Part shown: positions 1 through 64,000 of the stretch, one piece after another
How the letters are laid out: every line of letters begins with the position of its first letter
How positions within the stretch are numbered: the stretch's first letter is position 1
Assembly (NCBI GenBank): GCA_044892505.1
Contig: CM097883.1
Location: 95,542,001-95,606,000 of the forward strand
Direction: 5' to 3'
Length of the DNA stretch: 64,000 nt
Origin: Schmidtea nova
Lineage: Eukaryota
The notes under the pieces: model-generated
Told to the model about the DNA's origin: nothing
The model's input: only the letters and a program-made list of their open reading frames with translations
Database searches by the model: none
Program-made: the position numbers and the translations under genes

Positions 1-189
1 TATTTGCTCTAGCAACTACAAAATTTGATTTATTCCTTGTTTTTCGTTTCATTATAGCTTTGAACGTTAATCATTGTCTTTCCGCTTAAATTTTCGGCGG
101 GTCCTATTCATTCTAACAAGATGAGTATTTTCCGTTTTCGGGCATTATTCATTGTTAGTCAATGCATATTTTCAATTTTGACGTTAATT

Positions 190-700
190 ACTGCAATATT
201 TCCTATATTTCCGATTTTGATTTTTTTTTCACTGTACTGCAACACATTCTTTTTATTTTGATGTTGTTCACTGAAATATTACATATCTTATCGCTTTTCA
301 CTGATATGTCACGTATCTTTTCGATTTCGATGATATTCATTGACACGCAATATACATTTTCGCCTTTGGTGTTATTTGTTGAAGCTCCTCATTAAATTTC
401 GATTTTATTGGTTGATATACAATCCTTTTCCAACTTTTGATGTTAATCACTGAAATATGTTCGTTCTCATTACTTTCGATGCAGTACAATTTTGTTTCGT
501 CAGTTTTGATGTTATTCACAGTCATATTATGCATTTTAAATATTTTAATATTATTCATTGTCATATCACAAATTTTACCTATTTTTATGTTATTCATCGT
601 CATATCAACTATTTTATCTATTTTGATGTTAATCATTGTACTACTATTTATTTTACAGAATTTGCTGTTATTCACTGCAATCTAACCATCCGTTTTTAGG
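190..700. repeat. Degenerate ~39-bp tandem repeat (core ttttgatgttattcactg)
   Basis: Motif tt(t)gatgttattca(c/t)(t/a)g recurs at roughly 39-bp spacing; the minus-strand frame 337-675 shows 13-aa repeats (MTMNNIKIGKICD / MTMNNIKIFKMHN). Confidence 0.7.
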
Positions 701-1265
701 TATAATTTAATGTCTGCTTGTTCTACCATTAATTCATTGTAACACGAATCATCCTACTAAATTCAACGACATTCATACCATACAGCTCTTAATATTTGTT
801 TTGTACTGTAATTTACTGTTAACTTATTCAACTATCAATCTGAATGCTATTCATTATCCTTACAATGTTATTACTTGCCTAGTCACTCCCCATCAACTAT
901 TGCTTCGCTTTCCTTAATATAATCACTTTCATCTCGCGGGAGAACGCACTCTTTTTCATTTTATTTTTATTTTTACCCATAAAAATCGCTATCAATTCCG
1001 GCTAATTATGCACGACAAAACTCTTTCTTTATGTTTGTTTTTCACTTTCCCCATAAAACTACTTTCATCCCGGCTGAGCCCCCAAATTTATGCTGGGTTT
1101 ATGGGTGGGTTTTAAATAATTAATAATAAATAAATAAATAATAATTAAACAAATAATCATAACTAAGTATACTAGGGATGCCTCACCCATAACCATACAT
1201 AAAAAACAAATCGTCTCACTCGCACGCCCCTAACTATTCCCTATCTAGTTAGGTTGGAACTGCGC

Positions 1266-1355
1266 GCGGTGGTTGAAAAATGATGGGCAGGTGAGCTTCA
1301 TCGCTGGAACTACTCCCCATTTATTTTCACGGGTTCCCGCTGCCGCTAGAAGGTC
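1266..1355 (+). other. Conserved structured motif, copy 1 (GTGAGC...TTCACGGGTT...TAGAAGG)
   Basis: Shares ordered blocks with 33900-34000, 54474-54570 and 55700-55795. Predicted stem tgaaaaatgatggg/ccccatttattttca; outer stem gcggtggt/gctgccgc. Confidence 0.6.
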
Positions 1356-2881
1356 TTACGCGTTATTCTCTCAATGTCTACGCTCAAATTCCTTAAAAAA
1401 ATTAACAAACGTCTTTTAAATAGAGATTTTATTTAGCTACAAACTCCTTACGCTATATAAAACCCAAAATAATGCGCTGCACCTTAAAATTATATTTATT
1501 TATAAAAACTCTCGAAAATTTCCTTTACTCAAAATCACCGCTATGTCGTTGCATTGTTATGCGTAACAAAATCTATTGATCAAGTTCGTCTTGCTAACAT
1601 TTTAATTCTGAAATTAAATCACTACATAAGATGTAAAATTCCTGTAAAGCTCCAAAATTATCGCTGAAAAATGCGCAAACCTCAAAACCTATCGTTCAAC
1701 ACTCAAAAATCCTATCATTATATGAAACCCTCAAAATCTATCGCAATTTCCAAAACTATTCTCTATGTGCAACCATTCATTATGTGCAAACTCAAAAATA
1801 TCCGAAAAAATCCCAGATACATAAATTATAAAAAGGTACAACCGCCGTGTGAAGCGACGAGGCTCCACGATGACGACTATGTCTCCCTCGCCGCGTTAGC
1901 AGCCTAGGAAGCATAACTATGTAAATATTTTATATAATAACTACAATAATACTCATCATCGAATATTTATTTTCGGAACAATTAGCCTCAAAACTTTACT
2001 AGGACCACTACTTAACAAATTACCCAACACATCTCACACAAAAATATTCAAATAACACAAAAATACCCGTTCGAAATCGATCCACACGACTGGCGAAATC
2101 AAAACCAAAATTTTGCTCTCAGTAAATTAATGCCAAGTAAGTTTAGATTGTGATTTTTCAGCGTCTATTTATACTAATTTTACTGACGCTTAGATATTTT
2201 GTTATTAACATAATTTATTAACAATTTAAACTTACTTATTAGTTTTAATAAGTGAGCATTTATTTATCTTTCATAAATTTAACTTTATAATTTGATTTAT
2301 TTATTTCGAAAATATTTGTTTTTAATTCTATTAAATTAGGTGTGTATCCATTGTTTTATTGTGCATTTATTGATTAAAACAATTTATTTTTAAATCTATT
2401 TTCATTCCTATCTCTCTTAATTTTTGCGATATTTCAATAGGGATTTATTCTATAATTTTTAATAAATTATTTTCTTTATTCTGATACTGATTTTATTCTT
2501 TGATCATGCTTTTCATAATCACTTTACAAGCACCGATCTTCCCCATTCAATTCTCATGCGGTCTTTCGTGTGTAAATCTGACCTGCACTCAAATTGTGTG
2601 CTCTCCTTTGAGATGCATCTTTTTATCGCTTTAACCCTATCTCGACAGACTTATAAGATGCAGTTCGTAAGACTACTATTGTACTTAACTGTTTTTATTT
2701 TCCCTTGCGTTATTTTACTGCTTAACGTCTTGTCGTTCGTTTCTTTTTGTTTCTCTTTGTATGTATTTATTTTTTAATAAATTTTAATAAAATTTTATTT
2801 TTGATTTCACCAGCCCAACATTAGTTAAATATTTTATGTATATACAAATTAAAATAAATATCTAAATTTTATTTATAATAT

Positions 2882-3228
2882 TGTGAGAATATTGAAATTA
2901 AACAGTATTTAATTTTCAGTTTTTAATGGATATAATAAAATTAGATAATAAAATTATAAATTAGCATAGTAAATTAAATATAAATATTGAAGTTATTAAT
3001 TGGCTTGATTGTAAATTTCATATTTAAGAATAATTGAAAATTGAAAATATAAAATGTATATTGAATGCTTGTGTATGAATATTCCCTATTCAATTATTAA
3101 TTCTGCTTGCAAAAATAATATCCTCAAAGATAAAAAAAGAAATTGTTTTAATAATTACAGAAATTTTGTGTTGTTTTTAAAATATATCTTGAGAAATAAG
3201 GGATGTTCTTAATTTTCGAAACCAAACA
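2882..3228 (+). repeat. 5' LTR
   Basis: Begins tgtgagaata and ends aaaccaaaca; roughly 90-95% identical by eye to 10975-11318. Confidence 0.85.
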
Positions 3229-3234
3229 AATAAT

Positions 3235-3700
3235 ATGGCGACCACAATGGCCAATTTTATCAAGGCACCGGAAAATTTTGAGATGGTAACCAATGTCGAA
3301 GATTTTATAAAAGAAACAGAAAGATTTTTTGAATTAATGTCGATAGCTGAAGATTTTAAAGGAAGATTTGTCAAAGCTTTCTTATCAACGGATGCAATTA
3401 AAAATATGATCTTACCCATGAGGAAAAAAATTAAATGGATAGACTGAGAGGAGCCTTCAAAAAGCCAATGAATCTGATGGAAGACTTAAGTGAAGCGCTA
3501 GAATATAGACAAGGAGATGATTCCGCGGATGAATTCTGCGAAAAAATTGAGAAATTATCAAGAATTCTGAAACATGAATTTAATGAAGAAGAGCTCCAAA
3601 GATTTCTCATATTCAATGCAGTGGAAGACCAAGATTTGAAAAAGGATTTGAGATTAAATGAATATAAATCAGTGGATGAAATGAAAAAGAATCAAAAAAC
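3235..3700 (+). pseudogene. gag: Gag fragment, frameshifted near 3430
   Basis: MATTMANFIKAPENF...EDFIKETERFFEL... continues in another frame as YRQGDDSADEFCEKIEKL, typical of a retrotransposon gag capsid domain. Confidence 0.7.
3236..3245 (+). promoter_or_regulatory. Primer-binding site TGGCGACCAC (tRNA-Arg-type)
   Basis: Lies 7 nt after the LTR end and is complementary to the 3' end of metazoan tRNA-Arg(UCG) (...GUGGUCGCCA); overlaps the gag ATG at 3235. Confidence 0.65.
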
Positions 3701-6299
3701 ACGAAAAGGTACCGTAGTACAAGAAATTAACAGCAAAGTTAACAAGATACAAAAGAAGTGGACAAAGGAGCACCAAGAAGCATTCAATAAACTAAAAGAA
3801 AGATTGATAACAGCACCAGTGTTAAGATATCCAGATTTCGAAAAACAGTTTATAGTAATGACGGATGCCAGCGGGAAAGCCGTAGGAGCAGTCTTAGGCC
3901 AAGAAGAAGAGAAAGGGAAAGATTACGTAATAGCATATGCCAGTAAAACACTAAAAGGAGCACAGCTGAGGTATTCAACAATAGAAAAAGAATGTTACGC
4001 AATAGTATTCGCCCTAAAACAATTCAAACCATACATATATGGGACTGAAGTGATAATAAGAACAGACCATAAACCATTAGAAGGCTTATGGAAACATAAA
4101 GATACATCAAGTAGATTACTTAAATGGGCAATGAAAATACAAGACATGCACCTAAAAATTATATATAAACCAGGTAGAATAAATAAAAACGCAGATGCAC
4201 TATCAAGAATACCAGAATTAGGAGCACTTGAAATATTTGCACTAGTAGCAGAAAAACCAATCGATATATATGAGGAACAGATGAAAGACCCAGAGATCAG
4301 TAAAATAAGAAATGAAATCAGAAAAGAAAACAATTCAAAGTATAAAATATCAAAGAAATTAGTAGTAATAGAAGATTTCAATGGTAAGCAACTAATAGTA
4401 GTACCTCAGAAATTAAGACAAATACTCCTACTACAATATCACGATGGAGCATTAGGAGGTCACTTATCATCTAGAAAGACAGCAAGTAGATTATTACAAA
4501 AATATTACTGGGAAGAATTAAAGAAAGATGTTAAGAGATGGTGTAACGCGTGTACAATATGTGCAACAAGAAAAAATACAGGTACAAAAACAAAAGCGCC
4601 GTTACATCCCATTCCAGCAACGACATCACCAATGGAACTATGTGCCATGGATTTTCTATGTAAATTACCTACTACAATTAATGGGAATAAACATATACTA
4701 GTATTTAGTGATTATTTTACTAGATGGGCAGAAGCATTTCCAACAAAAGACGAAACAGCAGAAACAGTTGCTAAATTGCTTATAGAAAAAATTATTTTCA
4801 AGATAGGCACACCCAAAAGATTATTAACAGATAAAGGAACAAATTTTACTAGTGAATTAATAAAACGAGTAGCTAATATTTTTAACATGCAAAAGATCAA
4901 CACAACAGCGTATCACCCTCAAACTGATGGACTAGTAGAAAGATTTAATGGGACATTACTAAGCAGACTAGCTGTTTTTGTAGGAAAAAATCAAAATGAT
5001 TGGGACGAATACATAAGTCAATGCACATACATTCATAATATCACTCCAAACGAAACAACAGGGTATTCACCGTATTATTTAATGTTTTTAAGAGAACCAG
5101 CAACACCAATAGATACAATATTTGAACCTCGAGTATCACAATATTTAGATGCACCAGATTATGTCACACTAATGCAGGAAAAACTGCAAGAAGTGTATAA
5201 AGTAGCCAATCTAAAGGTCAAATATAGACAAGAACAGTACAAAGCCGACTACGACAAAAATAGTAAACCACACAACTTTAAAGTAGGTGATAAGGTTAGA
5301 CTTATGTCACCACAAGTAGGAAAGGGAAAAACAACAAAATTAGCAAGACTATATAAAGGCCCATATGAAGTAGTAAAAGTAATAAATGAGAATTTACACT
5401 TACAAAAACATAAAAACGAGGATCCAATAGTAGTACATGTCAACAGATGCAAGTTGGCGGAAGCCGAGGTCACGATAGATAAACCTCACAAGTATAATCT
5501 AAGATCTCATAACGAACTAATAATATCGGCTATCTTCTTAACAATCATAACATTTGTTGGCTCAACCGAAACAATAGAATTTGACAAAGTATTAATAAAA
5601 ATATCAACAAACGAAGTTAGAGCATTTATCATAAATAGAGGAGTAATTGATTTATACATGCAAACAACGAACGGGAAAAACCCAAAGATGATAAAAGGAA
5701 AAGACGACAGAACAACCAACGAAATCGAAAGAGGAAACTATATTAATTTCACAAAACTAACACCTAATACAATATACAGAATCTGCATACAGAGAAACAC
5801 AGATACAACAACATGGAGATGCAAAAAAATAAAAACAGAACAATTACCCAAGAATATAACAAAAAACCATAACATAACAAAAACACTCGATAAAATAAAA
5901 AGCACAACAACGACATCAGATAATATACTAAATACCACACCACATACAAACGAAATACCAACAAGCACTGGAATAGCCAAATTCCAAAAACAACACAATG
6001 CCAAAAAACAAAAACAAGAACCTATCAAAATAAGGCAAGGAAGACCAATAGTGATACATAACTTAGAGGAACTACAAGCATTTCGTAAAGAGGATAAAAA
6101 GCCACATTGGCCTTATTATGTCATCACAACATCAATAATAGCATTAGCAGTTTTAGCTTTAATAACTAGCGTACAAATTTATAAAAAGTACAAGTGGAAA
6201 AGGCAGCGGTATCGGAGCCGACTGGTCAGAAATGTACCAGGGCATTTCCATTTGGGCAAATATATACCAGGTGAATATACAAAATCCACATTGGTATAA
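3435..6299 (+). CDS. pol: Gag remnant fused to RT-connection/RNase H/integrase, then a C-terminal FN3-like + Thr/Lys stalk + transmembrane extension
   Basis: WTKEHQEAFNKLKERLITAPVL (connection); VMTDASG, YSTIEKECYAIV, TDHKPL, NADALSR (RNase H); HDGALGGH...CNACTIC (HHCC); MDFL, LTDKGTNF, YHPQTDGLVERFN (DDE); GPY/F. After YNLRS: hydrophobic LIISAIFLTIITFVGS, FN3-like FTKLTPNTIYRICIQ, TM YYVITTSIIALAVLALITSVQIY and basic tail KKYKWKRQRYRSR. Confidence 0.85.
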   Translation: MDRLRGAFKKPMNLMEDLSEALEYRQGDDSADEFCEKIEKLSRILKHEFNEEELQRFLIFNAVEDQDLKKDLRLNEYKSVDEMKKNQKTRKGTVVQEINSKVNKIQKKWTKEHQEAFNKLKERLITAPVLRYPDFEKQFIVMTDASGKAVGAVLGQEEEKGKDYVIAYASKTLKGAQLRYSTIEKECYAIVFALKQFKPYIYGTEVIIRTDHKPLEGLWKHKDTSSRLLKWAMKIQDMHLKIIYKPGRINKNADALSRIPELGALEIFALVAEKPIDIYEEQMKDPEISKIRNEIRKENNSKYKISKKLVVIEDFNGKQLIVVPQKLRQILLLQYHDGALGGHLSSRKTASRLLQKYYWEELKKDVKRWCNACTICATRKNTGTKTKAPLHPIPATTSPMELCAMDFLCKLPTTINGNKHILVFSDYFTRWAEAFPTKDETAETVAKLLIEKIIFKIGTPKRLLTDKGTNFTSELIKRVANIFNMQKINTTAYHPQTDGLVERFNGTLLSRLAVFVGKNQNDWDEYISQCTYIHNITPNETTGYSPYYLMFLREPATPIDTIFEPRVSQYLDAPDYVTLMQEKLQEVYKVANLKVKYRQEQYKADYDKNSKPHNFKVGDKVRLMSPQVGKGKTTKLARLYKGPYEVVKVINENLHLQKHKNEDPIVVHVNRCKLAEAEVTIDKPHKYNLRSHNELIISAIFLTIITFVGSTETIEFDKVLIKISTNEVRAFIINRGVIDLYMQTTNGKNPKMIKGKDDRTTNEIERGNYINFTKLTPNTIYRICIQRNTDTTTWRCKKIKTEQLPKNITKNHNITKTLDKIKSTTTTSDNILNTTPHTNEIPTSTGIAKFQKQHNAKKQKQEPIKIRQGRPIVIHNLEELQAFRKEDKKPHWPYYVITTSIIALAVLALITSVQIYKKYKWKRQRYRSRLVRNVPGHFHLGKYIPGEYTKSTLV

Positions 6300-6459
6300 T
6301 ACGTTTTGGTCAATAATAATAATTAAAATCATATATATTCGTATTTATATAGCGTATAAGGTTAAACCGACAATACGCCTTAAACAAAAATCTTTATCCT
6401 TTATTTTTAGAAAAGAATACACGAGCAAAACAAAGCAAGTTCCAACAAACTCCGAAAAC

Positions 6460-6700
6460 CCAATCAATCTCGTGAATTCTACACACCAATCAAATCATTG
6501 CGACAACCATTCAAAAATCTCAATAAATACAATCATCTCTTTTTTAAACTGTCACAACAAACAATCAAAAAACCCTACTAATTATCTCCATACAAAATAC
6601 CCAATCAATCTCGTCAATTCTATAAACCAATCGAATCGTTACGACAATTACCCATATATCTCAATATATTCAATTATATCTCTGTTAAACTGTCAAAACC
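6460..6700 (+). repeat. Imperfect ~140-bp direct duplication between ORF1 and ORF2
   Basis: ccaatcaatctcgtgaattctacacaccaatc... (about 6461) versus ccaatcaatctcgtcaattctataaaccaatc... (about 6601). Confidence 0.7.
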
Positions 6701-6762
6701 CTATTAATCATCTCTCAAATCAATATATCAAGAAATCAATTCGATACCAATCAAAAACAAAG

Positions 6763-8862
6763 ATGAATCAAAATCAACCTCATTTCAATCAATCAAGAAC
6801 CTACCAGAAATACACTTGTTTTATAAACAAACTCAACATGAGTTTTTATAAAAATCTACAGAACAAGATATGTACTGATGGAACCCCAATTACAATTCGC
6901 AGTTTCCCAAATCAAATATGTATCCCAAACGACATGAAAGTCGAAATAGAAGAACGGGAAATGCATCTGATAAAATTCAATGAGGCCCGAAGAGTGAAAC
7001 TCAAAGAGCTTATTGAAACCTTCGACAAATACCAAAACGTCGACAAAGAAGTTGCCGAAAATAAGAGAATCCCTCACAGATTAATATTCCACATGACAAA
7101 AACAGAAGTTGCAATATGTCAAAATAAAATCCCGTTAATTGTCACAAGCAACTGTTCAGCAGTTATTAAGTTAATAAGAAAAGACAGAAGCATGTCAAAC
7201 GATTTCAATGAGCTGACAGTGCAGATGAATAACCTACCATGTGTGATAGCAATCGAAGTGCTATATATCCCGACAATCCCAAATCCGTTCATAAAATTAA
7301 ACCCAATACATTCAATCCTACAAATAAATGAAGATATGATCAACCAGAAGATATCATTCACGAATCAAGAATTAACGACAGAAGAAAGGCATTCATTAAC
7401 TGTAATTGTGGATATAAAAGCAGTTCAAGATATAAACAAAAATCTCAGACCAGTGGAAATTTGTATCAGAAGCAGAAAAGGGGCAATTCTGTATAACAAA
7501 TTCATCACCCCAAGAACGAAAGTAGAAAAATTCTACACGGAAAAAACTAAAGCTACAAAAGAAAACATAATTGGAAATGAAGACGAATATAAATCCTTAA
7601 ATGAAATTCGAAACATTCTCTATGGAAAGATCATAGTTGGATTCAACATCATAGATAAGTTAAAACTATTGACGATAGATCTGGACAACATTATGGGCAT
7701 AAGAGAAATGGCACAGGATCGATTCATGTGTTCATTTGTAAAAAACGTGGCCCCACCAAAAATAAAAATATCAAATTTGGCTTACCAGGTAATCAATTAC
7801 CATAAAAGTTGGCATAAAGATAAAAAGTTAAATGATATATTGAGACAACCAGAACCATTCTCAACAAAGATCACCACAATGCTATTAAAAGTTATCTACG
7901 ATATCACAGAAAATAAATGGGAAGAAGTTGTCAAATGGGATTCCGCAACACTTCTTAAAAGGAAACAAGCAAAAGGAGAAGAACAACTAGAAACAATATT
8001 CGAAAACGAAACAGAGAGCGAAGCAGAAGGTGAGATAGAAAGTGAATATGAAGATGGAGAAGGCATGGAGCCGTCCCATGGGGAATCAACAAAAACCAAT
8101 CATAACAAACCAAAAAAGTCATTCATGGAAGAGCTCATGGACAGTGACGACGATGAACTCATGATCATAAAAGAAGAAATACCACTTATCGCTCCAACTA
8201 GAGGAATCAAAGCAGAACCCAAAATTCAAAATATTCTATATGAAAGAATGGACGAATGTGATATAGATGATGAATATTTCTCAGCAGATGAGAACATAGA
8301 AGAACCTTCAACCAGCAGTAACGACATCAAAATGGAAGAAGATAATGAAGAACCATCAACAAGTAATAATTACAACATAATGGAAGAGGATATCGGACCA
8401 GAACCAAACGTTGAAATGTTAGCCGACTGGACAGAACCAGAAGAATCAGATTTCATAATAGACAAAGACAAAAAGTATGTCTCAGAAAAAGATCTCTGCA
8501 CTCATTTTGGAAGACAAATTGAGCACGAGGAAACGATAAACCTTGCGATAAAAAATGGATTTCGAAAAACAACAATTCAAATAAAAGAGAAAAGAATTGA
8601 TTTAATATTGTGTGACAAGGGTAATGAGGACATTACTTTGACGGCCCGGGGAGGAATGTTGGATGATGAAGGTAAGCCCATCAATACATTCCTCCTATCA
8701 GAAAATTATAGTGTGGGGGGCAACAAATACAGAGTGAATATTTATGCAGAGCCTGTCGATACAACCAATATTCAAAAAGAAACAGAACCCAATATCAATC
8801 AGTACCCAGTGCACAATCAATCCAAGCACCAACCAGGATATCAACATCCATTTGATATTTAA
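6763..8862 (+). CDS. Retroelement accessory ORF2 with a degenerate REX4-like DEDDh exonuclease domain and an acidic C-terminal region
   Basis: Uninterrupted frame (open from 6232; probable start 6763 or 6838). VIVDIKAV...GAILYNKFITPRTKV...NILYGKIIVGFNIIDKLKLL...IREMA...KISNLA...IYDITENKWEE follows the REX4/RNase T motif order. Confidence 0.7.
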   Translation: MNQNQPHFNQSRTYQKYTCFINKLNMSFYKNLQNKICTDGTPITIRSFPNQICIPNDMKVEIEEREMHLIKFNEARRVKLKELIETFDKYQNVDKEVAENKRIPHRLIFHMTKTEVAICQNKIPLIVTSNCSAVIKLIRKDRSMSNDFNELTVQMNNLPCVIAIEVLYIPTIPNPFIKLNPIHSILQINEDMINQKISFTNQELTTEERHSLTVIVDIKAVQDINKNLRPVEICIRSRKGAILYNKFITPRTKVEKFYTEKTKATKENIIGNEDEYKSLNEIRNILYGKIIVGFNIIDKLKLLTIDLDNIMGIREMAQDRFMCSFVKNVAPPKIKISNLAYQVINYHKSWHKDKKLNDILRQPEPFSTKITTMLLKVIYDITENKWEEVVKWDSATLLKRKQAKGEEQLETIFENETESEAEGEIESEYEDGEGMEPSHGESTKTNHNKPKKSFMEELMDSDDDELMIIKEEIPLIAPTRGIKAEPKIQNILYERMDECDIDDEYFSADENIEEPSTSSNDIKMEEDNEEPSTSNNYNIMEEDIGPEPNVEMLADWTEPEESDFIIDKDKKYVSEKDLCTHFGRQIEHEETINLAIKNGFRKTTIQIKEKRIDLILCDKGNEDITLTARGGMLDDEGKPINTFLLSENYSVGGNKYRVNIYAEPVDTTNIQKETEPNINQYPVHNQSKHQPGYQHPFDI

Positions 8863-9060
8863 TATTTGATTAACATTCGACATTTGATATTTAATATTTG
8901 ATCCTTAACATTCGACATTTGATATTATTATTGGGAATGTGATATATTATTTCTTGTATATATTTTATTTCTAGTGTAAATATTTGATATGAACATTCAA
9001 CATTGGATATTATTATTTTTAGTTGGGAATGCGATATATTATTTTATTTCTTTTAAATGT
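8845..9060 (+). repeat. Short tandem repeats (acattcgacatttgatatttaatatttgat) in the ORF2 3' region
   Basis: Several ~30-60 bp imperfect copies directly after the ORF2 stop. Confidence 0.65.
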
Positions 9061-9719
9061 ATATAATTTAGAAAATTATTATTAATATTTATTTTAAAAT
9101 GTACTTTTTAATGAAATATTTTATTTCAATGGATATTGGAATTATTTTATTTCAACGGATATTATAATCGGGGCAACATAATTGTAGCATGGAAAAATAG
9201 ATAAAGGAAATTATTTTAATTGTTTTGTTTGGGTAGCGAGTTGTCATGAGTGAAATAATTGTTTTGTTCCAATAACGAAATTATTTTAATTGTTTCAATA
9301 TCTAGATGAAATTATTTTAATTATTTCAATATTATTATATGAAAAATTTTAGTATATAAAGAAGTGAAAATTTTTAAAATTTGCCCACAATTTTTTGAAA
9401 TTCAATTTCAATCAAAATTTTGCGACATAAAATTTCTCAAAGGGTAATCCTGCGAGAACTCAAAATTTACGGACAGCACAAAAACGTCCAACACGAAATT
9501 GTTATAGCTAAAATAAACATAATACATTCACGTAAATAACAAGCACACAGTAGGACACGCAAAAATATCTTTTAAATAAACTTTGTAAAACAGTTATACA
9601 GATTTGAAAGTGTAATTTATAACTTTTGATTTTGATTTCGGTAAATTTTGTTATTGAATAAATTTTTCAAAAAACTTGATCTTATTTTTATATACTATAG
9701 TCTACACCAGTGCACGTTG

Positions 9720-10974
9720 AGATCTAAAAATCTTGGACCTCAACACAATTCCAGACTTGGATCAATTTTTTAAGTAGTTTGGAAATAGAATTTCAATACA
9801 GGAAAGGAGAAGAACATTGCAATGCAGATGCATTGTCAAGAAGGGAATATATGACATGCGTTCAATGCCAAACCATTCATATTAATCCAAAGACAGGAAA
9901 ACTCAAAACGAAGCTCTTGGCAATAATGACAGAAAACCCAGAACAAGAATGGTAAAGGAATTCAAAAGAAATTACAGAAATTATTAACAACATAAAACAA
10001 AAAAGGGCAATAAATTCTTAATGAAAAGTAGAGTAATATTCACAGAAAACAATAAAATATGGATTCCGGATGATGAAAGAATTAAATTCATTAAAAAGTA
10101 TCTTAAGAAACTGTGTCATGCTGGACCAATAAAAATTGAGAAATATGTGTCAAATAAATTTTCAATGAAACACATGAAACGAATGATCCAAGACGTAGTT
10201 CAAAGTTGTGAAAATTGTCAAAAGAGGAAAGCTGCAACTACACAGACTAAAGAGAAAATTTGTAAATTGTCAGAACCAGGTTTATTTGAAACAATATTTA
10301 TAGATTTTTGTGGTCCACTGAAACAAAGTCAGTATGGAATGAGATATATCTTAGGAATTATCGATAGTTTTAGTAAACATGTGATACTAAATGCAGAAAA
10401 ATCACAAGACGAAAAAACTGTTACAACAATTTTAAGAAATAATTGGATTTTAAAATAAGGAGCACCGAGATTCATACATTGTGACAGGGGTAAAGCAAAG
10501 TTATGGATAATTTAATGAAGGAGCATAACATTAAAATTATATTTTCAAGCCCTTACCATCATTCGGCGAATGGCCTAATCGAAATTAGAGATGCCATTCA
10601 TGTCACTTTAAAAGATCAGATCACAAGAACTGGGTGGAGTTATTACCAGAAATCGAGTTTATGCTGAATTCCACATTCCAGAAAACAATTAAGCAAACTC
10701 CATGTGAAAGAGTGTTTGGAAAAAGTATATATAAAGAATGGTCTACAAATATGTCAATTGAGAATACAAGTTTTGATGAAATAACCGAAAGAAAATTAAA
10801 AATAGGAGACATAGTGCTAGTAAAAAGAAATGATAACTACAAAGACGATGATAGATACTTTGGACCTGCAAAAGTGATAAAACAAATTCCGGAGAAGAGC
10901 TATGAAGTAGAACTTGTTAATGGAAAAAGGTTTTCACGAAATATAGAGTGGCTAAAGCCTTTTAAAAAAGGGGA
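9720..10974 (+). pseudogene. pol: Second, decayed gypsy RNase H C-terminus + integrase
   Basis: QTWINFLSSLEIEFQYRKGEEHCNADALSR; CHAGP...CENCQKRK; IFIDFCGPL; IDSFSK; IHCDRG; YHHSANGLIE; YFGPAKV. Contains stops and frameshifts. Confidence 0.85.
10964..10974 (+). promoter_or_regulatory. Polypurine tract aaaaaagggga
   Basis: Immediately precedes the 3' LTR. Confidence 0.7.
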
Positions 10975-11318
10975 TATGAGAATAATTTAATAAAACAGTA
11001 TTTAATTTTCAGTTTTTAATGGATATAATAAAATTAGATAATAATATTATAAATTAGCATAGTAAATTAAATATAAATATTGAAGTTATTAATTGGCTTG
11101 ATTGTAAATTTCATATTTAAGAATGATTGAAAATTAATATATAAAATGTATATTGAATGCTTGTGTATGAATATTCCCAATTCAATTATTAACTCTGCTT
11201 GCAAAGATATCCTCAAAAATAAAAAAAAGAAATTGTTTGAATTATAACAGAAATTTTGTGTTATTTTTAAAATATATCTTAAGAAATAATGGATGTTCTT
11301 AATTTGCGAAACCAAACA
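10975..11318 (+). repeat. 3' LTR
   Basis: Direct repeat of 2882-3228. Confidence 0.85.
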
Positions 11319-11628
11319 AATAGAAAGGAAGAATTGTTTTATAAAGCAAAAAAACGAAGAAATTGTTTAAAAAAGTACAAAAAAAGTTAGTTAAAAAAGT
11401 CGACAAGAGGAAACCATTTTAAAAAGCACAAAGCACTATACATTTTTAAAGCAGGAATATCAAAGTCATTTTAAAAGAATAAAGATAAATCAATATCTAA
11501 TTTGTCGAAACACTATTTAATTTGTTCATCTAAGACACTGTATTGAAGCGAGTCAACCAAACGATTCATTAAGCACCTGATACTTTATAAATAAATGTTG
11601 TATTTTATTTTATTCTATTTAGTATTAA

Positions 11629-11666
11629 CGGCATCGGCAACGAAAGTTTCAACCCCTGCAGTTAGT
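11629..11666 (+). repeat. Helitron-3'-end-like hairpin (ggcaacgaaagtttc...cagttagt)
   Basis: GC hairpin with a GAAA loop followed by a CTAGT-like end; related copy at 45189-45217. Confidence 0.4.
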
Positions 11667-11932
11667 GACAAGAGTAAATTTTGTGCTAGATTAAATAAAG
11701 GTTATTGTGTTGAGTGATTTGGTTAATTTAAATAAGAGCACAGAGTCAGAAATTAATACCAACTTAAAAATAAACCCAGAAATCGGAAAATAAATCAAAA
11801 TGAGAATAAGATTATAATTGACAATTGTAAAATTTTGGCGATATAATTATCATTTTAACACATCAAATTCCACCACTCAGACTAATTTACTTTCAAATTG
11901 TAATATATTTCATATCAAATTACAGTTGGTAT

Positions 11933-14900
11933 TTAACATTCAATGGAATAATGTAATTGATGGCCATTCTTTTTCGAAAATTTGTAACGAGTATTTCTAT
12001 TATTGGTCCCATCAAATTGTTCTCCTTTATAAAATCTGCAAAAACAATTAATTTAAAAATATATTTTTAAAGTTTTACGTTTGATTTGAAACAAGATATA
12101 AATATTTCTTATATTTGTTGTTTGATTGTTTATCTTGTGTAACAAAAGCAGATGTAACATTTGGAATGGTCTCACCTCCGAAATTAATGAGTTCGCCCAC
12201 ACTGTGAATGCTGTCATGATACTCAGCAAAATCATTAGTTAGATAGATGTGTATAAGTTTATTATCCTGGAAACGTACGCTACATTTAAAAGCCGAGATA
12301 TATAAAAACATACCTTAATAGAATGTATCAGAGTGATTTTTCCAAAAATGAATCTCAAAAAGGCATTAGTAATTTTCCCAGGAGTTTTTTTCCATGAAAT
12401 GTATCTTACATTGGTAAAATTGCTGATATCGGGGCCACTACCAATCGTAATTATGTCATCTGAAAACATAGATATGAAATTATCAAATAAATAAAAAAAA
12501 ATACTTTTAAATGCAACTAATTCATTTCTATTCGGATCAAAGAATAATGAATCGGCATTCGAAAACCGTTTGTCTAATATAACAGCCTTGAAGCTAGAAT
12601 CAAGAGCAAAATCTTTCATTTTCAAAGCGTGATTTGAATCGGTCAATAGATATATAGAATCCAGATCTACAACGCGCACAATTTATATGATAGCACATAT
12701 AAAAATTTACAATTGAAAATAGTTTTAATTTTTTGAAGTCCACATTTATTTGGCAAATTTGTAACGGAAGTGGAATATCTGATTTGACCAGTCGTTAACG
12801 ACTGAGGCAATGTCGATTGAGTCCTTTTTGGGTCGGTTTTCACACCAGTTTTATTTTTATTGGAGACATTGTGATCAAAAATAGAATTTGGTTTATTTGT
12901 TGACAAAATTAAATGGTTAGTTTTCTCGTTTTCAAAATTAAATTCATCAAAAGAATCACAAGGAACTCTATAAAATTAATGACTTAAAATATTAGAAAAA
13001 TAAATATTACTTCATTATTTTATCTAAAGTTGTCCAGTTCGCAACATTAATCTCAAAAAATTCCTTCAAACGAGCAGAATTTTCAGCTACATAAATTCTA
13101 TTTACAAAATAAATAAATAAGTAAATCAAAATTTAATAGTTACTTTTCACCATCAACAAAATATAATTGTTTCTGTCCCAACGAATTAGTAGTAAATGTT
13201 GAATTTACATTGATACTGATGTTTTGATTATTAACATTACGAATAATATCATTAATATTATTAGCATGACTTGAAAATTGTACAGAATTTCCACGCAGAA
13301 TACCAGTAACAGCTTGATTGTTCTAATGAATCAAAATTTTTAAATTAGAAGATTATTTTTGAAATCCAACTTGAATTATCCACATCTTTGAATAATTTAT
13401 ATTTTTCTGCTGCGGACAAAATACAGCCTTAATTGGACCTTTAAATATTCCATTTGACTGAATTTTGAGTTCAGAAATTTTCAAATTGCTCAAATCAGAA
13501 CCAGACGCCGTAAATATTTTATCATCTGAAAAATTAAATCTCAATTTAATAATTTAATATTTTGTTATAAAATACTTTTAAAAAATATAATTTTTTGAAT
13601 TCGTTCGTCGAAAAACATTGAATCAGATTCAAAAACCTCTTTTGTCAATTTAATTGGTCTAAATGACCAATCGATTTCCCCAGTGGATAAAATTCGATAT
13701 ATCATTCCGTTACTTTTAGTAATAAATATTTGATGATTTATATCTAAATTACAAATGAATTATGGAAAATTATGTAATAAGTTACATACAGTTAAAAACT
13801 CTAAAAATATTGCAGTCAGAATGAATTAAATTATTATCTTTGGAATTTGGAATATTTATTATAACGTTGTTATTATTAACAGTATTGGAAGTATAAAATA
13901 AATTTCGATTTTTCTTCGAAACGGTAAAATTGTTTTTCTTTACATCATCAATAGTTCTGACAGCAAAAGTTTTTTTATCAATGCTAATTGTCTTATTCAA
14001 AACATGCAAAACTATTTTGCTATCCGAATTCTCGTCAACAGAAACTGAAGGATTTTGTTCACATCCACCGTCACTTCCACAACCTCCATTATAATGATTA
14101 TTAATATTCACATTAATAACATTTATTTGGCCGACTGCAGTGTTTACATTTGAAAAAGAATTGTTTGAAACATATGAAATATTATAGTAATTTTTATAAA
14201 TTGGACATTCAGGTTCATGGAAACATTTTGGAGGAGGACATGGGGGATTATTTGGAGGACGGTTTGGAGATGGTGGACAAGTACAAGGAACGTCAGATGA
14301 ATGATGAGAATGAGTTGTCAAATGGTGATCTTCAGTTGTCGAAGTGGCAAGTGTGGCAGTTCCAGTAGTTACACTTTCTGAAGCAGTGGATGATTGTTGA
14401 GTTTGTTCAGTGGTATTGATATCAGTTGAAACTTGTTCACTCGTTACTTTCGATGGTGAAGTGGTTTGTTCTTCAGTTATCGAAGTGGCAGGTGTGGCAG
14501 TTCCAGTAGTTACACTTTCTGAAGCAGTGGATGATTGTTGAGTTTGTTCAGTGGTATTGATATCAGTTGAAACTTGTTCACTTGTTACTTTCAATGGTGA
14601 AGTTGTTTGTTCTTCAGTTTTTGAAGTGGCAGGTGTGGCAGTTCCAGTAGTTACACTTTCTGAAGCAGTGGATGATTGATGAGTTTGTTCAGTGGTATTG
14701 ATATCAGTTGAAACTTGTTCACTAGTTACTTTCGATGGTGAAGTGGTTTGTTCTTCAGTTGTCGAAGTGGCAGGTGTTGCAGTTCCAGTAGTTAGACTTT
14801 CTGAAGCAGTGGATGATTGATGAGTTTGTTCAGTGGTATTGATATCAGTTGAAACTTGTTCACTAGTTACTTTCGATGATGAAGTGGTTTGTTCTTCAGT

Positions 14901-17900
14901 TGTCGAAGTGGCAGGTGTGGCAGTTCCAGTAGTTACACTTTCTGAAGCAGTGGATGATTGTTGAGTTTGTTCAGTGGTATTGATATCAGTAGAAACTTGT
15001 TCACTAGTTACTTTCGATGATGAAGTGGTTTGTTCTTCAGTTGTCGAAGTGGCAGGTGTGGCAGTTCCAGTAGTTACACTTTCTGAAGCAGTGGATGATT
15101 GTTGAGTTTGTTCAGTGGTATTGATATCAGTTGAAACTTGTTCACTAGTTACTTTCGATGATGAAGTGGTTTGTTCTTCAGTTTTTGAAGTGGCAGGTGT
15201 GGCAGTTCCAGTAGTTACACTTTCTGAAGCAGTGGATGATTGTTGAGTTTGTTCAGTGGTATTGATATCAGTTGAAACTTGTTCACTAGTTACTTTCGAT
15301 GATGAAGTTGTTTGTTCTTCAGTTGTCGAAGTGGCAGGTGTGGCAGTTCCAGTAGTTACACTTTCTGAAGCAGTGGATGATTGTTGAGTTTGTTCAGTGG
15401 TATTGATATCAGTTGAAACTTGTTCACTTGTTACTTTCGATGGTGAAGTGGTTTGTTCTTCAGTTGTCGAAGTGGCAGGTGTGGCAGTTCCAGTAGTTAC
15501 ACTTTCTGAAGCAGTGGATGATTGTTGAGTTTGTTCAGTGGTATTGATATCAGTTGAAACTTGTTCACTAGTTACTTTCGATGATGAAGTGGTTTGTTCT
15601 TCAGTTGTCGAAGTGGCAGGTGTGGCAGTTCCAGTAGTTACACTTTCTGAAGCAGTGGATGATTGTTGAGTTTGTTCAGTGGTATTGAAATCAGTTGAAA
15701 CTTGTTCACTAGTTACTTTCGATGATGAAGTGGTTTGTTCTTCAGTTGTCGAAGTGGCAGGTGTGGCAGTTCCAGTAGTTACACTTTCTGAAGCAGTGGA
15801 TGATTGTTGAGTTTGTTCAGTGGTATTGATATCAGTTGAAACTTGTTCACTTGTTACTTTCGATGGTGAAGTGGTTTGTTCTTCAGTTGTCGAAGTGGCA
15901 GGTGTGGCAGTTCCAGTAGTTACACTTTCTGAAGCAGTGGATGATTGTTGAGTTTGTTCAGTGGTATTGATATCAGTTGAAACTTGTTCACTTGTTACTT
16001 TCGATGGTGAAGTGGTTCGTTCTTCAGTTGTCGAAGTGGCAGGTGTGGCAGTTCCAGTAGTTACACTTTCTGAAGCAGTGGATGATTGTTGAGTTTGTCC
16101 AGTGGTATTGATATCACTAGAAACTTGTTCACTAGTTACTTTCGATGATGAAGTGGTTTGTTCTTCAGTTTTTGAAGTGGCAGGTGTGGCAGTTCCAGTA
16201 GTTACACTTTCTGAAGCAGTGGATGATTGTTGAGTTTGTTCAGTGGTATTGATATCAGTTGAAACTTGTTCACTAGTTACTTTCGATGATGAAGTGGTTT
16301 GTTCTTCAGTTTTTGAAGTGGCAGGTGTGGCAGTTCCAGTAGTTACACTTTCTGAAGCAGTGGATGATTGTTGAGTTTGTTCAGTGGTATTGATATCAGT
16401 TGAAACTTGTTCACTTGTTACTTTCAATGGTGAAGTTGTTTGTTCTTCAGTTGTCGAAGTGACAGGTGTGGCAGTTCCAGTAGTTACACTTTCTGAAGCA
16501 GTGGATGATTGTTGAGTTTGTTCAGTGGTATTGATATCAGTTGAAACTTGTTCACTAGTTACTTTCGATGATGAAGTGGTTTGTTCTTCAGTTTTTGAAG
16601 TGGCAGGTGTGGCAGTTCCAGTAGTTACACTTTCTGAAGCAGTGGATGATCGTTGAGTTTGTTCAGTGGTATTGATATCAGTTGAAACTTGTTCACTTGT
16701 TACTTTCGATTGTGAAGTGGTTTGTTCTTCAGTTTTTGAAGTGGCAGGTGTGGCAGTTCCAGTAGTTACACTTTCTGAAGCAGTGGATGATTGTTGAGTT
16801 TGTTCAGTAGTATTGATATCAGTTGAAACTTGTTCACTTGTTACTTTCAATGGTGAAGTTGTTTGTTCTTCAGTTTTTGAAGTGACAGGTGTGGCAGTTC
16901 CAGTAGTTACACTTTCTGAAGCAGTGGATGATTGTTGAGTTTGTTCAGTGGTATTGATATCAGTTGAAACTTGTTCACTTGTTACTTTCGATGGTGAAGT
17001 GGTTTGTTCTTCAGTTGTCGAAGTGGCAGGTGTGGCAGTTCCAGTAGTTACACTTTCTGAAGCAGTGGATGATTGTTGAGTTTGTTCAGTGGTATTGATA
17101 TCAGTTGAAACTTGTTCACTTGTTACTTTCGATGGTGAAGTGGTTTGTTCTTCAGTTGTCGAAGTGGCAGGTGTGGCAGTTCCAGTAGTTACACTTTCTG
17201 AAGCAGTGGATGATTGTTGAGTTTGTTCAGTGGTATTGATATCAGTTGAAACTTGTTCACTTGTTACTTTCGATGGTGAAGTGGTTCGTTCTTCAGTTGT
17301 CGAAGTGGCAGGTGTGGCAGTTCCAGTAGTTACACTTTCTGAAGCAGTGGATGATTGTTGAGTTTGTCCAGTGGTATTGATATCACTAGAAACTTGTTCA
17401 CTAGTTACTTTCGATGATGAAGTGGTTTGTTCTTCAGTTTTTGAAGTGGCAGGTGTGGCAGTTCCAGTAGTTACACTTTCTGAAGCAGTGGATGATTGTT
17501 GAGTTTGTTCAGTGGTATTGATATCAGTTGAAACTTGTTCACTAGTTACTTTCGATGATGAAGTGGTTTGTTCTTCAGTTTTTGAAGTGGCAGGTGTGGC
17601 AGTTCCAGTAGTTACACTTTCTGAAGCAGTGGATGATTGTTGAGTTTGTTCAGTGGTATTGATATCAGTTGAAACTTGTTCACTTGTTACTTTCAATGGT
17701 GAAGTTGTTTGTTCTTCAGTTGTCGAAGTGACAGGTGTGGCAGTTCCAGTAGTTACACTTTCTGAAGCAGTGGATGATTGTTGAGTTTGTTCAGTGGTAT
17801 TGATATCAGTTGAAACTTGTTCACTAGTTACTTTCGATGATGAAGTGGTTTGTTCTTCAGTTTTTGAAGTGGCAGGTGTGGCAGTTCCAGTAGTTACACT

Positions 17901-20900
17901 TTCTGAAGCAGTGGATGATCGTTGAGTTTGTTCAGTGGTATTGATATCAGTTGAAACTTGTTCACTTGTTACTTTCGATTGTGAAGTGGTTTGTTCTTCA
18001 GTTTTTGAAGTGGCAGGTGTGGCAGTTCCAGTAGTTACACTTTCTGAAGCAGTGGATGATTGTTGAGTTTGTTCAGTAGTATTGATATCAGTTGAAACTT
18101 GTTCACTTGTTACTTTCAATGGTGAAGTTGTTTGTTCTTCAGTTTTTGAAGTGACAGGTGTGGCAGTTCCAGTAGTTACACTTTCTGAAGCAGTGGATGA
18201 TTGTTGAGTTTGTTCAGTGGTATTGATATCAGTAGAAACTTGTTCACTTGTTACTTTCGATGATGAAGTGGTTTGTTCTTCAGTTTTTGAAGTGGCAGGT
18301 GTGGCAGTTCCAGTAGTTACACTTTCTGAAGCAGTGGATGATTGTTGAGTTTGTTCAGTGGTATTGATATCAGTTGAAACTTGTTCACTTGTTACTTTCG
18401 ATGATGAAGTGGTTTGTTCTTCAGTTTTTGAAGTGGCAGGTGTGGCAGTTCCAGTAGTTAGACTTTCTGAAGCAGTGGATGATTGTTGAGTTTGTTCAGT
18501 GGTATTGATATCAGTAGAAACTTGTTCACTAGTTACTTTCGATGATGAAGTGGTTTGTTCTTCAGTTTTTGAAGTGGCAGGTGTGGCAGTTCCAGTAGTT
18601 ACACTTTCTGAAGCAGTGGATGATTGTTGAGTTTGTTCAGTGGTATTGATATCAGTTGAAACTTGTTCACTTGTTACTTTCGATTGTGAAGTGGTTTGTT
18701 CTTCAGTTTTTGAAGTGGCAGGTGTGGCAGTTCCAGTAGTTACACTTTCTGAAGCAGTGGATGATTGTTGAGTTTGTTCAGTGGTATTGATATCAGTAGA
18801 AACTTGTTCACTTGTTACTTTCGATGATGAAGTGGTTTGTTCTTCAGTTTTTGAAGTGGCAGGTGTGGCAGTTCCAGTAGTTACACTTTCTGAAGCAGTG
18901 GATGATTGTTGAGTTTGTTCAGTAGTATTGATATCAGTTGAAACTTGTTCACTTGTTACTTTCGATGGTGAAGTGGTTTGTTCTACAGTTTTTGAAGTGT
19001 CAGGTGTGGCAGTTCCAGTAGTTACACTTTCTGAAGCAGTGGATGATTGTTGAGTTTGTTCAGTGGTATTGATATCAGTTGAAACTTGTTCACTTGTTAC
19101 TTTCGATGGTGAAGTGGTTTGTTCTTCAGTTTTTGAAGTGGCAGGTGTTGCAGTTCCAGTAGTTACACTTTCTGAAGCAGTGGATGATTGTTGAGTTTGT
19201 TCAGTGGTATTGATATCAGTTGAAACTTGTTCACTTGTTACTTTCAATGGTGAAGTTGTTTGTTCTTCAGTTTTTGAAGTGGCAGGTGTGGCAGTTCCAG
19301 TAGTTACACTTTCTGAAGCAGTGGATGATTGTTGAGTTTGTTCAGTGGTATTGAAATCAGTTGAAACTTGTTCACTAGTTACTTTCGATGATGAAGTGGT
19401 TTGTTCTTCAGTTGTCGAAGTGGCAGGTGTGGCAGTTCCAGTAGTTACACTTTCTGAAGCAGTGGATGATTGTTGAGTTTGTTCAGTGGTATTTATATCA
19501 GTAGAAACTTGTTCACTTGTTACTTTCGATGATGAAGTGGTTTGTTCAGTTGTCAAAGTCTCAGGTGTGGCAGTTCCAGTAGTTACACTTTCTGAAGCAG
19601 TGGATGATTGTTGAGTTTGTTCAGTGGTATTGATATCAGTAGAAACTTGTTCACTTGTTACTTTCGATGATGAAGTGGTTTGTTCTTCAGTTTTTGAAGT
19701 GACAGGTGTGGCATTTCCAGTAGTTACACTTTCTGAAGCAGTGGATGATTGTTGAGTTTGTTCAGTGGTATTGATATCAATTGAAACTTGTTCACTTGTT
19801 ACTTTCGATGATGAAGTGGTTTGTTCAGTTGTCGAAGTCTCAGGTGTGGCAGTTCCAGTAGTTACACTTTCTGAAGCAGTGGATGATTGTTGAGTTTGTT
19901 CAGTGGTATTGATATCAGTTGAAACTTGTTCACTTGTTACTTTCGATTGTGAAGTGGTTTGTTCTTCAGTTTTTGAAGTGGCAGGTGTGGCAGTTCCAGT
20001 AGTTACACTTTCTGAAGCAGTGGATGATTGTTGAGTTTGTTCAGTGGTATTGATATCAGTAGAAACTTGTTCACTTGTTACTTTCGATGATGAAGTGGTT
20101 TGTTCTTCAGTTTTTGAAGTGGCAGGTGTGGCAGTTCCAGTAGTTACACTTTCTGAAGCAGTGGATGATTGTTGAGTTTGTTCAGTGGTATTGATATCAG
20201 TTGAAACTTGTTCACTTGTTACTTTCGATGATGAAGTGGTTTGTTCTTCAGTTTTTGAAGTGGCAGGTGTGGCAGTTCCAGTAGTTACACTTTCTGAAGC
20301 AGTGGATGATTGTTGAGTTTGTTCAGTGGTATTGATATCAGTTGAAACTTGTTCACTTGTTACTTTCGATGGTGAAGTGGTTTGTTCTTCAGTTTTTGAA
20401 GTGGCAGGTGTTGCAGTTACAGTAGTTACACTTTCTGAAGCAGTGGATGATTGTTGAGTTTGTTCAGTGGTATTGATATCAGTTGAAACTTGTTCACTTG
20501 TTACTTTCGATGGTGAAGTGGTTTGTTCTTCAGTTGTCGAAGTGGCAGGTGTGGCAGTTCCAGTAGTTACACTTTCTGAAGCAGTGGATGATTGTTGAGT
20601 TTGTTCAGTGGTATTGATATCAGTAGAAACTTGTTCACTAGTTACTTTCGATGATGAAGTGGTTTGTTCTTCAGTTTTTGAAGTGGCAGGTGTGGCAGTT
20701 CCAGTAGTTACACTTTCTGAAGCAGTGGATGATTGTTGAGTTTGTTCAGTGGTATTGATATCAGTTGAAACTTGTTCACTTGTTACTTTCAATGGTGAAG
20801 TTGTTTGTTCTTCAGTTGTCGAAGTGGCAGGTGTGGCAGTTCCAGTAGTTACACTTTCTGAAGCAGTGGATGATTGTTGAGTTTGTTCAGTGGTATTGAT

Positions 20901-23900
20901 ATCAGTTGAAACTTGTTCACTTGTTACTTTCAATGGTGAAGTTGTTTGTTCTTCAGTTGTCGAAGTGGCAGGTGTGGCAGTTCCAGTAGTTACACTTTCT
21001 GAAGCAGTGGATGATTGTTGAGTTTGTTCAGTGGTATTGATATCAGTTGAAACTTGTTCACTTGTTACTTTCGATGGTGAAGTGGTTTGTTCTTCAGTTG
21101 TCGAAGTGGCAGGTGTGGCAGTTCCAGTAGTTACACTTTCTGAATCAGTGGATGATTGTTGAGTTTGTTCAGTGGTATTGATATCAGTAGAAACTTGTTC
21201 ACTAGTTACTTTCGATGATGAAGTGGTTTGTTCTTCAGTTTTTGAAGTGGCAGGTGTGGCAGTTCCAGTAGTTACACTTTCTGAAGCAGTGGATGATTGT
21301 TGAGTTTGTTCAGTGGTATTGATATCAGTTGAAACTTGTTCACTTGTTACTTTCGATTGTGAAGTGGTTTGTTCTTCAGTTTTTGAAGTGGCAGGTGTGG
21401 CAGTTCCAGTAGTTACACTTTCTGAAGCAGTGGATGATTGTTGAGTTTGTTCAGTGGTATTGATATCAGTTGAAACTTGTTCACTTGTTACTTTCAATGG
21501 TGAAGTTGTTTGTTCTTCAGTTGTCGAAGTGGCAGGTGTGGCAGTTCCAGTAGTTACACTTTCTGAAGCAGTGGATGATTGTTGAGTTTGTTCAGTGGTA
21601 TTGATATCAGTTGAAACTTGTTCACTTGTTACTTTCGATGGTGAAGTGGTTTGTTCTTCACTTGTCGAAGTGGCAGGTGTGGCAGTTCCATTAGTTACAC
21701 TTTCTGAAGCAGTGGATGATTGTTGAGTTTGTTCAGTGGTATTGATATCAGTAGAAACTTGTTCACTAGTTACTTTCGATGATGAAGTGGTTTGTTCTTC
21801 AGTTTTAGAAGTGGCAGGTGTGGCAGTTCCAGTAGTTACACTTTCTGAAGCAGTGGATGATTGTTGAGTTTGTTCAGTGGTATTGATATCAGTTGAAACT
21901 TGTTCACTTGTTACTTTCGATTGTGAAGTGGTTTGTTCTTCAGTTTTTGAAGTGGCAGGTGTGGCAGTTCCAGTAGTTACACTTTCTGAAGCAGTGGATG
22001 ATTGTTGAGTTTGTTCAGTGGTATTGATATCAGTAGAAACTTGTTCACTTGTTACTTTCGATGATGAAGTGGTTTGTTCTTCAGTTTTTGAAGTGGCAGG
22101 TGTGGCAGTTCCAGTAGTTACACTTTCTGAAGCAGTGGATGATTGTTGAGTTTGTTCAGTGGTATTGATATCAGTTGAAACTTGTTCACTTGTTACTTTC
22201 AATGGTGAAGTTGTTTGTTCTTCAGTTGTCGAAGTGGCAGGTGTGGCAGTTCCAGTAGTTACACTTTCTGAAGCAGTGGATGATTGTTGAGTTTGTTCAG
22301 TGGTATTGATATCAGTTGAAACTTGTTCACTTGTTACTTTCGATGGTGAAGTGGTTTGTTCTTCAGTTGTCGAAGTGGCAGGTGTGGCAGTTCCAGTAGT
22401 TACACTTTCTGAAGCAGTGGATGATTGTTGAGTTTGTTCAGTGGTATTGATATCAGTAGAAACTTGTTCACTTGTTACTTTCGATGATGAAGTGGTTTGT
22501 TCTTCAGTTTTTGAAGTGGCAGGTGTGGCAGTTCCAGTAGTTACACTTTCTGAAGCAGTGGATGATTGTTGAGTTTGTTCAGTGGTATTGATATCAGTTG
22601 AAACTTGTTCACTTGTTACTTTCGATGGTGAAGTGGTTTGTTCTTCAGTTGTCGAAGTGGCAGGTGTGGCAGTTCCAGTAGTTACACTTTCTGAAGCAGT
22701 GGATGATTGTTGAGTTTGTTCAGTGGTATTGATATCAGTAGAAACTTGTTCACTAGTTACTTTCGATGATGAAGTGGTTTGTTCTTCAGTTTTTGAAGTG
22801 GCAGGTGTGGCAGTTCCAGTAGTTACACTTTCTGAAGCAGTGGATGATTGTTGAGTTTGTTCAGTGGTATTGATATCAGTTGAAACTTGTTCACTTGTTA
22901 CTTTCGATTGTGAAGTGGTTTGTTCTTCAGTTTTTGAAGTGGCAGGTGTGGCAGTTCCAGTAGTTACACTTTCTGAAGCAGTGGATGATTGTTGAGTTTG
23001 TTCAGTGGTATTGATATCAGTTGAAACTTGTTCACTTGTTACTTTCAATGGTGAAGTTGTTTGTTCTTCAGTTGTCGAAGTGGCAGGTGTCGCAGTTCCA
23101 GTAGTTACACTTTCTGAAGCAGTGGATGATTGTTGAGTTTGTTCAGTGGTATTGATATCAGTTGAAACTTGTTCACTTGTTACTTTCGATGGTGAAGTGG
23201 TTTGTTCTTCAGTTGTCGAAGTGGCAGGTGTGGCAGTTCCAGTAGTTACACTTTCTGAAGCAGTGGATGATTGTTGAGTTTGTTCAGTGGTATTGATATC
23301 AGTAGAAACTTGTTCACTAGTTACTTTCGATGATGAAGTGGTTTGTTCTTCAGTTTTTGAAGTGGCAGGTGTGGCAGTTCCAGTAGTTACACTTTCTGAA
23401 GCAGTGGATGATTGTTGAGTTTGTTCAGTGGTATTGATATCAGTTGAAACTTGTTCACTTGTTACTTTCGATTGTGAAGTGGTTTGTTCTTCAGTTTTTG
23501 AAGTGGCAGGTGTGGCAGTTCCAGTAGTTACACTTTCTGAAGCAGTGGATGATTGTTGAGTTTGTTCAGTGGTATTGATATCAGTTGAAACTTGTTCACT
23601 TGTTACTTTCAATGGTGAAGTTGTTTGTTCTTCAGTTGTCGAAGTGGCAGGTGTGGCAGTTCCAGTAGTTACACTTTCTGAAGCAGTGGATGATTGTTGA
23701 GTTTGTTTAGTGGTATTGATATCAGTTGAAACTTGTTCACTTGTTACTTTCGATGGTGAAGTGGTTTGTTCTTCAGTTGTCGAAGTGGCAGGTGTGGCAG
23801 TTCCAGTAGTTACACTTTCTGAAGCAGTGGATGATTGTTGAGTTTGTTCAGTGGTATTGATATCAGTAGAAACTTGTTCACTTGTTACTTTCGATGATGA

Positions 23901-26900
23901 AGTGGTTTGTTCTTCAGTTTTTGAAGTGGCAGGTGTGGCAGTTCCAGTAGTTACACTTTCTGAAGCAGTGGATGATTGTTGAGTTTGTTCAGTGGTATTG
24001 ATATCAGTTGAAACTTGTTCACTTGTTACTTTCAATGGTGAAGTTGTTTGTTCTTCAGTTGTCGAAGTTGCAGGTGTGGCAGTTCCAGTAGTTACACTTT
24101 CTGAAGCAGTGGATGATTGTTGAGTTTGTTCAGTGGTATTGATATCAGTTGAAACTTGTTCACTTGTTACTTTCGATGGTGAAGTGGTTTGTTCTTCAGT
24201 TTGTGAAGTGGCAGGTGTTGCAGTTCCAGTAGTTACACTTTCTGAAGCAGTGGATGATTGTTGAGTTTGTTCAGTGGTATTGATATCAGTTGAAAGTTGT
24301 TCACTTGTTACTTTCGATTGTGAAGTGGTTTGTTCTTCAGTTTTTGAAGTGGCAGGTGTGGCAGTTCCAGTAGTTACACTTTCTGAAGCAGTGGATGATT
24401 GTTGAGTTTGTTCAGTGGTATTGATATCAGTTGAAACTTGTTCACTTGTTACTTTCGATGATGAAGTGGTTTGTTCTTCAGTTTTTGAAGTGGCAGGTGT
24501 GGTAGTTCCAGTAGTTACACTTTCTGAAGCAGTGGATGATTGTTGAGTTTGTTCAGTGGTATTTATATCAGTAGAAACTTGTTCACTTGTTACTTTCGAT
24601 GATGAAGTGGTTTGTTCTTCAGTTTTTGAAGTGACAGGTGTGGCATTTCCAGTAGTTACACTTTCTGAAGCAGTGGATGATTGTTGAGTTTGTTCAGTGG
24701 TATTGATATCAATTGAAACTTGTTCACTTGTTACTTTCGATGATGAAGTGGTTTGTTCAGTTGTCGAAGTCTCAGGTGTGGCAGTTCCAGTAGTTACACT
24801 TTCTGAAGCAGTGGATGATTTTTGAGTTTGTTCAGTGGTATTGATATCAGTTGAAACTTGTTCACTTGTTACTTTCGATTGTGAAGTGGTTTGTTCTTCA
24901 GTTTTTGAAGTGGCAGGTGTGGCAGTTCCAGTAGTTACACTTTCTGAAGCAGTGGATGATTGTTGAGTTTGTTCAGTGGTATTGATATCAGTAGAAACTT
25001 GTTCACTTGTTACTTTCGATGATGAAGTGGTTTGTTCTTCAGTTTTTGAAGTGGCAGGTGTGGCAGTTCCAGTAGTTACACTTTCTGAAGCAGTGGATGA
25101 TTGTTGAGTTTGTTCAGTGGTATTGATATCAGTTGAAACTTGTTCACTTGTTACTTTCAATGGTGAAGTTGTTTGTTCTTCAGTTGTCGAAGTGGCAGGT
25201 GTGGCAGTTCCAGTAGTTACACTTTCTGAAGCAGTGGATGATTGTTGAGTTTGTTCAGTGGTATTGATATCAGTTGAAACTTGTTCACTTGTTACTTTCG
25301 ATGGTGAAGTGGTTTGTTCTTCAGTTGTCGAAGTGGCAGGTGTGGCAGTTCCAGTAGTTACACTTTCTGAAGCAGTGGATGATTGTTGAGTTTGTTCAGT
25401 GGTATTGATATCAGTAGAAACTTGTTCACTTGTTACTTTCGATGATGAAGTGGTTTGTTCTTCAGTTTTTGAAGTGGCAGGTGTGGCAGTTCCAGTAGTT
25501 ACACTTTCTGAAGCAGTGGATGATTGTTGAGTTTGTTCAGTGGTATTGATATCAGTTGAAACTTGTTCACTTGTTACTTTCAATGGTGAAGTTGTTTGTT
25601 CTTCAGTTGTCGAAGTTGCAGGTGTGGCAGTTCCAGTAGTTACACTTTCTGAAGCAGTGGATGATTGTTGAGTTTGTTCAGTGGTATTGATATCAGTTGA
25701 AACTTGTTCACTTGTTACTTTCGATGGTGAAGTGGTTTGTTCTTCAGTTTGTGAAGTGGCAGGTGTTGCAGTTCCAGTAGTTACACTTTCTGAAGCAGTG
25801 GATGATTGTTGAGTTTGTTCAGTGGTATTGATATCAGTTGAAAGTTGTTCACTTGTTACTTTCGATTGTGAAGTGGTTTGTTCTTCAGTTTTTGAAGTGG
25901 CAGGTGTGGCAGTTCCAGTAGTTACACTTTCTGAAGCAGTGGATGATTGTTGAGTTTGTTCAGTGGTATTGATATCAGTTGAAACTTGTTCACTAGTTAC
26001 TTTCGATGATGAAGTGGTTTGTTCTTCAGTTTTTGAAGTGGCAGGTGTGGCAGTTCCAGTAGTTACACTTTCTGAAGCAGTGGATGATTGTTGAGTTTGT
26101 TCAGTGGTATTGATATCAGTTGAAACTTGTTCACTTGTTACTTTCGATGATGAAGTGGTTTGTTCTTCAGTTTTTGAAGTGGCAGGTGTGGTAGTTCCAG
26201 TAGTTACACTTTCTGAAGCAGTGGATGATTGTTGAGTTTGTTCAGTGGTATTTATATCAGTAGAAACTTGTTCACTTGTTACTTTCGATGATGAAGTGGT
26301 TTGTTCTTCAGTTTTTGAAGTGACAGGTGTGGCATTTCCAGTAGTTACACTTTCTGAAGCAGTGGATGATTGTTGAGTTTGTTCAGTGGTATTGATATCA
26401 ATTGAAACTTGTTCACTTGTTACTTTCGATGATGAAGTGGTTTGTTCAGTTGTCGAAGTCTCAGGTGTGGCAGTTCCAGTAGTTACACTTTCTGAAGCAG
26501 TGGATGATTGTTGAGTTTGTTCAGTGGTATTGATATCAGTAGAAACTTGTTCACTTGTTACTTTCGATGATGAAGTGGTTTGTTCTTCAGTTTTTGAAGT
26601 GGCAGGTGTGACAGTTCCAGTAGTTACACTTTCTGAAGCAGTGGATGATTGTTGAGTTTGTTCAGTGGTATTGATATCAGTTGAAACTTGTTCACTTGTT
26701 ACTTTCGATGATGAAGTTGTTTGTTCTTCAGTTGTCGAAGTGGCAGGTGTGGCAGTTCCAGTAGTTACACTTTCTGAAGCAGTGGATGATTGTTGAGTTT
26801 GTTCAGTGGTATTGATATCAGTTGAAACTTGTTCACTTGTTACTTTCGATGGTGAAGTGGTTTGTTCTTCAGTTTTTGAAGTGGCAGGTGTTGCAGTTCC

Positions 26901-29900
26901 AGTAGTTACACTTTCTGAAGCAGTGGATGATTGTTGAGTTTGTTCAGTGGTATTGATATCAGTTGAAACTTGTTCACTTGTTACTTTCAATGGTGAAGTT
27001 GTTTGTTCTTCAGTTGTCGAAGTGGCAGGTGTGGCAGTTCCAGTAGTTACACTTTCTGAAGCAGTGGATGATTGTTGAGTTTGTTCAGTGGTATTGATAT
27101 CAGTTGAAACTTGTTCACTTGTTACTTTCAATGGTGAAGTTGTTTGTTCTTCAGTTGTCGAAGTGGCAGGTGTGGCAGTTCCAGTAGTTACACTTTCTGA
27201 AGCAGTGGATGATTGTTGAGTTTGTTCAGTGGTATTGATATCAGTTGAAACTTGTTCACTTGTTACTTTCGATGATGAAGTGGTTTGTTCAGTTGTCGAA
27301 GTCTCAGGTGTGGCAGTTCCAGTAGTTACACTTTCTGAAGCAGTGGATGATTGTTGAGTTTGTTCAGTGGTATTGATATCAGTAGAAACTTGTTCACTTG
27401 TTACTTTCGATGATGAAGTGGTTTGTTCTTCAGTTTTTGAAGTGACAGGTGTGGCAGTTCCAGTAGTTACACTTTCTGAAGCAGTGGATGATTGTTGAGT
27501 TTGTTCAGTGGTATTGATATCAGTTGAAACTTGTTCACTTGTTACTTTCGATTGTGAAGTGGTTTGTTCTTCAGTTTTTGAAGTGGCAGGTGTGGCAGTT
27601 CCAGTAGTTACACTTTCTGAAGCAGTGGATGATTGTTGAGTTTGTTCAGTGGTATTGATATCAGTAGAAACTTGTTCACTTGTTACTTTCGATGATGAAG
27701 TGGTTTGTTCTTCAGTTTTTGAAGTGGCAGGTGTGGCAGTTCCAGTAGTTACACTTTCTGAAGCAGTGGATGATTGTTGAGTTTGTTCAGTGGTATTGAT
27801 ATCAGTTGAAACTTGTTCACTTGTTACTTTCGATGATGAAGTTGTTTGTTCTTCAGTTGTCGAAGTGGCAGGTGTGGCAGTTCCAGTAGTTACACTTTCT
27901 GAAGCAGTGGATGATTGTTGAGTTTGTTCAGTGGTATTGATATCAGTTGAAACTTGTTCACTTGTTACTTTCGATGGTGAAGTGGTTTGTTCTTCAGTTT
28001 TTGAAGTGGCAGGTGTTGCAGTTCCAGTAGTTACACTTTCTGAAGCAGTGGATGATTGTTGAGTTTGTTCAGTGGTATTGATATCAGTTGAAACTTGTTC
28101 ACTTGTTACTTTCAATGGTGAAGTTGTTTGTTCTTCAGTTGTCGAAGTGGCAGGTGTGGCAGTTCCAGTAGTTACACTTTCTGAAGCAGTGGATGATTGT
28201 TGAGTTTGTTCAGTGGTATTGATATCAGTTGAAACTTGTTCACTTGTTACTTTCAATGGTGAAGTTGTTTGTTCTTCAGTTGTCGAAGTGGCAGGTGTGG
28301 CAGTTCCAGTAGTTACACTTTCTGAAGCAGTGGATGATTGTTGAGTTTGTTCAGTGGTATTGATATCAGTTGAAACTTGTTCACTTGTTACTTTCGATGG
28401 TGAAGTGGTTTGTTCTTCAGTTTTTGAAGTGGCAGGTGTGGCAGTTCCAGTAGTTACACTTTCTGAAGCAGTGGATGATTGTTGAGTTTGTTCAGTGGTA
28501 TTGATATCAGTTGAAACTTGTTCACTTGTTACTTTCGATGATGAAGTGGTCTGTTCTTCAGTTGACGAAGTGGCAGGTGTGGGAGTTCCAGTAGTTATAC
28601 TTTCTGAAGCAGTGGATGATTGTTGAGTTTGTTCAGTGGTATTGATATCAGTTGAAACTTGTTCACTTGTTACTTTCGATGATGAAGTGGTTTGTTCTTC
28701 AGTTGACGAAGTGGCAGGTGTGGGAGTTCCAGTAGTTACACTTTCTGAAGCAGTGGATGATTGTTGAGTTTGTTCAGTGGTATTGATATCAGTTGAAACT
28801 TGTTCACTTGTTACTTTCGATGATGAAGTAGTTTGTTCTTCACTTTTTGAAGTGGCAGGAGTGGCAGTTCCAGTAGTTACACTTTCTGAAGCAGTGGATG
28901 ATTGTTGAGTTTGTTCAGTGGTATTGATATCAGTTGAAACTTGTTCACTTGTTACTTTCGATGATGAAGTAGTTTGTTCTTCACTTGTTGAAGTGGCAGG
29001 AGTGGCAGTTCCAGTAGTTACACTTTCTGAAGCAGTGGATATTTGTTGAGTTGTTTTGCTTTTTGGTTGATATTTTTTTGTCGTTATTTCAATTGATGAT
29101 TGAATTGGTTTCATAGTAGTTGTCTTTTCCTTTTCTTTTGTCGTTTTTATATTTTGTTTTACTGTTGTGGTTTTTTGAATTCTCTTTGTCGTACGTCTTA
29201 TTTGTGGTCTTCTGAAATCTTTTATTTTTCTTACTTTAGGTATTCTTTTTGGTATTTTGTTTATTGTAATGAATCCTCTAGTTACTTTTTGTGGTTTTGT
29301 TACTTTTTCTTTTGCTTTTACTTTTATTGTTTCATATATTATGTCTGTTACATCTCTATATGCTTCTCTGGTTCTATTGACCTGACGGACCCCTATAATA
29401 TAATCGTCTGTAACTGCTTTGTATTTTTCATAATCATGTATTAAGGATGTGTCGTTTCTATTACTATCTGGATTCCTTTCGAGTATTTCCTTCAATTCTT
29501 CATCTTCTAATTTCGTCATATTGCAAAAGCTGCAATTGTTCCTATTCAATATGTCTCGGGCAACATCATGTGCGGTTGGATTGTCGTATGTTTTGTTATT
29601 TGCAAATTTGTGCGAACGATATTCGTCAACAATATGCAATGGGAGTTTTTTTCCATTTTCTGCCAATATTACTTTTCTATGATTTTCAGGACCTGGGGTT
29701 CCTAATATGTCTGGCAATTTTATTATCTGAGTTGGCTTGTGAATGGGAGGTATTTCGAAAATTTTCGTAAAGATTTCATATTCGTCGTCGCTTATGTTTA
29801 ATTGTTTCATGATATCTTTTAAGATTTTCGCATATTCGGTGCTGTTTGAAATCTTCCAGAACATTACTTGCACGTTATCATTTGTTGAAATGTTGTTTGC

Positions 29901-30661
29901 TTTCGCATAAAGATACTTCACAAGTTCATTTTTTACGTGCTTTAGAAACTTCTGGTAATCTTCATTGTTATTTGTAAGATTCTTTGGTACGTCTATTTTT
30001 GGGAATTCAATATATACTGTCTTTCTTTGATTCGGGTTTATTACACCTAAACAATAAATTATTATATTTTTATTAATACATTTTCTACTCACCGTGCTTT
30101 TTCATTTCTCTGACAATGATCTTTTGCAGCCTTACTGTAATCTCAACTATTTCGTCGTATTTGGATTTGGATTTCTGTATTTTCATGTACAGTTTAATAT
30201 TCGATGCATCATTCGAATCAGAACTGTATATGATGTCACCTTGTTTTTTCAATTCATCGCCTATCCGTTTTCTAATTACTTCTCTAAGCAACCTGATTGT
30301 CTTTTCATCACTGAGCTTTCCAGATTTATTAATATAAAAGCTTAATTTTTTTAAGTCGACTTTTGGAGGTTCGCTTTTGATAAATCCTAAAGTTAGATTA
30401 ATTCTTTGTGAATTTGTGATGGGATTTATTTCCATACCTAAATTTTCCAATTCTTTATCAACAAGGTAAGTAATGATTTCCTTGATTTTCAAGTATTCCT
30501 TTTGCAATTTCACCTGTTCGACAGAATCTTGTCCTTGTATCTGACTGGCTGTGCCGTAAATACCTAAATACAAAAATGTTTAGAAATTTATAAGCTTTTC
30601 CCATCTGTGAATACTCACATAATATGAACCATGTTAAACCCAAAATTGTGGATTTATACAT
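11933..30661 (-). CDS. Giant secreted mucin with two C-terminal hemopexin-like modules (paralogue 1, ~6,050-6,100 aa, ~12 exons)
   Basis: Exon 1 30661-30619 + exon 2 30563-30093 give signal peptide MYKSTILGLTWFILCIYGTAS. Exon 3 30046-13790 is a stop-free 16.3-kb frame. Downstream exons 13743-13576, 13525-13371, 13322-~13142 etc. are separated by 45-56 bp GT-AG introns. Hemopexin-like DSMFFDERIQKIIFFK and ADSLFFDPNRNELVAFK; ends ...HYSIEC-stop at 11933. Confidence 0.85.
14335..29040 (-). repeat. Coding tandem array, 141-bp unit (47 aa: STASESVTTGTATPATSKTEEQTTSSSKVTSEQVSTDINTTEQTQQS), ~104 copies
   Basis: Period measured at 141 bp (gtggcag at 14353 and 14494); a few 138-bp units lack one Glu codon; frame preserved throughout. 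Confidence 0.97.
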
Positions 30662-30699
30662 TTCAAATTATTTTATTTTCTGAACTAATGAAAATGCTG

Positions 30700-33200
30700 A
30701 TTTCCGCGTGAATTTATAATGAACTGCAAACAATGGCAACAGAGGCAATCACTCTGTGACAATGAGTGAGATCGCGGCTGCCTATTTCTGCTTAGTGATG
30801 CATAACTCACATTCTTTACTCTGTGTGTTTCTTTCCATTGTTTTCTCTTTTTTCATGTGCTTTTTGTGTTGCATTCTGATATTATCTATGAATACTCTTT
30901 TCAATTTTGAAATTTTATTTTTATTCATTTTTGATTTTGGGTTGAGATTCGTTTTTATTTTGATCAACTTAGATAATTTCATCGATGTTTTACTGAAATG
31001 TTTATTCAAATGACCTCTGTGAGTTTTCAAGTAAATTTATAAGGAATTTTAATTATTTACATTGTAATAAATTTTTTGTCAACTATTGAATAAATTCTAA
31101 TGAAAATCAAATCAAATTAATTTTAATTAAATTTTTTTGATGAGTGTTTTTTTATGATTCAATAAGTTCAATTGTTTCTAAAATTCCGGATAAGGCATTT
31201 TTTCATCATTATCTTTCATGTTATTTTATTCTCTTTTTTTTGGATTAGAAATATTATTTCACTGAACCTGTAACAATTTTAGACTGATGATAACGTTCTC
31301 GTTTTTTGGCATCTTTCACAACTCGCAATTACCATTTTTAATTATTTCGCTAGATTTTCCATATCAACATTATTTGGAATACATTCAGTTACATTTAGTG
31401 TTCTCGTATGACATAGTAATACTGTACTTCTTTTATCATCTTCCGTCTGTTATCCTCTGTTACCCATATCTTACTTTTTTTTCTTTTGTTCTCCATGAAT
31501 TTGTGTTTCATCATACATTCTACACATGCTTCCTGGATATAATATCCACGTTCCTATGTGTTCCATTTTAATATCTAGACTGTTTAAATAGTTGATCCGT
31601 GTCTGAAATTAAGCCTTATTTTATTTCTTCGTTGTCAGCATAAAGTTAGTAGGTTTATGGTATATTCCCAATAAAAATATTTTACCTTTAAGTATTGATT
31701 GAAGTGCTTACAAAAATAATATATATATTGCCAATAGTTTCTTCCTAGTAATACAGTATGCTTTGTCGTGATTTTTCATTGCGCATGAAACATATGCAAT
31801 GACATGTTCATATTCTTTTTCATATTTTTATGACAGAACTGTTCCAATAGTATCGAATCTTGTGTCTGTGTCCAAAATAAATTATTTTCTCGAGTCTTGG
31901 AATGTCAGTATTTGAGCAGTTGTCAATGCTTCTTGCATTTCCCCAAACACTCCAAACTATTTGCTCATTATTTATTTCACATATACTTCCAAATGCTCTT
32001 GTTTTCTTCGCACAATCTGTTAAGAACCGCCGATAACAAAGATTTCTCAAATTCTTTAAACACTGGTTTTTAAAATTATTTTATTGCTTTTATTTTACAT
32101 TCGTCTGTCTGTATAGTGACTTTATTTATTATATGTCCGAGAAACTTTACCTTCTTTCTAAATGTTTGATATTTTCCTAAGTTGATTCTTTGTACTACTT
32201 CCGAGATTTTTTTCTAGCCCTCTTCTAAATAAGTTATAGTGTTCTTCTGTCTTCGTATATATTAATATGTTATATAGATAAGCAATTACCCAATTTTTCC
32301 ACATTTACTTAAATATTTTTTCATCGATTCTCGAAAGATCTCTGGTGATGCTGTAATACCAAATGGCATTTTATTGAAACAGAACTGTTTTTTTCGTCGA
32401 AAATGATTCTAATAGCTGCGATCCGCTAAAAGTTTGTTAGGCTGTCGTGATTTTTTTTTCTTTAAGCAATTTTGCAAATATTCTCTGAAAAGTTTTCGCA
32501 TGTCTGACTAATAAAAATATTTTTATAGTTATGCACAAATCGTTTACTCTAATAACATAGTTCTTCGTCACACTTTTTTGCTAGTATTCTGCTGACATCT
32601 TTAGTGACTAGTACTAAATTCATTCCATCCTTTTTAATCATTAAGAGATTATCTTTTCGTCCTTTTTTAGTTTGTATAGAAAATCATTGGATTGAAAGTT
32701 ATCAAATCACCGGCAATTGCACGTCCGATGTGCTTCTTTATCTTTTCAAACTATTTATCTTTTTCTTGAACTTCTAAAATTTGTTGCATTGCCTGAGTTT
32801 TTTGGATCATACAAATGTGCTTACTTCTTGCATTAGTTTCTTTTGTATTTTTTGCTTGTTTGACATTATGCACAAAGCATGCGTTTTATCCTAAATGTCC
32901 CTTTGTCATTTAAATTATTTTCACCTTTATAGTATTTTAATTCAAAGTCATATTCCAACATATTAGCCATCCAGATTAGGAATTGTGGGCTAATCGTTTT
33001 TTATTGTATTCATAAATATGTTGGTACCATAGCCAGATCTAATTTTATGTTGTCCAAATAATTGTTGATTTAACCAGTAGTTACCCATCGCACACAACGT
33101 TGTTAAAGTAACTGAAGGGCAAAAATACTTGCAAAAAGTGAGCGCTGTTTCCAGAACTATAATTGATCGAGTAATTTCTACAGGTTCATGAGCTATTGAT
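30700..33200 (-). pseudogene. pol: Decayed gypsy pol fragments (RT, RNase H, integrase; at least two pieces)
   Basis: QFCFNKMPFGITASP (RT, about 32350-32390); LLGIYHKP (about 31660); WMANMLEYDFELKYYKGENN (RNase H end, about 32900-32970); KECELC (integrase zinc finger, about 30800). Many stops. Confidence 0.75.
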
Positions 33201-33899
33201 AGAAGATACACGCTCATTTTCACTGCCCGGTCCCCTTCTTCATTAATCTATTAATTATTATTAGTAAGTTTATGTATCCTAATATTTTAAAGATTCGATT
33301 TTACGACATCTGAACTTGGGTATTATTATTATTGTCGATCAAACGAACAACATCATTGTAGAACCAATTTCGATTTAAAAATAATTAAGAAGAAATTAAA
33401 TTTTACAACTTCCTTCAATGTAGTGATAAGACAGAAGAGAAGCAAAATTAATAATAATAATATAAAAAATAAAGCGATACAGATGCAACCACAACGCAAA
33501 AATATAATGCTTTTAAATGTCTGTACATCGCCCGGGTACTCTCTAAATTCAAAAGCAAAACACAAACAAAACTTTAAAATATTAAAAGAAAATTCTCTTA
33601 CTATGGGTGTGAAATTTGATGAATAGTATAATTGCCAAACTTGTTAATTTATTTATATAGACTAAAGTGGGAACCCCTGGCCCACTACTACCTGAGCTAA
33701 GGGCATAGTCGTGGAAACCTACCATTTACGTTTGATAACATGATGGAGGTTTTTGCACAACCCTACTAAATTGATATTGCTGGTGTGTTGGTTAGCTGGA
33801 CAACTGAGATCATTAAGATTTTATACGTTAGGGTGATCTCGCCAACATAAAAACATTCCCCCGTTGACACACATGATGTATCCCTAACTACTCATCATG

Positions 33900-34000
33900 T
33901 TGGTGCTGTGTCAACGTTGTGAAATGACAAGGCAGGTGAGCAACCTCGCGGCTACTATTCCCTTGTTTATTCACGGGTCCACCACTACCGATAGAAGGTG
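33900..34000 (+). other. Conserved structured motif, copy 2
   Basis: gtgaaatgacaagg pairs with ccttgtttattcac around caggtgagcaacctcgcggctact; followed by cacgggtcc...ctaccgatagaaggt. Confidence 0.6.
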
Positions 34001-34164
34001 TTTGTGGATTTCTTTCGGTCCCTTTATAACGCGCTCTTTCCTTTGCTCTAGGGTTAATTCAGTTATTAGAGTACCTGTAACCTCAAATAAATCGGTTTTA
34101 CTTTACATTTTAATTTACAATCATGCTTCAAGCAAACAACTCAAGTCATTCCGTGATAATACAT

Positions 34165-34803
34165 TTATTTATAATTTAACAAAACAGATGGCCGGATCAC
34201 GTTTAATAGTTCCTGTTCGGAGAGTCCGCTGAGTAGGTCAACCTCAATGCCCAAACGTTCGGCATAGGCTCGACGCTCTCGACGTTTCTTTGCTCCGAGG
34301 CGATTTCGACGCTTTGTTCTCTGGGATCCTTTCGGAATTATCGTTGTTGATTCAGTAGTCGTTGTTGCGGTCGTCTCCGTTTCAGTCTGGGTACTTGTGG
34401 TGACCGCTATCGAGTCTACCCATCTGTTGAATGTACTTGCCCTGATCATTGGGCGTAACTGTTCCGTGATAAACTCTTGCTTCGAGGCTCTTAGATAATT
34501 GGTCAGTTCCAATTTTAATGCTGCGACTTCTCTTGCCTGTTCTTCGGCTGCCTGTTCTGCTCGGTATCTCGCCTGTAGGATGGCCTTAACCCTCTCGGGG
34601 TTGAACCATGTCGTCTTTACTCGTTGATGTTCCTCGCTTAACTGACGTAAGCGGCTCTCGAGGACCTTGGAGCGAGCCTTGTGCTCACGAGCATCCTGCC
34701 TATAGTTTCGAGAATTGTTCACGTTCATGTCTACAAAATGTGATGTTAATTTATGTAGTGGAAATCTATCCGTCTCTCTATTCGTGTCTTTACGATCAAT
34801 CAA
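34165..34803 (-). CDS. Coiled-coil protein with Thr-rich linker and Arg/Lys-rich C-terminus (probable retroelement accessory ORF)
   Basis: Intact 212-aa frame; heptad-like AEQAAEEQAREVAALKLELTNYL; basic KRRNRLGAKKRRERRAY. No family recognised. Confidence 0.5.
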   Translation of the reverse strand: MIDRKDTNRETDRFPLHKLTSHFVDMNVNNSRNYRQDAREHKARSKVLESRLRQLSEEHQRVKTTWFNPERVKAILQARYRAEQAAEEQAREVAALKLELTNYLRASKQEFITEQLRPMIRASTFNRWVDSIAVTTSTQTETETTATTTTESTTIIPKGSQRTKRRNRLGAKKRRERRAYAERLGIEVDLLSGLSEQELLNVIRPSVLLNYK

Positions 34804-37139
34804 CTACTCCTTATTCCTATACTCGTCGCATGCATTCCGAAAACAAAACAAGAAACCCTTTTCAAACAGACGTTTATTTTAATTTTAACATGTGATTAAC
34901 TTGATCTCCTGATTTTTCTGAGTGTGACCTTCTCTCCTCTAACAGAAAGATCGTAAATCTTGATCAGCGGGATTTTCATCTCGGCGGATTCCGTTTGCGT
35001 GATATAGCTCCGGGGATGGGTGCCAGCTCAACTTGCCTTGGTGTATGAACACCTCCCACAAGCGGAGATCTTTGGATTCAGGATGGCGATCCAACGTGAC
35101 GCTTCCGGGAGCGTTCGAGTAGGATTGGACTTCCCCAGTGTCGCTACACCGAGGCCTGTCCAGCAGCTGATATCCAAGTTGATACAGCGATTGGCCCGTC
35201 ATCGCTTCCGAGCTTAACAACCACCGTGGCTGTCCGGATTCGTCCAGAAATTGATAGAATCACTGGGTGGGTCTCCGCTCCGGGGGTCTCGAAGATGACG
35301 TCCAATTTGCGTCTCCCTCCCATCGAAATTGTATCCGGAACGCGCAGGCTGGGACGTTAGCGGCCACGTTCATGTGCCGTCGCATCCATCGACTCAGATG
35401 TCGGCGCGCTAGCTCGGCGGTTGGCCGTGGGGCGTCCTTTTCCCCTTGAATTTCGGTCATGTAGCTGTGATGGGCGACAGATCGGACCTGCCGTTTCCTT
35501 CGAGAGAGATGACCCTCCTTTGTCGCGGGTGGCGAGACCGATGGCGAATTTGAGAGTTTTTCCTGTTTCATGCCTTCTTTCTGAACGAAATGGTGTTCGA
35601 TTTTAATCATCCGACATTAATTTTTATCGGCTATATATACTTGGTCAACTGCGCGAGTAGTAATCGGTTTTAAGTAGGCCTTACCCGTCCGGTGAGTTGG
35701 TCGCATTATGAATGATGAATGAATTATGTAGGACGGAATGTTGGTAGATCATACTCAGTTGAGTGGTTTTAACTCCGCTTTTAAACTTAATTTATTTAAT
35801 CGCGAATCAGCACATCATGGCTTACGATATTATTTTTATGTTTATTTTAGCAGACATTCTCCGTTATTCACCACCCATCTCATCAATAACTACCAATGAC
35901 CATCTTTCTCTAGGTGATTAGGGCGATTCCCTAAACAATGGGTTTATTGTCTAGCATATCTTCATTTCATGTTGAATGTGTAGTTATTCATAATGCTTGT
36001 CGTCGGGTAGATGCATGTGATACAATGCACTGTTGATCTATTATCACGCCCCCTGTTATACGTGCTTCCTATTCCCGAGGTCTTCGGGTTTAACAATATA
36101 CGTCTTTGATTGCCTCTACACTCATCTGAAAAATTAATCGACTGGATGCAACTTGATACCCTCTGTGCATACCCCTTATCTGGATATCGCCGTGACGGAT
36201 AATACGCTTACTGGACTACCCTCATCCATGTTGAAATTATGATTTAGATAATGTTATTAGACACCCTATGTGCACACTCCCCTGTCCCGATTACTAAATG
36301 GTTAGAACACCTATGGTCCCGCCGCATCGGTACCTCACATGAGAATGTGTTGCACCGAGAGGCCAAGAATCCGTCAGGCTGTTAGGCCTCCGGAAAAATC
36401 CTTATTGATTTTAATATCATTATAATTATGAGAGTTTAAAATAACTTAAAGGACAACTCAAACATACCTTTATTTCCGATCGATTCGCAAGGTTGTTACA
36501 AGTTGTGACAGTAAATTCACACTCGATAAAAATGACAGGTAAAAGTTGACCCTCATACTGATTTCGCTTCAGTATATATACTAGTTTGGTGTTGTTGGTC
36601 AGCCAATCAGCATCGAGTATGTGTGTCTGTCTGGTCATTCTTTTGCGTTTGTCGGCTTTTTGCTGTCTAATTTAACTCACTGATTTGTTTGTTTAATCAT
36701 GCGGTAAGTTTTCTTGGTCATCAATTTATTTTATTTTATTTTTGTTTCAGGTCTTCGGTGATGTCCGCCCACCTGTTGTCATTTTCAGATTTTATCTGAT
36801 TCGCATGAGTGAGTTTTTAAGATTTATGTTATTCTGATTAATGCTTTATTTCTTTTAGATGTTACCGCTTATTTGCTACCTTTCGGTGTTGGTAATTTAT
36901 TTTGTTGTTATTTTTTTGTAGATTTATTTTATTGATTGTGTATTATTTTTCAGATGCTGCTCGATTTGGCTGGCCCAACATCACTCGGGGTCCCCTAAAA
37001 TTGCGTCCCGCAATTACATGCATATACCTACATCAACATACCTAAAAAGTTCGTGACAGAACTTACATTCAAAACCACATAAGGTGGTAGCTTTTATACA
37101 CATTTATACAAAGTCACACATTGTCATTGTCATGTTTAT

Positions 37140-37675
37140 ATTGTTACACAGTTCAATGTTTCTGGCTCATAGGGGTCGATTTTCAGGTCCTTTCACTGGT
37201 TGACTGCATTTCGTATCGGGCTTGAATTTGTCGCAGATGGCTTCTCATTCTTTGTCGGGTTTTTGCTTCTCTTCTGGCGCATCTACACATTATCGTTTGT
37301 TGTTGTTTGAGGCCTTTGATTCGATATAGGGTATAGGTAATCACGATGATCAGGATGATTGTTTATATCGTCATTGTAACTATTCCGACGATGATCCATC
37401 TGTTTCATTTTTCGGATTCGATTTGGGTTTGCCCTTTGATTGGATTTTATGCGTGAAAGGGTTAGTGTTAATTTGGCAAATTCCAGCCATTTTTGTGGAG
37501 TGCCATTTTCATCGGTGAAGTAGTTTGGTAGGTTGGGTTTTGGGTTAATTACCGAATTTATGGTGTGTGTGTTTTCGGGGTTGTAATAGTAGTTGTTGTT
37601 TTGGTGTTGGGAGTGTGTGTTTTCGATGTCCGTGGGTGTTTGTGAAATGTTTGGGTTTGCTTGGTTCGATACCAT
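37140..37675 (-). pseudogene. gag: Truncated gag N-terminus of a second LTR element
   Basis: Lies just downstream of a PBS; LPNYFTDENGTPQKWLEFAKLTL resembles the start of a gag capsid domain. Confidence 0.5.
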
Positions 37676-37813
37676 TTAATTGTATTGTTGAGCTTGACTG
37701 AAGGATATAGCCTACTGTGTTCGGCTAAAAGTGACGTTAATCCTTATACCTCTATAATAGGTATGCTAAAGGCGTTAACGCTTGAAAAAAAACGGCGAGT
37801 GTGTGTTGTGTTG

Positions 37814-37826
37814 ACTTCTGACACCA
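37814..37826 (-). promoter_or_regulatory. Primer-binding site TGGTGTCAGAAGT (tRNA-Leu-type)
   Basis: Classic gypsy PBS, 2 nt after an LTR ending ...TTTTACA on the minus strand. Confidence 0.8.
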
Positions 37827-37828
37827 GT

Positions 37829-38231
37829 TGTAAAAATTAATATTTACTTGTTTAGACTGTTTTAAGGTAAGTTGTTGTCAAAATGCGCAGGGAGAAATGT
37901 AAGTGCCCGAGAGAGTCAGCCCAATTATTGTGGGGACACTCGGGGTGTATGTTGTGTAGAAATTACAGAAATAATAACAAAATATAAATTTCTACAAGAT
38001 ATAAATAACAACAGAGTAACTCGGTTAATTTAACAAATTTTATTTAACCAAAATGAAATGAAAAACCACTATCAATTACTTTGTTTTTTTGGTGGTGGTA
38101 AATAGGATACTGTTATAGGATAGGATACTGTTATTATTTTCGAATGTTGTATATAGTAGTTATCTTCTGTGATTACCGTTATTATTTTCGAATGTTGTAT
38201 ATAGTAGTTATCTTCTGTGAGAGCGGTGACA
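37829..38231 (-). repeat. 5' LTR (TGTCAC...TTACA), containing a 48-bp tandem duplication near 38130-38220
   Basis: TG...CA termini on the minus strand, adjacent PBS and gag. Confidence 0.65.
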
Positions 38232-38673
38232 GTTAGATTAGAGGCCAATTTAGTCCGGGCAATTTGATTATTTAGTGAGAAGAAAGACGAATTGAGATTA
38301 ACTTGCTTTGATTAACTTGAATTTCCAATTTCTTTTTTGTCTTCGTCTTTTCACTTTTCTTTTGTTATTTTTATCAAAGTTTCTTAAATTCTGTATAATA
38401 CTGCTTATTTGCTTTTTGACGTTGATATATTTTTCAATCAATATTTTTTAATTTCTGATTTCATAGCTTACTATAGTTTATTACTATAGTAAGCTGAAGA
38501 ATTCAAATTTTAAATTTGAATTCCTATAATAATAATAATAATAATAAAAAACATAACCCCCAACATAAAGCGCCTAAATAACGTAAAGGGGGGGGGGGTT
38601 CCGGTATGCACAGTACCATACTCAATACAAATAATAAATAAAAATAATAATAAATACAAATAATAGATAAAAA

Positions 38674-38802
38674 NNNNNNNNNNNNNNNNNNNNNNNNNNN
38701 NNNNNNNNNNNNNNNNNNNNNNNNNNNNNNNNNNNNNNNNNNNNNNNNNNNNNNNNNNNNNNNNNNNNNNNNNNNNNNNNNNNNNNNNNNNNNNNNNNNN
38801 NN
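38674..38802. other. Assembly gap (N run)
   Basis: 129 N. Confidence 1.
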
Positions 38803-38959
38803 ATGACTATAGATCAAAATTTTTTTTTTATAAACAATAACACAATATTTCGGCACAGCCTTTATCAAGTGTGTATTTCTATCGTTATATTTACTTAATC
38901 CTAAATAGTAGCCTTAATTATTTTTTTAATATTTTATAATGATTTTATTGGATGAAAAA

Positions 38960-40025
38960 ATTTATTTTAATTTTTTTGTGCGAATTGAATGTTGATGGAC
39001 GGTTTGTATTTTTTTATGAAAAAAGTCTCGGAAGCTAATCTTTGTAATGAATTTTTGAATCCCTCTTGTAGAATCTGACATTTTGTTTCTTCTATAGATG
39101 GAGTTGTTTTATGTACTTTCTCCCAGTGTTCGTAATAATTACTGGTTTTGATTTTAGTGTGTTCATTAAGTCGGGTGCGAAAAGTTCTGTGTTTCTCCTA
39201 TGTAAGTAGCGTCACATTTTTGGCAAGAAAGTTTATATACTATATTTTTGGAAAAGCAAAAGCATCGGGTTGTGGAACGGCAAAGACATTTATGTTTGGA
39301 GATGTTGGAAATTGGTGGCTTTCGGAGTTGTGATTTTAACCGTGCGGAGGTTATGAACGTTGGACGGATGTGGATAGGCAAATCTGTTTGATTAAAAATG
39401 TTGGTGATTTTGTTGGCTGTAGTGTCATTTAGGAAAGGTAATCTTAGATATGTTGTGTGTTTGTTATTGTTATTGTGTTTCTGGCGTTTCCTATTGTTGC
39501 GTTTATTGTGGTATGGTTCGTTAAGGAAGTGTTTCTTTACAAATTCTTCAGGGTATCCATTTTGGAGGAATCGTATTTTGAAGGTTTCTAATGTTTCTTG
39601 TATTTTGTTTGCGTCTGAACAGTTTCTTATGGCTCTCTTTCTTTCTCCTATTAGTAATGCGATTTTGCGTTGAAGTGGAACGTGGCTTTTCCATGGGAGG
39701 ATATGACCGCTATGAACTTTTGGAATATAGCTCGGTGTTTGCATTTAGTGTATCTTGGCCTTTTGTGAAACTTACCATGGTATCTAAAAACGGTATTTTA
39801 CCTTCTGTGTTCGGTGTTTCAAAAGTGAATTTTATGTTGGTGTTAGTAGAATTTGCGTGTGATAGGATTTGATTGAGAGGGATTGTGGAGACTATGAAGA
39901 TGTCGTCGATGTATCGTTTCCAGAAAAGTATTTTGTCCCCAAAAAAAGATATGATCTTAGATTCTATAAAGTTCATGTAGAAGATGGCTAAGATGGGAGA
40001 AAGGTTATTACCCATGGCTAATCCA
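38960..40025 (-). mobile_element. 5'-truncated Penelope-like element (RT C-half + GIY-YIG endonuclease), frameshifted
   Basis: GLAMGNNLSP, WKRYIDDIF, IKFTFE, IPFLD, NGYP; Cys linker KCLCRSTTRCFC; VYKLSCQKCDATYIGET, then after a 1-bp shift TFRTRLNEH and RLASETFFIKKYKPSIN. Confidence 0.9.
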
Positions 40026-40849
40026 TGAATTATATATATATATATATATCGTCATCAAAATCATTAAACTCAGAATTTTGCGACTCCTACCTGGGAGACA
40101 CGTCAAAGGTTAATCTCTAAATTTCAAGAAATTCAATTTAACATTCTGTCGAGCACTCTTGCAAAGAACCCATCGAACAAATTCGAATTAGAAATGTAAG
40201 ATCATTTCCCATTGGGAATAGGGAGCCCACGAATCATACCCTCGATCGTTCCCTGTTAAGTATTTGAATTTTTATTTTATTGATATCAATCTTTACCCTA
40301 TTGTTATTTTTACACATTTGAATTATATTATTACGTTTAAATTTTTATTGTTTTCATTCATTTTAATGCTTAGATTTAATCGAATTTGATACATTTGATA
40401 AAATCGAAAATTTGTTCTGATTTAGATTTATGACACCTGTCACATTGTCCCAATGACTCAAAATAATCGTACATGAATTCAATCTTATTTTTATTTATTT
40501 AACATCATTATTATTATCAAAAGTAATTTTTTTCTTCTTTACGTTTGATGATGGTCCAGTGATAAGTTGTATCGTCATTAGTCATTTTGGTGAATCATCA
40601 GTTAGCTAGAGTTCGTTCAGCTTTTTGATCCAAATTTTCATCAAAGTGTGCGCAAACATCCAATCACGCTTCATTTTGTACTTGACTAAAGGAGGAGTAG
40701 TGGCTTGGCCAAGCGCAAGTTTGTTAAAATTAAAATTTATTCGCATTATACTACAGTAGTTTTTTATATCTATATAAAGCTAAGTGATAATCACAACCAC
40801 ATAAAAGTTTTTACTTAGCAAAATCTATAGAAATTATGCATCATATCGT

Positions 40850-41700
40850 AATCACTATCGCTTTTGTAGTCGAGAAACAATTCCATTTTTGCAACTTGTA
40901 TTGACGGCTATTGTATCATTTTCATATTTCTCCAAACTTCAAATTCATCTAAAAGTTCCGCCATTACCGTAAAGATGTCTTCCACAGTGTCATTTTTACA
41001 AATTAATATACCAAGATTGATAGTTCGGACAGTACTTTTTAAACAAATAACTTGACACTCATGATTTGATATCCGCTTCTCATCAAAATCTAAACAGAAG
41101 TCAGTTTCAGTTTGCAGTATGGATTTTATTTGCAAAATTTTCTTTTCTCCTTTTCTGATGACTCGTCACCAAATTCCACTTTGTGACGGTTTTGTAACCT
41201 GCGAGGCTTCTTTACTTGATAAATTACTGCAGAATTTGGAAGCTTGTTTAGTAGTCAGAGAACATTTGGTAAACAAATTCGCTACCGACGTCGTGCTTTC
41301 ATATATTTTGCACCTTTCCTCAACCTCACATTAAAAGTTGGGATCTTCTAAATTGGAATCCTTGCCACGTGTGGATTCATTAGATCCAACACAATTAACT
41401 GCTTCAATTGTTTCATCTTGAGATGTCTTGCGGCGTTTTGATGGGTGAAAAGACGACATAGGTGCCGGTTTTGCTGTTGTATAGCCAACGTAAGAATAAT
41501 TCTGCATTTTATACAATTCTTGATTTTCGGAACACAACCATTCGCCATCTGAATTTGTAATGTCGAAGACATGTATCAAATCCTTCTTAAACTCTTCACT
41601 TTTCGTCTTCCGATATTTTTCATATGCATGAACTAATGCACTTATTTTCCATTACCCTGTTGTTTTGACACCATAGGGAAACTTAACTTTGGATGGTATA
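40850..41700 (-). pseudogene. DNA-transposon DDE transposase relic (resembles the Cc8K15.2-like invertebrate family)
   Basis: FDITNSDGEWLCSENQELY...GYTTAKPAPMSSFHPSKRRK and LGILICKNDT...ELLDEFEVWRNMKMI; recognised from memory of the family; stops present. Confidence 0.5.
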
Positions 41701-43921
41701 TTTGTACTCCAATTATATTTGATTTTAATTAGTTGAACTTTACTTTAATCGGAAAATTATTAATGAAAACTTTTAATTTTTGATCTATGATTTCGGGTAT
41801 TCAAAGTTTCCAAATGAATTATTTCGAAAATTTTTTATGTACTTTGTTTGGAAATTTTGTAAACGATTGAAATTATTTTTTATAGGAATAAAATTTTATT
41901 ATCAAAAATGATATATTATTAAAAATTAAAAATTCAAATTGAACTTTGGAGTTATAAAAATTGTAAAGTAATAATTAAATCATGGGAATTAATTAAAAAT
42001 TTATAAAATTTAAAAATTAAGACTTTGCATTGGAAATTGGTATGGGTGTATGCTAAATTATGAGATGAATCCAAAAATGGTAAAATAAAATCTATGGGGG
42101 GGTCCTCAGAAGGAAAGTATTAAAATTTATTTAATTGATTACTTAATTAATTGGTTAATGGGAAAATCGAGCTAATGAGAAACCCGAGCCAATATGGAAC
42201 CCGAGTAGTGTGTGAAACCTGGACGAGATTATTAGCCCCAATAAAATTGATGTCGAAAGTAACCCGTGGAGGATAATTAACGAAGGTATAATTGATGTCC
42301 TGTTTTAATTAAAGTAATTAGGAAATAACAATAGGAGACACCGCCAGACCGCCTTCTGGAGAAAGCTCAATAAAAACGAGCAGTATATAAACAATATAAA
42401 AAATCCCAGAAGTTGCCAGAGTGGTCAAACAAAAACGGTGAGCAAAATTTATTAAAAGAACAGTTAACCAAATAATAAAAGAATTAAACGAAGTGAAGAA
42501 AAAAGTTGAGAGAGCTAAAAGGGAAAGTTAAAGTTAAATTTATTCTTCACCAGAAGGGGAAATGTTCCATTGGGAGATTTATCCCCACACACAATCAAAA
42601 AGCAGTTCAAAGTTATTGTGAATTTTTATACAGACTTGTTGTTGTCAGAATATATATTGAGGAGTTGTATTTACTGTGATTTCAAATAAATATTTCTATG
42701 TTGGGTTATTTTCGTGAACTAATCATAAGAACACCAAGGAGTCAGAACAACAGCACCGGCTTAATTAATAAATACCCAACAATATTATTTTATAAAATAC
42801 CCCTCCTGAAATCAAGAAATAGCACATTCACCCATAGTTGCAAATTTGTACACCATTTCAATCAATAACGTCATCTATATCTATACCACACCTAAAAATT
42901 TATTCATCTGTAATTATATATAAATTACACTGTTTCATTCATTAACATCCCCTTCACAAAATGCTGCATCCAGAAAATTTATATAAAAATCTATTCATTT
43001 ATATTCATCGTTAAATTACCCATGTCATCCCAATAACATCAAAATCAAATAACAATCAAATCAACACACTGAAAATTGACTATTTGAGCTATAAAAGTAC
43101 ATACAATTTATCAACTTGCTACTCATAACATCCTACAGCATTAATAAATTATCTTGCAAGTCACGATATCCTATAAACAAATTACTTGCAACTATTAACA
43201 CCCAATGACGGTAACTAACTCGTAATTCATGATAACCTACAATCAACGCTCCCTCTAAGCTGAGTGACTGAGCGGCCGCTCACCTAAAATTATATTTCTG
43301 CCCAGCCAAATAATTTTCCGCACACCTGAAATTTTTTCAATTTTTTTTCTCCAAATTTTCAGAACCTTTTACTTTTGTTCTATGAAAATCAAATTTTGCG
43401 ATTGCGAATTTAGTAATTTTTGCTGGGAATTTCAATTTATATAGTGAAGTTGGCAATGCTGTGAGTTTATTGCCATAAACTTTCCAGTGTGAAAGTTATT
43501 TATTTATATTTGCATTGAACAGAAAAAAATGCAACAAAAAATGCAAATTAATAGATTTAGTGCATCACTAACATGATTAAACTTTAGATATTTAATTAAT
43601 AGCTTAATAAGTAAACAATTCCCACATAAATTTTTTGCAGCTCATGCTGTGAAATTATTAGAGGGGACGTTGCCTACAATATTATTTGGCTTCTTGCAGC
43701 TTATAACATCCCAAAGTATTAACTATTTTATTTGAAAGTGAAAACATCCTATAAAATTAATTATCGCGTAATAATTAACACCCTGTAACATTAATTATCT
43801 AGCAACTTTTAACACCCATTAAATTTAGAATATTATGTAGGAAGTTACTGTATCACTCAGTAAGATGCATGCTGATCTAGACGTCATATTTAAGAAAATT
43901 AATTATTAATTGTTATAAGAA

Positions 43922-44300
43922 ATGGATCACAATCAAATATTATATGCGAAACATAACTCATTGTGTGAAATTATTATCTTACCATACTTATTATTATATT
44001 AGTAAATTTCTAGCCTAACCTTATTATATCGCTATTTATTTCGTATTAAAAAATCTAAGAAAATTCAACTTCGACAAGAAAATTAGCCGAAGGTTAAATT
44101 AAAAATAAAAATGGATCACAATCAAATATTATATGCGAAACATAACTCATTGTGTGAAATTATTATCTTACCATACTTATTATTATATTAGTAAATTTCT
44201 AGCCTACCCTTATTATATCGCTATTTATTTTGTATTAAAAAATCTAAGAAAATTCAACTTCGACAGAAAATTAGCCGAAGGTTAAATTAAAAATAAAAAT
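43922..44300. repeat. Two-copy tandem duplication, ~189-bp unit
   Basis: atggatcacaatcaaatatt... at 43922 and 44111, nearly identical. Confidence 0.9.
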
Positions 44301-44819
44301 TCCAAAATATTTATATTTCATGACAATCACACACAAAACTAAAAATCGCCTAAAGCTTGTGAAACATCGAGCCATAGTTGCTTCAGTTCAACAATAAAAA
44401 AAATTCAACCAAAGGGCGAATATTTTGTTTAATATTGCAACAAGGAAAAAATTCCATTCGATATGGGCTAAATTTTCCAGACGGTAGAGAAGTTTAGCCA
44501 TAGAGGCTCAGCAGTAGAATTGAACTCGAGAGGATAAATTCCAATTTCGATAGCAAGACGAGGAAATTGAGAGAATTGGCCGCTAAAATATCCCTGATAC
44601 ACAATTCGTGATCATATATAGAAATGTAAATTCGCTAGGTTTCTGTAATAGTCGATTAACAATTACCCAAAATACAGCAACAAAGTAAGTTAAATTAGAA
44701 TTTGCAGATCATTTAAATCTCGATGCACTACCTATCTCTCTCTAGTCACAAATAAATAACTGAAGGGGTTTGTAGTGCCTCCGTCATATAAATATATTTA
44801 TTTATATTTTAAATAATTG

Positions 44820-44852
<33 letters not shown>
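44820..44852. repeat. (TA)n microsatellite
   Basis: Direct reading. Confidence 0.95.
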
Positions 44853-44859
<7 letters not shown>

Positions 44860-44904
44860 TATAGAAATTTATAAAAAAGTGTTGTTTTAATAACATAACG
44901 CATG

Positions 44905-45085
44905 GCAGATTTTAACTTTAGAAGCAGAATTTAACTTTAGAAGCAGATTTTAACTTTAGAAGTAGAATTTAATTTTAGAAGCAGATTTTAACCTTAAAAG
45001 CAGAATTTAACCTTAGAAGCAGAATTTAACTTTAGAAGCAGAATTTAACTTTAGAAGCAGAATTTAAATTTAGAAGCAGATTTTG
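44905..45085. repeat. 20-bp minisatellite (gcagaatttaactttagaa), ~9 copies
   Basis: Direct reading; contiguous units without spacers. Confidence 0.9.
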
Positions 45086-45188
45086 GAAGAGAATATAAAC
45101 ACTTTATAAGCAGTTTTAAAAGAAGCACAAGAAGATACCTTTTGAATAAATGTTTTATTTTTACCTTATCGTATTGACTTTAGTTTTA

Positions 45189-45217
45189 GGGGTATCGGCA
45201 ACGAAAGTTGCAACCCC
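45189..45217 (+). repeat. Helitron-like hairpin ggggtatcggcaacgaaagttgcaacccc
   Basis: gcaac-GAAA-gttgc stem with outer gggg/cccc; related to 11629-11666. Confidence 0.4.
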
Positions 45218-46329
45218 AATAGGGTTGTTAAAATATCAATCTACAATTCGTTAATTAAATTCACCCAAAAATCGACAAAGAAATTACCGATTCATAGAAA
45301 GAAGATGAAGATTATAATTCCTTTTGATATTTCCTACCTAAAGATAACTACAAAAATTAATAAATAGCTACACCAAACGCATAAATTAAGGTCCGGATAG
45401 ACAACAATTAAGGTATCTATAAGAATAAATTATTTTATATATAGAAAAAAATATACATACCTACTGCAGCTGAGGACAGCGAAAAAAAGCACGGTCATAA
45501 ATTACGGGCTTATACTATAGAAAATAAGAAAAATAAATTAGGTAAAAAAACACACACATACACAAAACACAAAAAACCTATAATGAAAAGTACAAACACA
45601 TGGACATAATTTAAGTGACAGTCTTTAATTAAGGGATTTTACAATTTTAAAAAATCATGATTTATGAAGATATTTCAGAAGCTTCGTCTGAATCAACCAT
45701 GCCATTTTTTGGAGAAGATCAAGGAGAAATGTAAATTTACAATTATACACCGTATAACGATGAGCAACATCTCCTATAAAATAAAATAAAATTACACTAT
45801 AGAAATTCAAAACACTCACCTGTGTGTTATAGGTGTGCTAAAATTTATTAACATCCTTTATTATGTGGTAAACAAAAAGGATAGAAAAATTTTGTAAACC
45901 ACAAAAAGACATTATATAGTAAAAACTGCATGCAAACTTTTAATGGGTGCAAATCTAATCAATCACTACCATCCCATAATAAATCTTACGCACACAAAAA
46001 AGTTGATATTTTATTCATTTTAATTATTTTTTTATCGATTTTTAAAATGAAATTAAAAGCAAAATCATTGAAAAAAAATATATTTCAAGACCGCATATTG
46101 TAAGATGTCTTTTTCATTTAAAAATAAAATAAATTTTTTATAGCAAATCCGATAATTCTGAAGGCTCCAAGTTAAGCTTTCGGGAAAATGACCAGCCAAA
46201 TTTGTAAAAATTATTTTTTTTAATATTTCATTAAATCAAAATTTTTATAGAATATCATTTAATGAAGGGCAATAAAGTTCTACAGGGCTTGGTTTGGAAA
46301 GAAAAACTAGAAAAAAAGGTTTTATTGGT

Positions 46330-47376
46330 TAAAATTTTAAAAATGTTATATTGTAACAGAATTTCAGAAGCTGACAAAGTAAAAATCGTGAATGCCATGG
46401 AAAATGGGGAGGATTATTTTCAATTTGGTAGACTGTTAGGAATTACTAAAAACACAATAAAAGCAATAGTAGTTAAGTATAAAAAATTTGGCTTTATACC
46501 AAAAGGGAAAATCGGAGGCAGCAAATCAAAGATTTCCGAAGAAAATGGAAACGAACTGTTAGATTATGTAGAAAAAAAATTATTTTTCAAATCTAACAGA
46601 AATAGAAAATTACTTAAATACACAAAACTGTTCGATTTTTGAAAAATAGTCCAAAATGATGCAAAAAAATAGATATCTCTGGAGATTAATGTTAATAATG
46701 TAATAAAATAATAAATTTTACTTTAGTTACTTACTTTATGTGAATATTAATCCATTAAATTGTTGGCAAAATGCTAAAAAAGTCATATTTAAATGATAAA
46801 ATTAAGTAAATTTCTTACTTAATACAAAGAAAATTCTTGAGAAATCATGAATACGCACACCAACTAGCATTATAGAGGATGCTAGTCATCGTTATACGGT
46901 GTATTAAAAAATTTAATAAAAAATCTTTTTGGAAATGCAGAAATAGAAGCTACAATGTCTCAAACGACCGAAACTGTAGAAAGAAAACATCGAAAAACGT
47001 AAAACAAATTTGAATTTTAAATTTTTAACTTAAACTTTTTTAGATATTTTGAACATGACAAAAAATTACTAATAGAAGTAATGAAACGGGATGAAAATTA
47101 TGAAGAATTTAACCTGGCAAATGGGTTTTGAACCTAAAACTATTAAAACATAGTGTGGAGGTGGAAAAACTGGCCTTCTTACAACAGGGAAGAGGCAGAA
47201 AACATGTCAGCCTTATAACTGAAGAAAATGGAACACAATTATTAGATTTTGTGGACCACTATTATTCGGCTACTTTGGAAGAAATGAAAAGCTTCCTGGA
47301 TACAATTCGCTGCAATGTATTCACAAAAACAATATCCAGATTTTTAAAAGGTAAGCTGATTATAAAATTCGTATGA
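46330..47376 (+). pseudogene. Two Tc1/IS630-like transposase N-terminal HTH fragments
   Basis: KVKIVNAMENG...LLGITKNTIKAIVVKYKKFG...GGSKSKISEENGNELLDYVE (46330-46600) and GRKHVSLITEENGTQLLDFVDHYYSATLEEM...TISRFL (47150-47370). Confidence 0.6.
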
Positions 47377-48629
47377 AATTAGTAAAAAGATTGGTGAAGG
47401 AAGAATTAGAAAAAGGACCTTCTTTTCAGTTGAAAAATTATTATGATCATATTAAAAGGTTCTTCCCAAAGTCTTTATTCAAAGAGGAAATCTCAGGGAA
47501 TTTGTAAATAAACAAATGTAATTTTATTGCCGAATAAAATTATAATACCTTAACTTTTCAATAATTCAAAAATATCTAAAAAAATATATTTATAAAATAA
47601 TTAGATACTTAACTTAAAATATTAAAAAAATATGTAATTAAATTAAAATGTGTCAAAAAAGCTTTAAAATATGGTTAAATAAACATAATAAATAATAATT
47701 ACTTAACAATTGCATGTAATAAGTGTCTTTATGGCCCTTAATTACAGACTGTAATATATAAATTTTTTACTGTATTGAAAACAACCAATCAGGCTGCGAG
47801 ATGAAATTTTCCAAACGATGTTCAAAATATTTATTCAATATAAAATCTTCATATAGTATTTATTATTGAAACCATTTTATTTATGTTTATCTAAAACGGG
47901 GGTTTACCGAAAATAAATTACTGAAACAATTTAAAATTCTTAATGCACATATAGATTTAAAATAGGTGAAAGAAAAATTTAGTGCAGTAAAAATTATTCA
48001 AACTGGCTACATCACAACCGTTGCCAGTTGCTATAGCTTCAATGGGAAATTCGAAACTTTAGAAATGAAATTTTAATTTAAAATTTTAATATAATTCTAT
48101 GATATAAATCAGTGGCGTAGCCAGGATTTGTTAAACGAGTAGGCTTACTTTAAGTACAACCCAGAGACATCAGTGGTGGGACTTCAAATATTGCACGGGG
48201 GTATTTTGCGGGCCTCAAAAAGGGCGCTACGCCTTACAGAGCCGCGGCGGCATTGTAGTTTTGAACCTCAAAACCCATACAAAAACACTAAACCCGTTAA
48301 ACCGGAGAAATTGTTTCAAAAACCGGAGATTGGAGTACAAAACTCGGAGACTCCAAGTGAAAACCGGAGATCTGGTCACCCTAGGTTGGCTAAAATTTTG
48401 TTTTTTTAAGTAATACACTTTTCAAAAAAACTACCACAAAAATAAGACGATTTCACAAAAAATCACAAAAAATTTAAAGAATCAAAAAGGTTTAAAAAAA
48501 TATAAACTACAGAAAAATAACATAAATATAATACAAAATATTTAATAATGAAAAAGAGTAAATATTTAAAAATATTTGTAAATCGTAAGAAGTTTATAAA
48601 ATTATAATATTTCTTCAACTTTTACCATT

Positions 48630-51600
48630 GGCATTAGTAGTATATTTGTCCAATAACTCATCATCGCTAATATGTATGTCCCGATGGGTTGCCATTAGAG
48701 CTAATCCTACCAGACGGTTTTCTGACATATTATTTCTTAAATAACTTTTCAGATGTCGAAGAGTGGAGAAGGTTTTTTCAACTGAAGCTGTAGAAAGTGC
48801 TTAGATATTTGGGAACAAGTTCTGATCACAGAGAACTAAACTTTCTATGGTAGTTGTTGGTAAATGTTCTTATCTGAACTCTATTTCATCTTACACAGCT
48901 GATATTCCTGGGTAATCTCTTCGGGTAGTCCTGGTAAATCATCTTCATAAAATTCCGCGGTGATGAAATATTGCATTCTGCATGTTTTATAGCATAAAGA
49001 GGAATAAGAGCCTGCAATGAAACTATAGACTCTTCATGAGTTAGAAACCTTTCGGTTAGTGAAGCAATAAAATAGTCAATATATTTAATGAATATTGATC
49101 TCCTATAATGCTCTTCAGAGGAATCAAATGGAACATTATTTTTATTTCTTTGATTATTGCACACACGTGGAACCGACTCATGTGCATCAATTCGTTAAGC
49201 GACAAGTTTTACTTTCTCATAAATAATCTTGAAGGTAGTTTCGGCATTTTCTCTCATTTCTTTCAGAGCGTTAATAATGTTGCGAATTTGCATTACAGCA
49301 AATTACTAGGTCGATTTCTTTCTTTTGTAAATACTGGGAGATGTTGTAAGTTAGTGCAAGTAATTTGCTGACAGTAGAAATAGAAACTAGATAAAGAAAC
49401 GTGCGTATACTATTTAACAATAAATTGGCTTTCTTCGACAATTCCGAACTATGATCCATTTTGATTCTTTCAAGAGAAGAAAAAATCAGCTCAATAAAAT
49501 CTTTGAATAATGGAACTATTTCATGTCGCAGTACCCAGCGAGTTTCACATAAAGATTTTATTCGAGTTACATTTAAATTGGGCATCATTTCGTGAATTGT
49601 ATTTTTAAGAACAGCTCTAAACTTGGCAGATAAGTGAAAAAATGCGCTAACTTCCGAAAAAACACTAAATGAATTTCGAATTTCCGGGACAACTGAAGAA
49701 TCAGATAAACAGAGATTTAGATATGTGCCACACAGTGCGTATATAAAACTTTTGGGTATTTTTCTTTTAAAACCACTTGAACGCCGCGAAATTGTCCACA
49801 CATAGCTTCTGCTCCATTGTAACATTGTCCTCGAAGGAGTTTTAAATTAAATCCCATATTTTTTAATGTTCGTTCTATAGTATCTGCGAACCAAATACCA
49901 GCCAAATCGGTTACTGGTACAGAAGTTAGGAAATCTTCACGCAACCTTGTATTTTAATCAACGTAACAAACACACAGAGAAAACTGTTCGACTTGGTAAA
50001 AATCATTAGTTTCATCTGCCAATATTGAAAAAAAATCTTAATTGTTAACTTTACGCACAATTTCCGATTGTATTAATTCATCAAACATGTTATTTAAATC
50101 ATTTTGTACTTCTGGATTGGTATACATTGCATTACTGGCACTAGTTCTTAAATGTTCCTCTAAAAGTACGTCACCACAGGTGGCTTGATAACGCAGAATA
50201 GAACGAAAATTACCATCATTTTCAATTGGTTCAGTAAGAGATATCCTTCCAGAATCCTGATGTCCTCGAAATGCCATAGTTTGTATGCCACATAATCTTA
50301 ATGTTTGTATGATTGCCGTAAACCTTTTTTCTATTTTCGATGATTAGTTCCTTACGTTTTGAATTGAGCTGATTGATTATTGTTTCCTGCTTTTTGGTAA
50401 TAATGTTGAGGTTCCAAGAATCTCAACTTGATGAGCCTATATAAATAAATAAGCCAAACACTGGTTCTTTTAAAACTTTTATTTTGATCTAATACAAATT
50501 ACAATTAAATAAGTACCAATTACCTCAAAATAAAAAAATATATAAATTTCGATTTATATTTTATATATGTATATATGCGTGTGTGTATGTGTGAATGTTT
50601 GCAGCTTCCTGAGCTCGGATGTGTAAATAGGTATGCTCAAATTATATTGCAATATCAACTACTGAATTTGCAATTCTTCTTTAAAGCTTTTGATTTTTGG
50701 GTGCTTTGACTAAAAATCAGTCCGCATATATAGTAAAATTTGTGGCACCCCTTAATTTGTATGTCAACATATTTTTATTTGCCCATTGTGCTGTTTACTC
50801 AGCGAAATTTCCATTATTTTCTTTAAAGTATAATACGTAGTTACTATTTTTGGTATCATCCCTTTTCCCAGCATCCCTGAGGTTAAGAGTTTGGTTCTCT
50901 ACACTTAATTGATACTTCTACATCATAAGTTATACTAATTTTCATATACATTAACTTTAATTGTCTTTTATCAATATTATAATTCTTTGTTTTAATTATC
51001 ACATTTTGATTTTAATTATTTATTATTATATACCTTATAAAAATCTGTATTATTTTATTATTATATGTTGATTCGGTCAGCTTTTATAAATTTGTAAAGA
51101 AAATACAGATAAATTTTGCTTTTGGAAATTTATTTGATGATTTATTTATTTAAAATTTTAAGTAAAATCAATTATCCTTGCGCATATTTTATTTATTAAA
51201 AAATTATAAAGTTAGTGATAATTAAAATATATTTAGAAATATTTAGAAATGTTAACACAAATAATTAATTATTTAATTAAAAAATATGTAAATTATTAAA
51301 ATTAAAATTTTTCACTTTTTAGTGCTTTTGTTAATAAGCACTTAGTGCTTTGTTATTTTCCTTTTTGGCACTAAGTGCTTATTTGTTTGCTTTATTTTTT
51401 GCACAAATTGTGCATTTTCTTTCTTGAGCACTAAGTGCTCGTTTGTTGACTTAAAGTCAACAATNNNNNNNNNNNNNNNNNNNNNNNNNNNNNNNNNNNN
51501 NNNNNNNNNNNNNNNNNNNNNNNNNNNNNNNNNNNNNNNNNNNNNNNNNNNNNNNNNNNNNNNNNNNNNNNNNNNNNNNNNNNNNNNNNNNNNNNNNNNN

Positions 51601-52897
51601 NNNNNNNNNNNNNNNNNNNNNNNNNNNNNNNNNNNNNNNNNNNNNNNNNNNNNNNNNNNNNNNNNNNNNNNNNNNNNNNNNNNNNNNNNNNNNNNNNNNN
51701 NNNNNNNNNNNNNTTATGATGATAAAAATGATGATAGAAATTATAATAAAAATAATAATACCAATATTTGCCACAACAATAATAATAATAGAAATAATCA
51801 TAATAATGACATATCTCGTGTAAATACCATTTATTTATCATTTATCAACATAGTATTACTGGTTGATGATAGTAATGCTAATAACAATAATAACGATAAT
51901 AAAGCAATAATAACAAATAACAACAATTAGAAGACTAACAAAAATTTTTATGTAATATAAAAAAGGGAGTTGTTTTTAAGGGTTGTCCTTTTGTTTGAAT
52001 TTGACTAACAATTTATCATAAATCGATATCAATAAAATTTATTGTTCACCGACACAAAAATAAAAAATCCCAAAAATTATTTATAATCAATAAATTATAA
52101 TTAATCAAATCAAATTGTCATCATCAATATATTCATAATTGTCATGATCAATATAAATCACAAAATTGTCATCATCATAGTTATCATGAATATTGTCAGC
52201 GTCGAATTTTTCTGTAGATTATATTTATTTCTGGATATGTATATTTATTCTGTATCTATCTGCCTCTATTGTGTAATATTTTAATTTAAAAACTTTTAGC
52301 ATTCGCCCATCTTTTAACAATAATATTAGTTAAAATATTAGCGGTAATCAATGAATGCTTATGATATTTGGTATTTTCATGATTTTTAAATATTTTAATA
52401 GCGTTCTTATTCATAATAGCTGTAAATGGTTTAATTACCAACGCACCAAGTTCAAAGGAAGGAGTAAGTGGACGAAATAAAACACAATGTCTACAAAATG
52501 CTCCTTCTTTCATTGCTAAATAACTCAGCCATTTATAGATTTCCGTCCACTTAAGTTGAAAATTTTGCTTCTAAGGACCATCCTGTACGACGGGAAATTT
52601 ATATTTTTTAGAAGGTACCCAAACGTGATTAAGTAAGTTAATTATTTCTTCGTCGTTTAATGAGGTTCGCTTTTTATCATCTATATATAATCCGATGTCT
52701 ATATTATCAACAAGAACAATATTCTCATTACGAATTAAATTAACTTCGGTTGTATTATAAGTACTAGTCAAACCTAGATCGGTATTTAGGTTTGTATCGG
52801 TTACTGATTCGGAAACAGAGGAAGCGCCATCTTCTTTCGAACGTTTAAAGAAGTTCTTAATATCATTTAGTTTGTCCTTATTCTTTATTCTTTTCAT
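48630..52897 (-). pseudogene. hAT transposase pseudogene (TTF zinc finger, DUF4371-like, DDE core, hATC dimerisation), interrupted at ~50420-52300
   Basis: WLSY...GAFCRHC...FKNHENTKYH; AFRGHQDSG...DGNFRSIL; ADET; LRGQCYNGAEAM; YTHCVAH; LCETRW; RLVGLALM. Several stops and frameshifts. Confidence 0.9.
51465..51713. other. Assembly gap (N run), followed by AAT-rich microsatellite sequence
   Basis: 249 N. Confidence 1.
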
Positions 52898-53399
52898 AAT
52901 TTGAATTATGAACTACAAACAAGATCAATTTTTATTCATTATAAAATAAATAAAAATATAAATTTATTAAACTTACGATTAACGAATTATCAACAAAACT
53001 GTAACAGTACAATACAGCCAATTCTCATCAAAGCGCAACACACAATCAAATCAGAATAAAACATTATCTACTGACTACTGACTGATGACTGACTACCATC
53101 CACTAAAACACAATTAATATTGTGCATTTCTGCAATACCAATAATACAATTTTTTGAATCAACCTCCTTTTAATTATTCCTGTTTTTATTTTTAAATTTA
53201 TTTTTAATTTTAAAAATTTAAAAACGAGGTTTTGAAATCGAGGGGAGTAGGCTGCAGTCTACCAACCTACTCACTGGCTATGCCTATAGTATAAATTGAG
53301 TATTTTATTTCAATAAAACCCATATTCAAATAATTATTTTTATTAAATTTAAAAATTGGATTAAAATCTGATTAATCATAGGAATGAAAGTCGTTCAGA

Positions 53400-55510
53400 T
53401 TGAAATCATAGAAGTAGAACCTCCCCTAAAATACGCGGGGTATAGTGAAAATTGGGCCTGAGTTGAGCAGTGATTGCTCTGATTGTTAAAAGATTGATAT
53501 GCGTGAATAAGTCCTTGGAAGGTGTTTGATAAAAATTATCATTTATGCCTTATTTTTTAACAGAAAATGGAAGCCAAAATGAACCTGATGATGGCACAGA
53601 TGACAGAAATGAATAGAAACATCAGGCTACTGTTGATCCTCCTTTCCGAGATAGAGGAGGAAATGAGAATTCTCTGGGACAAGTTTTGGACCATGACAGA
53701 ACGCATGAAGAAATTTCACTTTCGGTGACGAAAGCTTGAAGCTACATGGACAAATGTTGAAGGCACCTAGAAGATGCGAAAACAGATAAAGTTGCTGAAC
53801 GAGCAGGCAGCTGAAGATGCGCTCCAGGTGTGGCATTGAAGCTGAATATCCGAAATCATGATGCCAAGATTACTCAGATGAAGATAGATGCCGTAATCGT
53901 GTCGGCGATGCAGCTTCCGAAAACCGGACTTCCTGCTTTGGAATTGTTTTCAGTGCGGATAGAGGAATCTGCAGTTCCATCTCAACCACATGGAAATCCA
54001 GAAATCGATCGCCTAAAGAAATGGCGACCCAGCAAAGAAGTTTGCACCCACCAGAAGCGGCGACAAGAAGCTTAACTCCTGGGACAACTGCTAAAAGTCT
54101 TGGTGGAGACTATCTATTTGTGTATTACGGACTAAGATTATGATTTTTATTGTTAATTTATGATATTTATATGTTCGTTGTTTATCGAAATTTTAATTAT
54201 ATGAATTGTAATCGCTTAAATTTTACCAGTTTGAATGGATCGATTGTCTGATATCGAGATTGATGGGTCAAAATAAAATAAAATTAGTAAAAAAACATCT
54301 ATTAAATCAACAAACCATTTTTGCTAGAATTTTCTTTCAATTAGTCGGCTTAGTAAGAACATAGAATAGATTATCAGGCAAACTGTTGTTACGCGATTTT
54401 CTTTTATATTATCACTGAAAACTTCAATGAATATCCGTAGATTAATTGCTGAATAGGGGAAAAATGGGCACTAAACCTTCTATCGGTAGCCCTTGAACCT
54501 ACGGAGATGTTTGGTCAATCATAGTTTCGATTTTCGACGCTTACTGTTTACGGACATAAACACATCATAGAACTTTTGTGAGGATTTCCATGGAAACCGA
54601 AGGATGATCGCCAGTCATACTGGAAAAGGAAAAACAAGTTGAGCAAGAACCGAAAACTTCGCTGGCGTCGTAAACTTTATGAATATAGACGAATGGAACA
54701 GATGCAGAAGGCGTATTAGTTCATCAGTGAAGGAGAAGTTCTGTTTGATACTTAAAGAACAGACAATGAAGAAGAAATGCTGGTACTTCATTTTCTTTCT
54801 TTATTTGTTTTTTATTTAATAAACGTTTTGCCATGAGTGTCTTTAATTTTGTTTTCATTGCAATAATAAAGATAAGGCAAATTAATAAGTAAGTTTTGAT
54901 TAAAATCAAAACAGTAAAATATAGAAACATTCGAAGAAAGAAGAGATTATATTATTTAAAATTTAAATGAATAATTGCAAATCAACCAAAATAGGAGAAA
55001 CAATTAATTAACTTAGATACGAAGCAGAACGGAGAACCAACAGTTTGCTGCAAAGATTCCAGAGGCTCAAACATACTGGGTGCAGCCCAGGCAGAGTGAA
55101 GAAAGCACACCACAAATAAAAGTGCTTAAAGAAAAAATGGCACAGCAAATGGAAGAAATTCAAGCATTTAAAGTAAGGCTCAGTGGGCAGACGTATGCAG
55201 GAAAAAACGATGGTACATCTGGCAATCATAAAAGCTATAAAGCCAATAATTTATGGCAGAAATGAATTATTCACGAGCGATGATCAGTTCGTTCAAACAG
55301 GAACACCACAGAACAAGCCAGAAAATTAACCAACCCAGAAAGCTTAAGAAGAAGACGTCAACTAAAGATGATGGCTTGTATAGTTAAGCATATTAGTGTG
55401 TAAAGAAAAGTTCGTGTTAAATGTGTTAGAAAAATAAAACTTTCTTGAATTTCATTCTGATTTCGTTATTATAAAATTTTGGTTTTGTTTGATTGATTCA
55501 CAAATTGTAA
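53400..55510 (+). mobile_element. Long LTR-like segment with degenerate coiled-coil ORFs
   Basis: Acceptor ttttttaacag then MEAKMNLMMAQMTEMNRN...; later KEKMAQQMEEIQAFK. Ends aataaaa...gattcaca, followed by a new tgtaag start near 55506. Confidence 0.35.
54474..54570 (-). other. Conserved structured motif, copy 4 (most diverged)
   Basis: Minus strand reads cagtaagcg...aggttc...ctaccgatagaaggt; the last 15 nt are identical to copy 2. Confidence 0.5.
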
Positions 55511-55699
55511 GCGCAGAGAGGATCTAGGATGGTTTAAAGGATTAAGTTGAGGAGGAATGAAAACAACATGTAAAGGAAAATAAGATTAGAATTAAATGGT
55601 TTCGATTTAGATAAAATTATGATATAATCTTTCGAAAGCCATAATAAATAAAGGAGAAATTAGAAGCATAGTGATTGGGCCAGATTAAAGAGTATCAAT

Positions 55700-55795
55700 A
55701 ACCTTCTATCAGTGGAACCTGAACCCAATGAATGCTCGTGCATTAGCAGTCGCGGAGACGCAGCTCACCTTTTACAAGCATATTCAACCACTTGG
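55700..55795 (-). other. Conserved structured motif, copy 3
   Basis: Minus strand reads gtggttgaatatgcttgt...aggtgagc...acgagcattcattgggttc...ccactgatagaaggtt. Confidence 0.6.
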
Positions 55796-56446
55796 CACAG
55801 TACCAGCGTTGCCAAGTAACGGGTGCCTATAAAGGTTTTAGTTATTTTCATGTCGGGATATATAGGTTAAGGGTGAAATTAAGAAAGTCATATATTAGAG
55901 TAAAAGTGTAACCACCTTAACTCAGCACTACACTTAAGCAGATAGATTTACAAAAAACAAAATTGGTGGAAAATCTAACCTTCATAAAGTGGTAGACAAG
56001 ATAAGAGTTAAGGACAAGGCAATTTGACGCATACCTGTTTTTGTCAAAGGAGATGAGATATTACTAAGGAAAGAACAATTGAAACGACACAATGAAGGAA
56101 TGTAAAGAAGATTCATACAAAATTTTCAAATTCTTTTCACCACATCAAGTTGAACTCCAATCTTAATATCTAACAAAAAAATAAAATTTCTGAAAAAATG
56201 CCAGCGATTTTAACCCTTTTGTTAATAGAAACGTATGCATGACTTAAAAGACGAAAAACTTAATGATGTGGCTTGCAAGTGCGTATATTACTGCAACCAT
56301 ATGAATACGTTGCTATATTTTTATAATAAACAAACTTATCAAAACCTGCAAAAGTTACTCAAAAATAGACTTCGTAACGAAAGAGTTAAGGGCATTGTGC
56401 GCATTTTTGATATATTCGACATTTTTTGTTTTTAATACAAATAAAG

Positions 56447-56760
56447 ATTATATTAATTAACAAATAAGTAACAAAATAAGACTTTGCTGCAAAATTAATT
56501 TTATTAAGTGAGAAAATTTTCGATTATAAAATAATCCTCGTCAATCTCTAATTTGGCAAATAACTGGTATCTTCATTCATTCTGTTGTTTCTTTTTTCGT
56601 GATTTCTTGCAAAAAGAAACAACAGAATGAATGAAGATACCAGTTATTAGCCAAATTAGAGATTGACGAGGATTATTTTATAATCGAAAATTTTCTCACT
56701 TATTAAAATTATTTTTGCAGCAAAGGCTTATTTTGTTACTTATTTGTTAATTAATTTAAT
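56447..56760. repeat. Near-perfect long palindrome (~150-bp arms, ~14-nt loop); foldback/MITE-like
   Basis: 56447-56596 is the reverse complement of 56611-56760 with only a few mismatches. Confidence 0.9.
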
Positions 56761-57178
56761 ACTTAATGCTGCTACCAAGGAATCATCATTTTAAATAAAG
56801 ATTATGTATGTTAAATGTTCTTTTCCAAATAAAGCTGATTTCATTTATATTAAATTATTTTGAACATTTTTCAAAATCTATATGATGGAATTTAAAAACT
56901 AATTTAATTGACCTTTAATTTTGTTTGACAACATCATCATGCATTGCAATACATTTGAAAATTTCTATTGAGTCAATTCAACTTTTGAAATTTTAAATAA
57001 TTCCTTTGAATGTAGTAAGTTTTCACAATGCTAATATAAAAGAGTATTATTTAATAATAAAATTCGTTCCATTTAACTTATAATTCCAATTACATAAAAC
57101 AAAATTACTGTTATCATTATTTTTTGGTTTCACCTTTAATCTTTTTTTTACTTCAATAATTTTTATATAAATTTTTGT

Positions 57179-57701
57179 NNNNNNNNNNNNNNNNNNNNNN
57201 NNNNNNNNNNNNNNNNNNNNNNNNNNNNNNNNNNNNNNNNNNNNNNNNNNNNNNNNNNNNNNNNNNNNNNNNNNNNNNNNNNNNNNNNNNNNNNNNNNNN
57301 NNNNNNNNNNNNNNNNNNNNNNNNNNNNNNNNNNNNNNNNNNNNNNNNNNNNNNNNNNNNNNNNNNNNNNNNNNNNNNNNNNNNNNNNNNNNNNNNNNNN
57401 NNNNNNNNNNNNNNNNNNNNNNNNNNNNNNNNNNNNNNNNNNNNNNNNNNNNNNNNNNNNNNNNNNNNNNNNNNNNNNNNNNNNNNNNNNNNNNNNNNNN
57501 NNNNNNNNNNNNNNNNNNNNNNNNNNNNNNNNNNNNNNNNNNNNNNNNNNNNNNNNNNNNNNNNNNNNNNNNNNNNNNNNNNNNNNNNNNNNNNNNNNNN
57601 NNNNNNNNNNNNNNNNNNNNNNNNNNNNNNNNNNNNNNNNNNNNNNNNNNNNNNNNNNNNNNNNNNNNNNNNNNNNNNNNNNNNNNNNNNNNNNNNNNNN
57701 N
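57179..57701. other. Assembly gap (N run)
   Basis: 523 N. Confidence 1.
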
Positions 57702-58055
57702 GACTATAGATCTAAATTTTTTTTCTTTTATTAGGTACACGGTATTTTTTCATTTGTGTATTTACTTGATAAAGGCTGTGCCGAAATATCGTGTTTCTAA
57801 TAAATAAATATTTTTTTTGATCTAGTATTTCAAAAATTACTGTAAGAAAATTATCTTAATTTTTTTATTAATTAATTCAATTAAGCAATTGGTTATTTGA
57901 ATTATAAACTTATTAATTTTGAATGTGCCAATTTACATTTTGACGAAGTTTTATATACATACTATTGTAAAATGAGGTGAATCAATTGACTAAATATATT
58001 TCAAAAAAATATTTGAAATTATTGAACATTTAGTTCTACAATTTATTGTCTATGT

Positions 58056-61000
58056 TCAGCAGCCGAAATAAGTATGAATATTTTCACATGCTTTTTCTTG
58101 GAATTTGAAAGTAGTATCACGGCGTCCAACTGGTTTACCAATGTAAATCCTTTAACAATTGTTAAATAAATTATTAGTGAATATGTATTACTTTTCATTT
58201 GAAACGATAGCTAATTGATTGATTCCTTTATCTTGTTGAAGAAATGAAGTTATAATTTCTGGAATATTTTTCGAATCAAATTTAATAAAGTCATTCATGT
58301 TCTTGTAATTAGATGAAAACGTAACATCGTTGCCTTTAATATAACCAGCAAGTAATTGATTTTCCTGAATAATCCAGAACACTATTGACTTTCCATATAA
58401 ATTTCTGTAAAATGAATTTTGAGTTTTGCCAATAAATAATCCTTTTTCTTTGATATTCAATTCTATAATAGTAAGATTTTTGAAATCAGCACCCATCACT
58501 TTAAGCACGCTTTTTCCTTGAAATGCGATAAGATGATTTCCTATTGGATCGTAGAAAATTGAATCGATATTGCAAAGTCGTTTGTCCAATGAAACAAGAC
58601 TGAAACTATTATCTATTGTATTGTTCTTGATTTTCATAATAAAGTTATCTCGGGTGATTATAAATGATTCATTATGGAAGTCTGAAAATATTTACAATAA
58701 TCATTTTTTGAAAATTATACCGTTAGTGTGATTATATGAGCGCATAGTGTCTGTCAATTTTCAATAGAAGATTTTACATTTTTTTATGCGTTTTATAGAT
58801 TCATTTTATTTTTTTTTTATTCATTTATTTATTCAATTTTAGACTCAATTTTGATGTAAAAAACATTCAAAAAATAAAAGAATATTTGAACTAATCATAT
58901 CTATACCAGTATTTCACTTAATCACCTTGTTATTCTTTATTTCGCTTAGTGAAAGGAAATCTTGATAACAAAAATAATTTTTTTAAACAGCTTTAAACTT
59001 TGTTCAAGGATCAATAATATAACTCAACATCAAAATTGGTTTCAATCTTTCTAAAACTTTTGTTTATTGCTAGCATGAAGGTACAATTTCCTAACAGCTG
59101 ATACTTATTTGAGGGAAGTTACTTCTAATTATTAAAAATAAACTATTCAATTTATTTAAATTGATATCTTACACCTCGTATCACACTAATAATATTTAAT
59201 ATGAACAGATTCAACTGATAATGAAATCAGTTAGATTATTCTCAGTGCTATTCCTCCTTTTCTGATAGTATTTGTAAAGAAAATAAATATTTCAGACTTA
59301 CAATTAAATGACAATTTTATTGATTGATTTTCACAGAAAATTCTTTTACTCGAAGATTCAATACTCAAATTGTTATCTGATCTCCAACACCTAAAGATAT
59401 GTTTATTAAAAATAAAAAAGAAAACTGAATTTTTACTTAATGAAATCATTGATAAATTGAGTTGAAATTTTAGATTTATTTTCCAGACTGATAATTCTAA
59501 AGAAATACTGATAAAAATATTTAAAAAAGAAAAAAATTAACTTGTCATCTTCAATAAAATAAAGTATTTGCTGTTTCTTTCCCAGCTTAAATGCTCCATT
59601 TATATTAACTGAAGAGAGTATATTCTTCTTCAGACGCAAGGCCTTATCGAGAGACACTTCTTGATCGGAAAACTTGATACTTTTACCATGTAAATTTCCT
59701 TGGACAGCTTTACCATTCTGAAAAATTGAAATATTGTAAATATCTTTATGAGGGAATTGTAGTTTACTTGAATAACCCAGAAAGACGAAGCGGTTTTAGA
59801 AACTTGATTCATGTGAACAACGGCTGATACAGAACCCTTGAATGAACCCCTATATGTAACATTTAAATGTTCGATTTTCAAGTTTGATACGCAATCGCCT
59901 TCAGCCGAAAATATTTCGTCACCTAAATCAGAAAGTCGAAAAATGAATATATGAAAATCAGCATACCGGAGAACACAATCAACTTTTGTATATCTTCATT
60001 GAAGTAAATCGCGTCAGCATTATGTAATTTTTGATCCAATAATTTAGGCATGAAGGTATTGTCAATAGTCCCGTTTTCGTTTAACTTGAACACCTTCTTA
60101 TCAGTTGAAATGATGTAGGTAACGTCATCGCGGTCTATAGGGAGAAGGACAATAATCAAAACTAAATTATAAAAAAGGCTTACAATTAAAAGCATTGAGT
60201 AAAATTTGACTTCGACACCATTCGTCGGCAAACGATCTAAACGCAACTTGATTTCCGTAATAATATGTATTTTTATTATTAATATTGTTTTGGATAGTTA
60301 TCGGGCTGGCTCCCAGTTTCCATTCTCGCGTTTCGTAATGAGTAGAATTCTGTATGGATTCAATCTTCGCGATTTGCTTCTCATCATTGATGTTGTATAT
60401 AATAATATTATTGACGTTACTACTGTGGCCGTTACTTTGGATGTTAATATTAAGGGCGGACCTAGATCTCTCTCTAACCTGCAGCCACTTCTCGTAATGT
60501 GAATAAATATCAAATTCGTAATGAGAACAGTTAGGAAGATGTATATGACTTGGAGGAGGACAAGTATGTGGCACACAAGGTGGTGGCGGTGGAGGATTAT
60601 ATTTAGGTAGAGGAGGGCAAGTACATACGCTGGGGGCAGGAGTCGTTACTTTGGCTAGTTCCACAGTTGTCGAGGAGGCAGATGTGGCAGTTCCAGTAGT
60701 TACACTTTCTGAAGCAGTGGATGATTGTTGAGTTTGTTCAGTGGTATTGATATCAGTAGAAACTTGTTCACTAGTTACTTTCGATGATGAAGTGGTTTGT
60801 TCTTCAGTTGTCGAAGTGGCAGGTGTGGCAGTTCCAGTAGTTACACTTTCTGAAGCAGTGGATGATTGTTGAGTTTGTTCAGTGGTATTGATATCAGTTG
60901 AAACTTGTTCACTTGTTACTTTCGATGATGAAGTGGTTTGTTCTTCAGTTGTCGAAGTGGCAGGTGTGGCAGTTCCAGTAGTTACACTTTCTGAAGCAGT

Positions 61001-64000
61001 GGATGATAGTTGAGTTTGTTCAGTGGTATTGATATCAGTTGAAACTTGTTCACTTGTTACTTTCGATAATGAAGTGGTTTGTTCTTCAGTTGTCGAAGTG
61101 GCAGGTGTGGCAGTTCCAGTAGTTACACTTTCTGAAGCAGTGGATGATTGTTGAGTTTGTTCAGTGGTATTGATATCAGTTGAAACTTGTTCACTTGTTA
61201 CTTTCGATGATGAAGTGGTCTGTTCTTCAGTTGTCGAAGTGGCAGGTGTGGCAGTTCCAGTAGTTACACTTTCTGAAGCAGTGGATGATTGTTGAGTTTG
61301 TTCAGTGGTATTGATATCAGTAGAAACTTGTTCACTAGTTACTTTCGATGATGAAGTGGTTTGTTCTTCAGTTGTCGAAGTGGCAGGTGTGGCAGTTCCA
61401 GTAGTTACACTTTCTGAAGCAGTGGATGATTGTTGAGTTTGTTCAGTGGTATTGAAATCAGTTGAAACTTGTTCACTAGTTACTTTCGATGATGAAGTGG
61501 TTTGTTCTTCAGTTGTCGAAGTGGCAGGTGTGGCAGTTCCAGTAGTTACACTTTCTGAAGCAGTGGATGATTGTTGAGTTTGTTCAGTGGTATTGAAATC
61601 AGTTGAAACTTGTTCACTAGTTACTTTCGATGATGAAGTGGTTTGTTCTTCAGTTGTCGAAGTGGCAGGTGTGGCAGTTCCAGTAGTTACACTTTCTGAA
61701 GCAGTGGATGATTGTTGAGTTTGTTCAGTGGTATTGATATCAGTTGAAACTTGTTCACTAGTTACTTTCGATGATGAAGTGGTTTGTTCTTCAGTTGTCG
61801 AAGTGGCAGGTGTGGCAGTTCCAGTAGTTACACTTTCTGAAGCAGTGGATGATTGTTGAGTTTGTTCAGTGGTATTGATATCAGTTGAAACTTGTTCACT
61901 AGTTACTTTCGATGATGAAGTGGTTTGTTCTTCAGTTGTCGAAGTGGCAGGTGTGGCAGTTCCAGTAGTTACACTTTCTGAAGCAGTGGATGATTGTTGA
62001 GTTTGTTCAGTGGTATTGAAATCAGTTGAAACTTGTTCACTAGTTACTTTCGATGATGAAGTGGTTTGTTCTTCAGTTGTCGAAGTGGCAGGTGTGGCAG
62101 TTCCAGTAGTTACACTTTCTGAAGCAGTGGATGATTGTTGAGTTTGTTCAGTGGTATTGATATCAGTTGAAACTTGTTCACTAGTTACTTTCGATGATGA
62201 AGTGGTTTGTTCTTCAGTTGTCGAAGTGGCAGGTGTGGCAGTTCCAGTAGTTACACTTTCTGAAGCAGTGGATGATTGTTGAGTTTGTTCAGTGGTATTG
62301 ATATCAGTTGAAACTTGTTCACTAGTTACTTTCGATGATGAAGTGGTTTGTTCTTCAGTTGTCGAAGTGGCAGGTGTGGCAGTTCCAGTAGTTACACTTT
62401 CTGAAGCAGTGGATGATTGTTGAGTTTGTTCAGTGGTATTGATATCAGTTGAAACTTGTTCACTAGTTACTTTCGATGATGAAGTGGTTTGTTCTTCAGT
62501 TGTCGAAGTGGCAGGTGTGGCAGTTCCAGTAGTTAGACTTTCTGAAGCAGTGGATGATTGTTGAGTTTGTTCAGTGGTATTGATATCAGTTGAAACTTGT
62601 TCACTAGTTACTTTCGATGATGAAGTGGTTTGTTCTTCAGTTGTCGAAGTGGCAGGTGTGGCAGTTCCAGTAGTTACACTTTCTGAAGCAGTGGATGATT
62701 GTTGAGTTTGTTCAGTGGTATTGATATCAGTTGAAACTTGTTCACTAGTTACTTTCGATGATGAAGTGGTTTGTTCTTCAGTTGTCGAAGTGGCAGGTGT
62801 GGCAGTTCCAGTAGTTACACTTTCTGAAGCAGTGGATGATTGTTGAGTTTGTTCAGTGGTATTGATATCAGTTGAAACTTGTTCACTAGTTACTTTCGAT
62901 GATGAAGTGGTTTGTTCTTCAGTTGTCGAAGTGGCAGGTGTGGCAGTTCCAGTAGTTACACTTTCTGAAGCAGTGGATGATTGTTGAGTTTGTTCAGTGG
63001 TATTGATATCAGTTGAAACTTGTTCACTAGTTACTTTCGATGATGAAGTGGTTTGTTCTTCAGTTGTCGAAGTGGCAGGTGTGGCAGTTCCAGTAGTTAC
63101 ACTTTCTGAAGCTGTGGATGATTGTTGAGTTTGTTCAGTGGTATTGATATCAGTTGAAACTTGTTCACTAGTTACTTTCGATGATGAAGTGGTTTGTTCT
63201 TCAGTTGTCGAAGTGGCAGGTGTGGCAGTTCCAGTAGTTACACTTTCTGAAGCAGTGGATGATTGTTGAGTTTGTTCAGTGGTATTGATATCAGTTGAAA
63301 CTTGTTCACTAGTTACTTTCGATGATGAAGTGGTTTGTTCTTCAGTTGTCGAAGGGGCAGGTGTGGCAGTTCCAGTAGTTAGACTTTCTGAAGCAGTGGA
63401 TGATTGTTGAGTTTGTTCAGTGGTATTGATATCAGTTGAAACTTGTTCACTAGTTACTTTCGATGATGAAGTGGTTTGTTCTTCAGTTGTCGAAGTGGCA
63501 GGTGTTGCAGTTCCAGTAGTTACACTTTCTGAAGCTGTGGATGATTGTTGAGTTTGTTCAGTGGTATTGATATCAGTTGAAACTTGTTCACTAGTTACTT
63601 TCGATGATGAAGTGGTTTGTTCTTCAGTTGTCGAAGTGGCAGGTGTGGCAGTTCCAGTAGTTACACTTTCTGAAGCAGTGGATGATTGTTGAGTTTGTTC
63701 AGTGGTATTGATATCAGTTGAAACTTGTTCACTAGTTACTTTCGATGATGAAGTGGTTTGTTCTTCAGTTGTCGAAGTGGCAGGTGTGGCAGTTCCAGTA
63801 GTTAGACTTTCTGAAGCAGTGGATGATTGTTGAGTTTGTTCAGTGGTATTGATATCAGTTGAAACTTGTTCACTAGTTACTTTCGATGATGAAGTGGTTT
63901 GTTCTTCAGTTGTCGAAGTGGCAGGTGTGGCAGTTCCAGTAGTTACACTTTCTGAAGCAGTGGATGATTGTTGAGTTTGTTCAGTGGTATTGATATCAGT
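58056..64000 (-). CDS. Giant mucin with two hemopexin-like modules, paralogue 2 (5' part outside the window)
   Basis: Repeat exon ends at 60184 (AFN|gtaag). Modules NADAIYFNEDIQKLIVFSG and NIDSIFYDPIGNHLIAFQG; last exon KIYIGKPVGRRDTTFKFQEKACENIHTYFGC-stop at 58056, matching the hemopexin terminal W/F-x-G-C. Confidence 0.85.
60665..64000 (-). repeat. Coding 141-bp tandem array, ~24 copies visible, highly homogeneous
   Basis: Same unit as 14335-29040; mostly the STTEEQTTSSSKVT variant. Confidence 0.97.

Follow-up and report, generated by a model that had tools for sequence, protein, structure and literature searches.

We found that the integrase of a Ty3/gypsy retrovirus-like element is followed, in the same open reading frame and without a stop, by a putative small membrane protein of cell-surface type in an AT-rich 64,000-nucleotide stretch of Schmidtea nova DNA (GCA_044892505.1, contig CM097883.1, positions 95,542,001 to 95,606,000; hereafter the window). 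Its few known relatives share this layout and we found no description of it in the literature read, though the copy in the window is defective and partly deleted. ORF 3435..6299 (954 aa; this and all features between 2884 and 11322 are on the forward strand) runs from a gag-like start and the end of RT through RNase H and integrase into 269 further codons (5490-6296, stop codon 6297-6299), which encode a signal-like segment, a roughly 90-residue beta-rich domain, a stalk, one transmembrane helix, a basic stop-transfer stretch and a short tail ending in S-T-L-V. The preliminary description of this locus, which reported a gypsy integrase read through into a type I membrane protein with an FN3-like domain, is confirmed as an observation. 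On the other hand, its interpretation as a captured cell-surface module, acting as an attachment protein, decoy or membrane anchor and released from Pol by signal peptidase, is supported only in part, as described below. That description did not notice that the ORF has no protease or RT domain and begins with about 90 gag-like residues, that the tail ends in S-T-L-V, and that an 876-codon ORF overlaps the end of the tail.

In Pfam searches, the RNase H domain (3759..4145, aa 109-237) matched RT_RNaseH and RT_RNaseH_2 (E 2.8e-38 and 2.5e-37), and the integrase (4401..5453) matched the H2C2 zinc domain (aa 323-381, E 2.2e-19) and the rve catalytic core (aa 398-495, E 3.7e-10), with weak matches of an SH3-like C-terminal domain (aa 618-673) to Integrase_p58_C and SH3_Tf2-1. 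Thus the order of domains is that of a Ty3/gypsy (Metaviridae) Pol, and 2813 gypsy-type Pols matched at E <= 1e-20. The last stretch conserved with relatives is the junction motif K-Y-N-L-R-S (5490..5507; R-Y-x-L-R-S in relatives), and after it no significant Pfam family was found, except for a meaningless match to CoV_S2 at E 0.027. The composition-based chance of an open frame over the 269 codons is 1.8e-9 and none of 5000 shuffles was open, while the other two forward frames of that stretch hold 29 and 17 stops. The whole ORF contains no stop or frameshift (P(open) 4.6e-34).

The tail has the sequence features of a type I single-pass membrane protein. It starts with a signal-peptide-like hydrophobic segment (5517..5564; Kyte-Doolittle 12-mer score 2.71 at tail residues 10-21), modelled as a helix and followed by a V-G-S|T candidate cleavage site, at which cleavage is inferred. 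Then come the beta-rich domain (5565..5843), a polar, Thr/Lys/Asn-rich stalk (5844..6113) that is predicted to be disordered and has 3 of the 4 N-x-S/T sequons, and a 23-residue transmembrane helix (6114..6182; 19-mer score 2.23 at tail residues 210-228), which was modelled as a long helix with the highest pLDDT of the model. The cytoplasmic tail (6183..6296) consists of a basic stop-transfer stretch (6183-6221; K/R-rich tail residues 232-244) and an end in S-T-L-V (6285-6296), which is a class I PDZ-ligand-type C-terminus.

The tail sequence has no detectable homologue. A word-based search with residues 686-954 found nothing, phmmer against 1.84 billion protein representatives gave a single weak low-complexity hit in the stalk, and PDB sequences gave no match at E <= 10. 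Capture of the module from the host is not shown. In a MAFFT alignment with full-length relatives, the tail was smeared over Pol, and so it was folded as a single sequence. The resulting AlphaFold model, of low confidence (pLDDT 47.8), has six strands in the domain, and its top 50 Foldseek matches are mostly FN3 domains, but only at E 0.025-0.12 (top matches at E 0.025-0.1, TM-score up to 0.64 on the target). The domain also carries hallmark residues of FN3, which are an aromatic residue in strand B and L-x-P-x-T-x-Y-x-h-x-h at the E-F turn and strand F, namely L-T-P-N-T-I-Y-R-I-C-I (L-x-P-x-T-x-Y-x-h-x-h; 5757-5792, tail residues 90-101) with F about 44 residues upstream, and the same pattern with W or F occurs in the relatives' repeats, though a short motif is weak evidence on its own. 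Pfam fn3 was not matched by the window tail and gave only sub-threshold hints in relatives (fn3 E 0.21 in P0002 and fn3_2 E 0.69 in P0010; P numbers denote gypsy-type Pols retrieved by similarity). A model of relative P0012, also of low confidence (pLDDT 44.4), matched Ty3 and foamy-virus integrases and then tandem FN3 pairs at E 1e-5 to 3e-4. That the latter matches lie in the tail is our inference, because it is the only all-beta stretch of that size. An FN3-like fold is thus favoured, with one copy of the domain in the window.

To get insights into the origin of the continuation, we compared it with the closest integrases. P0002-P0012 are 43-52% identical to the window's integrase, and all others are 40% or less. 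The closest relatives (P0003, P0004, P0005, P0006, P0010, P0012 and P0127) carry the same order of parts in frame after the junction motif R/K-Y-x-L-R-S. In the P0002-P0012 group, extensions of 370-730 residues follow this motif and carry a hydrophobic core, one to three repeats with the L-x(5-7)-Y-x-h-x-h motif, sequons, one transmembrane segment 45-95 residues from the end, and ends T-L-V (three relatives, as in the window), T-A-V and E-I-V. A class I PDZ-type end occurs in 5 of 7 membrane-bearing tails against 1 of 109 other gypsy Pols (Fisher p 8e-7, though the sequences are not independent), and it is kept among near-identical copies. Gypsy Pols outside this clade (P0013 onward) with extensions over 60 residues have no transmembrane segment. 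However, one clade member with a long extension, P0008, has protease-like domains and no membrane segment, and the family is tiny in the databases, with about eight clusters that are mostly single metagenome contigs. Moreover, no sequence homology links the window tail to the relatives' tails: phmmer gave E >= 0.07 in a set of nine, a profile of their repeats scored 2.7, a value that 74 of 1000 shuffles reach, and a search with the tail of P0010 found only P0012. Common origin therefore rests on position, order of parts, motif and the C-terminal residues. An accident of this copy, such as a lost stop running into unrelated or non-coding sequence or an in-frame insertion into a host exon (for example of a host FN3 gene), might be suggested by the lack of homologues and by the rearranged copy, but it is highly improbable given the open-frame statistics, the shared order of parts in relatives from other sources, including full-length Pols, and the shared C-terminal residues.

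Relative P0127 is a single 3735-residue ORF containing Gag with a zinc knuckle, a gB-like viral fusion glycoprotein (PF24664, E 1.2e-91), protease, RT, RNase H, integrase and the FN3-like tail, and its four hydrophobic segments give an alternating, self-consistent topology. Its best solved match is Ty3 (E 2e-128). The tail thus does not stand in for a separate env, but is a second membrane protein. That the tail itself is the fusogen was rejected, because no fusogen appeared among its Foldseek matches in PDB or the viral library BFVD, P0127 has a separate one, and an ectodomain of about 180 residues is too small. The tail changes far faster than the integrase: P0010 and P0012 are 87% identical in the integrase and 38% in the tail, and P0003 and P0005 are 68% and 26%. 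The near-identical copies P0003 and P0127 differ at 1 of 1200 Pol residues and 11 of 444 tail residues (p 4.6e-6) with the frame kept, an excess that, at the protein level, fits relaxed constraint as well as diversifying selection.

Taken together, we consider it moderately likely that the continuation is the genuine C-terminal module of the Pol polyprotein of a small, little-sampled lineage of Ty3/gypsy elements. Our analysis shows that the module is coding, that it sits in frame after a conserved integrase end, that it has the parts of a single-pass type I membrane glycoprotein with an FN3-like beta domain (two or three in relatives), and that the nearest relatives share this layout although the tail sequence has diverged beyond recognition. 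The rest is inferred from sequence, including glycosylation, surface display, PDZ binding and any role in transfer between cells. In this view, the hydrophobic segment following the cytosolic Pol would take the chain to the ER membrane during translation and pass the FN3 part into the lumen, and host signal peptidase would cut after the small-residue site to free a small surface glycoprotein, whose cytoplasmic end may dock on PDZ scaffold proteins at cell contacts. Since a full-length relative already encodes a gB-like fusion glycoprotein, the FN3 protein would most likely be an accessory envelope or surface protein for attachment or targeting at cell-cell contacts, and its fast turnover fits a host-facing surface. 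A candidate small-residue (-3,-1) site within 10 residues of the hydrophobic core in 7 of 8 tails fits release by signal peptidase. It is possible, though unlikely, that the segment is instead an uncleaved signal-anchor and the module tethers Pol and integrase to internal membranes as a two-pass anchor, bringing the enzymes to where the envelope protein and particles assemble without release of a free surface protein, because the module is always made as part of Pol, no conserved methionine precedes the core, P0127 has alternating membrane segments and P0004 shows no candidate site. However, one to three FN3-like repeats, a stalk with sequons and a conserved S/T-x-V end are far more than a tether needs. 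A decoy or interference protein, mimicking a host receptor-type FN3 protein or blocking the element's own receptor, and so protecting expressing cells from further copies or dampening host responses rather than helping particles attach, is also doubtful. The best structural matches include cytokine-receptor FN3 domains, the nearest, non-significant matches in the viral library are small type I immune-modulator-like glycoproteins of herpes- and poxviruses, and the sequence turns over very fast, but all structural matches are weak and come from low-confidence models, no host sequence relative was found among the 1.84 billion representatives, and nothing separates this reading from an attachment role.

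The Ty3/gypsy elements with a GAG-ENV-POL order are reported from nematodes, flatworms and bryozoans (Sacco et al., 2022, J Gen Virol 103:1739; Chary and Hayashi, PMC13524379), and P0127, with which the window's integrase groups, resembles them in its Ty3/gypsy-type Pol and in a gB-like or RNA-virus-type fusion glycoprotein between Gag and protease. However, Chary and Hayashi describe only chromodomains at the Pol C-terminus and do not mention fibronectin, fused or PDZ, and thus the FN3-like, transmembrane and PDZ-ligand-type module after the integrase is an added feature. Nematode belpaoviruses (Atlas virus, Cer13) also encode, after the integrase in one Gag-Pol-Env ORF without a stop, a glycoprotein with a C-terminal transmembrane helix (PMC9094657), which must use internal membrane-insertion signals. 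On the other hand, these belong to BEL/Pao and the protein is a phlebovirus-like Gn-Gc class II fusogen of about 500 or more residues, whereas our tail is a small FN3-like protein with no Gc-like match. In chromoviruses, a non-enzymatic targeting module, the chromodomain, directly follows the integrase, and several of the more distant Pols found here carry PF00385, but that module is a nuclear chromatin reader that stays on the integrase, while the part described here is built for the secretory pathway and is probably cut off. Flavivirus-type polyproteins and bunyavirus glycoprotein precursors alternate cytosolic and lumenal parts along one chain and are cut by host signal peptidase after internal hydrophobic segments; the segments of P0127 give such a pattern, though no relatedness is implied and cleavage is only inferred in this lineage. 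A PDZ-binding motif in the HTLV-1 Env cytoplasmic tail, also a type I membrane glycoprotein, is reported to regulate trafficking (Ilinskaya et al., 2010, cited in PMC3395148), but there it sits on the fusogenic Env itself, whereas here the putative PDZ-ligand-type end sits on a separate small FN3-like protein.

Gypsy-type elements with envelope genes are the invertebrate counterpart of retroviruses, and how they pass between cells, for instance from soma to germline, is an open question. The envelope genes known so far are all fusogens taken from other viruses. A second, non-fusogenic surface protein made as the last part of Pol, built from cell-adhesion-type domains and ending in a scaffold-docking motif, would be a new kind of accessory gene for LTR retroelements, and would show that these elements can use flavivirus-style membrane-threaded polyproteins. 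More tentatively, and rather unlikely on present evidence, one polytopic polyprotein of invertebrate elements may carry a two-part envelope that arose inside Metaviridae, with a gB-like fusogen between Gag and protease and a fast-evolving array of FN3 domains on a stalk for attachment or targeting, the latter steering particles or producing cells to PDZ-organised cell contacts. In any case, long integrase extensions in helminth-like genomes may be real genes, which is a warning for annotation.

The copy in the window cannot work on its own. Two LTRs were found at 2884..3232 (5', about 349 bp) and 10977..11322 (3'), 93.4% identical over 350 columns, with a primer-binding-site-like stretch at 3235..3250 (containing TGGCGACCAC) and a polypurine-tract-like A6G4 at 10964..10973, both read directly from the sequence, but no target-site duplication was recognised. 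The gag-like remnant (3235..3700), whose last part forms the first ~90 residues of the long ORF, is broken by one frame break and cut short by one large internal deletion. It matched no Pfam gag family, and its naming is inferred from position after the primer-binding site and from composition. Similarity to Pol starts only at about 3702-3720, at the very end of RT, and no RVT_1 or protease family was found in the ORF, although both domains are present in P0003, P0005, P0006 and P0127. Their absence is attributed to one deletion, and the window copy is a deletion derivative. A tblastn search of the window with P0127 found no trace of its glycoprotein, which falls in the deletion. In addition, the remnant of a second gypsy RNase H end and integrase (9737..10990; Integrase_H2C2 E 1.8e-10), only about 24% identical to the first integrase, lies in three frames inside the same LTR pair, is broken at least three times by frame changes or stops, and ends at the polypurine tract by the 3' LTR. 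The unit 2884-11322 is thus not one ordinary element but chimeric. No LTRs of the focal fragment were found, and the fragment lies in an LTR pair that seems to belong to another, decayed element.

Downstream, ORF 6232..8862 (876 aa, +1 frame; P(open) 8e-30), which has not been shown to belong to the same element, overlaps the end of the tail. It is very unlikely that both long ORFs are kept open because the host has taken them over as its own genes, no longer part of a mobile element. About 5.4 kb stays open beside the broken gag-like part and second integrase and between LTRs differing by 6.6%, and the first ORF starts with its own ATG after the loss of protease and RT, but a younger fragment in an older element explains this contrast equally well, and an RNase H and integrase fused to a membrane protein has no obvious host use. 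Three non-LTR ORFs elsewhere in the window had no exact record in the public collection, an Rfam search found nothing, and a GIY-YIG (Penelope-like) reading of ORF 39166-39744 was not supported by Pfam. The downstream ORF matched no Pfam family even at E <= 10, while phmmer against PDB matched a stretch at about 7474-7731 to ISG20 residues 33-117 (1wlj_A, E 1.6e-4) and to ISG20L2 (E 0.13). In this alignment, the histidine-aspartate pair of the second motif of ISG20/REXO-type DEDDh exonucleases is not matched residue for residue, and exonuclease activity is thus doubtful. Vesta/Juno LTR retrotransposons of bdelloid rotifers carry, as separate ORFs, small ORF3 proteins with transmembrane segments of unknown role and ORF3s with DEDD-type exonuclease domains of the RNase D-like DEDDy type, with no FN3 or PDZ-type end reported (PMC5408684). 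The window likewise has a membrane module and a downstream ORF with an ISG20-like stretch. The rest of the downstream ORF consists of a C-terminal part with no match, an acidic region, and a low-complexity N-terminal part with a 141-bp tandem pair (6455-6699).

The window holds an ORF at 3435-6299 (+, 954 aa), in which a Pfam search found RT_RNaseH at aa 109-237, the integrase zinc domain at 323-381, the rve core at 398-495 and weak SH3-like integrase-end matches at 618-673, with nothing significant after them. The frame continues for another 269 codons (5490-6296), while the two other forward frames of that stretch hold 29 and 17 stops. From the local base composition, the chance of an open frame is 1.8e-9, and none of 5000 shuffles was open; accident was considered as a rival explanation of this continuation. 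All of the parts listed in the preliminary description are present, namely, a hydrophobic segment (5517-5564) followed by V-G-S|T, a beta-rich domain (5565-5843) with L-T-P-N-T-I-Y-R-I-C-I, a polar stalk with sequons, a 23-residue hydrophobic helix (6114-6182) and a K/R-rich stretch (6183-6221). The tail has four sequons in all. Thus, the initial observation is confirmed, though it had been overlooked that the chain ends in S-T-L-V.

With regard to the surroundings, LTRs of about 349 bp lie at 2884-3232 and 10977-11322 and are 93.4% identical. A PBS-like stretch follows the first LTR, and an A6G4 tract precedes the second. The long ORF is not a full Pol, because it has no protease or RT domain and its similarity to other Pols starts only at the very end of RT. 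Its first ~90 residues continue a gag-like reading frame, which starts after the PBS and is broken once. Moreover, a second RNase H end and integrase of a different lineage lies at 9737-10990 (+), which is only about 24% identical to the first, is broken at least three times and ends exactly at the polypurine tract and the 3' LTR, so that the LTR pair probably belongs to this decayed element and not to the intact fragment. No LTRs of the focal fragment were found. The unit is therefore a chimera or nest: the LTRs and the decayed integrase look like one old element, whereas the intact RNase H, integrase and tail, perhaps with the following ORF, look like a fragment of another. In total, the gag-like gene carries one frame break and one truncating deletion, and the focal Pol carries one large deletion (protease and RT) with no stops or frameshifts in what remains. 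Host co-option of this particular copy is a rival explanation.

By sequence, the tail is not related to anything in the collections searched. A word-based search over residues 686-954 found nothing, phmmer against 1.84 billion representatives gave one weak hit in the low-complexity stalk, and PDB sequences gave none. On the other hand, a search with residues 105-700 found 2813 gypsy Pols, among which a small group of relatives, P0002-P0012, stands out at 43-52% identity, the rest being at 40% or less. The relatives come from soil and gut metagenomes, and all comparisons with them were made at the protein level on sequences returned by the protein searches. In P0003, P0004, P0005, P0006, P0010 and P0012 of this group, the chain goes on after the same junction motif (R-Y-x-L-R-S) for 370-730 residues. 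Each extension has a hydrophobic core, one to three beta-type repeats with an L-x(5-7)-Y-x-h-x-h motif and an upstream W or F, sequons and a polar stalk, one membrane segment 45-95 residues from the end, a basic stretch, and an end of T-L-V (P0005, P0010, P0012), T-A-V (P0004) or E-I-V (P0006). P0003 and P0005 hold protease, RT, RNase H and integrase before the extension, so this is a Pol fusion in full-length proteins. In contrast, gypsy Pols outside this group (P0013 onward) have short extensions without membrane segments. P0008 is an exception within the group, as its extension carries two extra retropepsin-like domains after the integrase and a zinc-finger-like stretch but no membrane module; P0004 also has one such extra domain, located before the signal-like segment.

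An S/T-x-V/I/L end occurs in 5 of 7 membrane-bearing tails against 1 of 109 other Pols (Fisher p 8e-7), although the sequences are related to each other. A small-residue (-3,-1) site lies within 10 residues of the hydrophobic core in 7 of 8 tails; nevertheless, an uncleaved membrane tether for Pol is a rival to release by predicted cleavage. It should be noted that the window tail cannot be tied to the tails of the relatives by sequence statistics: phmmer gives E >= 0.07 in a set of nine, and a profile HMM built from natural repeat segments of the relatives scores 2.7 on the window tail, which 74 of 1000 shuffles reach. Common origin rests on position, order of parts, the motif and the C-terminal residues.

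To get insights into the fold, a single-sequence model of the window tail was made (pLDDT 47.8), which shows six strands in the domain, a disordered stalk and a long helix at the membrane segment. Its Foldseek matches in PDB are not significant (E 0.025-0.12) but are almost all FN3 domains, including receptor phosphatase, cytokine-receptor common gamma chain, integrin beta4, and fibronectin repeat 6 with a TM-score of 0.64 on the target. In the viral library, nothing reaches 1e-3 and no fusogen appears. The model of P0012, built on an alignment of 8 sequences, also has a low pLDDT (44.4); it matches Ty3 and foamy-virus integrases first and then tandem FN3 pairs (fibronectin, neogenin, tenascin, DCC, NCAM, Robo3) at E 1e-5 to 3e-4. 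Pfam gives only sub-threshold fn3 hints in the relatives. We regard the FN3 fold as likely but not shown for the window copy.

The tail changes much faster than the integrase. P0010 and P0012 are 87% identical in the integrase and 38% in the tail, P0003 and P0005 are 68% and 26%, and the window against all relatives is about 50% and 21-28%. Moreover, the near-identical copies P0003 and P0127 differ at 1 of 1200 residues from protease to integrase and at 11 of 444 in the tail (p 4.6e-6). Similarly, three 1294-residue copies in the P0004 cluster differ at 0 of 568 residues in RNase H and integrase and at 5-6 of 726 residues downstream, and all three keep the frame and the T-A-V end. At the protein level, these differences may reflect either diversifying selection or relaxed constraint. 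A decoy or interference protein is a further rival for the role of the module.

The genome plan of the lineage is seen in P0127, a member of the P0003 cluster, which is a single 3735-residue ORF on an 11.5-kb metagenome contig. Pfam finds, in order, a Gag zinc knuckle (298-312), PF24664 'viral fusion glycoprotein' of Monjiviricetes (E 1.2e-91, reaching to about residue 1912), protease (two protease-like domains), RT, RNase H and integrase, and these are followed by the FN3-like tail, all in one reading frame. Hydrophobic segments lie at about 1270, 1837 and 3642, in addition to the signal-like core before the tail, and they give an alternating predicted topology in which Gag and Pol are cytosolic and both ectodomains are lumenal, like a flavivirus-like polytopic polyprotein for a retroelement. 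This order matches the published GAG-ENV-POL gypsy elements with gB-type envelope genes in nematodes, bryozoans and flatworms (PMC13524379, citing Sacco et al., 2022). The former paper mentions only chromodomains at the Pol C-terminus and holds none of the words fibronectin, fused or PDZ, and other literature searches for such a module found nothing. A single Gag-Pol-Env polyprotein is known in nematode belpaoviruses (PMC9094657). The window itself shows no trace of the fusion glycoprotein, which would fall in the deleted stretch.

Taken together, our analysis demonstrates that the module is a conserved, coding part of Pol with the architecture of a type I membrane protein. The most likely mechanism beyond this is inferred: the module would be inserted co-translationally by the internal hydrophobic segment, cut from the integrase by signal peptidase, glycosylated and displayed on membranes, while its tail would dock on PDZ scaffolds, and it may serve as an attachment or targeting partner of the separate fusogen. 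The interpretation in the preliminary description was partly supported. A PDZ-binding motif on a retroviral envelope tail has one published precedent (in the reference list of PMC3395148).

The end of the tail is overlapped by another ORF at 6232-8862 (+, 876 aa, +1 frame, P(open) 8e-30). Its first ~220 residues are of low complexity and include a 141-bp tandem pair (6455-6699), the two copies of which are 81% identical. A middle stretch (about 7474-7731) matches residues 33-117 of the antiviral exonuclease ISG20 (E 1.6e-4) and ISG20L2 (E 0.13) among PDB sequences, but no Pfam family is reached and the second exonuclease motif is not kept residue for residue. It could be a captured, possibly inactive exonuclease-like gene. 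Exonuclease-type extra ORFs of another DEDD class are known in rotifer LTR elements (PMC5408684).

The window is 25-32% G+C outside its repeat arrays and contains N runs at 38674-38802, 51465-51713 and 57179-57701. The literature context and the soil and gut metagenome sources of the relatives make a helminth-like invertebrate a reasonable guess for the host, but no more than that. At 13782-30092 (-) and 60167-64000 (-), there is a 5436-codon open frame made mostly of about 104 copies of a 141-bp unit (a 47-residue Ser/Thr-rich repeat, 96% matches) with unique N- and Cys/Pro-rich C-terminal parts, which looks like a mucin-like gene, and a second array of the same unit, which starts at 60664 and runs off the window and suggests a tandem paralogue. 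The period of this array equals that of the tandem pair at 6455-6699, but the sequences did not match each other in the self-comparison. Further gypsy debris includes a third Pol fragment (RT and RNase H part) at 31558-32399 (-), lying in two frames and about 33% identical to its best match. A G+C-rich island at 34000-36000 (45.6% against about 30% around it) carries ORFs of 212 and 116 codons on the minus strand that match no Pfam family, and a Tc1/mariner-type transposase helix-turn-helix remnant (HTH_SB, E 4.9e-7) lies at 46262-46639 (+).

Follow-up and report, generated by a model that had tools for sequence, protein, structure and literature searches.

The second open reading frame (ORF2) of an LTR retroelement in Schmidtea nova encodes a catalytically dead protein that is maintained by selection. 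It belongs to a family of element-borne proteins in which a β-barrel precedes a DEDDh exonuclease domain, and which lies behind pol in enveloped gag-(Bcl2)-env-pol LTR retroelements. The copy that we analyzed is located in a 64,000-nucleotide stretch of genomic DNA (the window), and all features described here are on its forward (+) strand. As first suggested, the protein is very probably a functional pseudo-nuclease, given the DEDDh fold, the replacement of four catalytic columns and the purifying selection described below. Retrovirus-like elements of invertebrates carry accessory genes that for the most part lack an explanation. As far as the available parts of the papers cited below go, the DEDD ORFs described in mobile elements to date are intact enzymes, and their role is unexplained as well. 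A dead but selected ORF2, set against sisters that keep the catalytic residues, suggests an accessory function that is not enzymatic and has not been described before.

The host element and the layout of ORF2

The element carrying ORF2 is a 5'-truncated copy that begins abruptly at 3715, the position at which blastn matches to longer copies start, and its 5' part is missing. What is left of ORF1 (3715–6299) contains the end of the RT connection, RNase H and integrase, as identified by Pfam, and a membrane tail, and the copy ends with a 3' LTR (8657–9745, TG...CA) that matches the LTR pairs of longer copies. It sits inside an older and unrelated gypsy element, whose LTR (2884–3232) and broken gag remnant occupy 2884–3714, where they join the inner element, and which resumes at 9746–11322 with the end of RNase H, a decayed integrase and an LTR (10977–11322) that matches the upstream one at 93.4%. 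The longer copies of the inner element are about 14 kb, and the LTR pairs are 97.5–100% identical in six of the seven copies of the lineage that were tested, and the host LTR element is young. In these longer copies ORF1 is a single gag-Bcl2-env-pol frame with the order zinc knuckle, Bcl-2-like domain, fusion glycoprotein, PR, RT, RNase H, integrase and membrane tail. The Pfam match of the Bcl-2-like domain in a longer copy (E 5e-6) is below the cut-off, while the fusion glycoprotein is of the Monjiviricetes type (PF24664, E 1.6e-88) and is deleted from the window copy. The LTR pair, the PR-RT-RH-IN order and, between gag and pol, a fusion glycoprotein of class III type are all errantivirus-like. 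The initial suggestion that a gypsy lineage carries virus-like accessory genes is borne out by the Bcl-2-like and glycoprotein domains. The best 150 of 2,020 candidate copies in the genome all match at 61–100% identity, and 127 of these 150 scored copies have no stop in the domain, with the caveat that selection by best score favors intact copies.

The ORF2 frame extends from 6166 to 8862 (898 codons from stop to stop), is +1 relative to ORF1 and overlaps the end of ORF1. Of two ATGs in this frame, that at 6232 gives 876 aa and that at 6763 gives 699 aa; residues are numbered from the latter. The intact frame of about 700 residues in the preliminary description corresponds to the second ATG, yet the true open frame is longer, reaching about 177 codons 5' of this assumed start and including a hydrophobic stretch. 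Not much follows from the intactness of the window copy alone, as this is a 5'-truncated fragment from a young family. The frame encodes a double-stranded β-helix domain (6808–7281), an ISG20/REX4-type DEDDh pseudo-exonuclease domain (7360–7950), an acidic, fast-evolving linker (7948–8472; aa 396–570, with 55 D/E and 16 K/R in 175 residues) and a conserved C-terminal segment of about 100 residues (8443–8742). Between subfamilies the linker has a pN of 0.31–0.42 and is looser than the folded domains. What had been called a long acidic tail is therefore a linker that is followed by a conserved end. The polypurine tract (8648–8656) lies within ORF2, directly 5' of the LTR start, and part of the C-terminal conservation is forced because the tract and the LTR start overlap the end of this segment. 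A C-terminal motif common to live and dead forms was also considered, and the comparison gave no support for it.

A DEDDh fold with four of five catalytic columns replaced

The assignment of a REX4-type DEDDh fold, made originally from motif order, is upheld by both sequence and structure. The window protein matches ISG20 (1wlj) with an E of 9.6e-5 in phmmer, a profile of six dead copies alone reaches 2.9e-5, and a profile of four dead and seven live copies gives 6e-14 to ISG20L2 and 2e-12 to ISG20. An AlphaFold model of residues 16–396 built on an alignment of 100 sequences has a pLDDT of 95 and a pTM of 0.91, and was used instead of a six-sequence model that reached a pLDDT of only 37.7. Superposition of the model, one of the checks proposed at the outset, recovered the DnaQ-like fold (Foldseek E 1.4e-7), with ISG20 (Z 18.1, rmsd 2.6 Å, 160 residues aligned) ranking above Pan2, SDN1 and DnaQ (Z about 14). 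In the Pfam search that had also been proposed, neither the window protein nor four other dead copies reach the gathering cut-off of RNase_T (PF00929), while live sister proteins score above it (29.8, 45.6, and 37 bits).

The five catalytic columns, which read D-E-D-H-D in cellular-type matches, are occupied in the window protein by D217 (7411), K219 (7417), K299 (7657), F366 (7858), and T371 (7873). Hence, in place of the ExoI D-x-E, the ExoII D and the ExoIII H-x4-D of a DEDDh enzyme, the window lineage has D, K, K, F, and T, with four of the five columns replaced and the ExoI Asp retained. The three altered motifs named in the preliminary description are indeed present where they were placed (D217-I-K219, V-G-F294, and F366-S-T-K-I-T371, the last spanning the codons at 7858 and 7873); it was correct about these replacements and overlooked that of the ExoII Asp by K299. 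The His of the VGH motif lies outside the five D-E-D-H-D columns that were scored.

The N-terminal barrel

In the AlphaFold model residues 16 to about 173 form a double-stranded β-helix that was overlooked in the preliminary description. It has the core of the 2OG-Fe(II) dioxygenases and AlkB, with an algal prolyl-4-hydroxylase (2jij) as the best match (Z 11.8 over 149 residues), followed by Ofd2 (Z 10.0), ALKBH6 (Z 9.8) and cupins (Z 9.6), middling values among which the subfamily is not separable. Residues Y29, P55, N56, R65, H110, S132, and E165 are conserved over 52 aligned rows, in dead and live forms alike. The HxD/E..H iron triad and the 2OG-binding R/K are absent from these rows, which have one conserved His (H110, 88%) and one conserved Glu (E165, 87%), as judged on alignment columns and not on distances. 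It should be noted that Pfam gave no barrel match in any of the 100 alignment members, an ESM Atlas search with the barrel domain gave no usable match, and a profile of the live N-terminal domains alone does not detect the dead ones significantly (E 0.18–3.6). The evidence that dead and live N-terminal domains are homologous comes from the confident model, intermediate proteins and the joint alignment rather than from the live-only profile.

Purifying selection on the dead domain

The replaced signature is itself conserved. D-K-K-F-T is present in six of six subfamily copies, which go down to 48% identity and in which each of the five sites is encoded by differing synonymous codons. It is also present in all of 29 close copies, which were chosen by best protein score and are therefore biased to low dN, and in the database homologues P0002 and P0003. 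By the Nei-Gojobori method the exonuclease domain has a pS of 0.74–0.81 and a pN of 0.13–0.25 in all six pairs among subfamilies A–D, and a pS of 0.77 and a pN of 0.34 between A and G; the synonymous sites are saturated, so that these values give an upper bound on dN/dS only. The barrel region is constrained at least as strongly, and conservation extends to other dead lineages (pS 0.70–0.79, pN 0.31–0.35). A comparison of dN/dS across copies had been called for, and it indicates that the window lineage has kept a DEDDh domain, dead by its residues, under purifying selection and is not decaying. The opposite outcome envisaged at the outset, that relatives retain the catalytic residues and this copy is simply decaying, holds in its first half, since relatives do keep D-E-E-H-D, but not in its second, as pS far exceeds pN and the signature is invariant.

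ORF2 and pol have different histories. For the same subfamily pairs the RNase H-integrase region has a dS of 0.075–0.30 while ORF2 is saturated, and no alignment is obtained between the LTRs of subfamilies A, C, D, and F although gag-env-pol is 90–97% identical. The cassettes of ORF2 plus LTR are therefore much older than the pol with which they are found, and this implies that they have been exchanged by recombination.

Live sisters, other dead lineages and tandem pairs

Live and dead families co-reside in this genome. PF00929 matched 112 of 139 candidates, and of 30 such loci that were read 28 belong to a related repeat family with the motifs D-A-E, GHDLQSE, and HTALED, one is a host gene and one is without a frame. 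Four env-bearing sister lineages have a live D-E-E-H-D version directly behind pol, in the same slot as ORF2, and from the catalytic residues that they keep we predict that these proteins cut nucleic acid in the 3'-5' direction, in the ancestral role. A second dead lineage, which we refer to as lineage R, occupies the same slot behind pol. Outside this genome, a joint profile matched 1,969 proteins among 1.84 billion, and the best 150 of these together with the window protein comprise 66 with DEDHD, 18 with DEEHD and three with DKKFT, the rest being partial or otherwise replaced. DEED in place of DEDD is common among live members, and other dead clades hold unrelated residues in the same catalytic columns. 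Judged by their sequences, several other dead lineages exist beside that of the window.

A metagenome scan yielded 12 loci, seven of the element type. In five of the seven (four distinct sequences) the live ORF comes after a dead one, and the remaining two contigs are too short to tell. The two longest tandem loci have gypsy RT, RNase H and integrase together with ankyrin repeats upstream, such repeats being present in the giant tandem relatives L124 and L128. Element context outside this genome comes from the L123–L129 group only, most of the database homologues being without any. For distant dead homologues a scan with P0063 and P0068 revealed none, and viral_contigs and phages gave nothing either.

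In two trees the element-type sequences branch apart from the cellular type (100/98 and 100/100), a label that rests on a D-C-E-M motif in common with ISG20, and ORF2 falls outside the cellular REX4/ISG20 clade, as the cellular-type rows form a starred clade of their own. The dead forms group at 93/93 in the exonuclease-domain tree, a node that is unstarred, and split on an unresolved backbone in the tree of both domains, with at least four state changes (AU p 0.049), so that catalysis may have been lost once or several times. The tandem dead form belongs to a clade other than that of the window, and in the RT tree the window lineage, lineage R, and the tandem and live elements together are separate branches.

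The upstream extension and possible membrane attachment

The part of the ORF2 frame upstream of 6763, from 6166, looks to be coding. Downstream of the ORF1 stop, the 463 nt that lead up to 6763 contain no stop in the ORF2 frame, compared with nine and seven in the other frames and an expectation of 10.5. The same avoidance is seen in subfamilies C, D (two copies) and F, even though the stretches differ in sequence and length, and the frame is open through the extension in 26 of 30 close copies. In contrast, the corresponding stretch has stops in all frames in the three live elements that were tested. The apparently coding extension (6300–6762) consists of a hydrophobic stretch (6301–6357) and a variable N/Q/S/H-rich linker, the former being borderline in the window lineage (1.16–1.88, with K/R inside). 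The tandem dead form tested (L128) is without an extension, and in a single degenerate copy of subfamily G it is short and lacks an ATG. An earlier interpretation of ATG depletion 5' of 6763 as a UTR signal was abandoned, as the region is open in frame.

Translation of ORF2 may begin at the ATG at 6232, the product then being moderately hydrophobic near its start, or, as an alternative, by a +1 shift from the cytoplasmic tail of ORF1; a known +1 recoding signal was not established. The ORF1 tail (5520–6173) comprises a hydrophobic segment, an FN3-like ectodomain, a Thr-rich stalk and a TM segment, with hydropathy values of 1.79 and 2.23 for the two hydrophobic segments. The FN3-TM fusion proposed at first is thus supported in its TM segment, whereas the likeness to FN3 is a lead only, since the first ESM Atlas match, FNDC9/fn3 at 0.90, has a recognition score below threshold. 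In lineage R the ORF1 stop is in frame with ORF2 and reads TGA-CAA-TTA at six of six loci read, which we take to be a leaky-stop context, and is followed by a strong hydrophobic segment (2.4–2.6).

A hypothetical mechanism and its alternatives

We put forward, as a tentative best explanation that falls somewhat short of probable, that ORF2 is a membrane-tethered cytoplasmic adaptor for RNA or RNP. The ancestor would have been bifunctional, combining a 3'-5' exonuclease with a binding function, and the window lineage would have dropped catalysis and kept binding, with the two lysines beside the retained Asp filling the metal site. The protein would then have gained its N-terminal hydrophobic extension, or have been fused by recoding to the membrane tail of ORF1. 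We propose that the tethered adaptor uses the barrel and basic surfaces, and not the old 3'-end pocket, to hold element RNA or RNP, and that it may aid particle assembly and protect the RNA from decay or silencing by the host. Dead and live tandem copies behind pol, as found in the giant relatives, are expected if the two functions split. The mean charge of the exonuclease domain is +3.1 in dead forms (n = 19) and –1.6 in live element forms (n = 38), a shift that lends weak support because DEDDh domains of the cellular type reach a similar mean (+2.9, n = 28). Positions 263 and 295, which line the pocket, are 97–100% conserved in the 38 live members and variable in the 19 dead ones, which argues against canonical binding of 3' ends in the old site, while in the dead set P250, R251, D274, G312, R314, and W386 do not vary. 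The binding of RNA ends, the shielding of element RNA and the action against piRNA or siRNA silencing that the preliminary description proposed are possible, as hypothetical roles.

The strongest competitor, unlikely as we consider it, is that the dead fold is a protein decoy, which mimics a host DEDDh nuclease or blocks the small-RNA or antiviral machinery of the host by protein contact, the latter being a version of the anti-silencing role first proposed. The element does carry another host-meddling module, the Bcl-2-like domain, several old and divergent versions of ORF2 are found on near-identical pol as in an arms race, and planarian LTR elements are piRNA targets under PIWI control, according to the available part of PMC8532177. 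However, the folded domains are under strong purifying and not positive selection, and no host partner has been identified. A broader reading, in which dead forms are membrane-tethered pseudo-enzymes, attached through an extended N-terminus or through recoding onto a receptor tail that resembles FN3, that arose repeatedly as a counter-defence against host RNA decay or piRNA, sometimes with a live partner, and that are swapped as ORF2-plus-LTR cassettes, is rather unlikely to hold as a whole.

More doubtful is a role as partner or inhibitor of a live paralogue, in a complex formed in cis by tandem elements or in trans by co-resident families. The tandem order of dead and live ORFs and the presence of both families in one genome would fit such a complex, but the window lineage and lineage R carry the dead gene only and have kept it over deep divergence, and the dead member of the tandem pairs is from a different clade. 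An enzyme that is still active, with the barrel or a metal-independent chemistry of the invariant D/K/K as the selected activity, is improbable. It would explain the conservation of H110, E165, S132, R65, and the P-N motif across the 52 rows and the invariance of D217, K219, and K299 within the lineage, yet the barrel has no metal triad and other dead clades have unrelated residues in the three catalytic columns concerned. A subfamily-specific regulator of the element's own LTR or RNA, comparable to foamy-virus Tas or a Rev-type protein and activating through its acidic region, is likewise improbable. The joint travel of ORF2 with LTRs that cannot be aligned between subfamilies, and its overlap with U3, would suit such a regulator, but the physical linkage of ORF2 and U3 accounts for co-inheritance without any function, and a hydrophobic N-terminus or a fusion to the membrane tail fits a nuclear role poorly. 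Finally, that a young element simply carries along a nuclease gene in decay, as the truncated window copy and the low-dN bias of the close copies might suggest, is hardly credible in view of the saturated synonymous sites and low pN between subfamilies, the invariant replaced signature and the frame-specific avoidance of stops.

Since live and dead versions occupy the same slot, are both selected and even occur side by side, the role of the nuclease and what remains of it after catalysis is lost are directly testable. If the dead form does shield RNA or block silencing, it would be a retroelement-encoded counter-defence in animals whose stem cells rely on PIWI control. To what is found in mobile DNA the family contributes a barrel-plus-DEDDh architecture and a possible instance of pseudo-enzymes evolving repeatedly.

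Comparison with known systems

The element type itself is known. The gag-env-pol gypsy layout has been described for planarian Burro/GYPSM1 (PMC6431247), and two 14.8-kb Schmidtea entries, Smed_errantivirus_1/2, are reported as gag-env-pol errantiviruses (PMC13524379). As far as the available parts of these sources go, they share with the window element a gag zinc knuckle, a BCL2-like motif and a mononegavirus-like env before PR-RT-RH-IN in one frame, and the errantivirus entries are of similar size. The window element (about 14 kb, with an ORF1 of about 3,000 aa versus 4,873 in Burro) is smaller than Burro, and the ankyrin, BIR, and MATH modules of Burro proper were not found in it. The text and seven supplements of PMC13524379, in the form available, have no mention of exonuclease or DEDD, and the Burro section of PMC6431247 describes no downstream exonuclease ORF. 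In the literature searched, nucleases of the ISG20 type, barrel-fused nucleases and dead ones under selection are not described for gag-env-pol elements. The barrel-plus-DEDDh architecture and the family pattern are thus apparently undescribed there, although an earlier annotation of the live ORF somewhere is possible.

DEDD accessory ORFs of other kinds occur in mobile elements, as described in the accessible portions of two papers. The bdelloid LTR retrotransposons Juno and Vesta carry, behind pol, an RNase D-like DEDDy ORF3 with intact catalytic residues that reads DEED (PMC5408684), and KolobokD DNA transposons encode a DEDDh protein similar to exuperantia/TREX/ERI1 (PMC9587614). Unlike the rotifer ORF3, with which the comparison is by description only, the live sisters of ORF2 have H-x4-D and match ISG20-type proteins best; KolobokD differs in being a DNA transposon with a protein of another affinity. 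In these portions neither source reports a fusion to a barrel, pairs of a dead and a live ORF, or dead lineages under selection.

For the barrel, the 2OG-Fe(II) oxygenases, AlkB and the cupins, including the AlkB-bearing replicases of plant viruses, share the double-stranded β-helix fold but differ by their metal triad, and identity is under about 15%. For the exonuclease domain, the ISG20/ISG20L2/REX4 type (PDB 1wlj, 7yw5; SDN1 5z9x) provides the best match in sequence, structure and motif order, from which ORF2 is set apart by its replaced columns, its fused β-barrel and its separate branch. DEDD folds that lack catalytic residues and are kept for nucleic-acid binding are also found among cellular pseudo-nucleases, namely Exuperantia, PML PXL (PMC13659232, available part), and Maelstrom and EXD1 (PMC5408684, available part). 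These are host genes of other DEDD subfamilies, while ORF2 is element-borne and ISG20-like, and the ORF2 model superposes on Exuperantia (PDB 5l80) with a Z of 10.1.

Junction and cassette structure of the ORF2 elements

In lineage R, a second dead-nuclease lineage of the S. nova genome, ORF1 is closed by the stop context TGA-CAA-TTA, which lies in frame with ORF2 and was seen in two diverged subfamilies (L144-L146, L149 at 5904; L148; L150 at 6003). From this context we propose that ORF2 is probably reached by read-through of the ORF1 stop. Comparison of the subfamilies (L034/L035 versus L115-L118, L043, L045, and L049) shows that gag-env-pol is 90-97% alike between them, whereas ORF2 is ~69% identical and the LTRs cannot be aligned. 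This pattern of gag-env-pol versus LTR plus ORF2 indicates cassette exchange at the ORF1 end.

Variant nuclease loci and homologues

The giant metagenome relatives (L124 1-6660; L128 3-7106) encode, beyond integrase, ankyrin repeats and an aspartic protease domain that is the second of its kind in the element; downstream of this region a dead nuclease ORF and a live one lie in tandem. Four copies of the live-nuclease family (L081, L084, L093, and L111) have internal deletions that spare the nuclease ORF, gag, and a portion of the ORF1 tail; probes did not find env, RT, or integrase in the stretches of them that were read. L147 2178-3980 (minus strand) holds an additional degenerate nuclease ORF that is closely akin to live forms; the stretch read upstream of it contains no pol belonging to this ORF.

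Among the database homologues, the P0035 cluster comprises 24 near-identical live-type proteins, many of them from contigs of 15.6-17 kb that are possibly whole elements. P0002 and P0003 are chimeric predictions in which ORF2 is fused to unrelated sequence, which in P0002 is a biotin carboxylase N-terminus. The top match in the genome to the RNase_T profile PF00929 is a single-frame host DEDDh gene (L051 1162-2346, minus strand), which we take from its motif to be ERI-1-like.

Other features of the window

The minus strand of the window also contains a mucin-like open frame of 5,439 codons (13782-30101), mostly made up of ~46-residue Thr/Ser/Glu/Gln repeats and with a Cys/Pro-rich end, and a second copy of it begins at the right end (60167-64000, minus strand). 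Fragments of further mobile elements, assigned from translations judged by eye, lie at 34165-34803, 39166-39744, and 49271-49846, all on the minus strand.

What the first reader, a model, noticed from the sequence alone, without database searches (positions are those of the whole stretch)
11933..30661. Invertebrate giant mucin with lubricin-like architecture (basic segment, mucin array, hemopexin-like C-terminus)
Seen: signal peptide, no TM segment, about 4,900 aa of Thr/Ser/Glu/Gln repeats with one N-T-T sequon per unit, then two modules that each start near a Cys, contain D-(A/S)-x-F/Y-(F/Y)-D/N...F-K/Q/S-G/N blades and end in Cys. There is no vWD, CysD or cystine-knot domain of gel-forming mucins and no metalloprotease domain. 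Established: vertebrate PRG4/lubricin combines a basic heparin-binding region, a mucin domain and a hemopexin domain that anchors it to surfaces. Inference: a convergent boundary lubricant or adhesive-mucus protein, present as a tandem gene family.
Basis: partly seen in the sequence, partly recalled or inferred. Interest (0 to 1): 0.8.

Follow-up and report, generated by a model that had tools for sequence, protein, structure and literature searches.

The report
Giant flatworm mucin with hemopexin ends
This is an intact 6,071-residue secreted mucin-type gene, probably from a planarian, whose tail carries two hemopexin-type propeller domains copied from the animal's own matrix metalloproteinases, a lubricin-like layout that arose independently; no RNA or protein data yet back it.

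Summary
I built a 12-exon gene on the minus strand (30661 to 11933, all introns GT..AG, 43-55 bp). It encodes:
- a signal peptide;
- an orphan region of about 394 aa;
- a 92-aa basic segment (pI 11.2);
- 104-105 copies of a 47-aa Thr/Ser/Gln/Glu unit (about 4,900 aa, one N-T-T per unit);
- a conserved five-Cys proline-rich knot;
- two Cys-to-Cys modules of 208 and 210 aa.

Pfam does not recognise the modules. A search of 1.84 billion proteins links them to the C-terminal "tail" of planarian MMP1/MMP2 (E 1e-15 to 1e-17; profile comparison E 1e-38, 207 columns). The 2013 paper on those enzymes called this tail unannotated. The tail profile matches canonical hemopexin domains (95-97%). Its AlphaFold model (pLDDT 90.6) matches only hemopexin folds at the top (Z 14.5-18.1; the next fold scores 9.3).

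So the hemopexin reading is supported, by homology rather than by a direct fold of the mucin modules. On a tree the modules sit inside the planarian MMP1/2 tail lineage, so the likeness to lubricin is convergent.

Expression, glycosylation, secretion and function are untested; the four public runs that hold the stretch are DNA. The scan noted other giant mucins in this genome; a word search for "hemopexin" met no finding.

The parts
30619..30661 (-). Exon 1: start codon and most of the signal peptide (MYKSTILGLTWFIL...)
   Evidence: ATG at 30661 with a stop two codons upstream. Donor GTGAGTAT and a 55-bp intron to acceptor TTTTGTATTTAG. The hydrophobic core is the highest hydropathy peak of the protein.
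30093..30563 (-). Exon 2: end of the signal peptide plus the first part of the orphan N-terminal region
   Evidence: a 157-codon open exon in an AT-rich genome. Pfam and PDB sequence searches find nothing.
13790..30046 (-). Exon 3, the giant 16,257-bp exon. It holds the rest of the N-terminal region, the basic segment, the whole mucin array, the Cys/Pro knot, the Asn-rich spacer, and the first Cys and first strand of hemopexin module 1.
29040..29315 (-). Basic segment, aa 416-507: K 23%, R 9%, net charge +24, pI 11.2
14325..29039 (-). Mucin-like array: about 104.5 units of 47 aa (consensus STASESVTTGTATPATSKTEEQTTSSSKVTSEQVSTDINTTEQTQQS), net peptide charge -460
14196..14324 (-). Proline-rich five-Cys motif (CTCPPSPNRPPNNPPCPPPKCFHEPEC); the five Cys are conserved in the paralogue
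13821..14195 (-). Asn-rich spacer, 125 aa, no known domain
12958..13814 (-). Hemopexin-like module 1 (C5583-C5790). It begins in the giant exon and continues in exons 13743-13576, 13525-13371, 13322-13144, 13097-13011 and the start of 12967-12711.
12745..12957 (-). Linker of 71 aa between the two modules
   Evidence: Colinear with contig L001.
11933..12744 (-). Hemopexin-like module 2 (C5862-C6071, the last residue) and the stop codon. Exons: end of 12967-12711, then 12666-12505, 12459-12314, 12266-12079, 12035-11933.
60664..64000 (-). Paralogue (gene 2): same 141-bp repeat, running off the window
   Evidence: 23.7 copies, 98% matches. (97% DNA identity to the units of gene 1).
58056..60663 (-). 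Gene 2 C-terminus: five-Cys motif 60527-60625, module 1 at 59387-60217, module 2 at 58059-59335. Most of module 2 is one fused exon, 58192-58681.

Best explanation
Shown:
- One intact gene encodes a signal-peptide-bearing, TM-less protein of 6,071 aa.
- Its centre is a homogenised array of about 4,900 aa, half Ser/Thr, acidic.
- Its C-terminus carries two complete Cys-bracketed domains. These are homologous to the C-terminal domain of planarian MMP1/MMP2, and that domain is a divergent four-bladed hemopexin propeller.

Inferred:
- The array is densely O-glycosylated and forms an extended, hydrated polyanionic brush about 1.2 micrometres long.
- The odd-numbered Cys/Pro knot makes interchain disulfides.
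- The two hemopexin domains act as protein- or matrix-binding (or self-associating) anchors, as such domains do in MMPs, vitronectin and lubricin.
- The N-terminal basic patch binds polyanions such as the sulphated glycosaminoglycans of planarian slime.

Together this would give an end-anchored or cross-linked mucus polymer of the body-surface slime (lubrication and/or adhesion). The animal would have built it by capturing a hemopexin domain from an MMP gene, duplicating it in tandem, and then duplicating the whole gene.
For: - Gene integrity: a 5,436-codon open frame and unique GT..AG solutions with 43-55-bp introns.
- Coupling of mucin and module 1: the first Cys and first strand of module 1 lie inside the giant exon, in frame with the repeats, in both paralogues.
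- Intron positions are conserved between modules and between paralogues.
- An environmental contig, L001, carries the same exons in the same order. DNA similarity is confined to the exons and dN/dS is about 0.3.
- Homology to MMP tails: phmmer against 1.84e9 proteins hits Smed-MMP1 and an MMP fragment at E 1.3e-15 and 1.1e-17. hhalign of the spliced modules against the MMP1/2 tails gives 100%, E 1e-38 over 207 columns, with both Cys aligned.
- The tail is a hemopexin domain. BLASTP to P0009 gives 5e-26, and P0009 passes Pfam's Hemopexin cutoff. An in-register match to a Drosophila MMP hemopexin domain gives 1e-4. hhalign to 11 canonical domains gives 95.5-97.5%. AlphaFold gives pLDDT 90.6, pTM 0.88. 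Foldseek's top 28 hits are almost all hemopexin folds. VIA-align gives Z 14.5-18.1 for 11 hemopexin chains against 9.3 for the next fold.
- Origin: the mucin modules form a clade (92/92) inside the planarian tail clade (95/96), with canonical domains outside it (100/100).
- Context: MMP1/2 are made by cyanophilic secretory cells (PMC3566077). Planarian slime is rich in sulphated GAGs and has to stay on the animal while lubricating (PMC5450325). Lubricin has the same order of parts (PMC7060204).
Against: - No RNA, protein or glycan evidence; the only runs holding the locus are DNA.
- The mucin modules alone do not reach significance against canonical hemopexin domains (hhalign 15.6%, E 0.0017) or against Pfam, so the fold assignment is transitive.
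- The one direct AlphaFold attempt was uninformative (pLDDT 38).
- The array is proline-poor (3%) and rich in Gln/Glu, unlike classical PTS domains, so dense O-glycosylation is an assumption.
- The Asp of the DAA-type motif is kept in only one of the four blades of the mucin modules, so ion or ligand binding may differ.
- The ligand of the domains and the gland cell of origin are unknown.
Confidence: 0.6

Rival explanations
1. The protein is a glue rather than a lubricant. It would be a component of temporary-adhesion or prey-capture secretions, with the basic segment and hemopexin domains as the sticky ends and the glycosylated array as the cohesive thread.
For: It has the same anatomy as the best explanation. 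Planarian slime contributes to adhesion as well as to lubrication (PMC5450325). Giant repetitive secreted proteins are the rule in flatworm adhesives (from my own knowledge of Macrostomum adhesive proteins; not checked here).
Against: No lectin, vWD, TSP or EGF domains of the kind I recall from flatworm adhesive proteins were found by Pfam. An array with net charge -460 suits hydration and repulsion more than adhesion. Nothing in the sequence discriminates the two roles.
Confidence: 0.2
2. The hemopexin modules work mainly in protease biology. They could dock MMP1/MMP2, secreted by gland cells, onto the mucin by hemopexin-hemopexin association. Or they could compete with those enzymes for the same substrates or inhibitors, making the mucin a protease scaffold or decoy.
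For: The modules are derived from the MMP1/2 tail lineage and still align end to end with it. MMP1/2 are strongly expressed in secretory cells. The PDB entry title for 1itv records a dimeric hemopexin domain of MMP9.
Against: Identity to the MMP tails is only about 20-35% with long branches, so shared ligands are not assured. Co-expression is unknown. No interaction data exist.
Confidence: 0.13
3. The gene model is an artefact or the gene is dead. The hemopexin exons would be relics of a degraded MMP gene lying downstream of a repeat-filled open frame, and no such fusion protein would be made.
For: There is no RNA evidence. The upstream exons 1-2 are supported only by open frames and splice consensus.
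Against: Module 1 starts inside the giant exon, in frame, in both paralogues. No stop or frameshift occurs in any of 12 exons. Four modules keep both Cys and the blade pattern. An independent contig keeps the exon order with dN/dS about 0.3 and diverged introns. No catalytic-domain remnant or HExxH is present.
Confidence: 0.07

Closest known systems
Vertebrate lubricin / proteoglycan 4 (PRG4)
   Same: A secreted protein without a TM segment. It has a basic glycosaminoglycan-binding-type segment, a long central Ser/Thr-rich mucin domain and a hemopexin-type domain at the C-terminus (PMC7060204).
   Different: - No somatomedin-B domains.
- Two complete hemopexin domains instead of one.
- The array is about five times longer (my estimate; PRG4's length is from memory), proline-poor and Gln/Glu-rich, whereas lubricin's mucin domain is Pro/Thr-rich.
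- The hemopexin domains descend from the planarian MMP1/2 lineage, so the likeness is convergent, not orthology.
C-terminal 'tail' of planarian MMP1 and MMP2 (Schmidtea mediterranea K0JBS3 and K0JBI8; Dugesia japonica orthologues)
   Same: This is the closest sequence relative of the modules. The match is full length, with both bracketing Cys and four blade motifs. It is the lineage from which the mucin modules branch.
   Different: [quoted passage not shown] Here it follows a mucin array, is present twice, and no protease part exists. The 2013 description found no annotated domain in the tail; here it is shown to be a divergent hemopexin domain.
Canonical hemopexin-like domains (Pfam PF00045 repeats; MMP-14, MMP-9, MMP-2, vitronectin, hemopexin)
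   Same: A four-bladed propeller of about 200 aa closed by a Cys-Cys pair. These are the fold matches of the homologous MMP1 tail, at Z 14.5-18.1 and TM 0.66-0.71.
   Different: Sequence identity to the tail is only 11-19% in the listed structural alignments. No exon of the mucin reaches any Pfam hit. The DAA-type Asp is kept in only one blade of the mucin modules.
Gel-forming and membrane-tethered mucins (MUC2/MUC5 type; MUC1/MUC16 type), and the other giant mucins the scan noted in this genome
   Same: A giant single-exon, homogenised Ser/Thr-rich tandem array in a secreted protein.
   Different: No vWD/C8/TIL assemblies, CysD, cystine knot, SEA or TM segment. Earlier notes on this genome describe SEA-linked and discoidin-bead mucins. 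A word search for 'hemopexin' met no finding.

Membership tests
Hemopexin-like domain (hemopexin fold) | About 200-aa domain bracketed by a Cys at each end (disulfide joining blades 1 and 4) | tested here: met
   All four modules: C5583-C5790 and C5862-C6071 in gene 1; 199 and 205 aa in gene 2. Both Cys align with those of the MMP tails. The disulfide itself is inferred.
Hemopexin-like domain (hemopexin fold) | Four-bladed beta-propeller structure | tested here: inconclusive
   Met for the homologous Smed-MMP1 tail: pLDDT 90.6, with top PDB matches all hemopexin folds at Z 14.5-18.1. For the mucin module itself only a low-confidence single-sequence model exists (pLDDT 38). Its 11 strands coincide with strands of the tail model. 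The fold is assigned by homology (E 1e-38).
Hemopexin-like domain (hemopexin fold) | Sequence match to Pfam PF00045 at the curated cutoff | tested here: not met
   No hit at E<=1 on any mucin exon. The tails are sub-threshold (18 bits and 10.3 bits against 21.3). Only the bridging protein P0009 passes (24.6 bits).
Hemopexin-like domain (hemopexin fold) | Profile-profile homology to canonical hemopexin domains | tested here: met
   Joint profile (tails plus mucin exons) against 11 canonical domains: 97.5%, E 5.4e-12. Tails alone: 95.5%, E 1.3e-8. Mucin modules alone: only 15.6%, E 0.0017. The link is therefore transitive, through the MMP tails.
Lubricin / PRG4 orthologue | Two N-terminal somatomedin-B domains | tested here: not met
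   No Pfam hit in the N-terminal 540 aa; only two Cys in the mature N-terminal region.
Lubricin / PRG4 orthologue | Hemopexin domain sharing descent with the vitronectin/PRG4 domain rather than acquired separately | tested here: not met
   The modules nest in the planarian MMP1/2 tail clade (95/96), with canonical MMP domains outside (100/100). PRG4 and vitronectin sequences themselves were not in the tree.
Lubricin / PRG4 orthologue | Central O-glycosylated mucin domain flanked by a basic binding region | tested here: inconclusive
   The Ser/Thr-rich array and a +24 basic segment are present. Glycosylation and binding cannot be tested from sequence.
Gel-forming mucins | vWD-C8-TIL assemblies and a C-terminal cystine knot | tested here: not met
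   Pfam on all non-repeat parts found none.
Membrane-tethered mucins | SEA domain and transmembrane segment | tested here: not met
   No SEA hit. No hydrophobic 19-mer above 1.2 outside the signal peptide.
Matrix metalloproteinases (peptidase M10) | Pro-domain cysteine switch and HExxHxxGxxH catalytic domain | tested here: not met
   No Peptidase_M10 hit and no HExxH anywhere in the 6,071 aa.

The most novel reading that the evidence does not exclude
Planarians may have invented a mucin assembly and anchoring system that does not use vWD or cystine-knot domains. A hemopexin domain would have been lifted from a gland-cell MMP gene, doubled, and fused behind a micrometre-long glycan brush and a disulfide knot. 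The hemopexin pair would then anchor or cross-link the slime. Because it shares ancestry with the MMP1/MMP2 tails, it could also dock those secreted proteases onto the mucus. That would couple lubrication or adhesion with matrix remodelling.
Probability: 0.2. Interest if true: 0.75.

Novelty: new variant of a known kind. Interest (0 to 1): 0.6.

Why it matters
- It gives a concrete, testable candidate for how planarian slime stays attached to the animal while lubricating. A 2017 paper states this as an open question (PMC5450325).
- It would be an invertebrate counterpart of the lubricin layout (mucin brush plus hemopexin anchor) that arose by independent domain capture. The full-text searches run here found no paper describing a flatworm mucin with hemopexin domains.
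- It resolves the 'unusual long C-terminal tail' of planarian MMP1/MMP2 as a cryptic hemopexin domain. Those enzymes would therefore not be minimal, matrilysin-type MMPs as described in 2013.
- It shows that Pfam-based matrisome surveys can miss this domain lineage entirely.

Tried and rejected
- Pfam on ten in-frame exon pieces: no hemopexin or any other credible hit.
- PDB sequence searches found nothing relevant. I tried the 167-aa module exon, a family profile and the N-terminal and spacer parts.
- The search for homologous proteins with the 167-aa exon: blank, because of its length window.
- The same tool with the MMP1 tail region found only Smed- and Dj-MMP1.
- Single-sequence AlphaFold of the mucin exon: pLDDT 38, unusable for fold search.
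- Spliced modules have no reference, so they could not be given to structure prediction, Pfam or the big searches. They were analysed only inside scripts.
- The MAFFT alignment of exon fragments alone put the third exons on the first blades (A1). That alignment was dropped, although the slip itself shows the internal repeat.
- RNA evidence: the look-up of sequencing runs listed no RNA holder. The four runs laid are DNA contigs colinear with the introns. The one 'joint' reported carries foreign letters and I took it for a paralogue.
- Repeat depth in those runs is not a copy number by the tool's own caveat, so I did not use it.
- Word searches of the scan's notes for hemopexin, metalloproteinase, propeller and lubricin met nothing.
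- Rfam on the whole window: nothing.
- Rejected readings: an MMP gene (no catalytic part), a gel-forming or membrane mucin (no defining domains), and a PRG4 orthologue (no SMB; domain of MMP1/2 descent).
- N runs in the window were left untouched.
Full report
**What is in the sequence**

On the minus strand an open frame of 5,436 codons runs from 30092 to 13782. Most of it is a 141-bp tandem repeat: 104.5 copies at 14329-29052, 96% matches, no indels. Translated, this gives 104 units of 47 aa with consensus STASESVTTGTATPATSKTEEQTTSSSKVTSEQVSTDINTTEQTQQS. The composition is T 30%, S 20%, Q 11%, E 10.5%, and P only 3%. There is one N-T-T sequon per unit, 108 in the array. The same repeat starts again at 60664 and runs off the window, so a second paralogue lies on the same strand.

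**Gene model**

I enumerated every GT..AG intron that keeps the frames open between the coding-looking pieces. Nearly every junction had a single clean solution with a 43-55-bp intron and good consensus. The model has 12 exons:

| Exon | Window coordinates |
|---|---|
| 1 | 30661-30619 |
| 2 | 30563-30093 |
| 3 (giant) | 30046-13790 |
| 4 | 13743-13576 |
| 5 | 13525-13371 |
| 6 | 13322-13144 |
| 7 | 13097-13011 |
| 8 | 12967-12711 |
| 9 | 12666-12505 |
| 10 | 12459-12314 |
| 11 | 12266-12079 |
| 12 | 12035-11933 |

The protein reads as follows:

| Residues | Part | Notes |
|---|---|---|
| 1-21 | Signal-peptide-like start | MYKSTILGLTWFILCIYGTAS/Q |
| 22-415 | Orphan region | Lys/Ile/Asn-rich |
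| 416-507 | Basic segment | net +24, pI 11.2 |
| 508-5412 | Mucin array | net peptide charge -460 |
| 5413-5455 | Pro-rich five-Cys motif | |
| 5456-5580 | Asn-rich spacer | |
| C5583-C5790 | Module 1 | |
| 5791-5861 | Linker | 71 aa |
| C5862-C6071 | Module 2 | ends the protein |

No TM-grade hydrophobic stretch exists outside the signal peptide. There is no HExxH motif.

**Is it one gene, and is it alive?**

No RNA data could be had. The only public runs holding the stretch are DNA contigs colinear with the introns. The case therefore rests on structure and conservation:

- The first Cys and first strand of module 1 are encoded inside the giant exon, in frame with the repeats, and are followed at once by a donor site. 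The paralogue has the same arrangement. This ties the mucin array and the modules into one reading frame.
- Intron positions recur between module 1 and module 2 and between the two genes. In gene 2, module 2 has lost two introns and sits mostly in one 490-bp exon.
- An environmental contig, L001 (997 bp, a JGI metagenome), carries the same exons in the same order: the end of module 1, the linker and the start of module 2. Nucleotide similarity there is detectable only in the exons. Protein identity is 41-68% and dN/dS is about 0.3 overall and 0.10 for the first exon of module 2. dS is near saturation, so these ratios are rough.

**What the C-terminal modules are**

Pfam finds nothing on any exon, and PDB sequence searches are blank. 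An exhaustive phmmer search with the single-exon module of gene 2 against 1.84 billion representatives gave four relevant hits (a fifth listed hit, P0003, is an unrelated repetitive protein):

- an MMP fragment, P0001 (E 1.1e-17);
- Schmidtea mediterranea Mmp1, P0002 / K0JBS3 (E 1.3e-15, matching its residues 299-458);
- two small fragments.

The matched part of Mmp1 lies after the catalytic domain. [quoted passage not shown]

A further search added Dugesia MMP1, both MMP2s and P0009. P0009 is a 495-aa MMP whose C-terminal domain matches the Mmp1 tail over its whole Cys-to-Cys length (BLASTP 5e-26). P0009 passes Pfam's Hemopexin cutoff (24.6 bits against 21.3).

The Mmp1 tail also aligns in register, from the first Cys, with the hemopexin domain of a Drosophila MMP (1e-4). 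The profile-profile comparisons were:

| Query profile | Target | Result |
|---|---|---|
| Tails plus mucin exons | 11 canonical hemopexin domains | 97.5%, E 5.4e-12 |
| Tails alone, without P0009 | same | 95.5%, E 1.3e-8 |
| Spliced mucin modules | MMP1/2 tails | 100%, E 1e-38 over 207 columns, both Cys aligned |
| Spliced mucin modules alone | canonical domains | 15.6%, E 0.0017 |

The assignment of the mucin modules to the hemopexin family is therefore transitive, through the MMP tails.

**Structure**

AlphaFold2 of the Mmp1 tail (P0002:285-495) used only family members in the alignment. No canonical hemopexin domains were included apart from the borderline P0009. It gave mean pLDDT 90.6 and pTM 0.88, an essentially all-beta fold.

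- Foldseek against the PDB returned hemopexin folds in almost all of the top 28 rows: MMP-14 3c7x at E 1.4e-9 and TM 0.66/0.71, then vitronectin, hemopexin, MMP-9, MMP-1, MMP-2 and the plant hemopexin-fold albumins.
- A search independent of Foldseek gave Z 14.5-18.1 (rmsd 2.6-3.6 Å, 164-189 residues) for eleven hemopexin-fold chains. The next fold scored Z 9.3.
- The only direct attempt on a mucin module, without an alignment, gave pLDDT 38 and is unusable. Its 11 predicted strands do coincide with strands of the tail model at 56 of 62 positions, which is weak support.
- Spliced module sequences have no reference, so they could not be handed to the prediction tool.

**Origin**

In a maximum-likelihood tree of 20 domains:

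- Canonical MMP hemopexin domains are separated from the planarian-type domains at 100/100.
- P0009 branches first.
- The MMP1/2 tails plus the mucin modules form a clade at 95/96.
- The four mucin modules form a clade at 92/92. It is placed next to MMP2 and P0001 at 89/89, which I treat as unresolved.
- Module 1 of gene 1 pairs with module 1 of gene 2, and module 2 with module 2 (99/97 each).

The most economical history is therefore that a hemopexin domain of the planarian MMP1/2 type was captured by a mucin gene, doubled in tandem, and then the whole gene was duplicated. This makes the resemblance to lubricin convergent. Lubricin has two SMB domains, a heparin- or chondroitin-binding region, a Pro/Thr-rich mucin domain and one hemopexin domain (PMC7060204). 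Here there are no SMB domains, two hemopexin domains, and a proline-poor array about five times longer (my estimate).

**How it most likely works**

Shown: the domain order and the homologies above. The rest is inferred.

- An array that is half Ser/Thr is expected to be densely O-glycosylated and extended, about 1.2 micrometres at about 0.25 nm per residue. It would be strongly anionic and hydrated.
- The five conserved Cys in a proline-rich stretch are an odd number, which suggests at least one interchain disulfide.
- From established knowledge of hemopexin domains in MMPs, vitronectin and lubricin, and from the PDB titles (dimeric MMP-9 domain; collagen binding by the MMP-14 domain), these domains are ligand-binding and self-associating modules.
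- A +24 basic patch could hold sulphated GAGs, which are abundant in planarian slime (PMC5450325).

Together this predicts an end-anchored or cross-linked brush polymer of the surface slime. Sequence alone cannot decide between lubrication and adhesion. A role as a scaffold or decoy for the related MMP1/2 enzymes is a live alternative.

**Caveats**

- Expression, secretion, glycosylation and function are all untested.
- Exons 1 and 2 rest on open frames and splice consensus only, and gene 2 gives no check because its 5' end is outside the window.
- The Asp of the DAA-type blade motif survives in only one blade of the mucin modules, so their ligand chemistry may differ from that of canonical domains.
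The nearest relatives of the modules are triclad planarian proteins, which agrees with earlier notes of the scan.

**Verdict**

The hemopexin nature of the modules (by strong homology to a domain now shown to be a hemopexin propeller), the lubricin-like order of parts and the convergence all hold. The function remains a hypothesis. I class this as a new variant of a known kind (a secreted mucin), with a domain combination that the paper searches run here did not find described in flatworms. A by-product is that the planarian MMP1/MMP2 'tail' is a cryptic hemopexin domain.

Noticed in passing
P0002:285-495 (Smed-MMP1), P0007:286-502 (Smed-MMP2), P0006, P0008: A 2013 paper described the 'unusual long C-terminal tail' of planarian MMP1/MMP2 as having no annotated domain. 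It is a complete Cys-bracketed hemopexin propeller (pLDDT 90.6; Z up to 18.1 to PDB hemopexin domains), so these enzymes are not minimal matrilysin-type MMPs.
   Followed up: yes
window 14329-29052 versus 60664-64000: Repeat units of the two paralogues are 97% identical in DNA (97% within gene 1, 99% within gene 2; the consensus units differ at 4 of 141 bases). Their hemopexin modules have diverged to blastp-level identities of about 27-43% in protein, so the arrays are being homogenised between genes.
   Followed up: partly
window 58192-58681 and 58682-59301: In gene 2, module 2 has lost the two internal introns that the other three modules keep, giving one 490-bp exon. It is preceded by an unusually long 620-bp intron, where all other introns are 42-55 bp.
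   Followed up: partly
L001:1-997 (JGI metagenome 3300031718): This environmental genomic contig carries an orthologue-like copy of the module 1 end, linker and module 2 start. Exon order and boundaries are the same and the introns have diverged. A relative of the source animal was therefore sampled in a metagenome.
   Followed up: yes
window 14196-14324 and 60527-60625: A proline-rich motif with five Cys (C-x-C, then three more Cys 4-16 residues apart) is conserved between the paralogues directly after the mucin array. It is a candidate interchain disulfide knot. Gene 1 has an extra GGCGSDGGC pair downstream.
   Followed up: no
window 3435-6299 (+): This long ORF has RT-RNase H and integrase domains (Pfam RT_RNaseH_2 2.8e-38, Integrase_H2C2, rve), so it is an LTR-retrotransposon pol. 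The following 876-aa ORF (6232-8862) has no Pfam hit.
   Followed up: partly
window 39166-40015 (-): Two adjacent ORFs show, by eye, an RT-like YIDDIF motif and a GIY-YIG-like '...ATYIGETQ' motif. This may be a Penelope-like retroelement between the two mucin genes. It was not tested with any profile at that motif.
   Followed up: no
window 14313-14400 in runs X1-X4: Summed contig depth over the repeat edge is hundreds of times the flanking single-copy depth in all four DNA runs. The tool warns that this is not a copy number, but it hints at more copies of this repeat elsewhere in the genome.
   Followed up: no

What the first reader, a model, noticed from the sequence alone, without database searches (positions are those of the whole stretch)
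60665..64000. Paralogues share a near-identical repeat unit while their flanking domains are deeply diverged: inter-gene concerted evolution
Seen: gene 2 units match gene 1 units almost base for base, including synonymous variants (ctagtt/cttgtt) and rare ones (DFNTT, ESLTT), and resemble most the C-terminal units of gene 1 (14700-15800). Yet the hinge and hemopexin exons align only at motif level, and the switch is abrupt at the array edge. Inference: ongoing gene conversion or recent transplant of the mucin array between old paralogues, i.e. a shared glyco-spacer cassette with variable binding heads.
Basis: partly seen in the sequence, partly recalled or inferred. Interest (0 to 1): 0.7.

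Follow-up and report, generated by a model that had tools for sequence, protein, structure and literature searches.

The report
Two mucin genes sharing one repeat
Two neighbouring giant slime-protein (mucin-like) genes of a planarian flatworm carry more than 100 copies each of the same 141-base repeat, almost letter for letter, although the rest of the two genes has drifted far apart. This shows that the repeat blocks have exchanged DNA between the genes, a process already known from other repeat-rich gene families.

Summary
Both genes lie on the minus strand. Gene 1 has 104 units of 141 bp (14329-29052). Gene 2 has 122 units: 60664-64000 in the window, running on to window-equivalent 77865. 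The unit occurs nowhere else in the 1.25-Gb genome.

- **Repeats versus flanks:** synonymous difference between the arrays is 0.06. In the homologous C-terminal exons it is 0.68, which is saturated, with 28-44% amino-acid identity. The N-terminal flanks show no similarity.
- **Edges:** identity collapses within about 10 bases at both array edges.
- **Nesting:** gene 2's array is a low-diversity subset of gene 1's variation. Of its 23 variants, 11 are shared (2-3 expected). Exact matches, the longest 408 bp, cluster in gene 1's last ~12 units.
- **Reads:** short-read contigs bridge each array to its own flank, and depth fits a few hundred units, so mis-assembly is very unlikely.

The best reading is homologous exchange between the arrays (gene conversion or unequal exchange), most recently at the 3' end, followed by separate amplification in each array. 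Whether exchange is continuing or was a single event cannot be settled from one genome.

The phenomenon is known from schistosome SmPoMuc genes and spider silk genes, so this is a new member of a known kind. The scan had already noted gene 1 on this window (s1-359132); the relation between the two genes is new.

The parts
60664..64000 (-). Gene 2 mucin array, the part inside the window (23.7 of 122 units of 141 bp / 47 aa). The array continues to window-equivalent 77865 (L002, L005).
61775..62182 (-). Longest exact match between the two arrays (408 bp), identical to gene 1 15444-15851. It contains the rare DFNTT variant.
60167..60663 (-). Non-repeat tail of gene 2's giant exon, with the Cys/Pro 'hinge' (CTCPP ... 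CPPP). It matches gene 1 only at motif level.
59541..60138 (-). Gene 2 hemopexin-like module 1, three exons (59959-60138, 59759-59941, 59541-59717).
58191..58691 (-). Gene 2 hemopexin-like module 2, one unspliced open frame of 167 aa. It is homologous to the C-terminal domain of Schmidtea mediterranea Mmp1 (E 1.3e-15). The AF2 model has pLDDT 85.5 and its best PDB matches are hemopexin-fold proteins.
14329..29052 (-). Gene 1 mucin array: 104 units and 51 unit types, with higher-order repeats.
14779..15860 (-). Gene 1 terminal block (units 93-100) that is gene 2-like. It holds the units identical to gene 2 types t5, t9, t18 and t0, and all but one of the exact matches of 200 bp or more.
13782..14328 (-). 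Non-repeat tail of gene 1's giant exon, with the Cys/Pro hinge.
13143..13747 (-). Gene 1 hemopexin-like module 1, three exons (13568-13747, 13362-13538, 13143-13322).
12078..12682 (-). Gene 1 hemopexin-like module 2. It is split by introns (12506-12682 ... 12078-12314), unlike gene 2's module 2.
29053..30092 (-). N-terminal non-repeat part of gene 1's giant exon. It shows no similarity to gene 2's counterpart. Its last ~60 nt are a decayed, in-phase repeat unit.

Best explanation
Two same-strand neighbouring genes, 46 kb apart, each encode a giant Ser/Thr-rich (53% S+T) mucin-like protein. Each ends in a Cys/Pro hinge and two MMP-derived hemopexin-like modules. The hinge and modules come from an old duplication and have diverged to saturation. 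The two 15-17 kb repeat arrays have been kept, or made, alike by homologous exchange between the arrays. The likely route is repair of a break in one array using the other array as template (interlocus gene conversion), possibly with unequal exchange. Because only the arrays are alike enough to pair, exchange stops at their edges, which explains the abrupt switch. The most recent exchange involved the 3'-terminal ~12 units of gene 1. Since then each array has grown mainly by its own internal multi-unit duplications. Gene 2's array is dominated by one unit type (54 of 122 units). Shown here: the identity pattern, the sharp edges, the shared variants, the exact tract, and the linkage of each array to its own flank. 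Inferred: the mechanism, the direction, and whether exchange continues.
For: (1) Arrays versus flanks: pS between arrays is 0.062 and pN 0.023. Over 324 aligned codons of the C-terminal exons, pS is 0.68 and dN 0.63. The N-terminal flanks give no BLASTP hit, and no DNA similarity is found outside the arrays. (2) Sharp edges at both ends. (3) Mean difference between the arrays (4.78/141) equals that within gene 1 (4.79), while within gene 2 it is 1.65. Eleven of gene 2's 23 variants are shared with gene 1, against 2.3-3.0 expected (P about 2e-6); 7 of the 11 are transversions. (4) Nine of the 11 shared variants occur in gene 1 units 91-102. Units within 1 nt of a gene 2 unit cluster there (P about 1e-4). 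The longest exact match is 408 bp and spans the rare DFNTT variant, and 5 of the 6 exact matches of 200 bp or more lie in 15851-14779. (5) On a tree of all units the gene label changes 9 times, where 1 would mean separate clades and about 40 random mixing. (6) Both arrays sit in the same reading frame, 13-15 aa before the same CTCPP motif. (7) The 31-mer of the unit occurs 226 times in the genome, which equals 104 + 122, all on this strand. (8) Logan contigs of 4 runs (2 samples, 1 study) bridge gene 2's unique flank into its array, and loose ends show gene 1's own two edges. Depth rises from about 11 to 2200-2700 and from about 64 to about 12000. The gene 2-type base at unit position 8 makes up 42-50% of depth. 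That would be only 20% if gene 1's array alone existed. (9) A 997-bp metagenome contig (L011) is collinear with gene 1 at 54-70% aa identity but only 40% to gene 2, so the duplication is older than that species split.
Against: Only 4 of 74 unit types are shared. The commonest gene 1 variants are absent from all 122 gene 2 units: the Lys variant at positions 110/112, the 3-bp deletion, and the types t3, t6 and t8. Recent exchange has therefore been rare or one-directional. No multi-unit order is shared beyond about 3 units. GC3 of the unit is 0.17, so there is no sign of GC-biased conversion. The enrichment of shared variants in gene 1's last units is not significant on the count alone (P = 0.27). 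No long reads were available to span the arrays, no second species could be examined, and the reads may come from the very animals used for the assembly.
Confidence: 0.75

Rival explanations
1. One-off, non-homologous transplant. A piece of gene 1's 3'-terminal array was copied (segmental duplication or template switching) into a gene that had no related array, and then amplified to 122 units. No homologous interlocus exchange occurred before or since.
For: Gene 2's array has low diversity and is nested within the variation of gene 1's last ~12 units. The decayed, in-phase relic unit is significant only at gene 1's 5' edge (P = 0.008), not at gene 2's. Gene 2's N-terminal half is of different origin: a dead MMP plus an extra hemopexin-like module.
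Against: A random insertion would have to land in frame, in the same orientation, and 13-15 aa before the same CTCPP hinge as in gene 1. Gene 2's 3' edge unit tails off through a degenerate stretch of its own (VELAKVTT against EEQTTSSSKVTS), which suggests long residence. Both genes also share a basic Thr/Lys-rich lead-in.
Confidence: 0.17
2. Assembly artefact. Gene 2's array was built from gene 1 reads, or the two are mis-placed haplotypes of one locus.
For: Arrays of 15-17 kb at 96-100% identity are hard to assemble. No spanning long reads could be examined. The exact copy numbers are unverified.
Against: The arrays differ in content: 47 unit types are private to gene 1 and 23 to gene 2, and gene 2's main type occurs once in gene 1. 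The flanks are unrelated in sequence, so the two are not haplotypes. Short-read contigs from two samples join each array edge to its own flank, depth fits a few hundred units, and the gene 2-type base makes up 42-50% of depth.
Confidence: 0.03
3. No exchange at all. The arrays are as old as the duplication and are kept alike by purifying selection, or the whole-gene duplication is recent and the flanks diverged very fast.
For: pN/pS in the arrays is 0.37-0.47, so there is some constraint on the protein. Both other frames of the unit contain stops, and no frameshift occurs in 226 units.
Against: Selection on the protein cannot hold synonymous sites at pS 0.06 while neighbouring exons are saturated. 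Introns and intergenic DNA next to the arrays are unalignable. L011 shows that the flank divergence is old.
Confidence: 0.02

Closest known systems
SmPoMuc polymorphic mucins of the flatworm Schistosoma mansoni (PMC2576457)
   Same: A mucin-type gene family in a flatworm. Its tandem repeat units stay more than 93% identical within and between paralogous genes. The authors attribute this to concerted evolution by gene conversion and ectopic recombination.
   Different: SmPoMuc repeats are 27-bp exons with their introns, repeated as genomic units, in about 10 genes at several loci, and the homogenised part is chiefly the intron. Here the unit is 141 bp of pure coding sequence inside one giant exon. 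There are two genes only, with more than 100 units each, and MMP-derived end domains. I found no sequence relationship to SmPoMuc.
Clustered major ampullate spidroin genes of Argiope (PMC9779670)
   Same: Tandemly clustered paralogues of giant repeat proteins. Homogenisation within a gene is extreme, and there is evidence of intergenic conversion reaching the repetitive region.
   Different: In spidroins the terminal domains are the conserved and often converted parts, and the repeats usually differ between paralogues. Here it is the reverse: the repeats are shared and the termini diverged or unrelated.
Lubricin / PRG4 and vitronectin (vertebrate hemopexin-domain glycoproteins); 'mucinisation' of non-mucin genes (PMC9417175)
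   Same: A central O-glycosylation-type repeat domain is followed by a hemopexin-fold domain. Mucin function arises by gain of exonic Ser/Thr-rich repeats in a gene of another family.
   Different: No somatomedin-B domains were found. The hemopexin-like modules are closest to the planarian's own MMP, so the layout is convergent and does not indicate membership. Lubricin has no paralogue sharing its repeat.
Balbiani-ring secretory protein genes of Chironomus, Candida ALS and yeast FLO adhesins (from my own knowledge, not checked here)
   Same: Paralogous genes for giant secreted or surface glycoproteins whose internal tandem repeats are homogenised between loci.
   Different: These are unrelated proteins and organisms. 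They are recalled from memory only.

Membership tests
Interlocus concerted evolution of a tandem-repeat domain | Repeats of two paralogues are far more alike than their flanking homologous sequence, at silent sites too. | tested here: met
   pS is 0.062 in the arrays and 0.68 in 324 flank codons. Introns are unalignable.
Interlocus concerted evolution of a tandem-repeat domain | Shared polymorphisms or identical tracts that mutation alone would not give. | tested here: met
   Eleven of 23 variants are shared against 2-3 expected. There is a 408-bp exact tract with a rare variant.
Interlocus concerted evolution of a tandem-repeat domain | Paralogous arrays within a species are closer to each other than to their orthologues in related species. 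| not testable with these tools
   No related animal genome is on hand. Metagenome scans for the unit and for gene 1's hinge found nothing. L011 covers only gene 1's C-terminal exons.
Interlocus concerted evolution of a tandem-repeat domain | Both arrays physically exist at separate loci. | tested here: met
   Contigs bridge both arrays' edges to their own flanks, and depth and the variant ratio fit two arrays. The interior was not spanned by long reads.
Mucin-type (PTS-domain) secreted glycoprotein | A long Ser/Thr(/Pro)-rich tandem repeat in one large exon. | tested here: met
   The 47-aa unit is 53% Ser+Thr with only 1-2 Pro. It occurs 104 and 122 times in single open exons.
Mucin-type (PTS-domain) secreted glycoprotein | Signal peptide, expression and O-glycosylation. 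| tested here: inconclusive
   Signal-like exons are seen by eye near 30661 for gene 1 and at window-equivalent 80320-80261 upstream of gene 2. No RNA run was found. Glycosylation is not testable here.
Hemopexin-like repeat domain (Pfam PF00045; MMP C-terminal domain) | A match to the Pfam hemopexin repeat model. | tested here: not met
   No hit on any exon at E <= 1. The genome-wide PF00045 search has no match in this locus.
Hemopexin-like repeat domain (Pfam PF00045; MMP C-terminal domain) | Homology to the domain that follows the catalytic domain of an MMP. | tested here: met
   Gene 2 module 2 matches S. mediterranea Mmp1 residues 299-458, after Matrixin 110-265, at E 1.3e-15. It also matches a second matrixin protein at E 1.1e-17.
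Hemopexin-like repeat domain (Pfam PF00045; MMP C-terminal domain) | A four-bladed beta-propeller fold. | tested here: met
   The AF2 model has pLDDT 85.5 and is all-beta. The Foldseek top hits are hemopexin-fold albumins, hemopexin, MMP-1, MMP-14 and vitronectin, with TM 0.44-0.54 and E down to 7e-5. The match is moderate, not close.
Lubricin / PRG4 | N-terminal somatomedin-B domains and orthology to vertebrate PRG4. | tested here: not met
   Pfam finds nothing of the kind in the N-terminal parts. The nearest relatives are planarian MMPs. This is an analogue, not a member.

The most novel reading that the evidence does not exclude
The shared array may work as a recombination joint. The two genes have unrelated N-terminal halves: gene 2 apparently has signal peptide, dead MMP and an extra hemopexin-like module, while gene 1 has its own signal and a unique basic region. 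Their C-terminal halves are homologous. Crossing-over inside a common mucin array would be the way heads and tails are recombined into new giant mucins. On this reading the array is kept alike in both genes over long times (sustained concerted evolution, perhaps favoured so that both proteins present the same glycan brush).
Probability: 0.2. Interest if true: 0.55.

Novelty: new member of a known kind. Interest (0 to 1): 0.4.

Why it matters
This is a clean and unusually large example: 226 units and 32 kb of coding repeat. A repeat domain can evolve as a unit shared between genes while the surrounding domains diverge freely. For planarian biology it marks two candidate mucus proteins built on MMP-derived hemopexin-like modules. 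For genome annotation it is a warning that gene trees made from such arrays would date the duplication far too recently. It does not open a new question, because the process is known from schistosome mucins, silk genes and adhesins.

Tried and rejected
- **Pfam on single exons and PDB sequence searches:** no hemopexin hit. The label had to be rescued by an exhaustive protein search and a fold model.
- **Word-index protein search with gene 1's N-terminus plus two units:** nothing in the allowed length range, so no annotated orthologue was found.
- **Genome search with 3 units as DNA:** too many candidates to score. It was replaced by a 31-mer pattern.
- **Metagenome scans for the unit and for gene 1's hinge:** nothing.
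- **GC-biased conversion signature:** absent, GC3 0.17.
- **Permutation test of how many shared variants fall in gene 1's last units:** not significant on its own (P = 0.27). The clustering of near-identical units and the exact tracts are significant.
- **Decayed relic units at the edges:** significant only at gene 1's 5' edge. The gene 2 3' test overlapped still-homologous bases and is uninformative.
- **RNA evidence:** no RNA run holds the locus.
- **Rejected readings:** mis-assembly, haplotype duplication, selection-only conservation, and a recent whole-gene duplication.
- **Not done, by rule:** exons were never joined into a spliced model for any search or fold. Searches were made exon by exon by reference. 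The fold used the unspliced 167-aa open frame of gene 2's module 2, with other exons as separate alignment rows. The N stretches (38674-38802, 51465-51713, 57179-57701) were left untouched.
Full report
**What is there.** The window is G000:C2:95542001-95606000 of a 1.25-Gb, AT-rich animal genome. Tandem Repeats Finder reports a 141-bp array at 14329-29052 (104.5 copies) and a second at 60664-64000 that runs off the window. Both are read on the minus strand. Gene 1's array sits in one open frame of 5436 aa (30092..13782). I fetched the DNA beyond the window (L002, L005). Gene 2's array ends at window-equivalent 77865 and has 122 units in one open frame of 6096 aa (78457..60167). The 47-aa unit is 53% Ser+Thr and acidic, with one or two Pro, so it is a mucin-type sequence. 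A 31-mer of the unit, allowing 2 mismatches, occurs 226 times in the whole genome. That equals 104 + 122, and all hits are on this strand, so the unit family is confined to these two arrays.

I cut both arrays into units in register. There are 74 distinct unit sequences: 51 in gene 1, 27 in gene 2, and 4 shared.
- Of the 23 in-window gene 2 units, 14 are identical to a gene 1 unit and 8 differ by 1-2 nt.
- Over the full array, 65 of 120 core units are identical to a gene 1 unit.
- The named variants are real and present in both arrays: synonymous ACT/ACA at position 8, DFNTT and ESLTT.
- The identical units of gene 1 are units 93, 94, 95 and 98 (15860-15015).
- Seven of the eight consecutive units 92-99 are within 1 nt of a gene 2 unit (permutation P about 1e-4).
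- The longest exact match between the arrays is 408 bp (gene 1 15851-15444 = gene 2 62182-61775) and carries the rare DFNTT variant. Five of the six exact matches of 200 bp or more lie in 15851-14779.

**The flanks.**
- Outside the arrays, blastn finds only the 68 bp at the array edge and one 80-bp stretch at 72%. Nothing is found upstream.
- The N-terminal parts of the giant exons give no BLASTP similarity.
- After the array both genes have a Cys/Pro motif (CTCPP ... CPPP) 13-15 aa downstream, but they are otherwise unalignable.
- Further downstream both genes have the same layout, two modules of about 170 aa, which align collinearly at 28-44% amino-acid identity.
- Counted exon by exon with the counts summed over 324 codons, pS is 0.68 (saturated) and dN is 0.63.
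- Between the arrays pS is 0.062 and pN is 0.023.
- Alignments across both edges show about 98% identity that collapses within some 10 bases.
- The 3' edges are in nearly the same unit phase in both genes, while the 5' edges differ by about half a unit.
- A 997-bp metagenome contig (L011) is collinear with gene 1 13424-12428. It is 54-70% identical to gene 1 in amino acids but only 40% to gene 2, so the duplication predates that species split.

**What the end domains are.**
- Pfam and PDB sequence searches on single exons found nothing. PF00045 has no match at this locus.
- An exhaustive HMMER search with the unspliced 167-aa frame of gene 2's module 2 found Schmidtea mediterranea Mmp1 at E 1.3e-15. 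The match covers residues 299-458, after its Matrixin domain. A second matrixin protein matched at E 1.1e-17.
- An AF2 model of that frame, with other exons as separate alignment rows, has pLDDT 85.5 and is all-beta. Its best PDB matches are hemopexin-fold proteins, namely plant albumin-2, hemopexin, MMP-1, MMP-14 and vitronectin, at TM 0.44-0.54.
- 'Hemopexin-like' is therefore supported by homology and by fold, not by the Pfam model.
- The best hit points to a planarian. Another agent's note names Schmidtea nova (s1-405661); I did not verify the species.

**Is it an artefact?**
- The arrays are not copies of each other. Forty-seven unit types are private to gene 1 and 23 to gene 2, and gene 2's main type (54 of 122 units) occurs once in gene 1.
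- Four public runs hold the locus, as Logan contigs from one study and two samples. They look like DNA, because depth is even over introns.
- Their contigs run from gene 2's unique flank 92 nt into its array: 58839-60756, 59534-60756 and 60282-60756.
- Loose ends on array contigs show gene 1's own 3' and 5' junction sequences.
- Depth rises from about 11 to 2200-2700, and from about 64 to about 12000. That corresponds to some 180-450 units depending on how overlapping contigs are summed, which is the order of 226.
- The gene 2-type base at unit position 8 makes up 42-50% of depth. The assembly gives 59%; gene 1's array alone would give 20%.
- These runs may be from the animals used for the assembly. 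No long reads were offered, so the interior order and the exact copy numbers remain unverified.

**How the arrays relate.**
- Mean difference between the arrays (4.78 per 141) equals that within gene 1 (4.79), while gene 2 is much more uniform (1.65). Gene 2's array is therefore a low-diversity subset nested in gene 1's variation.
- Eleven of gene 2's 23 variants also occur in gene 1, against 2.3-3.0 expected under independent mutation (P about 2e-6). Seven of the 11 are transversions.
- Nine of these 11 occur in gene 1 units 91-102. The other two are singleton transitions that could be recurrent.
- On a tree of all units the gene label changes 9 times, where 1 would mean two clean clades and about 40 random mixing.
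- The commonest gene 1 variants are absent from all 122 gene 2 units: the Lys variant, the 3-bp deletion, and the types t3, t6 and t8.
- Both arrays show their own higher-order repeats of about seven units. At present, amplification within each array far outweighs exchange between them.

**Mechanism.**
- The silent-site and intron contrast excludes selection alone and excludes a recent whole-gene duplication.
- Homologous exchange between the arrays explains the sharp edges, the shared variants on different backgrounds, the 408-bp tract and the common frame. The likely forms are gene conversion during break repair, with out-of-register copying, or unequal exchange.
- A simple crossover between direct repeats 46 kb apart would delete or triplicate the interval, so non-crossover conversion is the more economical reading.
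- Homologous exchange needs similar partners. Both arrays also sit in frame just before the same hinge. I therefore think the array predates the duplication and has been kept alike ever since, with the last exchange at the 3' end.
- A single non-homologous transfer from gene 1's end into gene 2, followed by amplification, is the main rival at about 0.17. It is favoured by gene 2's low diversity and by the fact that a decayed relic unit is significant only at gene 1's 5' edge.
- There is no GC-biased conversion signature.

**Comparison and novelty.** Homogenisation of repeats between paralogues is described for the schistosome SmPoMuc mucins (PMC2576457) and for clustered Argiope spidroins (PMC9779670). 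Gain of mucin repeats by genes of other families is described in PMC9417175. This locus is a new and very large member of that kind. Unusually, the repeats are shared while both termini are diverged or unrelated. Gene 1 had already been noted by this scan (s1-359132), and my independent tests agree that its tail modules are MMP-derived.

**Limits.** The analysis rests on one genome, with no RNA, no long reads and no sister species. Exons were never joined for any search or fold, and the phase check of gene 2's upstream exons used arithmetic on separate exons only. N stretches were left alone.

Noticed in passing
L005:6416-8320 (window-equivalent 78416-80320), minus strand, just beyond the window: Directly upstream of gene 2's giant exon lie five features. 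(1) A signal-peptide-like ORF. (2) A Matrixin domain (Pfam 33.2 bits, E 5.7e-8; 31% identity to S. mediterranea Mmp1) whose zinc motif HExxHxxGxxH is degenerate (HFIGVALGTVD), so it is probably catalytically dead. (3) A third hemopexin-like module (L005 6661-7254). (4) Two mini-exons (L005 6577-6612 and 6462-6524). (5) An acceptor at L005 6416. All three introns are phase 2 and every exon is open in the matching frame. Gene 2 is therefore probably one gene: signal, dead MMP, module, 122-unit mucin array, hinge, two modules. Gene 1 has no MMP part. RNA evidence is needed.
   Followed up: partly
window 58107-58191: Similarity of gene 2's module 2 to Mmp1 continues past its stop codon (YIGKPVGRR against YVGKPTGRK of Mmp1). 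Either a short intron follows or the last strand was cut off by a stop.
   Followed up: no
window 60698, 60699, 60726: Contigs that bridge into gene 2's edge unit carry three differences from the assembly in runs X2-X4, while X1 (same sample as X3 and X4) matches the assembly. This indicates allelic variation in the edge unit. X2 (the other sample) differs at 14 of 1918 flank positions, about 0.7%.
   Followed up: no
window 3435-6299 (+) and 10021-10990 (+): A Ty3/gypsy-type retrotransposon pol frame (RNase H, integrase zinc finger, integrase core) and a second, fragmented integrase copy lie downstream of gene 1. A large unannotated 876-aa ORF (6232-8862) beside it has no Pfam match.
   Followed up: partly
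L011 (JGI metagenome 3300031718, 997 bp) against window 12428-13424: An environmental contig from a related flatworm is collinear with gene 1's C-terminal exons and the linker between the two modules. The linker stretches 13099-13010 and 12813-12709 are conserved as coding sequence.
   Followed up: partly
window 12506-12314 against 58691-58191: Module 2 is intron-free in gene 2 but split by at least two introns in gene 1. Introns were gained or lost since the duplication.
   Followed up: no
L005:8609-9751 and L003:617-1297: Long TTA/AAT microsatellites (up to 224 copies) lie upstream of the gene 2 locus.
   Followed up: no
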